Source of the DNA: Eledone cirrhosa
Lineage: Eukaryota
DNA: 64,000 nucleotides
NCBI GenBank assembly: GCA_964016885.1
Contig: OZ024740.1
Location: 90,210,001 to 90,274,000, forward strand
Direction: 5' to 3'
Part shown: positions 1 to 64,000 of the stretch, one piece after another
How positions within the stretch are numbered: the stretch's first letter is position 1
How the letters are laid out: the number at the start of each line of letters is the position of its first letter
The notes under the pieces: model-generated
Seen by the model: only the letters and a program-made list of their open reading frames with translations
Told to the model about the DNA's origin: nothing
Databases searched by the model: none
Program-made: the position numbers and the translations under genes

Positions 1-2604
1 GAGGTGGAGATGTCGTAGCCTGAGCGCGTGCCTGCGCATCATCAGCCACGGCATGCCCAGCCCTCCACGTAGCGGGTGTTGACAACAGATGGACCGCCTG
101 ACCATCGGAGCACGTCCCTTCCACAAAAAGCGAAAGAGCAAACGCTCCAGCGCAGTCAGGCGAGGCTTAGGACAAGGTACGACGGTTAGGCGGTAGCAGA
201 TGACAGACGCGATGTACGCGTTAGCCACCTCCGCTCGACCTTTCAGGGATAGCTTCCTCTCCGCCCATTTCTGGGTGAGAGAAGCCACCCTGCTCGTCAC
301 CTCGTCCCAGTTTTTGTCCGTCTGGAGGTCCGGACCGAACCAGACCCCTAGCAATTTAACCGGTCCGTCCGTCCAGCGCCCGACGACGCTGTTGGACGGC
401 ATGGACCTGCCTCTCCAGGTGCCGAGCTGCAGGCCCACTGACTTTTCCTGGTTGATCATTGCTCCTGTCACCGCTTCGTATTCTCTTAGTGTAGTGCCGA
501 TCGCCTCGATGTGTTTGGCGTTCGACACCACTACGGTGACATCGTCCGCATATGCTGACACGGATCTTCCGCATCCTAGTTCGCGCGGGACTCCCCTCAA
601 CGTCTCCAGTTTGTGCAGTAATGGCTCGAGAGTCAATACGTACAAGAGGGACGAGAGGGGACATCCTTGGCGGACCGAGCGCATGATGTTGAACGGTTCC
701 GACAGGTGACCGTTCACTCTCACCACAGAGCAGATGTCGCTGTGCATGGCAGCGATCCAGCCTCTGAAGACGGGCCCAAAGCCAGCCGCCCTCAGGACTG
801 CCGCTAGGTAACGATGGTCGACCCTATCGAAAGCTTTCGACTGATCTAAATTGATCAAGGACCCACCCGTGCCAGGTTCCCTAGCTACCCTCTCTACGAT
901 GTATCGCATGAGGTGGAGGTTGTCGTGGATGGATCTGTCGGGAATGGCGCATGTCTGCGCCTCTCCCACCAGACCACCAACGACAAGCGCCAACCTCTTT
1001 GCTAGCACCTTGGCCAAAATCTTAAACTCTGTGTTTAGCAGAGTTATGGGCCGGAAATTGTCTATGTTATCCCCCTTGTTCGGATCCTTTCTCAGCAGTG
1101 CCACCGCTCCTCGGCTCACAGAACTGGGAATTCTCCCGTTCTGTTGCCAGTTGCAGTAGACGTCCGCCAAGAGGCCTCCGAACAAGTCTGGCATCTGTAC
1201 GTAAAGTTCATAGGGCAGACCATCCAAACCAGGCGATTTACCCCTTGTGCAGCCAGTCATTGCCTCCCGTACTTCAGCGGCTGTTATCGGCTTTTCGCAA
1301 CACCTCGCCTCAGTGGCCGAGAGCCGCGGCAGCCCGTCGAGGTAGACACTAAAGTCCATCCCTCTACCCGGCCCCCCGCTGCCCCCGAACAGCTGAGCGA
1401 AGTGTCGCTGAAAAGTTTCACACATTTGCCCGGGATCGAGTAGCATGCGCCCGTCGTGGTCCACCAAAGACCGGATCGTGGCTTTGTTGCCACGACGCGC
1501 CTCCGCCACTCGGGCCCATTGAACGGCTTTCGTCCCCTCGTGTCTGAGAGCACGCACCCTAGCTCTGACAACGCAGCCTTCGTGCTTTGCATTGAAGAAT
1601 TGGTCAAGGGCCAATTTCGCCGCAAGCACGTCGGTTGCAATGCCTTTGCTAAGCGCCTCGTCTAATTTTCTAACTAGTTCTCCCTCTGCTCTATTTTTCT
1701 CTATTGCTAAAGCCTTACTAAACCTAATCGATTCTATTCTAATCGCTCTTTTCAGAGCAAACCACCACTTGTTGTTGACGATGGCCCCCGTCAACGCCCG
1801 CTTAACTAGTTCGCTAATCCGGTCTCTGTAGGCCTTGCGCGCTGGTAAGGACGCGTTTAGCTTCCAGTAGCCGGGTCCTCGTCTATGAAGCCTATCTAAG
1901 TCAAGCACACAGGTCACGAATTTGTGGTCCGTGTAGCTGACTATCTTGAATTGTGGACAGCCTATGCTAGACCTATCTATTTCCCTACAAAATACTCTAT
2001 CTAGATATGATCTGGATGACCCTATGCGGTTTGTCCAAGTCCACATTGGCACATTCGGGAAATCCAATCGGTACCTGTCAGACAGTTCAAAACGCCTGAG
2101 CAGGTTGGTGAGGCTCTTGCACCCTCCACCCCTATCCGCTAATCCCACACAGTCCCAGCGTGCATCTAAGATCCCGTTCCAGTCGCCCACTAACACTAAA
2201 GAGCGGGACGTTCCAAGAAAGGTCTCCAGACGCCGGAAGAAATCAGGCCGCCCTGCTCCTGTCGGGGCATAGACGGCCACTAGCCTGAAAGCTTGCCCGT
2301 CTCCGCTGGTCACGTCCAGCACCACCAGCTTACCCTCTGGGTCCAGGAAGATGGCCCGTATGGCGAGATCCAAACCTCTCCGAAAAAGTACAGCAACTCC
2401 TCCACCGGATCCAGGACGGCTGGGAGATGCGTACACATCGTAGCCGCCGAAGATCGGTGCGAAGGCCCGTGCTTCGGAGATTCTGGTCTCGCTGATGGCC
2501 ACTACATCTATGTTTAGTGACCTGAGGTCGTTGAGCAGGTGACCCTGCTTCCATGACGACCCCAAGCCACGCGCATTTATGCTGCCTATTCTGAGTGAGG
2601 TCAT
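1..2604 (-). CDS. ORF2: apurinic-like endonuclease + reverse transcriptase (partial, runs off the window edge)
   Basis: Manual translation from ATG at 2604 gives MTSLRIGSINARGLGSSWKQGHLLNDLRSLNIDVVAISET (APE N-terminal motifs). The RT motif SAYADDV near 540-558 is in the same frame. Its absence from the ORF track fits an ORF with no stop inside the window. Confidence 0.88.
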   Translation of the reverse strand, partial: MTSLRIGSINARGLGSSWKQGHLLNDLRSLNIDVVAISETRISEARAFAPIFGGYDVYASPSRPGSGGGVAVLFRRGLDLAIRAIFLDPEGKLVVLDVTSGDGQAFRLVAVYAPTGAGRPDFFRRLETFLGTSRSLVLVGDWNGILDARWDCVGLADRGGGCKSLTNLLRRFELSDRYRLDFPNVPMWTWTNRIGSSRSYLDRVFCREIDRSSIGCPQFKIVSYTDHKFVTCVLDLDRLHRRGPGYWKLNASLPARKAYRDRISELVKRALTGAIVNNKWWFALKRAIRIESIRFSKALAIEKNRAEGELVRKLDEALSKGIATDVLAAKLALDQFFNAKHEGCVVRARVRALRHEGTKAVQWARVAEARRGNKATIRSLVDHDGRMLLDPGQMCETFQRHFAQLFGGSGGPGRGMDFSVYLDGLPRLSATEARCCEKPITAAEVREAMTGCTRGKSPGLDGLPYELYVQMPDLFGGLLADVYCNWQQNGRIPSSVSRGAVALLRKDPNKGDNIDNFRPITLLNTEFKILAKVLAKRLALVVGGLVGEAQTCAIPDRSIHDNLHLMRYIVERVAREPGTGGSLINLDQSKAFDRVDHRYLAAVLRAAGFGPVFRGWIAAMHSDICSVVRVNGHLSEPFNIMRSVRQGCPLSSLLYVLTLEPLLHKLETLRGVPRELGCGRSVSAYADDVTVVVSNAKHIEAIGTTLREYEAVTGAMINQEKSVGLQLGTWRGRSMPSNSVVGRWTDGPVKLLGVWFGPDLQTDKNWDEVTSRVASLTQKWAERKLSLKGRAEVANAYIASVICYRLTVVPCPKPRLTALERLLFRFLWKGRAPMVRRSICCQHPLRGGLGMPWLMMRRHALRLRHLHL

Positions 2605-2639
2605 GTTTAAAATAGAGTGGAAAAGATGGGAAAGACCAC

Positions 2640-4739
2640 TTACCGTATTTTTGGTAGAGGAGGGATGGTTTTTACATCCCTTTTCACTTGATCGTCTGGT
2701 GAAGGGACCGTTGAATCGTCCCTTCGGCTGGTCGTCGGCTCTTCTAAGAGAATGTCTGAATATACTCTTCGATTAATGGTTCCTCCTAGGTCCCTGAAAT
2801 CACCAACTGCGTTGGGAAATTTCGTTTTAATGTTTGTGTATTGTTTCTGTGCTATTTTTAGCAGTCTTATGTTAGTTGGCGTTTTGATTGGTGCTGGTAT
2901 TATGTAGTCCTGTTGTGAAATGTCTGTGTGTTCAATTATGTAAGTCATTAGTTTCTTGTTGTGTGTGTTTATTGCCGTGCATTTGTTTTTCTGGGGGTGG
3001 GGTGTGGTTCTGCTATTTTCTTGTCGTTGTTGCTGGGTGTGTGTGTTTTGTTGTTGTGTTTGCGATGTTGGTGCTTGTGGTGGTGGTGTTGAAGGTGTTG
3101 TTGGCGGTGGGGTTGTCGCCGGTGGTGATGGTGGTGCTGGTGTGGGTGGTGATGGTGTTGGTGGTGTTGCTGCTGTGGGTCTCTTTGCAGTAGACTTTAC
3201 CCTTTTCTCATTTCTTTCCTCCCTTTTCAAAGGCGACGATGCGCTGCTTCTGCGTTTGTGCCTTCTTGAGACCTTTTGCCATCCCTCTCCCACCTCACAC
3301 TCCATGTCTGATTCTGTAAGGTCGGGGAGGGGTACCAGCTCCACTCTTTCACTTGTTGTTGTTGGTGATGTTTGCACTGGAGTCTCTGTTGCAGCTGCAT
3401 TTGGTATTGCTGTTGTTGTTGTTAATATTTCCACTGCTGCTGCTGTCTTTGATTTCCGTGGAGTGGGTATGGGTGCCACGGACCTATCGTTCCTGGTTGC
3501 CGCTTGTCCTGTTGCTGGTAGCCGTGGAACCGGATTCGGGAGGAGGGGGGTTTTCTCCTTTCTCAGGGTCTTCTCGTTGCAGAAGGCCCTGAGGTGAGTC
3601 TTCGATCCACAGCGAAAGCATTTCGGGCGTTTGCCCTCAACACTTATGGGCAGTTGAGTGCCGTTATCGAAGTCTATCACATCCGGGATAGCTTCGATGC
3701 ACTCCTGGTTGGTTTGGATTAGCATCTCAATGGAGGAGCCGACCCAATCTTCTCTTACTTTTTTCTGTACTTGCAGTACAGTTGTTTTGTCCTCGATTCC
3801 GACGAGGACAGACGCGGCCAGCCAAGAAGGGGTCATTCCGGGGGGGACGTGGGTCAGTTTGACCCTCACAATTTTTTGCCCGCAGTAGGAGGGCACCAAC
3901 ACCATTTCCTCGCTCCTTAGGGTCACTACTGATTGGGCCTTTGCCTCCTGGGGTGTGGCAAAAAGTACGTCTACGGTGGCGTATTTTTTGCCTCGGGTGA
4001 TGTGCGTTTTCCTCTGCCACACAGACCCCAAGGCTTTTTGTATTTGGGCCTCTGTGGCTCTTTCCACCCTACGGGATTTTGTACTTACTGTACGGTACGT
4101 GACCGTACAGTGCTCTTGGGTTTCGAAAAAATTTTTCGCTGCCTTGCAGATTGCTCGGTGTCCGTTCTTTGTCACCATCTTCTTCGCTTCCTCTAATTCC
4201 TCATTTGTTATGAGGATTGTTTCCAGGTTTTTCGCAATACCTGCAAATGAGATTGGTTTTTCTCTGCTGTTGTTGTTGTCGTCAGAGCTGCTGGTACTTT
4301 TGTTGTTGTTGCAGGTACTACGACTACTGCCTCCGCCGCTGTTGCTGTGGTTGTTGTTGGTGTTGCTGCTGCTAATGCTGTTGTTGTTTATGCTGCTGGT
4401 GATGCTGTTGCGGCTGCTACTGTTGTTTTCATTGTCACTGTTGCTGTTGTTATTACGGCTGCTACTGCTATTATTCCTGACGTCAGACGAATGAACTGGG
4501 TTTTCGTATTTCCCGCACACCTGTTTCGTCGCTGTCGTCGTCGTCGTGGAGAAACCTTGCACGCTTTGCACGAGACTTTTCTTTTCTTTCGTCGCTTGCG
4601 AAAGAGAAGGTAGGGAGAGAGACACATTTAAAGAAGGGAGGGAGAGAGACAATCTTCTCTCTCCTGTAGTGATGATTGAGGAAGAAGAAGACGGAATGAG
4701 TGGGAGTGACGTATGAAATTTTTTTTTTTTGGTAGCCAT
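2640..4739 (-). CDS. ORF1 (gag-like nucleic-acid-binding protein) of the Tx1-like LINE, about 699 aa
   Basis: ORF track 2640..4772; first ATG at 4739 (MATKKKKF). Contains zinc knuckle CFRCGSKTHLRAFC plus Ser/Asn-rich and Pro/Thr-rich low-complexity tracts. Confidence 0.85.
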   Translation of the reverse strand: MATKKKKFHTSLPLIPSSSSSIITTGERRLSLSLPSLNVSLSLPSLSQATKEKKSLVQSVQGFSTTTTTATKQVCGKYENPVHSSDVRNNSSSSRNNNSNSDNENNSSSRNSITSSINNNSISSSNTNNNHSNSGGGSSRSTCNNNKSTSSSDDNNNSREKPISFAGIAKNLETILITNEELEEAKKMVTKNGHRAICKAAKNFFETQEHCTVTYRTVSTKSRRVERATEAQIQKALGSVWQRKTHITRGKKYATVDVLFATPQEAKAQSVVTLRSEEMVLVPSYCGQKIVRVKLTHVPPGMTPSWLAASVLVGIEDKTTVLQVQKKVREDWVGSSIEMLIQTNQECIEAIPDVIDFDNGTQLPISVEGKRPKCFRCGSKTHLRAFCNEKTLRKEKTPLLPNPVPRLPATGQAATRNDRSVAPIPTPRKSKTAAAVEILTTTTAIPNAAATETPVQTSPTTTSERVELVPLPDLTESDMECEVGEGWQKVSRRHKRRSSASSPLKREERNEKRVKSTAKRPTAATPPTPSPPTPAPPSPPATTPPPTTPSTPPPQAPTSQTQQQNTHTQQQRQENSRTTPHPQKNKCTAINTHNKKLMTYIIEHTDISQQDYIIPAPIKTPTNIRLLKIAQKQYTNIKTKFPNAVGDFRDLGGTINRRVYSDILLEEPTTSRRDDSTVPSPDDQVKRDVKTIPPLPKIR

Positions 4740-5043
4740 GTTTTTTTGTTTAAAATGAAATTTTGGGTACAAAACCCCAATAACTGGTTATTTAACCCCG
4801 AAGGGCCAAATAACGGACAGAAAGACCCCTCTCACGAGGAGGAGGGTGTCTTTATCAACAATTTGGTTCAAGTTTTAAACAATTTACAATTGTTTTAACG
4901 GTTAAAAATTACTATACCTTACAGAGCCGAGCCTCCGTCAACCATGGCATTCAATAATAATAATAATAATAATAGTACAAATGCTACGTAAAGCACCCGG
5001 CTTGAGCCCCAAAAAAATTCGGACCCAAAATATATTGTTATAA

Positions 5044-6349
5044 GGCTCAAATATTCAAATATTCAACTTTGTATTGTACACTGTATATCCCAAAAAAAAT
5101 GGCTATAAATGGAAGAAGACGAACCCCCCCCTCCTCTCCTCTGGCTGCACTATATAGGACAGCTAAACTCACCAACACCAGAAACTAGATACACCACCCA
5201 CCCCATCATATGTGTACACTAAACACAACAGCATTTTCACCTTCACCGCCACCGCTCACTACGGCCATCATTACCACCACTATCCCATCACCGCCGCCAC
5301 CACCCCTTGACTCCTTCACTGCTGCTGCCACCGCTACAGCACCATCACTACAGTAAGACGGCTCAAATATTCAAATATTCAACTTTGTATTGTACACTGT
5401 ATATCCCAAAAAAAATAAAATGGCTATAAATGGAAGAAGAAGAACCCCCCCCCCCCCCTCCTCTCCTCTGGCTACACTATATAGGACAGCGAAACTCACC
5501 AACACCAGAAACTAGATACACCACCCACCCCATCATCTGTGTACACTAAACACAACAGCATTTTCACCTTCACCGCCACCGCTCACTACGGCCATCATTA
5601 CCACCACTATCCCATCACCGCCGCCACCACCCCTTGACTCCTTCACTGCTGCTGCCACCGCTACAGCACCATCACTACAGTAATACGGCTCAAATATTCA
5701 AATATTCAACTTTGTATTGTACACTGTATATCCAAAAAAAAAAAAAAAAATAAATAAAATGGCTATAAATGGAAGAAGAAGAACCCCCTCCCCCTCCTCT
5801 CCTCTGGCTACACTATATAGGACAGCGAAACTCACCAACACCAGAAACTAGATACACCACCCACCCCATCATCTGTGTACACTAAACACAACAGCATTTT
5901 CACCTTCACCGCCACCGCTCACTACGGCCATCATTACCACCACTACCCCATCACCGCCGCCACCACCCCTTGACTCCTTCACTGCTGCTGCCACCGCTAC
6001 AGCACCATCACTACAGTAATACGGCTCAAATATTCAAATATTCAACTTTGTATTGTACACTGTATATCCCCCCCCAAAAAAAATAAAATGGCTATAAATG
6101 GAAGAAGAAGAACCCCCCCTCCTCTCCTCTGGCTACACTATATAGGACAGCGAAACTCACCAACACCAGAAACTAGATACACCACCCACCCCATCATCTG
6201 TGTACACTAAACACAACAGCATTTTCACCGTCACCGCCACCGCTCACTACGGCCATCATTACCACCACTATCCCATCACCGCCGCCACCACCCCCTGACT
6301 CCTTCACTGCTGCTGCCACCGCTACAGCACCATCACTACAGTAATACGG
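5044..6349. repeat. Tandem repeat, 4 near-identical units of about 316-336 bp
   Basis: Units start GGCTCAAATATTCAAATATTC at 5044, 5360, 5687 and 6023, and differ mainly in A- and C-homopolymer lengths. Confidence 0.95.
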
Positions 6350-6739
6350 TCGCATCACCGCCACCACTGCCTCGGTACCGACATCACCACCACCACTGTC
6401 TCAGTATCGCCAACGCCGCCAATCTCTGCTGGCTACCACTTCCACATTATAGAATTCCTACTACTAACAAAGAGGAAGGCATCAAAATATATAGATAGAC
6501 TCAAAAGAAAAAAGAAAAAACAAACAACAAAAGCAGCACAGCAACAACAACAGTAAAAAACGAGAGAAACAGAGAAAAACAAAAACAAAAAAAGAAACCC
6601 CAAAAACGTAAAGAAAATAAGAATGAAGAGAGAAGCAGGCGGACGGACAGAGAAGAGGGGGGAAAAAGTAAAACTTAAAAAACAAAAACTAAGTCAGACA
6701 TTCGAATACTACATTACAATGAAACTTATGCTTATTCAT

Positions 6740-9700
6740 TTTTGGGGCCCTTTCTGCCAGTGTTTGTTTGTTTATGTGTGTCCGTATACAGCGTGGTGAT
6801 AATGCATTTGGGCCAAGTGGGATGGCGGATCCACAGATGGCTATGTAAACATACATTCGCCAATCCTCGATAAGAGTGTTTAAATATCGAACATAAACAG
6901 TTCGAATAACGGTGAAATGGAGACTAGAACGTCATGTGACAGACTCTCACCCAACAGGTGCCCCCTGGCTCAGCAGCAGGAACCTGACTGTCAACCAAAT
7001 ACTGCTGATGTTGGAGGAAGAAGAAGAAGGAAAGGGGCCAGAACCAACTGGACGAAAGAATTGAATAGAACTGTTATGCAATGCTACCTGAAAAGTAACC
7101 CCAAGGAGAGGGGCTACAGGAGACGGATGCATAACATCTGGAACGAGATTGGTTTATTTAAATTAGATGAACAAAAATTGGCCGGGCAGGCTCGGGTAAT
7201 AAGAACTAATGGGTGGATAAGCGAGCTGGAACTGGAGGAACTGAGCAGAGAGAATGGCTTGGAGATGGCGGGTGTAGTATGCCAGACAAGCGAGCCGGCG
7301 GGAAATGAAGGTGAGGAGGTCCTGAGAACGGAGGAACCACCCGAAGCAGACAATGATCTGAATACTGGGATAAATAATACCTGGAACAGAGATACGGCCA
7401 CTGAGGAGATGAATGCTGACGGGCTAGGACAAGATTCGGTTGACATCCTAAATTTAGTGGTAGATGAGTTGAACAATGATAGTGGGAGACCTATGAACCT
7501 AAGATTTGTAGACAGGAAAAAGTTAAAAGAAACAACAGCTAAGGTAAACAAAGTCATCCCATACCTTGAGGCGAGGAGTCTTCACCAGTGCAACAATATC
7601 CTCAAAGCAACAGCAAGTACGGTGAGGAAACTACTTGGTATAAAAGCGAGAGGAAACAACAGACAAGAAAGAGCAGAGCCGTGGTGGAGGAAGCGACTGA
7701 GTGGGCAAATCGGGGAAATGAGAAATGACATAGGAAAGCTTGAGTCACTACTGAATGGGACACTAAAAAACATAGGCACTAAAAATAGACTGGAAATAAA
7801 ATACAAAACTAGGAGTAAAAAGCTAAATATTATCATAGAGGAATTGAAGCAACGCATTGTAGCAAAGAGTGCCAAAATCAGGCGATACGAGAACAGAGTC
7901 AGTCAGTATAAACAGAACCGCATGTTCGACAACAACCAGAAGATGCTGTTTGGACAGCTTGAGGGGAAAGAAAGAGGCAACGACTTGATCCCTGGGGCGG
8001 AACAAGCTAAAACATTCTGGAGAGGAATATGGGAGCAGGATGTTAGACACAATGCCCAGGCAGGGTGGATTGAGACAGTACAGAGGGAGATCGGTGAGCA
8101 GGCACAGCAACAGACTGATTTGAGTATCACAGTTGAAACTCTTAAGGGGCAAGCCAAAAAAACTAACCAACTGGAAATCACCAGGCCCAGATGGTGTGCA
8201 GGGGTATTGGATTAAACATTTAACATCCCTCCACCCGAAGCTGACGGCCATGTTCAATGACTGCTTGGTGTCGGGTGAGGTGCCAGAGTGGTTGACAAAA
8301 GGTACCACAGTTCTGATAATGAAAGACCGAATCAAGGGTAATGATGTTACCAACTATAGACCTATCACATGTCTGCCCGTAATGTGGAAACTGTTGACGA
8401 GCATTGTGTCTGAGGAAATCTACCATCACCTCCACACAAACAACTTGTTGCCGGACGAACAGAAAGGATGCCGAAAGAAGTCACGTGGTACAAAGGACCA
8501 GTTGCTTATTGATAAGATGGTAATGGGGAATTGCAGGAGGAGACACACTGATCTTGCCATGGGATGGATAGACTACAGAAAGGCATTTGACATGGTGCCT
8601 CATTCCTGGATCACCAAAAGCCTGGAGATCTTCAGGGTGGCAGATAACATCAGACAGTTGCTGGGCAGGAGTATGGGGTCCTGGGAGACAGAGTTGACAT
8701 CAACTGGAGTATCCTTGGGAAGCGTGAAGATCAAGAGAGGTATCTTCCAGGGAGATAGCCTGTCCCCTCTGTTGTTTGTCCTTGCCCTGATGCCCTTGAC
8801 CATTATGCTGCGAAAAGTGAGAGCAGGATACAAGTTGGGAAGGGGAGAGCTTACCATCAATCACCTCCTCTTCATGGACGATCTTAAGCTCTTCGGGAAA
8901 AGTGAGAAGGAGTTGGATGTGCTTGTTGACACTGTCCGTATTTTCAGCAGTGATATATGTATGCAGTTTGGTATTGGTAAATGTGGAGTCATTGTGATGA
9001 GGAGGGGTAGGTTGAGCAGAAGTAACGGGATCCAGATACCAACAGGTGAGATGATAAAGGAAATTGACTCTGAGGAAGGATACAAGTATTTGGGCGTTCT
9101 GGAGGCTGATGGCATAAAGAACAAAAAAATGAAGGAATTCTTAAGAACTGAATACATTCGGAGAGTAAGGAGCGTATTGAAGTCACATCTGAACAGCAGA
9201 AATGCCATAAGCGCAGTAAATTCCCGAGCTGTGTCTATTATTAGGTACAGTGCGGGAATCCTGAGATGGAATGTTGCTGAACAAAAAGAAATGGATAGGA
9301 AGACTAGGAAGCTATTGACTATCTACAACATGTTCCACAAGAGGAGTGATGTCGATAGACTCTACCTAAGGAGATCTGAGGGTGGAAGAGGTCTTATCAG
9401 CATAGAGGACTGTGTTCAGATGGAGAAAAACAACCTATACAAATACGTGACCTATAGTAAGGAGCCAATGCTCAGAGCTGTACTGAAGGAGGGGACAGTA
9501 GGCCAGGGGATACCCAAGGAGGAAATAACATCAAGGAGGAAGAGCAGCCTTAAGGGAAAATCCCTTCATAGTACCTTCTTTGAGAAAACTGAATTTAGAG
9601 ATCCACAGACATGGAACTGGTTGAGAAGAGGAGACCTCAAAAAGGCTACAGAAGGAATGCTAATGGCTGCGCAGGAGCAGGCCCTCAAAACGAAGTGGTT

Positions 9701-10414
9701 GAAGCACCATATCTACAAGGAGGAGGCTAGCCCACTGTGCAGGATCTGTGGAGAGAGAGAGGAGACTGTGGCTCACATTGTGTCCGAGTGTAAACACCTA
9801 GCCCAGACCCACTATAAGGGCTGGAGACACGATGTGATGGGCAGGGTGATCCACTGGCACCTGTGCAAAGTAAACAATCTACCACACTCTGAGAAATGGT
9901 ATGAGCATAGGCCAGAGGCGGTGATGGAGAACAGTCAGGTGAAGGTGCTGTGGGATTTTAGGATACAGACGGACAAAAAACTGGAACACAATAGACCTGA
10001 CCTGGTGGTTGTGGACAAAGAAAAAAGATCGTGCCTGATTGTGGATGTGGCCTGCCCGTTCGACACGAGAGTGCAAGAGAAGGAGAGGGAGAAAATTAAC
10101 CGATACCAGGACCTAAAGTGGGAGGTGAAAAGGATTTGGAACTGCCATGAAGTCAAAGTGATCCCGATTGTCATAGGCGCACTGGGGACTATCTCCAAAG
10201 GTTTCCAGGGATGGTTAAAGAAAATCGGCCCCTTCACGCTTTTTGGAACGCTTCAAAAGGCATGCTTGCTTGGAACGGCAAGAACCCTCCGATACGTCCT
10301 GAATATCTGAGGCTGCAGGTAGTGGCTTGATATTCAATCCAACGGACTTTCCAGTTAACCAACATCAATGACTGAGATTCAAGGAATAACAATAACAATA
10401 ATAATAATAATAAT
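6740..10414 (+). mobile_element. R4/Dong-type non-LTR retrotransposon (restriction-like endonuclease), near full length
   Basis: Single long RT-CCHC-RLE coding region followed by a short 3' UTR and an (AAT)n tail at 10385-10414. The 5' boundary is approximate. Confidence 0.85.
6917..10310 (+). CDS. RT + CCHC + PD-(D/E)xK endonuclease polyprotein, split by one frameshift at the A7 run 8156-8162
   Basis: ORFs 6917..8215 and 8133..10310 join as QAKKLTNWKSPGPDG if one A is removed. Motifs: YRPITCL, DYRKAFD, QGDSLSPLLF, FMDDLK, YKYLG, CRICGEREETVAHIVSEC, RHD, RPDLVVVD..IVDVACP..KINRY. Confidence 0.9.
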
Positions 10415-10448
10415 CCCATAACCGGAATACTCCTACTGTTGGCCCTCT

Positions 10449-11630
10449 ATGTTTACCACCAAGAAATCCAAAGAAAAAGAGAGAAAATGGTCAAGGGAAG
10501 ATAATAAAGAAGTCCTTGAGCCTTTCTACACTGCCATGTACTACCCATCAAATACATCGAATACAGAACAGACATATATCAACTGTAAAATGAAACATCC
10601 CGAAAACAGAGTCTATATTGACAGTACCAAACTAGCCAATATACAAAGAAACATTGTTATAAAAAAGTTACTAACTGATATAGAAATTTATCAGATCAAG
10701 CTATTAGCACAAAGTTATCGAAGGGAAAATGAAACATGTGTCAGTGAAAACGAGGTAAATTGCAACACTTCGAACCCCAGGGTTGGAGCGGAATCACTGA
10801 CAACAGAACAAATTAAAGAAAGGATCGAAAATGTGGAGGGAGTGCATGCTCAAGATGAAACTCAAAATGAAAACAATGAGATCGTAAATGATAAAGAAAT
10901 GAATAAGAATGAACTTGCCAACTTGAAGGATGAAATTATGATCGAATGGATGAAAATGAAAGAATCTGATATGGGGGAACGAGACACTCTCCCTAAGTTC
11001 CAGCACTCCAAACAGAACCAAAAGATAATACACAAGACTGACATAATTCTCAAAAACATTATCATCACAAACAAACTAAACATTACTGATTTAAATCATC
11101 TATATTATGCATCGGCTAAAGTCACCACTCACTTATGTGGAGTGAACATGAAAAAACAAAGGAGTTCCCACAATAAATCTACTTGGCAAGAGAACATCTA
11201 TCGCCAAATAAACCTTCTCCGATCTGTCATAGAAATTTTAACAAATTACACAATAGGTGAATATGTTAAACAAACTAAACTTAGAAAATTGAAAAGAAAA
11301 TACAGTATAAAATCAACAAGTGACATAGACATGCTGATAGAAATAATCAAGCAAAAAGTGTCGGCCAAACTGCTCGTATAAGGCGCTTTGCAAAACGATC
11401 TAGATTCTATAAGGACAATAATATGTTCAAAAACAATCAAAGAAACTTCTACAGAAAAATTCACAAGTCAACAATAACTGCTAAATCAATACCTCCCAAG
11501 GAAGAAGTGCAAGAATTCTGGGAAAAGATCTGAGCCGAAGAAAAAGTTCATAATATACATGCGCCATGGATAGACAGACAAATAAAAGATACAGCTCACC
11601 TTGAGGAAGAAACATGGGAAAATATATAAC
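10449..11630 (+). pseudogene. Decayed N-terminal half of a second R4/Dong-like family
   Basis: KWSREDNKEV..KLAN..IIKQKVSAK, then frameshifted IRRF..NNMFKNNQ..EFWEKI. This parallels the N-terminus of the 6917 protein (NWTKELNRTV..KLAG..LKQRIVAK..IRRY..NRMFDNNQ..TFWRGIW). Confidence 0.7.
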
Positions 11631-12554
11631 TGAATATACATATGACCACCTGATAACAAAATTACTCGGACCGGTTGTTTTGCCCCAGGCCCGCCGCGCC
11701 GCCTGTTTTGAGCGCCATATTATACTTATAATTATAAACTCCAGGCTTAGGCATAACTGTTAGCTGTATCATGCCTCTACTGGCACGTAAATAAACCCCT
11801 CATGTGTGAATTAATATTATTCGTTTGGTATAGACGATGTCCTCTCGAAATTGTAGACTTACCGCTAGCACATCCGGGACTTAAGGTAGTTACGTTCCTA
11901 GTGTACTCGGGAAAATGTATTTCCATTTCTTTCGCTGGACGATACCACTCGAAACTTGCTGACACGTGGTTAGGAGGTGCTGACTGAATTTCACAATCGA
12001 AGGCTTTAATCTTTACTCTATATCCCACACTGATATCTTATCGAGATTAACTTTTTCATATAAGATTATCTCTGTAAGTTCATTAAATAAATATCGCTAC
12101 CTTAACTTTAATTTTCTAATAATTTTATATTTTTTTCAATTTATTAATTTAATTTCATCCTATAACTCGTAACATAAGTTTAACGTTCCAATTCTCTGTT
12201 CACACATTAGACCATACAGACATCCATTATATATGCCTTTGTTAAAATATAGATTCTTTGGAATAACATTTTTCGCGGCGTTTTCTAGCATAACTGTAGT
12301 GTGTACCTTACGCTGACTACTTTATTTTTTCTTCTTTCTTTCTTTATTTCTTTCTTCCTCTTTTTTATTCTTTGACGGCGAGGCAGTAGTACAATATAAG
12401 CCTTCGCCCCCTCACCAGATGGTCATTAGCAGACCGAGTGGCCATCACTTTGAAGGCGACTGGCCGAGGTGAATGCAGTTAGTTGGTCAGTCGTCCTCTC
12501 TGTCTCTGATATTTCGGACCCATGGTTTTTACATATTCGTTTGTTATATTCCGA

Positions 12555-12612
12555 ATACCTGATGATATCACCGGATTCATATGGAATCCGGTCATTGAAA
12601 TGATCATAGTAT
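12555..12612 (+). ncRNA. Type I hammerhead ribozyme
   Basis: ATAC-CTGATGA-tatcACCGGATTCatatgGAATCCGGTcatt-GAAA-TGATCA-TA-GTAT: intact core, 9-bp distal stem II, palindromic stem III ATGATCAT, ATA cleavage triplet, stem I ATAC/GTAT. Confidence 0.75.
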
Positions 12613-12661
12613 AATAAACCTTTCAAGGATTTACACCACTCCAGCCTCCTGTTATTTTATT

Positions 12662-12704
<43 letters not shown>

Positions 12705-12772
12705 TAAAATAACAGATTAAAGTTTAAGCAAAGAATCGCTGCTTTCACCCTTAACGGGATCTTTATTACTAT

Positions 12773-12814
<42 letters not shown>

Positions 12815-12889
12815 AAGTATGTACACGTACATACATATATGTATACAGACGTACAGTAGTATGTATATGTATATACATACATATATATA

Positions 12890-13358
12890 TATATAATTAT
12901 ATATTCGTTAACATATTTTGAACAGTAATACTGTACTATATATTTTCAACAGTAATACTATACTATATGTTTTCAACACTAATATTATACTGTATATTTT
13001 TAATAGTAATGCTGTACTATTTATATATTTTCAACAGTAAGACTGTAATATATATTTTCAATAGTAATACTATACTATATATTTTCAACAGTAATAATAT
13101 ACGAAATATTTTCAACAGTAATACTACACTATACATCTTCAACAGTAATACTTTACTATAGATTTTCAACAGTAATACTGTACTGTACTATATATTTTCA
13201 ACAGTAATACTATACTATATATTTTCAACGGTAATACTATACTATATATTTTCAACAGTAATACTGTACATCACAGACGGCTTATCGTCTGTTTATCCAA
13301 GCGAAGCAAGGTACGTCACGCCAATGGTAACCGGGCGCCAGCGGGACGGGATAGCTAG
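12890..13358 (+). mobile_element. Probable non-autonomous Helitron containing a ~27-bp minisatellite
   Basis: About 12 copies of AACAGTAATACTATACTATATATTTTC (12920-13266), then a GC-rich terminal segment ending CTAG|T. Shares ATAATTATATATTCG and CACAGACGGCTTATCGTC with 37130-37230, which leads into Helitron helicase sequence. Confidence 0.55.
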
Positions 13359-13369
13359 TATATATATAT

Positions 13370-15012
<1,643 letters not shown>

Positions 15013-15606
15013 TATATATATATATACAAATGAGGTTTTTTTTCAAAATGAAAATAAACGAGATGTCCTACAAGAGTGAAGATATAAGGAAAAAAGATAA
15101 AATCGAAAATGCAACTGGAGTCTTTTTAAGAATATTTGTTTTCTTCCTTTACCCGTTTCGCAGTTCTTATGCTTTACAAATGTAGAATTGAGATGTAGGG
15201 TTTGTAGTTTTTCTCGCATCTGGTTGGTGTTAGAATGTTACTTCTGTATTATGTGGGAAAATAATTTGGTTGGTTGATGACTGTCACGTAAATAAGTATA
15301 TTAAATTTCCCGCCCGTTCGCGTTGCAAATTCTTATTATATTTGCCTTAAAAAAAGAATGGGGGGTGCAGATTGTTTTTTCATCTAGGAGTGAAATTTGG
15401 TTGGTTGATGCAGTCACGTGAATGAGCACATCAACTTTCGCACCAGTACTTTTTTGAGGGTTCTTTTCACTTGAAAAATTGGCTCAAAAACGTTTTTTTT
15501 ATAATTGAAATTTGATTGGTTATGACTGTCACGTGAATAAGTACATTAGATTTCGTGCATATATATGTATATATATGTATATACGCGAAATTTAATATAT
15601 ATATAA

Positions 15607-15793
15607 TCTAGGGCGGGTAAAATTCCCGAGATCCATGGACGAGTTCTCAACAGCGGTCTCTGTCTCTCATTATCGCTGCTCTGTCCTGCGTCTCCAACAG
15701 ACGAGTGTCTGTCCTTAGGGCATCAACATACGTTAACCTAGGTCTTCCTCTTCTAGTGTGTCCATACATGGGCTCCCACAGGAGCAATGAGTG

Positions 15794-15795
<2 letters not shown>
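15607..15795 (-). mobile_element. RTE LINE 3' end fragment (same family as 14192-14415)
   Basis: Reverse-complement match to 14215-14405; (TA)n flanks. Confidence 0.8.
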
Positions 15796-15864
<69 letters not shown>

Positions 15865-15878
15865 TATATATATATAAT

Positions 15879-15927
<49 letters not shown>

Positions 15928-15946
15928 ATATAAATATATATATATA

Positions 15947-16081
<135 letters not shown>

Positions 16082-16567
16082 TTATGCTGGGATAGTGGGC
16101 CTGTATTAACCATTAAGCACTATTTCAAATCTAGATAACATTTCTGCCTTTAACCCGAAATTCTTATGTTGCAACTGGTCTTTTTATATTTATGTAACAT
16201 GCTATTAGACATAGTAGAAATTATCCTTATTTTTTTTATATTTTATTCTAATACGAAGAACTACATGATTTTGAAGAAAAAAATATATTTATATAAGCGG
16301 TTTCTATATATAGTATGCATTACTATCATTTGAACAATAATACTGATAGTGATACATAACTGAATTTTCAAAAGATGCATATCTATTCCTATCTTCATAT
16401 TCATATGTTCGTGATGTAGACAAAAAATATGAACATTTTCCAAAGAGTATAAAAGCTCATAACATATTTTAAATTAAACGAACATTCAGAGCATCACACG
16501 GATTATAAATATTCTGGTCATAAGCGTGACGGTTCATAGAATTTAGAGAACAAACAACCCCACATAC

Positions 16568-16607
<40 letters not shown>

Positions 16608-16908
16608 ATAATAATAAATTTGAAGACTAAAATCCAAATTATAATGTAAGAAGAAATATTAGACACAGATATATACAGTTTCATACTGACCAGCGAAACT
16701 GAACAGTCGGGACATTGAAGAAATTCCTCTTACTTTATAATTACATAGCTTTGATATCGAGTCAACTTAATTATTTCAATTATCTCGTCTCTCATAATTA
16801 TAGAGCAACACTGGTTAAGGTCGACAACACACAAACTGACATACTTGTGAAAAAAATATATGTGTTTATATACATGTGTGTGTATGTATGCACATATATG
16901 TACGTACC

Positions 16909-16939
<31 letters not shown>

Positions 16940-16941
16940 AT

Positions 16942-17060
<119 letters not shown>

Positions 17061-17084
17061 AGAGATATTCTCTGTAATGTTATA

Positions 17085-18290
17085 GACTTTTGCCTAGATA
17101 TCAAGGATGGATGCCTATAGGTTGTAATCATACAATGGTACTCTATAATTCACAAACAAGTACCTATAATTTATAATTTTGGTGTTTATATTTCACAGGG
17201 GGTTGCCTAAAATCTAGCGCCTGTTGTGTATAGATTGATGTCTATAGTTTATAGACAAGAGTTTGTAGGCTGGTTGTATAATTTATAATCTTATTCATAC
17301 ATTTAGCTGGTTTATGCTTTTTCTTTATCAACTGATACCGATAGTTAATTTTTTATATAGATTATATGTCTACTGTTTATAGGTTGGCGCGTACATTGTA
17401 TAGCTTCATTTCTATAGTTTATATGTTTGTGCCTCTAGACTGGTGACTATATTTCATAAGTTATAACCTATAGTGTATAGAGAGTTACCTATAGTTCATT
17501 GGCTGGTCACAACAGGCATGGGTCTATAGCTTATAGACTTGCCTCTATAATTTATATACTGGTGTCTGTAGTTTATGACGGGTTCATATAGTTCATAGGC
17601 TATAACACATTCTTGTGTCTGTAAATTATAGTATGGTAGGTATTGTTCATAGGCTAAAGCGTAACATTCATACACTTGAGCCTATAGTCTAGTGTGTCTA
17701 TTTTATACGTCGGTGTCTATCTTTTATAGACTGGTTCGTATAATTTAAGGGTTTCCGCCTATAGTTCATAGATTCGTACACGTAGTTTATCCACTGGTGT
17801 CTATAGTTGAAACACGTGGTACCTATATTTCATAGGCATGTGTTCATAGTTCATAGACCGTTGCCTATAATACACAGGCTGGTGTCTTTAGTTTATAGTC
17901 TTCTCCATATAGGCACGTGCCTACTGTTTCTAGGTTGGTGCCTATATTTTATAACTTTTTGTATATATCTCGTAAGCTGTTGTATATAGGTTATACGTTG
18001 GTGTCGATACTATATAGACTGATTCCTATAATGTATAGGTAGATGACTATAATTCATACACTCGTTCCTATAATTGATCGTCTGGTGCCTGTATCCATAG
18101 ACTATAGCCTATTGTGTTGAATCTATTATTCGTAGATTGGTACCTATAATTCATAGGCTGGATCCTTTAGTTCTTAGAGTGTTGTCTATATGTTGTAGGC
18201 TGGTGTCTATAGATTATAGCTTTGTGCATATGTTCCATTGTCTAGTGTCTATATTTCATAGAGAGATGGCTATTGTATAGTACCTAGACT
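17085..18290. repeat. Old degenerate minisatellite, unit about 22-23 bp
   Basis: Recurrent variants of CTGGTGTCTATAGTTCATAGG over about 1.2 kb. Confidence 0.7.
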
Positions 18291-19472
18291 GTGTTGTGTA
18301 ACTATTAAAACCGAACGTCAACATGTCGAAGATTAGAATTAGATACCGGAAACGAGATGGACGAAACAGAACAAAACGGAACATCGAAATTGAATGGTAT
18401 GTACGAAGGTTTTAAGCAGAGAAGTGATAGATTGCATAAACGAAAATACATTTGAGAAACTCTAATAATTCTCATTTACAGCGGGTTAGCTTATAAGCAT
18501 TGAATAGACGGTAAACCTACGTCAATTTTCAGAGGGACACATTTAGTTCAAGCATTTAACTTAAATATAGAATGCTGTAAATCAAATAATATTATTGCAA
18601 TTATATAAATTTGTGATTTTATCAATTTAAGGGGAATACATCAACATTTTGGAAACGTTTTATCTTTATAAAAGTGTGATATCGATTGGCTTAATATATA
18701 TTTATTAGCCTATTTGCGACGTATGAAAGTAAGTCAATATGTGTGAAAATATATGTATTTATATATATATTTACATATGTAAGGGGGCGGTGTGTGTGAC
18801 TTTGAGTGCGTCGGTATGTGTGTGTGTGTGTGTGTGTCGGCATAAGATAAAAGTATATATTTCGCTTCCTGCAGCTGCAAATTTCATGACAATGCCTATG
18901 AAAATAATACAATTTATTCCGCTTCACCTTGGTGGCACCTATGTAGAATTGTATGTAGATGTAAATTATATAATAATTAATGTTGAAATAATTTGGATTT
19001 CGAACAGAACGAGAACGAATATATAATATATATTAAAACATTATATCGTACATTTAGAGCGGTGATATAAAACAAAATATCACAAACAAGGGTAGTATGA
19101 ACAATACAACTCTAAAAACAGAGGATGAAAAGGGATACACTTAACACATCTCACTGGAATGTATGTCTTCTGTGAAACAAAAGGAGGTAAAATGCTTCAA
19201 ACGCAAACTTGAATTAGCACAACGAAATTAGGTAAATAAATAACCAAACAAACAAGCAAATCCTGTCCATTGTGTTAAATGATTTGGCAGCCATTTCTGA
19301 ATGAGTAGCTTATTGTGATTTATTAATAACTAATGTGATATAATATTCAAGCATTTGACTGATTAGTACACCTTACGGTTTGGTTTTATTCCAAACCAAA
19401 TTTTCGTAGGTATTTTTTCTTTAGCAGGTGCGAGAAATACTGTTAAAGTATCACAATGAAACAAATTATAAA

Positions 19473-19609
<137 letters not shown>

Positions 19610-19803
19610 CTGTGTGTGTGTGTGTGTGTGTTTCTGTGTGTGTGTGTGTGTGTATGTGTGTGTGTGTGTGTGTGTGTGGTTGTGGGTGTGTGTGTGTGTG
19701 GTTGTGGGTGTGTGTGTGTGTGATACATAAAAACACACACATGTATGTATATTTATACAAAGGAAAAATAATTAGTGAACATGGAAAAAGCTCCTGATTA
19801 TTT

Positions 19804-19857
<54 letters not shown>

Positions 19858-19862
<5 letters not shown>

Positions 19863-20183
19863 TAAAAGAACGAACAACCAGTGATGCATCTGGACTCAAT
19901 TTATTGCGTGTTACAATTGTTTCGCCGGCCGGTAGCTCGAGACATGGTCACTGTATGGATCTGGTTAATTCTACGGCTGCAGGTTCCCTACAGACACGGG
20001 TAGTTTGTTCGGAGCAATTGTTATCACGAACGAACTATCTACCCGTGTCTGAAGGAACCTGCAGCCGTAGAATCAGCCAGCTCCATACAGTGACCATGTC
20101 GCGAGACACCTGCCGGCGAAACAATTGTAACACGCAATACATTGAGTCCAGATGCATCACTGATTGTTCGTTCTTTTATACTA
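19858..20183. repeat. Fold-back palindrome, arms about 150 bp, with an atypical hammerhead-like motif
   Basis: TAGTATAAAAGAACGAACAA... / ...TTGTTCGTTCTTTTATACTA; left flank is (TA)n. Confidence 0.9.
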
Positions 20184-20279
20184 TCCACACTCTACTCTGT
20201 TGAATATTGAGTGCTAATTTTGGCATACCGCCTATGGAAGCACCATAGCTACCATTATACACAGGTATGTATATATATG

Positions 20280-20311
<32 letters not shown>

Positions 20312-20675
20312 TGTATATATATATATATATATATATATTTCTCCAGTCCCCTTCTCAGCAAGGGAGATGGAAAACAAATTACCTCAACAAATAATTTTAA
20401 ATCTTTAATTCTTAGTTTTTAATTCTTATTAATTCTTTTTAATTGTAATAATCAACATTTGATAAGATGAATTTCAATAATATATCGAAATCGGTAAGAC
20501 TTTATATACTGTACATACATTATAAAACTCTTTTTTTAAAAAAGAATTGTCCCTCTCATATTTTCAATAATGACATCTTTTCACTAACGTCACTTCGACA
20601 AATTAAAGAAAGGAAAAAAAAAGAAATAAAAAGAGACTCTAAATTATATTTCCGTGCAATTTCCAACTTCACCTT

Positions 20676-20849
<174 letters not shown>

Positions 20850-20993
20850 TGAACAGAAGAAAAATCGTAAACGAATCTATTTCAAATACCAACAACACTA
20901 TAGACAATTAACAGCGGTAAATAAAGAGAAAGGCAAGGTCTCAAGGGTCACAGAAGAATGGAAGTGTGAAGAGGGTGTCTGATATCTCTAGGC

Positions 20994-21386
20994 CATGGGC
21001 GCGTCGCTCTTGTGGAGCCAATACCGCAAACCATTTCCACGCATAATAGCCAGCTTCAGCCGCTGAAACAGCCACCTCGCGTGGTTGCTTCCACAGATGG
21101 ACTGCTCACGTTCCGATTTCGTAGATGAGCTCAGAGATTATGGCGTTCAAGTATGACTGAGGTTCCGACGGTGACCGGTGGGAAGACGAATGACAGGACA
21201 ATTCCTTGTATTTTTTGTATTCTTTTCTTCTGTATTGCAAGGACTGTTGCCGTAGCAACTTCGTTGGATTAAGTGGACGTGTCACAGTATATGGTGTCCC
21301 AGATGAGGGATTTACCTCCTTCGAATGGGAAGAGGGTAATTCCGTGGGAGCATGTATTGTTGAATAAAATAACTGTTCCAAGAAAC
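20994..21386 (-). mobile_element. CRE-clade-like non-LTR retrotransposon C-terminal (RLE) relic
   Basis: Frameshifted minus-strand peptides PHGITLFPFEGGKSLIWD, KKYKEL and WLFQRLKLAIMRGN. Bounded by the 12-bp direct repeat ATATCTCTAGGC (20982-20993, 21387-21398). Confidence 0.65.
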
Positions 21387-21827
21387 ATATCTCTAGGCTT
21401 AAATGCCAAATGAATTACAACTATCTAGGTGTAGATAGTAAGACAATAGATCGTGGGAGAAATGAGGAAAGAGAAGCGGAGTAGTATTCAGAATGGGTTT
21501 ATCTTTGAAACATCCATGCATATTTCCTTGCTTACCATTATTCTGATTTATACGTAATTAAAACTCAATTATTTTCTGAAAATCGCCAATTTTCGTATGT
21601 CTAATTCGGTATATTTATCTGCAAAATAATAAATATAGCTTCAAATATTCTTCTATGAAAAATATACGTAAATGTATACTGAAATAAACAAACATGGAGA
21701 AATATGCCGATTATAACAATTTATGATAAAACACCTTTAAGTATACATATAGATATATTTCATGGAGAAACAAATATAGATTCTTATAATCATAATCGTG
21801 ACTAATAATATTATGGCATTATTTGTG

Positions 21828-22010
21828 TGGATTGGCAGTATCGGTAGAGGGTCGGCCGCCATGCTTTGCAGCATAGTTACGTCCCTTTACGGACTGAGTT
21901 CAAATCCCGCCGAGGTTAACTTTGCCTTTCATCCTTACGGGGTCGATAAAATAAAGTACCAGTAATGCACTGGGTAATTGCTGGCCTTGTGCCTAAAGTA
22001 GAAACAATTA
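21828..22010 (+). mobile_element. tRNA-derived SINE, family 1
   Basis: A-box-like TGGCAGTATCGG, B-box GTTCAAATC, central GCCTTTCATCCTTACGGGGTCGATAAAATAAAGTACC, TSD ATTATTTGTG. Six copies in the window. Confidence 0.9.
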
Positions 22011-22030
22011 TTTGTGGATAGATAAAATTA

Positions 22031-22437
22031 CGAGGGCAATCCCAAAAGTAAGGTCTCCTTCCGATATTGCAACTTCCGATATTGCAACTTTTTCCGTTAA
22101 AATCAAGTGGATGGTGCTTCGGGAAATCTCGGGGACCAAAATGCAGAGAGCATCCAGAATGATCCTTCGATCTTTACGCATGTTTTCTTCAGAAGGAGAC
22201 CTTATCTTTGGGATTGTCCTCGTAATAATAACTGCGCGAAATTCGCACTTGGCGGTAGCGTTCACAGGAGCTCCATTCTCAACGGCTGCCAAGCCAAGAT
22301 TGAGCATCCCAGCGAAGCGCGCGCATGTTTGTTTGGGAGTGAAGGAAGCACCTATCACAACAGTGTTGCCAACAGCCGTACGAAGAGTTTATCTGCTCCC
22401 CATCGCTTTGGAGACCTTACTTTTGGGATTACCCTCG
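22031..22437 (-). mobile_element. Mariner/Tc1 deletion derivative with 28-bp TIRs and TA duplication
   Basis: TA-CGAGGGCAATCCCAAAAGTAAGGTCTCC (22031-22058) ... GGAGACCTTACTTTTGGGATTACCCTCG-TA (22410-22437). Transposase-like relic DRRIILDAL..ISRSTIHLILTEK. Confidence 0.85.
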
Positions 22438-25402
22438 TAAATTCGGTATATTGATGCGATATACTTATAATTACCCAAATACTCTAACTACGTTACGCAA
22501 CACGCGTATATTTCTTGGAAGAGTTATATTATTCAAGAAGGCATTTAAAATTCAGAATGGTGTGTCACTACATAGAATCTCAATGCGAAATACACACTTC
22601 ACATAAAATGTATGTATGTGGTAAAAGCTTAAATATCACAGGGCAATGTATATTTTAACAAACTTAATAACACTTAATTAAGATAGAATTGTATCGACAG
22701 AAGACAATAAATTCCATTCTGATAGCCAGCTACAGATATGATATTATAATTGCAATCTCATCTTTACATTTATACTGCAAATGGGAAGCATTATCAATGC
22801 AAAGATGATGTCGCTATTATTGGCATATAACCGTACAACGTAAATCTGTAGAGACATATGATTGACAACGAATGGATATAATTTGACGTCGGTTGAGCTC
22901 TCCAGAAAACAATAATACCTGAAAATTAAAGTCTCTAACAACATGAATCATTCACCGTCACTTGTGAAACTTCTGATTTTCTTAACACATATATTGAAAT
23001 AAAATATTACCTCTCTTTATCTATCGTGCTCACGTCGCATTCAAAATATATTGTCCATGTCAAAATCTTTACATTAAAAATAAAATATTTCGGTAAACAC
23101 CTGCACCAATAAATATGAAATTGACGCATCTAATCTGTCGTATCTACCATAAATATTATGCATAAACAGAACAATATCCTGGGGCAAAATAGAAGTTTCT
23201 ATCTAACTAATTTTAGATAAAACATTAGTGTATGAATAACATGTATTAATATTTTACAACGGTCAAATATGATTCACTGTTGATATTATTTTCCATAACT
23301 GCGTAAAATATTTTGGAGACCACGTTCAAAACAGTGCATGCATACAACAAACAATATATAGTATCTAAAAAACAGACATGCTATATGTATTGATACCGTT
23401 TCAAGATAATATTTTTTTGCGCTTGTTCTGATTACTACATCGTACAATTGCAAGTGTTCAAGAAATATGTTAAATTGCATCATGTCCTTATTCTCAAACG
23501 GATTGCCGCCAGGATAGTGCAGTTCCTACTTTCAGAACCTTATTAAAACAACATAAAAATATACAAACCAAATTAATATTGAGATGGTCATATCAAAAAG
23601 GGCTGGCGCGAGCGCTTGAATCTGCTGATGATATGTGAATTTTGGAGATATAAACCGAAAGACGTAAAAAGAATGTCACACAGGCATTCGCAACTAAAGG
23701 AGTATATCGGTTTATTACGATAAAAAAAAAACAAAGTCATAGAGCAAATTATTGACACCACCAATATCCCCATAGACGATGCGATGAAAGGACTGAAATA
23801 TAGTAGTTCAAAGCTTGGAGAGACTTTTGGAAGTATATTTTGGAAATATCTGCAAGTCTTGTCCAAGCACTCCACTAAAGATCGATTTTATTTGTTGCAT
23901 AGGTCCTCTCTCTACTCCACTATATAACTGAGTCGTATAGTTTCACAAATACATTAGCTTAGAAAGTGAATGCCTTTCAATGTCAGTGACTGAGGAACAT
24001 ACTGAAAATCAGCAAAGCAGCACGTCACCAAACCTTTCAAGTAACGGTAAATTAGTTGCCACAGTCGTTTTCCGGCAGTTACCGTTCATTGGAAATTCTG
24101 TTAGACGACAAAATGAAGATTGGTTTCAGCAATACTGTCTCTGTGCCCCAAAGCATGAACAAAGCAATAGAGATTGAGAGAAAGCAACTTTTTCGTTTGT
24201 CACCTTAATTTGGACGTTCAAATAATTGAGAATAAAATAGGCACAGTTGCTAGGGGCAAGATTACCATGTAGATAGGTTGGTAAGGCCACATCTCATTTC
24301 TAGACACCAGGGTCAGACAGAGCGTACTTGGGAGATGGATGGATTTTCTTCAATCGTAATTACTAATATATTAAGTGACTACGCCTGATATGTGGTTGAT
24401 TTTTCATTTCACAGAATATTAACGCAAAACGAAATGTATTTTTCCGCTGTGTAGACTGCGGGATTATTATTATTTTTTTTATTTTTACAAATTATTATAC
24501 AGCTCGTATAAGCGAGTCTGAGAGCATTCAATACTTTTATGATGACTTATTTGGATAAAACAACTGAAGGCAACATGCATTTATAGAGGTAGCGATAAGA
24601 AATTCAGAAACATAACTTATTTGAAAATATGTAACCCTTTTGGTTAAAAAGATAACATCATTTTATTATATCATTTTTCATAGAATTTTATTACATACAT
24701 CCAGAGGAATATTGAATAATGATTTCAAAGATGTACATTTGGAACCTAAGTGTAGTGAATAATTTGAACAATACCTACTTCATATATAGTTATCACCTAT
24801 TTAAATAAAAATCTACTCACCCAACAGAACATATGTTAATATACATGTAATATGAATTATAAATGATATTTTGACCTATAGCGCTTTGAAATAATTCAAA
24901 ACATTGAAAAGATCTATATTAATATTAATAAGACGAAATTCAGAATACAGCAAAGAAGAAATGCGTTGTGAATGGAAGAATTTGCAATAAAGATTCTTTT
25001 ATATTAATCCATATATACAAATATTAAGAAGGAAAGAAACTTCTTTGTCAGATACAAGTGATCAGGAAATATTGTCACGTCTAATAAGTCTATGCGTTAC
25101 AACCAATCCAAGAGGAGTTTAATAGTCAGAGAGACGTGTATGTTGGTAGAGAAGAGTTAAATATTTTAGTCATAGGATAAATCTACATTTTAGTATAATG
25201 TTCACCAAGCATTTCATACAAACAATCAAACACATACACAAATATGCATACACACATACACGCCCATTCTTTGAAACTACATCACCCATATTTTAATCTC
25301 TAACTCTCATGTCGTTACTTCTACTTTGATTAATGTATCATGATGAAATTTAGAATATATTTTCCCCGGCAAAGAACGGAAGGAGGAGCAAGTCATGCGA
25401 CG

Positions 25403-25450
<48 letters not shown>

Positions 25451-25469
25451 TGTCTGCGTGTCGATGTAT

Positions 25470-25715
25470 CTATCTAGGGCAGGTAACATTCCCGAGATCC
25501 ATGGATGAGTTCTCTGCAGCGGTCTCTGGCCCACATCATTACTACCATGTCTTGCATCTCCAAGAAACCAATGTTTGTCCTTAGGGCATCGACATATGTC
25601 AACCTCGGTCTCCCTCTTCTAGTGTGTCCTTGCAGGGGCTCCCACAGGAGCACCTAGTGCAGTCTCAAATCTGGAAGTCGGTGAACATGTCCAGCTAACC
25701 TCAGTCTCCTCTGTA
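25470..25715 (-). mobile_element. RTE LINE 3' end fragment (third copy)
   Basis: Reverse-complement similarity to 14195-14410, including the TAGA tail. Confidence 0.8.
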
Positions 25716-25968
25716 TTACCGGGTTTATATGTATATAACGTGAATGTACATATGTATTTAAATAATGCTGTTGGGGGCATTAGCTCACATGTATCTTACC
25801 GATAGAATGATTCTCCAATGTGATGCTGAAACTTATATAAGTGCAAACCTATATTTATCCTCAAAATTTTACATGAGTATGTCGATGACGAGCTACATAT
25901 TGTCTTGTCAGTTCGTCATATGTACCCTTCCTTGCTGATGCATTACGCACACCTACACGATCATTAAT

Positions 25969-26034
<66 letters not shown>

Positions 26035-26048
26035 CACACACGCACACA

Positions 26049-26102
<54 letters not shown>

Positions 26103-26199
26103 TGAAGTAATTCCGTCGGAAAAGTCCAAGAAAAACGAGTGCTCTATGTAGGTAACAGAGCTTAATAGTTATGTAATAATAAACAACATAAGCCAATTA

Positions 26200-26260
26200 T
26201 TTCATTTACCAGTGGTTTCTTAAAAACAAAAAAATGTTGCTTTCAATCATCAGAATGAAA
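26200..26260 (-). ncRNA. Type I hammerhead ribozyme in the left pLTR arm
   Basis: Minus strand: TTTCATT-CTGATGA-TTGAAAGCAAcatttttTTGTTTTTAA-GAAA-CCACTGG-TA-AATGAAA. 7-bp stem I, 10-bp stem II with G-U pairs, GTA triplet. The mirror copy near 32043-32103 has a mutated core (CTGTTGA, GATA). Confidence 0.8.
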
Positions 26261-26390
26261 AAAATCCTGGTGTATTTATTGACGTTGGATTTTAAAAACA
26301 AAAATGTAACCTATATGAAAGTGAGGCTGGAAAAGGAAGAAGGAAAGGAACAATAAAATAAAAACACACATGCAAACACACACACACAAT

Positions 26391-26428
<38 letters not shown>

Positions 26429-27254
26429 TACATACACACATACATACACACACATATATACACACACACATATATATATGTGTATATGTATACATACACA
26501 TACATATACACATACATACATACACACATAAATATCAACATATCCATACATACACATACATATGTACAACGACACACATATATATATATATACACATACA
26601 CATACATATACATACACATATACATACACATACATACATACATACAAAATCATACGTATATACACATGTACATACATACACATACATACACACATATATA
26701 CACGCATACATACGCATGCACAAAAATAGAAATATATACACACATCTCTACATACTCACATACACATATATACACCTACACACACATATATATATACACA
26801 TACGTATGCATACGTACATACACACACATACACACATATACATATATAACTAAATATATATATATATATATGAGAAAGAACATAAATATTATATATATAT
26901 ATAAAAAATAAATATTGTATAGGTATAAAAATATAAAAAAAATATTGTATATATGAAAAATAAAAATAAAAATAAAAATGAAAATAAAAAATTTGGAATA
27001 CGACAAATAATAAATAAAACAATATATATTTAAAAAAGGGTATAAATGCCTATAGCAGATTTAGAGCACTCAACAAGCTACTGGAGCATAAGATCAATGA
27101 AAATAATCATTAAATCACTATATGTAATGATGCTTATACATACACCATTATACATATATACATATACATATATATATACACATATATATACATACACACA
27201 CACACACACACACACAAACACAACCACAGAGATACACACACACATACAATTACG

Positions 27255-27294
<40 letters not shown>

Positions 27295-27452
27295 TCGGAA
27301 AAAGTCTGACCCAACGACAGAGCTCAAGCCGTTTCTGAGGCTATTATACACACAAAATCATTATATAAAAAATACATATACACGCACAAATATACACACA
27401 CCCATACATACACATTAAATCTATATATACACACATACATACATACACATAT

Positions 27453-27635
<183 letters not shown>

Positions 27636-27808
27636 TACACACATACATATATACATATAAATATATACACACACACGCACAAATACAACAGAAATATATA
27701 TAATATATACGATTATATATACATATACATATGCATACAGATAGATATAAATAAACATACATACAGACACATATATACATACACATATACATATGCACAT
27801 ACATACAT

Positions 27809-27867
<59 letters not shown>

Positions 27868-27929
27868 CATATACATATATACACATATACATACATGTAC
27901 GCAGCACACAAAAAAAATTAATATCTAAA

Positions 27930-29940
27930 AAGAATGAGATGGAAGGCAATGGTTTACGATGGACTATTCAGTGTTGATACTAATGATTGTTCTGACATAA
28001 AATCCCGTAAATATCCACCTAGAATTAAAGACATGGCCAACTTCGAATTATACCTTGTTAATTCAATTAGTGATATCAAATTGCGTAAGTACAATAATAA
28101 TTTTCAAACTAAACTGTCTAACGATATTTCTAATTTTAAAAATTATACAAACACATTTGTTCTTTCTGATAAAACTAAAAATCTCTTTGAAGTTAATAGT
28201 ATTTTGTATACCCAACTTTTAACTAATAGTATCACCAACAAATATCCATTAACTAATAATAATACCTACAATACTATTAATAAAGAAGCTAAATAACTAG
28301 CTAGTTATTTAAAAATAGACAACCGGATTGAAAGCCTAGCTAAGGGTAAAGCATATATTACCCTTAAAGACCATAAATTAGACTTTACTAATTGACCTAG
28401 TTGTAGACTGATTAACCCGGCTAAATCCGAAGTTGGCCTTGCAAGTAAAAAAATCTTAAGAAATATAATTCTCCAAATTAGAACTAAGACTGACCTATCA
28501 CAGTGGCTAAATACTTCCTCTGTTATTTCTTGGTTTAATAATATACAAGTTAAAAGTAAGTGTAGATTTACCCAATTTGATATTGTTGATTGTTACCCTC
28601 TATTACGCTTTCCTTATTAACTAATGCCTTAGAGTTTGCAAGACCCTTCATTAATATTTCTAAATTAGAAGAAGACATTATCTTTCATGCTAGAAAAACT
28701 TTACTCTTTACTAATGAAACTATTTAGGTTAACAAGTAAACCCTGAAAACTCTGTTGATGTTTCAATGGGTTCATATGACAGTGCGGATGTGTGTGACTT
28801 AGTAGGATGATTCCTTCTCCACACCCTCAAAGAGAAATTTCCTTCCCATAATATCGATTTATACCGTGATGACGGATTGGCAGTTTCTCATACCACCAAC
28901 GGCCATAACCTTGATAAATTCCGTAAAGATTTAATCAATACTTTTGCTAATCTTAACCTTAAAATTATTATAGATACGAACCTTACCAATGCTAACTTTC
29001 TTGACATTAATCTTGATCTACTTACCGCCTCTTTTAAACCTTATTATAAACCTAATGAAAATCTTAGGTATATACACAAAGATTCTTGCCATCCCCCTAT
29101 AGTTTTTAAAAATCTTATTCCCAACATTAGCCGTAGGATTTCTACCTTATCTTCGTCTATAGACATTTTTAATAAAGCCCTTAAAAACAGCGGTTTTACA
29201 GAATACATTTGTTATATACCTACTCCCCCCTCAAACTAACCAAAACAATAGGAAAAGGAAAATTATCTGGTTTAAACCCCTCTTCTCTCTAACTCTCAAA
29301 ACTAATGTAGGAAGGAAATTCCTTAAACTCTTAGATAAACATTTTCCTCCTAATCATAGATATTATAAGATATTTAATAGAAATGTAGTTAAGATCAGTT
29401 ACTCTTGTTGCCCATCAATGAAGTCCAAGATCACTAATTCAAATCATACGAGGACAAATCCAGGATGCAGTTGCAGGAAGCCGGATGGATGCCCATTACA
29501 GGGCAAATGTAACACCAAATCTGTTGTTTATGAGGCTAAAGTGACACCTTTAATCAACAACCACCCAGCCAGGAGAGAGCGATATGTTGGCATGACCCAG
29601 GACAGGTTTAAAACCAGGTTTTATGTACATGTCGCTTCTTTTAAGCACTCCGATAAACGAACAGCAACGGCCCTCGCAAGTAAGGTGTGGGAATTCAAGG
29701 ATAAAAACATCCCGTACTCTATCGATTGATCTATTTTAGACCATTCGAGGGAGTAACAAATGGTCACATTGGATTGTTCTTTGTGTACCACATAAAAATA
29801 TAGGATTTTGCTAAACTTGAAAACCACTTCTGCTTGCCTGAACTCAAAGACCGAGAACTTCAGATGTTGTCGTCATCTGAAATCACATCTGATCTGTAAC
29901 TGGATTGACATTCCTATGATAACTCAACCACCTTGAACTC
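27930..29940 (+). pseudogene. PLE reverse transcriptase + C-terminal GIY-YIG endonuclease (Naiad-like), multiple stops and frameshifts
   Basis: RMRWKA, SDKT, TLKDHK..CRLINPAKSE, MGSYDSA, YRDDG, FLDI, CSCRKPDGCPLQGKC, VVYEAKV..YVGMTQDRFKTRF..H, CSLC..CRH. Confidence 0.85.
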
Positions 29941-30152
29941 CGCTCTGCTCTTTACTTCCACTACGGTTTTTTACCCTGCTGAATCCACGTTCTGTACTCT
30001 TGAATTCTCTTTCTCCCTTATCTCCCTTTATATTTAAACCTTTTCCTATTTTTTTGCCTTACCCTTCACATACCAACATTTTTTTTATTTTTAGATATTA
30101 ATTTTTATTCTTTTTTTGTGTTGCGCATATGTATGTATATGGGTATATATGA

Positions 30153-30235
<83 letters not shown>

Positions 30236-30394
30236 GTGTATATATATGTGTATGTATATGTGTCTATGTGTGTTTATTTATATATATCTGTATGTATACG
30301 TATATGTATATATAAACGTATATATTATATATTTATGTTGTATTTGTGCGCGTGTGTGTATATATTTATATGTATGTATGTATGTGTGAATATA

Positions 30395-30452
<58 letters not shown>

Positions 30453-30458
<6 letters not shown>

Positions 30459-30564
30459 GAAAATATATAGCTTTCACCGTATTTTTGACTAAAGAAATTT
30501 TAGCTTGATCAAGCTAAAATTCCATTAGTCAAAAATACGGTGAAAGTTATATATTTTCTAATTT
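30453..30564. repeat. Spacer-less palindrome, 56-bp arms, within (TA)n
   Basis: Centre AGCTTGA|TCAAGCT at 30508/30509; absent from the opposite pLTR arm. Confidence 0.9.
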
Positions 30565-30597
30565 CAAACTCGCTCACTTTTTCAAAACATACTTACT

Positions 30598-30725
<128 letters not shown>

Positions 30726-31404
30726 ATATGTGTATGTATGTATCTGTGTATATATAGATTTAATGTGTGTGTATGGGCGAGTGTTATGTGTGCGTGTATA
30801 TGTATTTTTTTATATAATGGTTTTGTGTGTATATATATAATAGCCTCAGAAACGGCTTGAGCTCTGCCGTTGGGTCAGAATTTTTCCTATGTGTGTGTGT
30901 ATATATATACGTAATTGTATGTGTGTGTGTATTTCTGTGGTTGTGTTTTTTTGTGTGTGTGTATGTATATATATGTCTATGTGTATATATGTATAAGGGT
31001 GTATGTATATGCATCATCACATATAGTGATTTAATGATTATTTTCATTGATCTTTTGCTCCAGGAACTTATCGAGCGCTCTAAACCTGCTGTAAGCATTT
31101 ATACCCTTTTCTAAATATATATTTTTCTATTTATTATTTCTCGTATTCCCAACTTTTTATTTTCATTTTATTATTATTTATTTTTTTTTTTTTTATTATT
31201 TTTTTTTATATATACAATATTTACTATATATATATATATATATATATAGTATTTATGTTCTTCCTCATATATATATATATATATATATATATAATGTATA
31301 TGTGTGTGTGTGTGTATGTACGTATGCATACGTATGTGTATGTATATATTTGTTTATTCAAGTATATATGTGTATGTGAGTATGTGTGTATGTGTATATA
31401 TGTG

Positions 31405-31447
<43 letters not shown>

Positions 31448-31577
31448 GTTAAATAAAGTTCATATGAATTATCTAAGAATGAGTTTTACACACATATATA
31501 TGTGTGTGTTTGTATTTGTATGTATGTGTCTGTGATATTATGTATATGTATGTGTTTATTTGTATGTTTATGTATGT

Positions 31578-31635
<58 letters not shown>

Positions 31636-31797
31636 ATGTGTGTGTGTGAGTATGTAGAGGTGTGTGTATATATTTCTATGTTTGTGCATGCGTATGTATG
31701 CGTGTATACATGTGTGTATGTATGTGTATGTATGGATATGTTGATATTTATGTGTGTATGTATGTATGTGTATATGTATGTGTATGTATATATACAC

Positions 31798-31837
<40 letters not shown>

Positions 31838-31862
31838 ATATGTGTGTATGTATGTATGTGTG

Positions 31863-31905
<43 letters not shown>

Positions 31906-32161
31906 ATAATTGTGTTTCTCTGTGTGTGTTTGCATGTGTGATTATATTTTATTTTTCCTTTCCTTCTTCCGTTTCCAGCCTCACTTTCATATAGATTGCA
32001 TATTTGTTTTAAACTCCAACGTCAATAAATACACCAGGATTTTTTAATTCTGTTGATTGAAAGCAATTTGTTTTTGCTTTTAAGATACCAGTGGTAAATG
32101 AAATAATTTCCTTATGTTGTTTATTACATAACTATATATATACATATATATATACATATAT

Positions 32162-32460
32162 GATATTAATAAATGGAAATTATATTCATAAAACCATATC
32201 TATTTTATTATATATATTTAAAGGGTACCAATATTTTGGTAAGCTCTCATTAGATATAATACAACATTTGTTTTATAAATAGTGACATACCCAAGAAATC
32301 AAACCTCATCGTTTCAGGTTCAGTTTGACTATCCAAACTGAACCTGAACCGTTAAGGTCTGGTTTCTTGGGTATGTCACCATTTATAAAATAAATTTTGT
32401 ATTTTATCTAATGAGAGCTTACCAAAATGTTGGTACCCTTCAAATATATATAATAAAATA
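32162..32460. repeat. Fold-back palindrome with decayed hammerhead, related to the 49503/51727 pLTR family
   Basis: Centre about 32330. Right arm ATTTTAT-CTAATGA-..TACCAA..TTGGTA..-CAAA-TATATA-TA-ATAAAAT. Confidence 0.85.
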
Positions 32461-32584
32461 TATATATATATATATATATATGTGTGCATATATATATGTA
32501 TATATATATATATGTGCTTATATATGTGCTTATATATATATGTGTATATATATATATATGCGCTTATATATTTGTGTATATAAA

Positions 32585-32629
<45 letters not shown>

Positions 32630-32716
32630 CGGCGAGAAGCGAAAACCAACCAAACAGTGAGTGTGTTCTGTTATTAATTCTGGCAATATTACGCAAATAT
32701 GACCCTCCCCAAATAT

Positions 32717-32790
<74 letters not shown>

Positions 32791-32899
32791 CGAAAGAGGT
32801 GTCGTAAGGAAACAGATGGACCATAACGCACCAGAGTACTCAATACTTAGGGTAGTAGAATGGGTAATAGGAAAAGGTTGAACCCCGACGGCTGAGTTC

Positions 32900-33430
32900 T
32901 TTCGGCTCCTCGAAAAACACTTCGCACCACCACTACCACAACATAATCAACTAAAACACTAGCAAACTCTCCTACAACACCACACCCAACTTCGCACAAA
33001 ATATCGCTTCCTCAAACAACAAGAAACTCAACATCTATGGAAGAAACGACCTAGACATCTACGTAGCCCCTCAACAACAGAAGCCGAGAACGTTACGTGA
33101 TATACCAATGCAACGTGAAGACCGAAACTTCCAACTAATCCTATAGAGGATTAACCGCTTGTGATTTTAAAACCCAGCTCTACTAACTCCAACAAACTTT
33201 CCGAAACTCGGCACGGCGACATGCCACTACACTTTCGGGACACATCTGAGACCTCCAAGAGAATAACATAACATACAATCTTACTTGGAGCTTACTGTGC
33301 AGAGCTAACTCCAACACGGCATGAGGCCGTCTGTGTAACTTATGCTCGGAGGAAACATTACAAATGCTGTTTACGAAGGACCAACTCCGAAACAAAAAAG
33401 AGGAACTTGTAACTGCCTGTAAACAGGGAT
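32900..33430 (+). pseudogene. PLE relic (RT C-terminus + GIY-YIG C-terminus)
   Basis: Manual translation gives FFRLLEKHF, KLSYNTTPN, TTLSGHI, YNLTWSL, CNLCSEE and NKKEELVTACK. Confidence 0.7.
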
Positions 33431-33796
33431 TGCGTAGGACATACGTCGCCCTCAAACCCCCCAATGACCAGGGTGTGTAGATAAGGGCTGCAACACCCTA
33501 ATTTTCCCCACTTGCCTTACAAGATAGGGGAAACCCCAACTAACATAGGCAGATGTACTTCTTTTCTTTTCGTTTTTATATTCTTTTTCCCTTTATCTCT
33601 TCCTATCACTTCCTTCCGTTCCCTCTCCTCTTCCTTTTCCTTTTTCCTCTTTCGCCTACCCTGAGGCAGCCCATCTGGCTTTTGTTGCCTCAGTACCCCC
33701 ACCCCCAGTAAATTATATATAGCATTGGCCGAAAACGCAATAAATATGGCAGCTGCTATAGACTCTAGGGATTTTTTTATTACTTTTTACAATTAT

Positions 33797-33902
33797 CCCG
33801 CCGAGGTTAACTTTGCCTTTCATCCTTACGGGGTCGATAAAATAAAGTACCAGTAATGCACTGGCTAATTGCTGGCCTTGTGCCAAAAGTAGAAACAATT
33901 AT
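33797..33902 (+). mobile_element. SINE family 1, 5'-truncated
   Basis: Match to the 3' half of 21828-22010. Confidence 0.85.
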
Positions 33903-34118
33903 TTTCATATTCTAATCTCAATTTATTAACCTATTCTATAACGTCCCACTCTTTAGTTCATCTAGAAACCTTTTTCTGTTGCTTCCTAACTAGCCTAATT
34001 TCATTACACACTCCTTAGAATTTGCTGTATAGAATTCACTTTCAACGCTTGACCGGCCCCACCGACTCCCTCATTGTTCTACAGGCATGTTTAGCCACCC
34101 CACTTCCCACCCACTGCC

Positions 34119-34855
34119 ATGAAAGATTTAATTGTGTTTACAAGAAATGTTGACCAATTCTTTAGACAACTACAATATTCCCATAAAACTAGAAATGTAG
34201 TATATAGCATAAGATGTACTGAAGGACAATGTAGAGATAAGAATATAGTGTACATAGGTGAGACAGCTCGTAGTATAGGGGAACGGATAAATGAACACTG
34301 GCGAGAGCTTCAATCATCTGTACTCTACCAACATGCAAACATAGAACATAAGGGTAAATTAGAGAACATAGAAATAAAAATAGAATCTACACATAGAAAA
34401 GACGCAATGTTTAGACAAATCACAGAGGCAATAAACATAAATGAACTCCAACCAAAATTAAATAGAAGACATGAATGGAACAGCAACATCACAACTTACA
34501 ATTAAGGACAAAATGAAAACACACTCGCACATAGAACAAACAACCAACCAGTAACATGTAAATAAACAAATAAATAAACAAATATAAACACACACATACA
34601 CCCGGATGTAACAAATGCGCAAACTAAGCACACAACAAACACAAAAACAAGATGGCGTAGGACAGAACAAAGGAGAGGCACAAAAACAAAGAAAATAATC
34701 CCCAGTCACTGAAGAGGTCACATAATGTGTGACGAAAGAACTTTGGCAATATATGAACAATCATCTGGTTGTGGAACCAACCAAGCAACCGGAAATTTAT
34801 GAATTCCTAAATTTATAAATTTATTATAATAAATTGAAGTGAAAGCAACAGGTGC
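34119..34855 (+). mobile_element. PLE 3' fragment: GIY-YIG endonuclease (ORF 34119..34505) + pLTR
   Basis: NVVYSIRC..C..VYIGETARSIGERINEH..H..EAININELQPKLN. A minus-strand copy lies at 42700-43262. Confidence 0.85.
34705..34747 (+). ncRNA. Minimal type I hammerhead-like motif
   Basis: GTCA-CTGAAGA-g-GTCACAtaatgTGTGAC-GAAA-GAAC-TT-TGGC. Homologue with TTGAAGA at 42855-42897 (-). Confidence 0.55.
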
Positions 34856-34886
<31 letters not shown>

Positions 34887-35094
34887 GTAAATGTATATTT
34901 GAATGCACTCACTTTGTGCATGTTTTATGTTGCTGTTTATGACCATATTTGTATTCCTGGAGATATGTAGACCAGCAGACTAATGTCCAATTTTTATTGA
35001 CGTATGGCCTGCTGTTATACATTGAAACGTACATAGAGTAATATTGTGTCGTAAGTTTAAATTGGTTGTACGCTCTCAATTTATATATATTCCA

Positions 35095-36015
35095 GGTGGT
35101 GCGTTAGGACAAAGGACGGAAACACGGAAAAGTTTAACATCTTGACGGGTGTTCGACAAGGCTGCATCCTTTCTCCTTTCTTTTTCCTCATTGCCATCGA
35201 TGTCATCATGAAGGAGACAATGAGTGCCCCTCGTTTTGACATCAGTTGGGATGGAAGGAGATTAAGCGACCTGGACTTTTCCTATGACATCGCAGTGATA
35301 GGCCATCCCCGAGAAGAACTGCAAGAGTTGACTAACGTTCTAAATGACAATGCAGAGAAAGTTGGCCTGCGCATCAGTTGTGAAAAAACCAAGACCATGT
35401 CGACAGGTGACTCTCTCCAAATCCTCCCATCATGGTTGGTCAGCGTAACATTGAATGTGTAAACCACTTCCAATACCTTGGCAGCAAGATCTCTGACGAT
35501 GGGGATGCTGAGGTGGATGTGCGCACAAGGCTGTTCCATCGGCAACGCCGTCAACTTCTGTGTGTACATGTCCATTGTAGTACAAACAACGATATAAGCC
35601 TGTGAGACATGGAAGAGTACGGAAAGTGTATGTAACAAGCTTGATGTATTCCACCTTCGTTGCATTCGGACCATATTGAAAATTTCATGGAGAGACCAAG
35701 TCAGCAACGAGGAAGTGATGAGGAGTTCAGAATTGGATAGGTTAAAGGACTGTCCGGAAAAGGAGACGGCGTTTCGCGGGCCACATCCTTCGTTTGCCGG
35801 CAGATCGACCTGCTCATATTGCCATGGATTGGGTACCAGAAGGTGGCAGGAGAGAACTGGAAGGACCACGAAAAACATGGAGGAGCACATTCAGGGAGGA
35901 CCTGCAGGAGATGGGAATTACCTGGAGAGGTGCTAGAAGGGCCGCAAGTGGAGGAAGCTCGTCGCCCAATGTTCCACAAGGGACTGGAGGAACTAAGACT
36001 AACACTAACACTAAG
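35095..36015 (+). pseudogene. RTE-clade LINE 3' fragment, second family, internally deleted
   Basis: GVRQGCILSPFFF, LSDLDFSYDI, GLRISCEKTK, LKISWRDQVSNEEV, GPRKTWRST; tail of ACTAA-type repeats. Confidence 0.85.
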
Positions 36016-36029
36016 ATATATATATATAT

Positions 36030-36226
36030 ATAACGAAGGAAATGTGGTAAGGAACTAGGTGGACCATAACGCACCAAAGTACTCAATAATTAGGGTAGTA
36101 GAGTGGGTAATAGGAACAAGTAAGACCCCGACGGCTGAGCTCAAGCCGTTTCGACGGCTAATTCAGTCCAAAATTAGCCGTCGAAATGGCTTGAGCTCAG
36201 CCGTCGGGGTCTTACTTGTTCCTATA
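36030..36226. repeat. Repeat ending in a fold-back (arms about 55 bp, 36110-36226)
   Basis: GGAACAAGTAAGACCCCGACGGCTGAGCTCAAGCC.. / ..GGCTTGAGCTCAGCCGTCGGGGTCTTACTTGTTCC. Related sequence at 32788-32900, 27308-27346 and 30838-30878. Confidence 0.85.
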
Positions 36227-37129
36227 TATATATATATATATACATACAGTGATAGGCGTATTTTATACATACAAATCTGATTAATCCCAGAATTTATATA
36301 ATGCGGTTTTTTGTAGGAATATTTGAGAACTATTAGATATGATGGATTGTGAGATTTGTTCAATTGATTGCAGACAAAAAAATCTATATGCACTTTTACT
36401 AATGTTTAACACGCTACATATTTCATTTTGACGTGCGAGATTGACGATAATATCTATAATTAGACATTTAACAGAGCATGATCAGTCGTTTACAACTGGA
36501 ATTACCATTACAGCTTTAATGGCTGCCTCTGAATCTATTGCGTTATATATTACATTCAATTTACCTCGGAAATTTCCTTTGGGATCCGTGAAAAATTACT
36601 GCTTCATTAAACATACACATTTGCTATAAACGGCAGATGAACATCAGTCGGAACAAAATGTTGATTTGCTAGAAATAGTACTTTTCTACTAAATATAGTA
36701 ATATATCTGATTAGACATTATTATGCATCATAATTATCGGGATTATAGTAAGATATTTCTCACATCGTATACTGCAAATACAAGAAATTAACCGATGCTC
36801 TATATGTAGCACTAAATTTGCACCATAGATGTACATTTTTCCAAGTAAAAAAGTGAGGGTATTTTCGTTTACTAAATTTTGTTAAAAGATTAAAGACATT
36901 ATTTAAATATTCACTTCTTTAACATTTTCAAATCTCAAAACTTCCGGTTATACGACATACCTAACGTCTTCACAAACCAAAGTATCATCTTCCTATTTTC
37001 TTACGGTTGCAACGTTTTTCGAAATATCTACTTCTGCGTTCACAGATTGATTTTTTTTAGTTTCAGAAGATGCCGTTAAGGGTGAAAGCAGCGATTCTTT
37101 GCTTAAACTTTAATCTGTTATTTTAATAT

Positions 37130-37500
37130 ATATATAATTATATATTCGTGTACAGATATTTTTGCATACACAAAAACAAAATATAAACAAACGTATTCAT
37201 TTCACAAAAGCACAGACGGCTTATCGTCATTGTTACTGCCGATATGCCACCCAAAAAGTCCTAGCCTGGCCGCAAGATCAGATCTTCCAGAAGAAAAAAT
37301 GTTACTAGAGCAACAGAGAGACTAAGCTTCGCGATTACCATCAACAAATCTCAGGGTCAAACCCTAAAAGTGGCTGGCCTTTATCTGGGAAATCCATGGT
37401 CAATTGTATGTAGGATGTTCTAGGATCAGCTCGCCAAACAATATCTCTATCTTTGCTCCCGAGGCCCATTGAAAAATATTGTATACTCTGAGGCTCTAAC
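37130..37500 (+). mobile_element. Helitron relic with PIF1-like helicase C-terminus
   Basis: 37318-37500 translates, with frameshifts, to RLSFAITINKSQGQTLKVAGLYL, HGQLYVGCSRI and KNIVYSEAL. Confidence 0.8.
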
Positions 37501-38287
37501 AATGTAATTTATGTATTTCCATTATGGTTGTACAAATTATTGTAAAGTTTGTTAAACAATTTGTTCTCTGTTCAACCTTTATTTTTGTAACTATCAATTT
37601 TCTTTAACGTACTGGGGAATCCTAAAAACTATTCAAACCCAACATCAGAAGGAAGGGGAGTGGAAGGAGAGAAGCAGAAAAGAAACCTACAATGAAAGAA
37701 CACCTTAAAGTTTACCCAAGCCAAATGTTGTACTTATTAACATTTTTATCTGCAGGTTCTTAGCAAGCTTACTGGAGCTTTAGTATGGTATTCAATTCTC
37801 ATATCGTTTTTGATTGATATGGTGCATATATCGAGGCTATTAATGATTTAAACATTATATAACGATGGCTGATGTATATTGTACGACAGATTTAGCTGAA
37901 AAATATTTTGAATGAACAAATAAAAGAGATATAGTAACATATACATAATATAAAAGAGATATGTTTTTTGGTTGGTTCCATCGCGTATCACACGAAAAAA
38001 AAACGAAAAGTGACAATCGGAGAGTATGTACAGGATTGGGATAAGAGTATATCCAGGAGAGTTTATTGATACTAATTTTATAACACCAAATAAGAAGAAA
38101 GACCTACCACGTATGCTAACCAAACAGACTGCTATTGCGAGCAGGTTGGGAATCAACCATAAGGGATTCTCTCTGCGAGTTCGTTGTCAGTGATGATCGT
38201 GTTTCGTGGCCTATGTCTCCGATTTCAACGGTGGTTTACACACACACATATGCACGCACCCACACGAGCACTCACATAGGCACAGAT

Positions 38288-38372
<85 letters not shown>

Positions 38373-38965
38373 ATACACACACTCTGTAAACAAGATAATG
38401 CATTCAATACAGACGTTTTCTCTTCTGCCGGTCTTATCTTATCCTTTGTTAACATTGGCGAAGCTGAGTTCCTCAGGTAGTATAATATATATTCGGTGTT
38501 CTCGATCTGATATTCTGCAGTGTGATTTCAAGTTTATGGCGATGAACAATGACCTTTATCCTGCAATTCTGTTGATGTCAATAACTAGATTAGTTATCTT
38601 CTGCAAAAGGAAGGAGATATTTATTTGGTTTAATATTGTGTGCCCCTATGGGCTTTCTAGCGCAGATATCTTGCATTACAATACTGAATAAAAAACATGA
38701 ACATTCCATACATGGCAAATAATATCTCATGCGCAACATAACTTATCGTTGACATTTCTGCACTCAGTGAAGCTGAAATACTTAGTGCTTCTCAACTTAA
38801 ATAAGTTGCTGGATGATAGAATGGCATCTAGTAATGTTGAATGTTCCATAAAATTTCGAGTCTGAATTCTTCTCTTCCTTCATGAAACACTTATTTAGGT
38901 TTCGTTATCCTTGCACCAAAAATCATGTCGTGATGTTCCAATGTGATTTGTCAATGTGAAATATT

Positions 38966-39316
38966 GGAGGCACGTAGATTAGTGGTTAGAACATCGACCT
39001 TGCAATCGAAAGGTTGTAAGTTCAATTCTCACACCGAGTGATTTGGTGTTTCTTTGAGCAAGACACTTTATTTCATATTGCTCCAGTTTACCCAGCTGTA
39101 GAAATGAGATGATAGGGACTGGGGTTCATATCATTCCACTGCAAAGTGGTCGTGGAGGTGCCACGGCAAAAAAGCACCCAGCACTCACTGTAAATGATAT
39201 TGGTGTTAGGAAGGGCATCCAGCTGTAGAAATCAAGCCAGAATCAGTTCCCGTCCCACCCTTGCAAGCAGTGAAAAAGTGGGCGTTATATGAAATGATGA
39301 ATGATGATCATGATGA
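38966..39316 (+). mobile_element. tRNA-derived SINE, family 2 (diverged)
   Basis: A-box-like TAGATTAGTGG, B-box-like GTTCAATTC, TTGAGCAAGACACTTTATTTC core, TTAGGAAGGGCATCCAGCTGTAGAAA segment, (ATG)n tail. Confidence 0.7.
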
Positions 39317-41663
39317 AGTAAATAGTGGATTTCATGAGCAACTCAATGCAGCCATCTCAATGATTCGAAATAAGGACAAACATGTTTAATGTGAGACATC
39401 TAAAGGACGAGTGGGTATTCATAAACATGATCTGGTATTCCCAGTCCCCATGGAAAATAAGGCGACATTGTAGGCCTATTGACCTCACTTTATTTCTTTT
39501 TGCAAGGAATGTCATCTTGATATTACTAACGCATTGTATTAAAGTATAAAATAGCGCAAAACAAAAGCACCTATTATCTTTGAGACTAATTCCTGTCACT
39601 TAGGAAAGCTTCCTTCTCCATTACTAGTATGTAGCTTCATTGATCTCAAATGCTATCAAAATAATTCAGACTTAAACATATGTATTTGATTGTCTTGCAA
39701 ACTTTATTGATGTTATGCCGGTAACTGATGGAATTGAAATATCTTGGATATCCCTAAATAAACACCACTTATAACAACAGTTCCATAGAGGTACAAGCAA
39801 CATGACAGGCTCGATTAAATCAATTAAATCAAGTATGCAAGATTCACGAAATTGTGCTATCAATGATGATTATGCCTTCAAATATACGACATAAATCGAA
39901 TACTAAAATCCTTTGAAAACGGTCCCCATGCGAATAAAGAAGGCCTAGTGTTCACCTAAATCTGATGAACTCCAAGAAATAGCAAGAATGACGGACAGAA
40001 AATATATGTATGATCATTTCTCGAATGGTTTCAGTCACCCGAATATGTTTAATTTTCTAGTTTGAATATGGAAGTTCTGATTGAAGTAAGTCGAAATCCC
40101 TTTCGATAGAAACAGCATTCTTAAACTGTTGTTTACTCGAGCCCTGCCATTCCCCGAATACGAAATGATGGAGTTTTATCTTGTAAAATGCATACAGTGA
40201 ATATAAGTGGCAATAACATTAAAATCATCACACTACGAGCCTGAGGGGCGGGGCAGAGCATATAGCAAGTAATCTTCAAAGACGTTGAGATTAACTGATG
40301 CAAAATGTATATGTGCCTTTTTAAGCTATCCTGAAGATTAACTAAGTTCGAAATGGCTAAAATGATGCACCCATCAAAACTTTTACAAAAAAGGAATAGA
40401 CAGTTGACTATATTTGAACCCGCTATATCTTATATATATTCTATGTGGGAAAATTGACGCATTATAATAATTGTTCGCTTTACTGCAATATAGAACCTGA
40501 ACACCGCCTTATATAGAGACGTGTCTTCCTTTCTTCAAGGGAAAATAGAATCGTTCCATTTCTCCAGCATGTAAATCGAATGTTGATTCTTTCTTGATGA
40601 ATGGTCAAGTAATTAATTCATACATAGACAGGATCATACATTCGAATGTATAAATCACGGAGTCCCGTTTCCATGCAAGAAAGATTATGACTTTTTTCTG
40701 ATTATATACTATATCTGAAAAAGGTTTACATTATAAATATTCTCAAAAACTACTCTCACGTATATATTTTCCCCATTATATTTGTAGATCCATAGATTAA
40801 TACATATTAGAATACACGATCACATATATAAAGTATATTAGTCAATTCTATGAGATATTTAGATACCAGCTCGTTTATTCAGGCGGAGATTATATTCCTA
40901 CAATGAACAAATATTTAATAATTTTGTAAGCGCGAATAGCAGTACGTGATTAATAATTCAATAATTTGATAGGTAAATGAGTTGAAAATAAAATTATAAA
41001 CGCAAAGGGTATTGCATGCGTATTAAAACCTTGTTGACTGTACGAAAATATAATCACGATAAATAGTTTAGAGTAAACTGGCTTTTTAAATGGAGATCAG
41101 TGAACTGAAGATTGGGGCCGGTTCATAGCCCTTCTCATAGTTAGCATCATATGTACACATTTCATGTAAATAAAATAAAAGAATATATATTAATTCAAAT
41201 TAAATTAAATTAAACTAAATTAAAATAATTCATATTTTGATAAAATATATTAAGTGAAATCGAGATAGTAATATATTTAAATCGATTAAACTCTAATTAT
41301 ATTAATATATTTTGAAATAATTTATCAAAAATTAAATTAGGAGTAATGTCGTTATGTTGGGATGTGATTTGTAAATTAAACATAATATTATTATATTACA
41401 ATGGTAATTAATGTATTAAAACATTAATTAGGCCACATGTGCTTTTTTTTATTTGCTTTGCATAGTATACACCAAATTCGCGATAGCTACATACAGGTAT
41501 ATTATGTGTAAATGACGTGTGATACTACTTTTCTTTAAGAAGTAAATAAGAATTAACTTAATCATATGTAATGAATAATAAATATTGTCAAAATGCAATA
41601 TGTTTCCTAAATTATTTGCTGTCGGCGTGGTATTTACCAGGTAATAATATATATGCAAACATA

Positions 41664-41738
<75 letters not shown>

Positions 41739-42003
41739 GGAAACATGAAACGAAATTTAATTTCCCACTCTTAGTAAGGCTGTCACTTAAATATAAGTAT
41801 GTACACGTACATACATATATGTATACAGACGTACAGTAGTATGTATATATATATATACATACATGCACACATATATATATATGTACGTATGGATTCACCG
41901 AACATTTATTACAATGCTCGGTGTGTTTGTAAACAAACATCCCGTATTAAGCCGTAGTGTCTAGCAACCATCGTTGCTCGTTTGTTCAACACTGACAAAG
42001 GAA

Positions 42004-42044
42004 CGCTGTACTAGTTTCAAGCTTATTAGCTATCGTCAGCAACG
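42004..42044 (-). ncRNA. Minimal type I hammerhead (left arm)
   Basis: CGTTG-CTGACGA-tAGCTaataAGCTt-GAAA-CTAG-TA-CAGCG; palindromic stem III ACTAGT, GTA triplet. Confidence 0.75.
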
Positions 42045-42314
42045 AATACCTTCCTGCCATATTGTTGAACGTCTGAAGGCATATACTTTCCTTATGCATA
42101 TTAACGGCTGACTAGCCCAATTTGCATATCGAGTGGGTTAATCGGCCGGGTGCACCGAAAACGATAAACGGAAAAAATGAAATTTTTTCATTTTTTCCGT
42201 TTATCGTTTTCGTTGCACCCGGTCGATTAACCGACTCGATATGCAAATTGGGCACTCAGCCGTTAATATGCATAAGGTAAGTATATACCTTCAACAATCT
42301 GGCAGGAAGGTATA

Positions 42315-42355
42315 CGGTGCTGACGATAGCTAATAAACTTGAAACTAGTACAGCG
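42315..42355 (+). ncRNA. Minimal type I hammerhead (right arm, two stem mismatches)
   Basis: CGGTG-CTGACGA-tAGCTaataAACTt-GAAA-CTAG-TA-CAGCG. Confidence 0.65.
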
Positions 42356-42474
42356 TTCCTTTGTCTGTGTTGAACAAACGAGCAACGATGGCTGTTGTAC
42401 ACTACGCCATAATACGGGATGTTTGTTTACAGACACACCGAGCATTATAATAAATGTTCGGTGAATCCATACGT

Positions 42475-42547
<73 letters not shown>

Positions 42548-42612
42548 CATGTATGTATATATATACATACTAATGTACGTCTGTATACATATATGAAATG
42601 TACGTGTACATA

Positions 42613-42665
<53 letters not shown>

Positions 42666-42699
42666 AGTGTTATACTGTGGGAGGGTCATGTTGCCAATA

Positions 42700-43320
42700 A
42701 GAAACACACGCACCATCTGCTTTCACTCCAATTTATTATAAATAAAAAAATAAAAATAAATAAATAATAAAAAAAATCGTTTAAATGTTTTCAAAAAAAT
42801 TATATATTTCCGGTTGGCTGGTTGGTTCCACAACCGCACGTTTCTTCATACATTATCAAAGTTCTTTCGTCAAACATTCTGTGACCTCTTCAATGACTAG
42901 GGATTATTTTCTTTGTTTTGTGCCTCTCCCATGTTCTGTCCTACGCCATCTTGTTTTTGTGTGTGCTGTGTGCTTAGTTTGCGTATGTGTTACATCCGCG
43001 TGTCTGTGTGTGTTTTTATTTGTTTATTTATTTGTTTATTTACATTTTACTGGTTGGTTGTTTGTTCTATGTGTGTTTTTCTCATTTTGACCTTAATTGT
43101 AAGCTGTGATGTTGCTATTCCATTCATGTCTTCTGTTTAATTTTGGTTGGAGTTCATTTATGTTTATTGCCTCTGTGATTTGTCTAAACATTGCGTCTTT
43201 TCTGTGTGTAGATTTTATTTTTATTTCTATGTTCTCTAATTTGCCCTTATGTTCTATTTTAGCAGAGGCACCCGGATGTAACATATGCGCAAACTAAGCA
43301 CACAACACACACACAAACAA
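42700..43320 (-). mobile_element. Second copy of the GIY-YIG PLE 3' fragment with a short inverted pLTR piece at its 5' end
   Basis: 42700-43262 is the reverse complement of about 34340-34855. 43269-43320 repeats 42955-43000 in the opposite orientation. Confidence 0.85.
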
Positions 43321-44176
43321 TAATATGGATTCTGAACATGTGCACGCGCTTAGGTCATATTAAGTTCAACTCCAAGAAGCGGTGAAAAGTTACAAAAGAG
43401 TGTGATGATCAATGACATGGAAGTTGGTTTACCATGATATTAGTCCGAATAATAAAACCAAAATCGTATGTTGACGAATATTCGTACTCTCGGCATATTA
43501 AGTGTTACATGCCGTCTTTGAGAGTTTATCTTGTCGATATTTCGAGGTGTCGGAACGTGGGAAGATTTACAAGAATTAAGAAGATATAACTTCTCCGACA
43601 TTATTGACAGTTTGCAACAGTGACGCTTACAAGGCAGTCTTTAGAACCAACCCTTCTGATTGTTTATCCGACATATTATGGTGTATTTCCTCAGCTATGT
43701 CTACTATAGGAGGAAAACGGGATGGTTGTATTGAATTGGTTTGGTCATTCGTAGGTCTTTACAAACGGTGATATCCAGTTCCTTGAACAGTACTTGTATA
43801 TGTTCGCTCTGTTAGAATTTATTTAATAATCGCGATGACTTCCTCAATTGTTCTGTGTTTGTTCTTGAGTGCAAACTTACCAAGGCAGTAAGTTTGCTAT
43901 TCTTATCCATAAGTTTGTTGAATAAGTTCAATATTCTTCGAGCTCAAATTTCCCGGCTTATTCACTCTGAATGAACAAAGCTGGATGGAAGTACTTATGA
44001 CTAAATTTAACTATTGATAGTTCGACACAAAAAATTGATCTGCCTAAAACACACCTAGCATATGTTGCTATTGAAAATCCAGTTTGGGCTGCCAGGGTCG
44101 CCATCATTTTCAGGCGCACCCTGGGAACTGCGAATAACCCCACCTTTCCCGGGCATTACCGGGTACTGCAGCAATA

Positions 44177-44219
<43 letters not shown>

Positions 44220-44226
<7 letters not shown>

Positions 44227-44676
44227 GTTTGAATATGTATAATAAAGCCAAAACAATGCAGGTATGGACATAGAAAAAAGAATACAATTGAAAAAGATAT
44301 TGTTGACAATTCGCCTTTTACCTTAGTTTTATTTAAATGTCCTTAATTTTCGGGATAATATCTCTTCTTCAGAGGGAAATAAAGGTCTCAAACCAGCGTT
44401 CTAAATATCTTGCCAAGCCATGCTGACAGGAAATAGTATAGAGTATCTGATACTCTATACTATTTCCTGTCAGCATGGCTTGGCAAGATATTTAGAACGC
44501 TGGTTTGAGACCTTTATTTCCCTCTGAAGAAGAGATATTATCTCGAAAATTAAGGACATTTAAATAAATCTAAGGTAAAAGGCGAATTGTCAACAATATC
44601 TTTTTCAATTGTATTCTTTTTTCTATGTCCATACCTGCATTGTTTTGGCTTTATTTTACATATTCAAACGTTTATA
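44220..44676. repeat. Near-perfect palindrome, 228-bp arms, 1-nt spacer (T44448)
   Basis: GAGTATC-T-GATACTC centre; only a few mismatches between the arms; left flank is (TA)n. Confidence 0.95.
44521..44555 (+). ncRNA. Ultra-minimal hammerhead-like motif (mirror copy 44341-44375, minus strand)
   Basis: CCT-CTGAAGA-a-GAGATattATCTC-GAAA-AT-TA-AGG; loop-less palindromic stem III AATT. Confidence 0.6.
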
Positions 44677-44715
44677 CCTCATTACACAATGCTTCAAGTG
44701 AACTATAACTTCCTC

Positions 44716-44777
<62 letters not shown>

Positions 44778-44820
44778 AATGTAGAAAAGTAACACACAAC
44801 TTGATATATATACAGACATA

Positions 44821-45231
44821 TAGTAGAAAGAAACAAGATCCTTTCAGTAGAAAATGTTGAAGAGAATCTTTATGTAAGATATCAAAACATTAATTTATTT
44901 ACAATACCGGTTTCAGGATTATATGCATTATCAATTGCGGATATGCAGAATATTGTTAAGTTGCATATTTTTACAAATAGTGATAATAAATATGAAAATA
45001 AAAGGGGAATTAAAATTAATTTTTACATACGTGTTCATTCTCTGCATTAAGTTTTCATCCCCTTTTTATTTTAATATTTATGATTATTATTATTACTATT
45101 TGTACAACCTAACAATATTATATATATCCACAATTGACAATGCATATATTGTAAATAAATTAATGTTTTGATATTTCACTGAGAAAATCTCTTCAACATT
45201 TTCTACTGAAAGAATCTTTTTCCTTTCTACT
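44821..45231. repeat. Diverged fold-back with a U3-A8 variant hammerhead motif (44901-44938, minus strand)
   Basis: Arms TAGTAGAAAG..TTTCAGTAGAAAATGTTGAAGAGA / TCTCTTCAACATTTTCTACTGAAAG..CTTTCTACTA. Confidence 0.8.
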
Positions 45232-45267
45232 ATTTGTTTATACATATATATATATATATATAGATAT

Positions 45268-45333
<66 letters not shown>

Positions 45334-45378
45334 ACACACACACACACGCGCACATATATTTATATATATATATATAAA

Positions 45379-45418
<40 letters not shown>

Positions 45419-48362
45419 TATATGCATACATAACTATAGAGGAGTGATACATATATAGAATGTGAACCGCTGCACGCTATCCTTAAAAGTACTGAAATGT
45501 ATTTAGCAGATCTAGCATGAGGTACCATCAAGGATCACCATCCAAATACTCTCTTTTATTGCGATCATCAAAGTGAAAACCACGCTCAGAGAAGACAATC
45601 ATGATTTTTGGGGCTTGTTAGCATTGGGACATATCCTTCAAATGCTACAAAGAAAATCACTTGTAGCAAAATAAGAAGAGAGGTGATAGAAGAAATGATG
45701 CATGTTTCACACTTTAATTTTATTTTTAATGAAGAATGATAATAATGTTAAATATGAAAATATGAAATCAATTCTAGATACTGTTAATTATTAGTGTAAC
45801 CTTTAAGTGAACTGAATTATGGAAACTGATTATTGTTGAAATTATATCTTTCACCTATATAGTGTTGAACTGCACATTGATCTTTTCTTATTTTTAGAAC
45901 AGTAATGACATCAATAAATATACAAATAAATATTACACCATATATAACTGTTAGGTCTGAACATAACGGAATCAAATCCCCATTGCCACTGCTTCCCTCT
46001 CTCTTGGTCTCCATATATCTTACTATTGTAAGCAATTGTGGGGCCACGTACTGGTCGCCCCGCAGCCTCGGCGGGCAGCATAGAGAAGTAGGATGGTGAG
46101 AGAGACACGTTAGAAGAGCCATTCAAGCTCATAAGGCCGTCTCCACTGCTTCGGGACCGACCGCAAACCAGTCGAATAATATTTGGAGAGTTTGCCCTTC
46201 ACGGCCCGAAATGAACCAGGGATTAATTTTATTAATAATTTATTAAAAACTAAAGACAAAAGAGATGTTTTATTATTCACAGTTATATAAATAACATTAC
46301 AAATACAAAATAATTTATTCGAAGATGGAATTATGAAAAAGAAATATAAAAACATTATCAAGTATTGAAAATAAGTGGCAGGTCTGTTTCTATTGTCATG
46401 CAGCTAAGAATTCCCGGCCTTTATTGTCGTAGGCTATTCAAAACAAAACATGGCTTTCCGTGAGATTTTCCCACGCTCATATAAACCTCCACTATGTTCA
46501 TCATACTTCTTTTCACTCTCCGTGTATAATGTTATGCTCATTTTCGGTAAGGAAGCAGGAGCAGCATATATGAACAGGGAAACTGTTAACCTGGGTAGGA
46601 GAGTCACGCCTTTAGACGTCAAATTGTGTAAGAGAAAAAAATGCTAAATGGAAACGAGAAGATTATGAAGAAGAAGTTTATTTTTACATAAAAATGTTTT
46701 AGGGACAAACAAAATAGGTTGCTTTCACACAAACAATCACACATTAAGACAATATGGACAGTGTTTGTTTATTTTATATTACTACACGTTTCCTATAACC
46801 CCTATATAATGATTAAACTGTATTTGATAAATAAATGTTTCGATTGTTCGAAATGATTTTTCTTGCAGTTATCAATATGTGAAGATATTCACAAACACAC
46901 AATATTTCATATATGCACACACATGTGCATAAATTTACTCTCTATATTTATCTATATATCTCGTTATCTATTTCTTATCTATGTCACTCATTCTCGTTTA
47001 CACATATATTGAACTCGTGGATATTGCTCTGTGTCGTGTATGTTTCCATAACACGATTATGTTTTCGTGCCATAATCATAATTGTTGGTCACTAAGCTGA
47101 TGTTTCTGTGAATATTGCGATGTGTTGTTTAAAATCACAGAATCTCACATAATTGCCTCCAGATAAAAGCTGATTTTAAAACAATATTTTCTTATAAAAA
47201 ATGCACATATGATATATATACTATTCTTAAGCAACGGCATCATTTATTACCAAGCGCAAACATTTTGGTAAAAGAAACTGGCATGGAGTCAGTATTTATT
47301 GTATAAAAGTGGTCGTATTATCTATAAACATGCACAAAAATAATTCACTGAAATCAAAATAAATCAGAATACATCACAATATTTTTTGTTTATTTGTTCT
47401 CCTCTTTATAATGACATATATTACAGTAGAATTCTGAATGTTTTAATGTAGTTATACCATTATGTAAACATCTTACGTTGTTCATTAAATAGTTGATGTG
47501 GTTTTCTAAATAAATATATACATATACACCAGGTCCAAACACAATGGAATAAAAATTCCACTGTCACTGCTTCCCCATCTCTCCTGCGTTCCCCATCTCT
47601 CACAATTGTGAGCAAATAGGGGCCCAAATGTTCGCCGCCCCGGCAGACAGAATAGAAAAGCAGTTTTCTAGGAGAATGGTGAAGGAGACGCATGGAAGAG
47701 CCATTCCAGCTCACGAGACTTTCACCTGCCTGAAGCCAACGCTGAATCGATGGTTGTATGTAGGGTGGTGATCATAGGGCGAAGGGCAGTAGAATATTCC
47801 CCTGCTACAGATAGCCCGCAAACCCGAAGTGCCACACAGTCGTAGTTAATGACACAATGCGCAAGGTTTCCGATATATGTGGTATCCGAGATGAAGAGTT
47901 TACCACCGCAGAAGTGTAAGATAGTCACGTCGTGCCGTCTGCCCATTTGACTTACACTCGGTGGAGGAGCCTGCACCATCCAAGCCATGTTATATTACAA
48001 CATTGAGAGCAGCATCGCCTGAAAGGCGGCCGGTACTGTAGTAACAGGACATCGGGTAGATGCCGAAGGAGTCCACGGTACCAATGCCATGTGTTACACC
48101 CTCCAGTATTCCGATGATTCGATCAGTGACAAACACTGTATTTAAGCTCGAGTGACGCAATGTCGGGTGATTAGCGGCCTTTCGACTCACCTGATCAATG
48201 AAACAATTGTAAATACTGCATATAAAACTCTTTTTGTATATAAAACATTTTTTTTTAATTACGAGGGTTGATATATCACGTTGGTTGGACATATTTAACC
48301 TGAAGCGAACGGAAAATACAGGATAAAGAGTAAAATGTACAGACCGTTTCAATAGCTATTTC

Positions 48363-48450
48363 ATCTACCGGACAGATTAGATATTTAATCTGTTTCGCCC
48401 TGAGCATTTTGTTTGTAACAGATAATCCGTGGGCATCATCAGCGAGAGAT
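48363..48450 (-). ncRNA. Type I hammerhead ribozyme with full stem III
   Basis: TCG-CTGATGA-t-GCCC..GGGC-GAAA-CAGATTAaatatcTAATCTG-TC-CGG; GTC triplet. Confidence 0.8.
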
Positions 48451-48683
48451 AAGATCAAATGTGGCAAACACCTAAAACTAAAAGCTATACGAATTAATAT
48501 TTCACCTCGTGTGCGAGAAGTCTGAAGTGGCGAGAGGGGATCGGCTAGAAACGATAGCCTAAATACACCCAACTTATAAGTTAGGGAGCCGAAATTCAAA
48601 TAAAAGGCATAGTTAATAACTCATATAAATACCCTGTAATTAACAAGCTCAAAGTATAAATACTGAGCATTATATAATAAGGA

Positions 48684-48875
48684 AAGGCGGTGGATTTGCA
48701 GTATTGGTAGAGGGTCGGACACCATGCTTTGTAGCATAGAGTTACCTCCCTTTATGATTTGAGTTCAAATCCCGCCGAGGTTAACTTTACCTTTCATCCT
48801 TACGGGGTCGATAGAATAAAGTACCAGTAATGCACTGGGTAATTTATGGCCTTGTGCCAAAAGTAGAAACAATTA
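48684..48875 (+). mobile_element. SINE family 1, full length
   Basis: A/B boxes; TSD ATTATATAATAA (48669-48680, 48872-48883). Confidence 0.9.
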
Positions 48876-49026
48876 TATAATAATATATTTAGTAATAAAC
48901 TGAGTAAATTGTGTGTTTAAAATTACGAGAGTTGTTATACCACGTTGGTTTGACAGATTTAACCTGAAGCAAACGGAAAATACAGGATAAAGAGTAAAAT
49001 GTACACACCGTTTCAAAAACTATTTC

Positions 49027-49112
49027 ATCTCCCGGACAGAATAGAGATTTAATCTGTTTCGCCCTGAGGATTTTGTTTATAACATAATCCGTAGGCATCA
49101 TCAACGAGAGAT
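49027..49112 (-). ncRNA. Type I hammerhead, second tandem copy (C3U change)
   Basis: ATCTCTCG-TTGATGA-t-GCCT..GGGC-GAAA-CAGATTA..TATTCTG-TC-CGGGAGAT; 8-bp stem I. Confidence 0.7.
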
Positions 49113-49190
49113 AAGATCAAATGTGGCAAACACCTAAATCTACAAGCTACACGAATTATATATATATATATTTATATTTATATTTATTTC

Positions 49191-49322
<132 letters not shown>

Positions 49323-49352
49323 CATCATCATCGTCATCATCATCATCATATA

Positions 49353-49418
<66 letters not shown>

Positions 49419-49544
49419 AAAGTTCTATTTAAAATTATGGGATACAACCAGAAAATATTTTATAACTGATATAAAGCACTCGACAATTTTTGGAGTAGAT
49501 ATACGATATTAATAAATGGAAACTATATTTATAAAACCATATTT

Positions 49545-49607
49545 ATTTCATTATACATATTTCAGGGATACCAAATTAAAATATGGTATCCCTTCATCAG
49601 ACAAAAT
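49545..49607 (-). ncRNA. Type I hammerhead in the left pLTR
   Basis: ATTTTGT-CTGATGA-AGGGATACCAtattttaattTGGTATCCCT-GAAA-TATGTA-TA-ATGAAAT; perfect 10-bp stem II. Confidence 0.8.
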
Positions 49608-50375
49608 ACAATATATAAACAGTTTTATAAATAATTTTGACGTACCCTATTAAATACAACCATTATTTTTGGAAGCTGTCTGGATAGTGAAATGTTTATA
49701 TTATTTTATTAGTTATAGTGTTAAGCACAATTAGAAAAAGACGGAGAGAAAGAAAGAAAAAAAAATGAATTAGATGAATTAGACATTGAGAATAAAACAC
49801 AACCCTTCATGCCTAGGAAACCCAAGATCAATATGAAAGATCACAAAAGAAACTTTGAAAATGATTTGCCAGTCAGATTGATTGCACCATCTAAATCTGA
49901 CCTGGGAAAACTTAGCAAAAACATTCTAGAAAGGGTAATACAACAAATTAAAAACTTACCTAATTTACCTTACTTAAAGTTATGGAAGGGGACTGGTGAG
50001 GTTATTGAGTGGTTTAAAGAAATTAAATATAACTATAATAATAAGTTTATTCAGCTGGATATTGCTAACTACTATTCATCTGTCACACCTAATCTACTGA
50101 ATAAGGCACTAAATTACGCATTTAAACATACTGACCTAACTAGCAATGAAATGCACATTATATTATCGGCAAGGAAAACATTGATAGAATTTAATAACCA
50201 ACTCTGGACTAGGGCAGATAGAGATAATAATTTCGACATAACTATGGGATCATCAGACTCAGCTCAGGTAACGGACCTTGTGGGCCTATTTATAATTAAT
50301 TCGCTACATAGAAAAATACCAGGTGTAACCGGAGGATTATATCGTGATGACATGCTTTTACTTATTGAAAATAAT

Positions 50376-50558
50376 TGTTTCTACTTTTGGCACAAGGCCA
50401 ACAATTACTCAGTACATTACTGGTACTTTATTTTATCGACCCCGTAAGGATGAAAGGCAAAGTTAACCTCAGCGGGATTTGAACTCAGACTGTAAAGGGA
50501 CGTAACTATGCTAGAAAACATGGCGTCCAACCCTCTACAGATACTGCCAATTCACCGC
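50376..50558 (-). mobile_element. SINE family 1 inserted in the PLE RT just after YRDD
   Basis: TSD CTTATTGAAAATAAT (50361-50375, 50560-50574). Confidence 0.9.
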
Positions 50559-51621
50559 ACTTATTGAAAATAATGGCTGTGAACTAAATAGAAAAAGAAA
50601 ACAAATTATACAATTTTTTAATTACCTTAATCTAAAAATAGAAATAGAGAATAACCATAGAATAGTCAATTTTCTGGATGTAACACTAAATCTCAACACA
50701 TGTCTTCATTATCCATTTCACAAACTAAATGAGAACTTGAATTATGTCAATTTTAACTCTAATCACCCCAGATCTGTTAAAAATACTATAGTGAACTCTG
50801 TTCAAGAACGAATTTCAAGAATTTCATGTAATAAAAATATTTTTGATGAAAAAGCGCAGTATTACAATGAAGCGTTAGGTAGAGCAGGATATAGAGATAA
50901 CATTAAATACATCGATAATAATAATAAGCAAACTAGCCAAAATAATAACAATTTCAATTACGGTAACAACTTTAACAACTATAATAGAAAACATTACAAT
51001 AATTCCAAAAGCCGAAAAAGAAATAGAACTAGAAATATATTATTGTTTGCCCCCCTTTCTCACTAAATATTAAAACCCATATTGCTAAACTATTCTTTAA
51101 TGCTCTTGACAAACGCTTACATAGAACACATAAATATTACTCAATTTTTAATAGACACACTATAAAATTAACTTACTCGTCCACCAAAAATTTAGCACAA
51201 AATATTAATAGAATTAATAATAGGAATTTAAAACCTCTATATATAGTATTTTCTCTCTCTTGAGTTTTCTATCTGTATGATGACTTATTATCTCTCTGTT
51301 GCTTTCCTTTGTTTTTCTTATTTCTTCCTTTTTTCTTTCTTTTTTATTTCCTCCTATCAATTTATCTCTTTCTTTTCTACATACATTTCTCTCTCTCTCC
51401 GATATTTCTCCAGGTTCTCTTTTTCTCTCTCTCCTTCTTTCTCTCTCCTTCTCTCTCTCCGTCTTTTTTTTCTTTCTTTCTCTCCGCCTTTTTTCTAATT
51501 GTGCTTAACACTATAACTAATAAAATAATATAAACAGTTTACTATCCAGACAGCTTCCAAAAATAATGGTTGCATTTAATAGGGTACGTTAAAATTATTT
51601 ATAAAACTGTTTATATATTGT

Positions 51622-51684
51622 ATTTTGTCTGATGAAGGCATACCATATTTTAATTTTGTATCCCTGAAATATCTATAATGAAAT
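51622..51684 (+). ncRNA. Type I hammerhead in the right pLTR
   Basis: Same motif as 49545-49607 with two stem II mismatches. Confidence 0.7.
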
Positions 51685-51724
51685 AAATATGGTTTTATAA
51701 ATATAGTTTCCATTTATTAATATC

Positions 51725-51836
<112 letters not shown>

Positions 51837-52094
51837 CAAAATTAGGGTTATTTTTATAAAGAGCAGTCCCAAACAGTTGAAAATATAAGGACAATAAATT
51901 GAAAATGAAACTGAAGTCTTTTGTGAATATTTATTTGTTCACTTTACCAGATTCTCAGTTCTTATGAACTGAGTAAAATTGAGATCTAGGGTTTGTGTTT
52001 CTGTTATGGTTTGTCTGTGCGAGATAAAGTAAATAAATAAATATTCCTAAAATCTCCAGTTTCATTTTCAATTACTTTTCCTTATATATATATA

Positions 52095-52153
<59 letters not shown>

Positions 52154-52168
52154 TCATGCACACATACA

Positions 52169-52286
<118 letters not shown>

Positions 52287-53510
52287 TATATGCAAATTAA
52301 TGAAGGTGTTACGAGACGTTATATCAAGTTCGTTATATACATCTTACATATGTTTCGCCCAAACTAGTTCCTCAGAGAAATGATTGTTTATATAATGTCA
52401 TCAACAGATATAAATACTGTTAGGGCAGGCTGAAAATATTTCCATTAGATTAACGTCACCTTGCATGGTAGGCAAAAATACTAATAATGGCGTAGGTGAA
52501 AGGGGCATATTCCGCTAAGGGGGTCAACTGCACAGTGTAGAGGCAGGAAAGCAGCCTAGAATATTTAGTATCTTCCAGCTAGAGGGATGGTTTAGCAGGG
52601 TGTGTCTAACTCAGAAGATGATAGGCAGTGCTTAGGCAAAAAAGATGTAGCTGGTTAATAGCATCATTAAATACGCTACATAGGCCTAACTATTGCAGGA
52701 AGAATTAAGTGGTGGTGTGATGTAGATAGCTGTGGTGCTAGGAGGTTATAACTGGTCTAGAGACCTGTTGTAGAACGAGTCTTGTAGCCTGTGGTTGCAA
52801 TTTATGAACATCTCAGTTCGACTATTAATGAATTCATGGGGTGAGCTTATTATATACTATGTTTCCATTAGGCACAGCTTACAATTCTTTCTAAAGTTGT
52901 AAGGCGTTGCTTTATCTACTATTCCCCATTGTTTTGTGTAGCTAATGTTAGTGTCAATTAATAGTGTAATATAATTAGCAAGGGGTGTAGAGAACCTGAT
53001 TTTTGTTATTTCTAAACGAGGGGAAATGAGATCTAAATCTAGTCTTGAACTCATTAGATGTGGCGGTTATGTAAGACCTAGTGCTATTTTTACTCATCAC
53101 CGTGCATTTATAGATTAAATTTCTAATCAGGCAGTGGTCCTGGAGTTGGCATTTGTCATGATTTCAGCAATTGTAATTATTTTTGTTGTTATTTCTAATG
53201 TGGTAAAGGCCATTGATATCATTACTACTATTATTACCACTATCACCATTATCATTATTACTACCGTTGGCATTATTACAGATATAATTTTGCAAGACGA
53301 TGTTAATCTTGTTGTTCCTATTATGATTCCCTCCACTGCTGTTGTTATCGCTGCTATGGTTCCTATCCTGGTCAGCAGTTCCCTTATTACTGTTGCAGCT
53401 AGTCTCTATAGTGTTGATATTGTTGATGATATTGTTATTACTATCATTATTATTCTGGTTAATATTATTGCTATTATGGCTATCGCTATTGTTATGGTTA
53501 TTAATGTTGC

Positions 53511-53608
53511 AGGTTAACTTTGCCTCTCATCCTTGCGGGGTCGATAAAATAAAGTACCAGTAATTTATTTGGTAATTGCTGGCCTTGTGCCTAAAATAGA
53601 AACAATTA
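53511..53608 (+). mobile_element. SINE family 1, 5'-truncated
   Basis: TSD ATTAATGTTGCAGGTT (53500-53515, 53605-53620). Confidence 0.88.
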
Positions 53609-53749
53609 ATGTTGCAGGTTGTTCTAATATTGGCATTACAAGAAGGTTTGGTGCTAGTGAGCTTCTTGTGGTTAATCAGTGCTATAAGATCGGTTAAGTT
53701 AGGTGTAATAGAGTAGGATATTTTGACATTATTATTGTTAAGCATCTTA

Positions 53750-53940
53750 AGGGCGGTGGATTGGCAGTATCGGTAGAGGGTCGGACGCCGTGCTTTCCAG
53801 CATAGTTACGTCCCTTTACGATCTGAGTTCAAATTCCGCCGAGGTTGACTTTGCCTTTCATCCTTACGAGGTCGATAAAATAAAGTACCAGTAATGCACT
53901 GGGTAATTGCTGGCCTTGTGCCTAAAGTAGAAACAATTAT
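53750..53940 (+). mobile_element. SINE family 1, full length
   Basis: TSD ATTATTGTTAAGCATCTTA (53731-53749, 53936-53954). Confidence 0.92.
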
Positions 53941-55029
53941 TGTTAAGCATCTTATGGCATGTATGGTTAGGTGGGAAGTTTTTCTCTCAGGCGTCGAAGA
54001 AGATTCTAGGTAAGTCTGAGGTGATAATCCTAGAGTATGGGGAAGGAAACATAAGACATTAAGGTGGAGTTTCCGTGATGTCGTTGGGCCGATGCAGTCG
54101 TTTCCGCCCTGGTGGGTGCTTCTACTGCAGCAGTTGCACTGCTACCTGCTGTGCACACAGTTTTTTTAGTCCAATGTATTAAACTATTCCCTGAGGAGCC
54201 GGCCTGAGTTACTGTATGTTTGTTTGTAGGTGTTGGAAAAATGCCGTCTCCATTGTTGTGCCTGTATGCAGGGATTTTTCTAATAAGTTATTTCTAGCTA
54301 CATTGTCAGAATTAGATTGGCACCGGCTCGTGGATCTACCTGGCTTATTACTGTTGCTGTCCTGATATTGTACTGGGCCAGTCGGACTTTTGTTTACACT
54401 CTCATATTTCTTATGATCAAGCACGGTTTTGCAGTGTTTATTGGTGCGCCTCACCGTTATACTAGTCCTATAGGAGGGGACTTAGTAGAACTAGTGTCCT
54501 GGATGTAGGAAATCCTATTGTTATACTCCGATTCGGCCAGTGCTTTGTTGTAGTAATCAGCAGTTTGGTCGAAAAAGTCCTAGCTGGCCGATAGCTTCGA
54601 GATTCCGTGTGAGACTCTTAACGTAAGAGAGGATCTCGTCTGGCTTGTGGTGCTGTCTATAAACGTCAGTATCTAACTCCAATGTTACATCTAGGAAGTT
54701 AACTATCTTATGGTTATGGTCTGTTGTAACTGAGAGCCCGTACGTTTTAAAGAATTTATGGATATGCTTACTGTGGCTTTCAATTCTACGGGTTTTGTAA
54801 TTTCATAGAGTAAATAGGGCGTCGTCTCTATATACACCTCCCCGTTGTGGAGGGATCTTTTCCCTGACTTATGCAGGAGGTATATTCCAACCAGGTCGGT
54901 TACTTGTGCTGAGTCATTCGACCCCATCGTGTAATCGAAATTATCAGGATGGTTGGATCGGGTCCAGTATGAGCCTTCGAAGTGAATGATGGTTCGTCTA
55001 GCTGCTCGTACTATGTCTGTATGTTTATA

Positions 55030-55079
<50 letters not shown>

Positions 55080-55184
55080 TGTATATATGCACATATATAT
55101 ACATACATATATATATATATATGTATATATGCATATGTGTATATAAATAAATATATGTATATATACATATATACATATATATAA

Positions 55185-55223
<39 letters not shown>

Positions 55224-55253
55224 CATACATACTTACATACATACATATATATA

Positions 55254-55348
<95 letters not shown>

Positions 55349-57247
55349 GTATATTACCTTTGAAATGTCGAAGGCCACATGGCATTGGCGTGAAAAACTA
55401 GAGTAGTGATATTATTATTGAAAATCGCTTAAAATAATTCTAAAGAGAGAAAATATATGGCTAGGACCTTCGAATTGTCGATGCTGATCTCTTATTTTCT
55501 ATCCCTAAGGTGATATTAACCGATTTAATAAACTTATATTTGAAGCGAATTTGGGTTTGTTTTTCAATATTTCAAATTTAACATCTTCTAAACTCCACGA
55601 TAAACGAATGATTTGATTAATCACTGATGTATCTCAAAACTGCGAATCTTCTATATAGATATTTATATCGATGTTTGACGAATAAATTCACAGAGAGAGT
55701 GGGAATAAACGGTTTATATTGCATAATTATGAAACAGTTGGATTTAAGTTAACTTACAAAAGTATCCATGAATAGCACTATTTATATGGATTATATATAT
55801 ATTTTTAATATGTATTGTTTATGTATAACTACAATTGTTAGATTATGATATATTTTGCTAGGTAAACGATTGTATACACTGTCTTGTATAAATGTAATTA
55901 AGCAATTTAGCCGCTTCGACGGCAGCAAAATTAAAATTATTGAAACGGTTCTGTTTATTTAAAAAAAAGTTTTGGTTTGTGTATGATATAGATACATGTA
56001 AGCCATTTAGCTATCCTTAGACAGTAAATGAGGATATGTATTCCCTGAGTAATTTTCTGGTTGAACAGGAAAATAGTTTAATCCGTGTATTGGTGTGTCA
56101 AGAAAGATTTATAAATATTATTGTGTTTAAGTGTAACTACACTGAGAACCGAAATTTATTATTACATCGAAATGAAAATTAATGTTAACTGATAAGAAAT
56201 ATTTCCATATATGGTGTGTTTTTTATAACTAATTTCCTTGAATGTATAACAAATTGTTTGAACAACATCATTTTAATTATTACCTGATAACCGCAGCTCT
56301 ACGTGTGGATACATATGGTCCTATTTCAGACACACTTGTTATATGCCATGGCGTATTACTCTTTGGCAGGTTATGCGTAGTAACACTTATTGTGGATATT
56401 ATGTTATATTGCACTATAATCTTTGCTGACAGTGTTATATTATTTGTGTATACATTGATGCCCATCATTTGTGTACTGTATCATTGTAAACGAATATAGA
56501 GGAAAACATGTATATGCCTGTTAAGTTTATTATTGTTGTATTAATTTTATATTTGATACACTGTATCAAATAAGTAACCATCCAATGTTAAGATTGTGAA
56601 ATCGTATGAAATAGATTTGTAATACTTGGTTGTAATTTTATTAGTGAAATCTATATTTAAAAGCATAGATGAACACAATATATAAAGAAAAGAAAATGAA
56701 TATTAGTCTAAACACTGCAGAAATAAATGTGGCAATGTAGTTCAGTAGAAAATATATTACATCTCTAGATTTTGAACATTCCATTTTGAGAAATAATTTG
56801 TTTGTCAGATGTATTCAGAAATCTCAGCTTACATTAAATTAACTATGCGTATTTTGTAATAAATATACAGAATATAATTCTAAAGAAATTGTATTGCAAT
56901 GTATTATCGCGGTGCATATAGATAACTACTTATTACCTTGTAGTTATATCACAGTGAGACAGTGAGCGAACGTCCTTACAATCGAAATAATTCATTCAAC
57001 GTACTGTGTAAAAAGTAAGCGTACACTCAACAATACTATCCATATCTTCCATGCGACGTTTACTATATATATATATAAATATAAAAATATATATATATGT
57101 TTCCCTGTTTTACTGATAGCGCACTGTATATCTCTCTCTAGTGTGTTACCTTTTCAACATATTGTATTTTAAAGAGCTCAGGATTTATTCTCCTTTGAGC
57201 ACATTATTTACAGGAAATGGCGAGAGTCTATGGCTCCGTTAATTTAT

Positions 57248-57297
<50 letters not shown>

Positions 57298-57301
<4 letters not shown>

Positions 57302-57982
57302 TAGAATTGGTGCTCTGAAATAGCGATATATATATGAATGTATATATAGTGTATTTTGCAATACACTGTATGTTTAATTAAAAGCATTTCGAAGACCTTA
57401 CGCTATTGTTTTAGAGTACTGACAGTCTCACTTACTTTAAATTTCCAGCAATCGAAGAGAGATAAAGGCTGACAGAGCTGTGTATAGTACTTGTTGGTAC
57501 TTATCAAAGCTAAGTACTCCACCTGTTTGCTGAAAATCATGAATGTTTGATTCTTATAGAATTCTAGTAATAATCAGGAACTGATTATACAGAGCGGTTG
57601 CTGGTCAAGCAGAAATTGAAAATTAGAATTGGTGCTCTGAAATAGCGATTTATATATGAATGTATATATAGTGTATTTTGCAATACACCGTATGCTTCAT
57701 TAAAAGCATTTCGAAGACCTTACGCTGTTGTTTTAGAGCACGGACAGTCTCACTTACTTTAAATTTTCAGCAATCAAGGGGAGATAAAGCTGACAGAGCA
57801 CTGTTTCGTACTTTTTGGTGCTTATCAAAGCTAAGTACTCTACCTGTTTGCTGAAAATCATGAACAGGTGGAGTACTTAGGTTTGATAAGTACCAACAAA
57901 TACGAAACATAGCTCTTTCAGCTTTATCTCCCCTTATTTGCTGAAAATATAAAGTAAGTGAGACTGTCACTACTCTAAAATA
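57298..57982. repeat. Direct tandem (about 245 bp, twice) followed by an inverted partial copy
   Basis: 57298-57543 is similar to 57620-57864; 57863-57982 is the reverse complement of about 57730-57848. Confidence 0.85.
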
Positions 57983-58670
57983 CATCCAACAGTGTACACA
58001 TGCATCCAAGGGCGATTATATACACATGAAGATGTATTTGAACATGGACATTGATTTTCTAAATTAGCTCAAAGTGGTGAAATCAGGTAGTTGGGATTCT
58101 TCTACACAAGTGACAGAAGCTTTAATTTTTAGAGAAGTAACTAGGCCGCGCAAAGAACAATTTTAAAAGAAATGTAGTTAACAATTGCAGTGATGGAATA
58201 GATAATATAATTACTATTTAAATGGACCAAAACAAAAAATTAGGTAATAAATGATAACAAATAAAAGCGTATAGTACAAAGAAATATAGGTGTGGTCAAT
58301 TAGCCGGTGCCAAATTGAATAATATCTAGTAGTATAAATGTATTATAATTACTCTGGTTCTGATATTACTACGTATACGATTACTTTTGATTCATATACC
58401 CACGTTACATTATACTTCTTGGTTAGTGGCGGTGATAATATATCATACATTTGTAGGTAGAATAGATAATTGCTACTTATTTATGCACTTTAAGGCCCTA
58501 TTCCATGTTCTTAGGTGCTTAATTATGCTGCTAGGGTTTGGGGTTATCCATACACAAATAGGTAAAGGCCTTTCTGAATTTGAGTGTTAGAATATGTTTA
58601 AATGCCAATCACATTCAGACAATGCTGAGTTAGGGGCCTCTTTGGGGAATTGTTTATGAGGCTGAATGGT

Positions 58671-58869
<199 letters not shown>

Positions 58870-58914
58870 CAATAATAATAGTAATAATAGTAATAATAAT
58901 AATAACAATAATAA

Positions 58915-60707
58915 TATACCATTAAGTAAAATGCTCAATGAAACAAAACATGGATATAAAGTCTATGACAAAACCATTAATCACTTGTTCTACATGGATG
59001 ACCTGAAACTATTTGCAAAAAATGATGAAAAATTGCAAGGGCTATTATCCACTGTGGAGCAGTTCAGTGATGACATTAAAATGGAGTTTGGACTAGATAA
59101 ATGCGCAAAGGCAACGTTCACCAGAGGAAAGCTGGTGAAGAGTTGAGACATTAATCTTGATCGGGGGAACGTGATAAGAGAAATTGATCAAGAAAAAACT
59201 TACAAATATCTAGGTGTTTGTGAAGGAGAAGGAATCAAGCACTCGACAATGAGGGAAAGGATAAGGAAGGAATGTTACCGCAGAGTAAGAGCAATCTTAA
59301 GAACGGAATTGAATGCAAGGAATAGGATCGATGCCAGAAACACGCTTGCCATACCAGTAGTAACCTACAGTTACGATGTCATCAACCGGTCAAGCACAGA
59401 GATCCGTAGGCTCGATACAAAAATTCGAAAATTCTTAACCATGCACAGAATGTATCACCCTAAGGCAGATATAGATAGAATATATCTCCCTAGGAAAGAA
59501 GGAGGGCGTGGGTTAATCGAGTTAGATATTGCGTTTAAAACTGCAACAATTGGATTATCTACATATCTAAGGGAATCACATGATTGGATGATCAAACTCG
59601 TTTTGAAACACGAAAGCATCAAAAGATCATATTCCATTACAAAAGATGCACAAAGATACAGTAATGGACTACAAATTTCAGAAGTCCCATTTACTGCTGA
59701 AATGGAAAACACAGAAAAAGCAAAGCAGGTAAAAGTAACTGCAAAGAAAGAACTGCTACAGAAACTGGCTAAGAAATGGCAAGAAAAGCCTCTGTATGGA
59801 AAATACCCAGAGCGAGCTAACAATCCTGATGTTGACAAAACTTTAACCCATCAGTGGTTGGCATCCTCTGGACTGAAATCGGAGACTGAAGGACTGATTA
59901 TATCAGCACAACATCAGTGTCTGCCAACAAAAAATTACCAAGCCAAAATAATAAAAAATGGATGCAGCCAATTATGCCGTGTATGCAAAAAACAACCAGA
60001 GACCATTGACCATATAATTTCAATGTGCTGTCCTATAGCTCCAGCCAAATACCTAAACAGACATGACAGAGCTGCACAATACATACATTGGATAATGTGT
60101 AAGCATTTTGACCTGCCCCATCAAAAGAATTGGTGGGAGCATCAACCACCTCCCATACTTGAAAAAGATCACATCTCAATCTTGTGGAACTTTAACATCC
60201 AAACAGACCGAAAAATAGATGCAAATAGACCTGATATAATATTGAAGGACTTTAAAAAGAGGGTATGCCTGCTAATTGATATGTCTGTTCCAATAGACAA
60301 GAATGTATGTATAAAAACATTTGAAAAATTGAGCAAGTATAAGGACCTGGAGATAGAAATTGGAAAAATGTGGAAATTGAGAACAAAAACAATATCAGTG
60401 GTTATAGGCGCTCTGGGAATGATACCTAAGGGGTCTAATGATTACTTATCGCAAATCCCAGGAAACCCGCGTATAGCAGAAATACAGAAGATAGTACTAA
60501 TGGGAACTGCCCATATACTAAGGAAGATTCTGTCAATATAAGTACATCAGAAGTCTAAACACTAAAGATGCATGTGTGAATATGTATGTTCTTTCTTGAA
60601 TCTGGTGGACCTTGTTCTCTCTTGAGGTCACTGGTTGTGACTTGGTGATAACTCGTATGAACATAAAGCAAGATAAATGCAACTGTAATAATGATAATTA
60701 TAATAAT
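58915..60707 (+). pseudogene. 5'-truncated R4/Dong-type LINE (RT C-half, CCHC, RLE) with one in-frame TGA at 59144-59146
   Basis: [61 protein letters not shown]; (AAT)n on both sides. Confidence 0.88.
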
Positions 60708-60708
60708 G

Positions 60709-63700
60709 CATTCTTTATTAACTACAAGGGTCTACATAAAGTAGACATTAAGGACAGTACAGGACAATACAGGGCGGTAAAATGGGCATTTCTGCGTGTA
60801 AAAAACAAGAAACAGAGGATGTAATAATAGAACAATGAAAACATTTCACAATAAGGGCGAGACTACCGAGGCAAATTTGTGGAGAAAGCCCATTAAAAAG
60901 CGACAGTGACCCTGATCACCAGGTCAAGTGCACTCTCCCAGTTTTCCACCTTTAATTTACAGACACATACTCAGAGTAGGCCTATTCACTCGGGCCATTC
61001 TTGCCTCTCTCACCCATCTTTCAACAAAATGCTGGGAAGAGAGTACTTCCCATTCTACCCTGATTTTCCTTTTTAAATGAAAATTGAAAAAGTTAATCAG
61101 GGCATCACTGAAGAGGTAAGTGCTCGTCTTCAGCCCTTTCAAACGTGTCCACCATACTATCTCTTTCGCCATGGCCATGAGACAGATAAAAACTGCCTGC
61201 CCTTCTCGGTAAAAGGAAGAGGGCGGGGCAATCCTCACGATGGATCCAGCTGATAGCTGGATCCGTCCTACACGCGACAGCAGGTGTTCGACATAAACCC
61301 ACAAGTCAGCAATGCTCGGACACTGGACGAGTGCGTGCAGGACGGTTTCGTCGCCCTGCGCGCATCTCGGACATGCCCGGCTGACGGCACCTCCATACCT
61401 GTATAGTTTATCCCGAACTGGCAAAGCTCCTCGGTAGCACTGCCAGGGCAGGGATTTTTGAAGTTGTCCACAGGCCCCGGCACCGAAAATTCTTCCGAAG
61501 AGATTGGTTAGTTGATTTTCGTCGACGCCTAGTGTTTCCCCAAGTACGTCGTCGCTCTTCCCCTCCACTAATCCTCTATAGAACGCAAATGTGGAGTTTT
61601 CACCGAACACATTTCCCGATATGTCCATGGCTGTGAACGCCTGAAGACATTCCAGTCTCCAAGCGTTCCCTCTCGGTCTTCGCTTGACCCAGTACTGCAG
61701 CTCCGTCAAGGAGACGAGCTGGGGAAAAACGTGTCTAGCAAACGGCGACCACACCTGATTACCGTCGAGGAAGAGGTTGAGATGTCGTAGCCTGAGCGCG
61801 TGTCTGCGCATCATCAGCCACGGTATTTCCAGTCCTCCATGTAACGGGTATTGACAGCAGATGGACTGCCTGACCATCGGAGCGCGTCCCTTCCACAGAA
61901 AGCGAAAGAGCAAACGCTCCAGCGCAGTCACCGGGGCTTAGGACAAGGTACGACGGTCAGGCGGTATTAGATGACGGACGCGATATACGCGTTAGCCACC
62001 TCCGCTCGACTTTTCAGGGATAGCTTCCTCTCGGCCCATTTCTGGGTGAGAGAAGCCCCCCTGCTCGTCACCTCGTCCCGGTGTTTGTCCGTCTGGAGAT
62101 CCGGACCGAACCAGACCCCGAGCAATTTAACTGGTCCGTACGTCCAGTGCCCGACGATGCTGTTGGACGGCATGGACCTGCCTCTCCAGTTGCTGAGCTG
62201 CAGGCCCACTGACTTTTCCTGGTTGATCATTGCTCCTGTCACCGCTTCGTATTCTCTTATTGTAGTGCCGATCGCCTCGATGTGTTTGGCGTTCCACACC
62301 CCTACGATGACATCGTCCGCATATGCTGACACGGATCTTGCGCATTCTAGTTCGCGCGGGACCCCCCTCAACGTCTCCAGTGTGTGCAGTAATGGCGCGA
62401 GAGTTAATATGTACAAGAGGGACGAGAAGGGACATCCTTGGCGGACCGAGCGCATGATGTTGAACGGTTCCGAAAGGTCACCGTTCACTTTCAACACAGA
62501 GCAGATGTCGCTGTGCATGGCAGCGATCCAGCCTCTGAAGACGGGCCCAAAACCAGCCGCCCTCAGGACAGCCTCTAGGTAACGATCGTCGACCCTATCG
62601 AAAGCTTTCGATTGATCTAAATTGATCAAAGACCCACCCGTGCCAGGTTCCATAGCTACCCTCCCTACGATGTATCGCATGAGGTGGAGGTTGTCGTGCA
62701 TGGATCTGTCGGGAATGGCGCATGTCTGCGCCTCTCCCACCAGACCATCAACGACAAGCGCCAACCTCTTTGCTAGCACCTTGGCCAAAATCTTGAACTC
62801 TATGTTTAGCAGAGTTATGGGCCTAAAATTATCTATGTTATCCCCCTTGTTCGGATCCTTTCTCAGCAGCGCCACAGCTCCTCGTCTCAGAGAGCACGGA
62901 ATTATCCCGTTCTGTTGCCAGTTGCAGTAGACGTCCACCAATCGGCATTCGAACAAGTCTGGCATCTGTACGTAAAGTTCATAGGGCAGCCCATCCAAAC
63001 CAGACGATTTACCCCTTGTGCAGCTAGTCATTGACTCCCGTACTTCAGCGGCTGTTATCGACTTTTCGCAACACTCCACCTCAGTGGCCGAGAGCCGCTG
63101 CAGTCCGTCGAGGTACACACTAAAGTCCATCCCTCGATCCGGCCCGCCGCTGCTTCCGAACAACTGAGCGAAGTGTCGCTGAAAAGCTTCACACATTTGC
63201 CCGGGATCGAGTCGCATGCGCCCGTCGTGGTCCACCAAAGACCGGATCGTGGCTTTGTTGCCACGACGCGTCTACGCCAATCGGGCCCATTGAACCGCTT
63301 TCGTCCCCTCGTGTCTGAGAGCACGCACCCTAGCTCTGACAACGCAGCCTCCGTGCTTTGCATTGAAAAATTGGTCAAGGGCCAATTTCGCCGCAAGTAC
63401 GTCGGTTGCGATGCCTTTGCTAAGCGCCTCGTCTAATGTTCTACTAATTCTCCCTCTGCTCTATTTTTCTCTATTGCTAAAGCCTTACTAAACCTAATGG
63501 ACTCTATTCTAATTGCTCTTTTCAGAGCAAACCACCACTTGTTGTTGACGGTGGCACACGTCAACGCCCGCCTAACTAGTTCGCTAATCCGGTCTCTGTA
63601 GGCCTTGCGCGCTGGTAAGGATGCGTTTAGCCTCCAGTAGCCGGGTCCTCGTCTATGAAGCCTATCTAAGTCAAGCCCACAGATCACGAATTTGTGGTGC

Positions 63701-63903
63701 GTATAGCTGACTATCCTGAATTGTGGACAGCCTATGCTAGACCTATCTATTTCTCTACAAACTACTCTATCTAGATATGATCTGGATGACCCTATGCGAT
63801 TTGTCCAAGTCCACATTGGCACATTCGGCAAATCAAATCGGTACCTGTCAGACATTTCAAAACGCCTGAGCTGGTTGGTGAGGCTCTTGCACCCTCCTCC
63901 CCT
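60709..63903 (-). mobile_element. Second Tx1/L1-clade copy, 5'-truncated, ORF2 broken
   Basis: High similarity to 1-2135. ORFs 63433..63855, 61967..63238 (YADD) and 60957..61931 (CPRC..HALVQC). AATAAA at 60714-60719 then an (ATT)n tail; 5' break at (TA)n. Confidence 0.92.
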
Positions 63904-63912
63904 ATGTATATA

Positions 63913-63983
<71 letters not shown>

Positions 63984-64000
63984 GTGTTTGTGTATATGTA

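Follow-up and report, generated by a model that had tools for sequence, protein, structure and literature searches.

Paired hammerhead repeats in Eledone cirrhosa as the likely remnant of a short non-autonomous PLE, probably of the Hydra clade

Two hammerhead motifs lie on the minus strand of a 64-kb stretch of Eledone cirrhosa DNA (64,000 nt of contig OZ024740.1, referred to here as the window). What kind of element left them there, and is it likely to be active? The original prediction read the pair as a retrozyme-type monomer or a solo tandem pLTR. The features of the locus, in window coordinates, are as follows.

49159..49415, no strand: (TA)n/(GA)n/(ATC)n microsatellite tract, adjoining the 5' end of copy A and dividing copy A from the neighbouring PLE
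48921..49158, minus strand: repeat copy A, 238 nt, a 5'-truncated upstream copy, pLTR-like
49025..49114, minus strand: hammerhead A, with a 10-bp stem I, C3U at 49104, 7 of 8 pairs in stem III and a predicted cut at 49035/49034
48884..48920, minus strand: remaining 3' end of copy A, presumably leading into the TA-rich unit junction
48872..48883, plus strand: right copy of the SINE target-site duplication, 12 nt, TA-rich
48681..48871, plus strand: SINE, an antisense insertion at the unit junction
48669..48680, plus strand: left copy of the SINE target-site duplication, 12 nt
48647..48668, minus strand: bulged boundary hairpin, with a 4-bp outer stem, a 4-bp inner stem and a 2-nt 3' bulge
48499..48646, minus strand: non-coding unit body, common to paralogous contigs
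48257..48498, minus strand: repeat copy B, 242 nt, without the final ~49 nt present in copy A ahead of the junction
48361..48452, minus strand: hammerhead B, with an intact core at 48442, an 8-bp stem III, a stem I mismatch at 48367 and a predicted cut at 48371/48370

Copies A and B are direct repeats on the minus strand, with 19 mismatches over 238 aligned positions and four gap columns in addition (K2P 0.084). The locus consists, in order, of the microsatellite, copy A through its TA-rich end (287 nt), the SINE and a nearly full unit, which runs from the hairpin to 48257 and comprises 412 of 461 nt. The predicted cuts are 664 nt apart, or 461 nt when the SINE body and one 12-nt duplication are removed; the cut positions and both spacings reproduce the values given in the original prediction. 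The SINE is 89-92% identical to three other full copies within the 64-kb window and looks like an octopus SINE. GC content of the unit is low, at 35%. No outer target duplication was seen around the whole unit, with the microsatellite at one end and the truncated repeat at the other; it could not be set because the continuation of the truncated flank repeat is absent from the window. The boundaries are TA-rich: (TA)n adjoins copy A at its 5' end and the unit junction is rich in TA; copy B is truncated at its 3' end. It should be noted that (TA)n targets are also used by Naiads, and are thus not clade-specific (PMC8557442). No tRNA gene was found between 47500 and 52000. The window as a whole is AT-rich and contains many microsatellites and retroelement fragments.

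In each hammerhead, stem I has 10 bp, A9 is followed by one extra nucleotide, stem II has 4 bp and is lengthened by two further helices, and stem III has 8 bp. The full type I descriptor matches at hammerheads A and B only in the 64-kb window, while one of 100 shuffled windows gave one match and none gave two. Rfam yielded no match at gathering score over the whole window, and none of the 13 weak matches at E≤10 between 47500 and 52000 is a hammerhead. The two minus-strand type I motifs with GTC triplets, and their predicted cut positions, are confirmed, but the claim that both are well formed is not. In copy A, the core carries C3U with G8 kept, and one stem III pair is broken. Copy B is predicted to misfold, and one pair is broken in its stem I and another in the extension of its stem II. 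What was described earlier as a "large stem II loop" turned out to be an extended, bulged stem II. The probability of the hammerhead topology from ViennaRNA is 0.50 for copy A, in which the hammerhead is the predicted minimum-energy structure, and 0.014-0.019 for copy B. The stems of the two copies differ by four changes: three disrupt a pair, one leads to a wobble and none is compensatory. This is the pattern of neutral decay.

The natural covariant of the C3-G8 pair is U3-A8 (PMC4209133, PMC3088659). Other single changes of the 3-8 pair abolish cleavage (PMC11167929), and some natural core variants stay active (PMC3088659); no cleavage measurement for U3 with G8 was found in those parts of the literature that were searched. 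C3 is probably kept by the family, since it does not appear among 40 of the 188 difference rows between family contigs and the locus. The extra nucleotide after A9 is a trait of PLE hammerheads (PMC4209133), and the first four pairs of stem III match exactly, by eye, 4 of the 26 Hydra-clade rows in File S2 of PMC8557442.

The longest ATG frame in the doubled monomer encodes 60 aa, and no Pfam, homologue or PLE-protein match was found in the unit. The single RT/GIY-YIG ORF of an autonomous Hydra-clade PLE is absent from it. That no RT lies between the hammerheads, as first predicted, was confirmed by a best tblastn E value of 0.65 among the matches listed for PLE proteins against the unit. The possibility that the spacer is a decayed ORF end was rejected, as it has no Pfam, homologue or PLE-protein support.

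The boundary hairpin at 48668-48647 directly follows the TA-rich SINE site, 164 nt downstream of cut A when the SINE is left out. A strict hairpin descriptor has four matches in the window, at 26161, 48668 and 49496 on the minus strand and at 57176 on the plus strand. In 200 window shuffles the mean number of matches was 0.17 and the maximum 3, and 3 of 20,000 spacer shuffles matched; these figures overstate the case, as the descriptor was written after three of the four window matches had been seen, and only the one at 57176 was fresh. Position offers a better control than the shuffles. Two Hydra-type PLEs with inverted pLTRs are present in the window (ORF matches at 27916-29900 and 49779-51194). 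Both have a direct pLTR that ends in (TA)n at the hairpin edge and an inverted pLTR that extends across the hairpin, the latter in the manner of the optional PLE "tail" (PMC8557442, PMC11167929). The hairpin therefore marks the end of one unit and the start of the next. We infer that the hairpin at 48647..48668 is the 5' start, or "tail", of the unit; the SINE inserted at this hairpin-marked junction. To the eye, the element at 27916-29900 is similar to Hydra-1_Obim as published (PMC8557442); an RT with the DKT motif, a CxCX5C linker and, at the C terminus, a GIY-YIG are present in this element and in P0001/P0002.

The hairpin survey covered the Hydra consensi and the PLEs of the window. The other PLE type of the window (hammerheads at 34709 on the plus strand and 42893 on the minus strand) has the hairpin in neither of its two copies. 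The same hairpin architecture is seen by eye in four of the six newly described Hydra consensi in File S7 of PMC8557442: it follows the hammerhead in Hydra-2_Amil, Hydra-2_Ajap and Hydra-1_Crog (one outer mismatch), and stands at the very 5' start of Hydra-1_Ajap. It is not visible in the Hydra-1_Obim and Hydra-1_Amil consensi of that file. A Hydra boundary hairpin was not found in print in the open-licence literature, and the words "hairpin" and "stem-loop" do not occur in the main text of PMC8557442. The small hairpin at the unit start may be a signal recognised by the Hydra-type enzyme.

To what extent the unit is a family and not a single locus can be judged from contigs of four of seven sequencing runs, which were compared over 48100-48725. 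The compared stretch takes in copy B, the right-hand spacer and 45 SINE nucleotides, and ends short of the passage that leads from the repeat end to the hairpin (48921 to 48669) with the 49-nt left part of the spacer; the 461-nt period is therefore seen at this locus only. Out of 188 difference rows, 425 loose ends and 6,348 pieces, the comparison draws on 40, 24 and 16, respectively. One contig, with a depth of 14.4, is identical to the locus. In the 3' part of the repeat the summed depth comes to 1,845-3,388; at the ribozyme core it is 13,247-16,135, in the spacer body 283-936, and between 48625 and 48666 it reaches 21,585-42,880. Summed depth is not copy number, and is used here only to say that all parts of the unit are repeated. 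It remains at least 283 throughout the spacer, with no drop at the 5' edge of repeat B.

A 265-nt contig covers 48394-48663 with 29 other letters, and it is a paralogue because it carries the family majority alleles. In this contig the hairpin block, the body and the ribozyme are joined with no ORF between them. Two further contigs cross 48500. Another one, over 48534-48680 with 14 other letters, departs from the reference precisely where the target duplication ends, and looks like a SINE-less copy. In one contig of depth 247, position 48511 is joined back to 48304; this single joint suggests an amplified head-to-tail variant of ~210 nt. The right-hand 170 nt of the spacer are common to diverged copies, and at least one paralogous contig leads from spacer to ribozyme without an ORF. 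On both points, the conservation of the spacer and a unit that is not always attached to a PLE ORF elsewhere, the original prediction stands. These contigs show spacer and repeat to be one unit of a dispersed family.

The alleles at 48495 and 48464 are common to copies A and B and absent from 98-99% of the summed depth of the other contigs. Twelve difference rows within repeat B were compared, of which eight give the copy A allele and four differ from both copies, two of these four at 98-99%. In other words, at 8 of the 19 differences between A and B the listed other letter is that of copy A, including the allele that restores stem I. As A and B share rare alleles, they derive from one template, followed by independent decay of ~4% each. 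RAD read ends at 48208, 48257 and 48638 (three of the six listed places) were rejected as element ends; all of them share a 4-letter site and were most probably produced by restriction, a reading that also removes an apparent 36-nt "tail" (48257 versus 48293). Two skip joints with 24-letter sides, each from one contig, were discounted as unreliable.

BLAST of the repeat against the three other pLTRs in the window showed no similarity, and the neighbouring RT was dismissed as the parent, being a Hydra-type element but with a different pLTR. No Naiad, Chlamys or Hydra consensus published in PMC8557442 contains the repeat motifs, two chance matches aside. The Naiad 3' ends shown in that paper do not match either, and the repeat is not taken to be the 3' end of octopus Naiads. 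With a two-sequence covariance model of the repeat, the nearest real hammerhead reached only 15.2 bits (E 0.09). In these comparisons an autonomous parent was not found. The gapped core pattern had no match in viral contigs. Its seven matches in metagenome contigs, with no wider similarity, no hammerhead fold and at most 12.7 bits under the covariance model, were attributed to chance.

We consider it likely that the locus is an old, decayed partial tandem (~1.5 units) of a short, ORF-less non-autonomous PLE with a period of ~461 nt, probably of the Hydra clade. The order within the unit is boundary hairpin, non-coding body of ~170 nt, pLTR with a type I hammerhead, and TA-rich end. In its pLTR-body-pLTR order, the locus has the layout of a PLE that has lost its ORF, and the unit looks like an internally deleted PLE that kept its pLTR and boundary hairpin. 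Of the proposed retrozyme-type monomer or solo tandem pLTR, the short ORF-less tandem of PLE type is upheld; the locus is decayed, and the two labels are hardly alternatives.

The same layout might arise from two 5'-truncated 3' ends of a long autonomous PLE in partial tandem, i.e. a solo pLTR pair with no short master element. Partial tandems of truncated copies are common in PLEs (PMC8557442), and the fall in depth from ribozyme to spacer (2123, 1153, 926, 936, 542, 423, 283) is like a 5'-truncation gradient. However, the depth climbs again to 42,880 at the hairpin, paralogous contigs tie the hairpin block to body and ribozyme within ~270 nt with no ORF, and a coding remnant was not found in the unit. 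We regard this origin as improbable. A satellite-like history, in which unrelated DNA came to be flanked by a ~240-nt dispersed repeat through local duplication or two separate insertions and no unit was retrotransposed as such, is quite improbable: the spacer is family sequence continuous with the repeat, and the junction is located exactly at a PLE-type TA/hairpin boundary. The shared rare alleles speak against independent insertions, though not against local duplication, and such a history would be consistent with copies that are 8% different, an abundant family and a target duplication not seen around the whole unit.

There is only a very slight chance that the locus is a live retrozyme giving a circular RNA of 461 or 664 nt. 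It does have two cleavage triplets in tandem, copy A has the hammerhead as its minimum-energy fold, 40 of 40 shuffles fold less well than the 664-nt circle (z -2.5), and the natural core variants mentioned above retain activity. Set against this are C3U without G8A in copy A, the predicted misfolding of copy B, stem changes that break pairs in three of four cases with none compensatory, and a SINE that interrupts the unit. Because of C3U, the stem mismatches and the SINE insertion the locus is probably inactive, and the 461-nt circle is probably not made. A function is unlikely, and the locus is best seen as a fossil.

In the preferred reading, that of a short non-autonomous PLE, the element would work like a metazoan retrozyme. 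The mechanism is drawn by analogy from the PLE and retrozyme literature, in which PLEs are characterised by partial tandems, tails and (TA)n targets (PMC8557442) and retrozymes are treated as non-autonomous PLE derivatives (bioRxiv 10.64898/2026.07.22.740005). Tandem copies would be transcribed, and the hammerheads, whose 8-bp stem III should permit monomer cutting, would release RNA of unit length, which may then become circular. An autonomous PLE would provide its RT/GIY-YIG protein in trans; probably binding and starting near the hairpin, this protein would nick a TA-rich target and copy more than one unit. Such copying would leave a 5'-truncated upstream copy A joined to the full unit B, and decay and the SINE at the TA-rich junction would follow after insertion. 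Reverse transcription of the anole PLE begins within a stem-loop that is located downstream of the hammerhead, and two start sites enclose the tail (PMC11167929). This PLE, the only one tested in vitro, inserts without need of hammerhead cleavage, and no reads end at the cut site (PMC11167929). Since cleavage is dispensable there, a circular intermediate is possible and not required; a linear tandem precursor leaves the same footprint.

We have compared the unit with known systems. Like metazoan non-LTR retrozymes, it is an ORF-less, low-GC head-to-tail unit a few hundred bp long, with a hammerhead of type I topology in each repeat (carrying C3U in copy A and predicted to misfold in copy B), belongs to a multi-copy family and coexists with PLEs; it is a candidate member of that class. 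The 461 nt fall within the 51-972 bp range of a recent preprint (bioRxiv 10.64898/2026.07.22.740005) and exceed the ~170-400 nt of the 2020 paper (PMC7229834), and only 1.5 units are present here. Stem III has 8 bp, in contrast to the usual 1-2 bp (PMC7229834, bioRxiv 10.64898/2026.07.22.740005). The "two complete HHR motifs" of the preprint are lacking here if C3U counts as incomplete (bioRxiv 10.64898/2026.07.22.740005). Described retrozymes are strongly self-paired as circles, whereas the unit here is not, in its decayed sequence: the circular 461-nt monomer has z -1.4 (4 of 60 shuffles as good) and the circular 210-nt unit z -0.4 (22 of 60).

Hydra-clade PLEs, including Hydra-1_Obim, share with the unit a hammerhead near the 3' end, the TA-rich boundary, the partial tandem/pLTR layout, a similar stem III base and, by eye in four of the six consensi and in the two elements of the window, the boundary hairpin (PMC8557442). 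They differ from it in the RT/EN ORF, which the unit lacks, in its extended stem II and in the absence of a sequence match to the consensi published there; stem III is 8 bp with a 6-nt loop here versus 3-4 bp with 1-3 nt in that clade (PMC8557442). Non-autonomous Chlamys PLEs such as MRC1 are likewise non-autonomous PLE derivatives with pLTRs and head-to-tail insertions, but are algal, of another clade and mostly without canonical hammerheads (PMC8557442). The fungal and protist PLE hammerheads described in PMC4209133 are of type I with a long helix III, and monomer-active in the one case assayed there; they belong to EN-less telomeric PLEs, in contrast to the animal ORF-less element here. Plant LTR retrozymes have the repeat-spacer-repeat look and a hammerhead per repeat, but with type III hammerheads, a 4-bp TSD, PBS/PPT and a Gypsy partner (PMC7229834, bioRxiv 10.64898/2026.07.22.740005). 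The hammerhead here has an open stem I and is thus of type I, and the repeat, with no fall in depth at its 5' edge, does not have a boundary of the family there.

The class of element is already known; what is new is its probable link to the Hydra clade, together with the long stem III and the hairpin at the boundary. Neither a Hydra link of retrozymes nor an 8-bp stem III in such elements was found in the open-licence literature, and the same applies to a cephalopod retrozyme. The words "octopus", "cephalopod" and "squid" do not occur in the main text of PMC7229834, whose supplement may list further mollusc retrozymes, nor do "hammerhead", "ribozyme" and "retrozyme" occur in the text of the O. 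vulgaris repeat paper PMC13282606 as available. PLEs have been named as candidate mobilisers of animal retrozymes (PMC7229834), and sequence links between retrozymes and PLEs are given for Xenopus only in the preprint, in which other organisms were not tested (bioRxiv 10.64898/2026.07.22.740005).

We also propose, as a doubtful extension, an active miniature Hydra-clade PLE family with units of 461 and 210 nt, in which a hammerhead with an 8-bp stem III would cleave as a monomer and yield circular RNAs, and the hairpin seen in cnidarian, echinoderm and crustacean elements and in this genome would be the binding or start signal of the RT-endonuclease. The locus would extend retrozyme-like elements to a cephalopod genome. 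The unit keeps both PLE ends and directs attention to a single clade and a single small RNA structure, which makes trans-mobilisation testable. If the proposed extension holds, an enzyme and its substrate would for the first time be named together in the trans-mobilisation of an animal retrozyme.

Beside the unit, the ~461-nt hammerhead element without an ORF, lies a Penelope-like element (PLE) of the Hydra type, and further PLE sequences are spread over the window as follows.

49355-51835: Hydra-type PLE, 5'-truncated, with inverted terminal repeats (pLTRs)
49600(-) and 51629(+): hammerheads of this PLE
~50369-50558: SINE insertion within its RT frame
26100-32135: second Hydra-type PLE
26165-26384: its inverted pLTR, with a hammerhead at 26253(-) and a hairpin tail
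31921-32135: its direct pLTR, core degraded
34095-34860(+) and 42700-43263(-): 3' end, present twice, that we take to be Penelope/Poseidon-like

The RT of the 49355-51835 element shares 51% identity with the PLE protein P0001 in tblastn, and the endonuclease is absent from this element. The ORF of the second Hydra-type PLE (27916-29900) is broken, with the DKT and CxCX5C motifs present. Adjoining this PLE, a degraded, inverted pLTR pair at 32153-32629 is related to its pLTR, at 71-76% identity. Additional fragments of Hydra-type PLE were located by tblastn at 52773-55014(-) and 32886-33456(+). In both Penelope/Poseidon-like 3' ends a GIY-YIG match (PF01541, E 3e-5) is followed by a hammerhead, which in the 42700-43263(-) copy has a T at core position C3, as in copy A of the unit.

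Other repeats are also present in the window. A near-perfect palindrome at 44220-44676 (arms of 228 nt, 99%) contains a hammerhead-like core at 44524(+). A tandem repeat at 5040-6349 (four copies of 327 nt, 93% matches) gave no match in the hammerhead core scan. A non-LTR RT-like region occurs twice, near opposite ends of the window (161-1972 and 61932-63742), with ~95% identity between the copies.

A short fragment at 57090-57250, flanked on both sides by (TA)n tracts, carries the same boundary hairpin as the inferred unit start at 48647-48668(-), with one inner pair changed on both sides. The letters after this hairpin match the unit junction at 71% over 63 nt, a weak likeness because the sequence is AT-rich, and no clear hammerhead was found in the fragment.

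Copy B (48257-48498, -) is adjoined by a different high-copy repeat, 48100-48238, which ends abruptly at that edge. Its remainder was not found within the 64-kb window, suggesting that a deletion cut this repeat and also took the 3' end of copy B.
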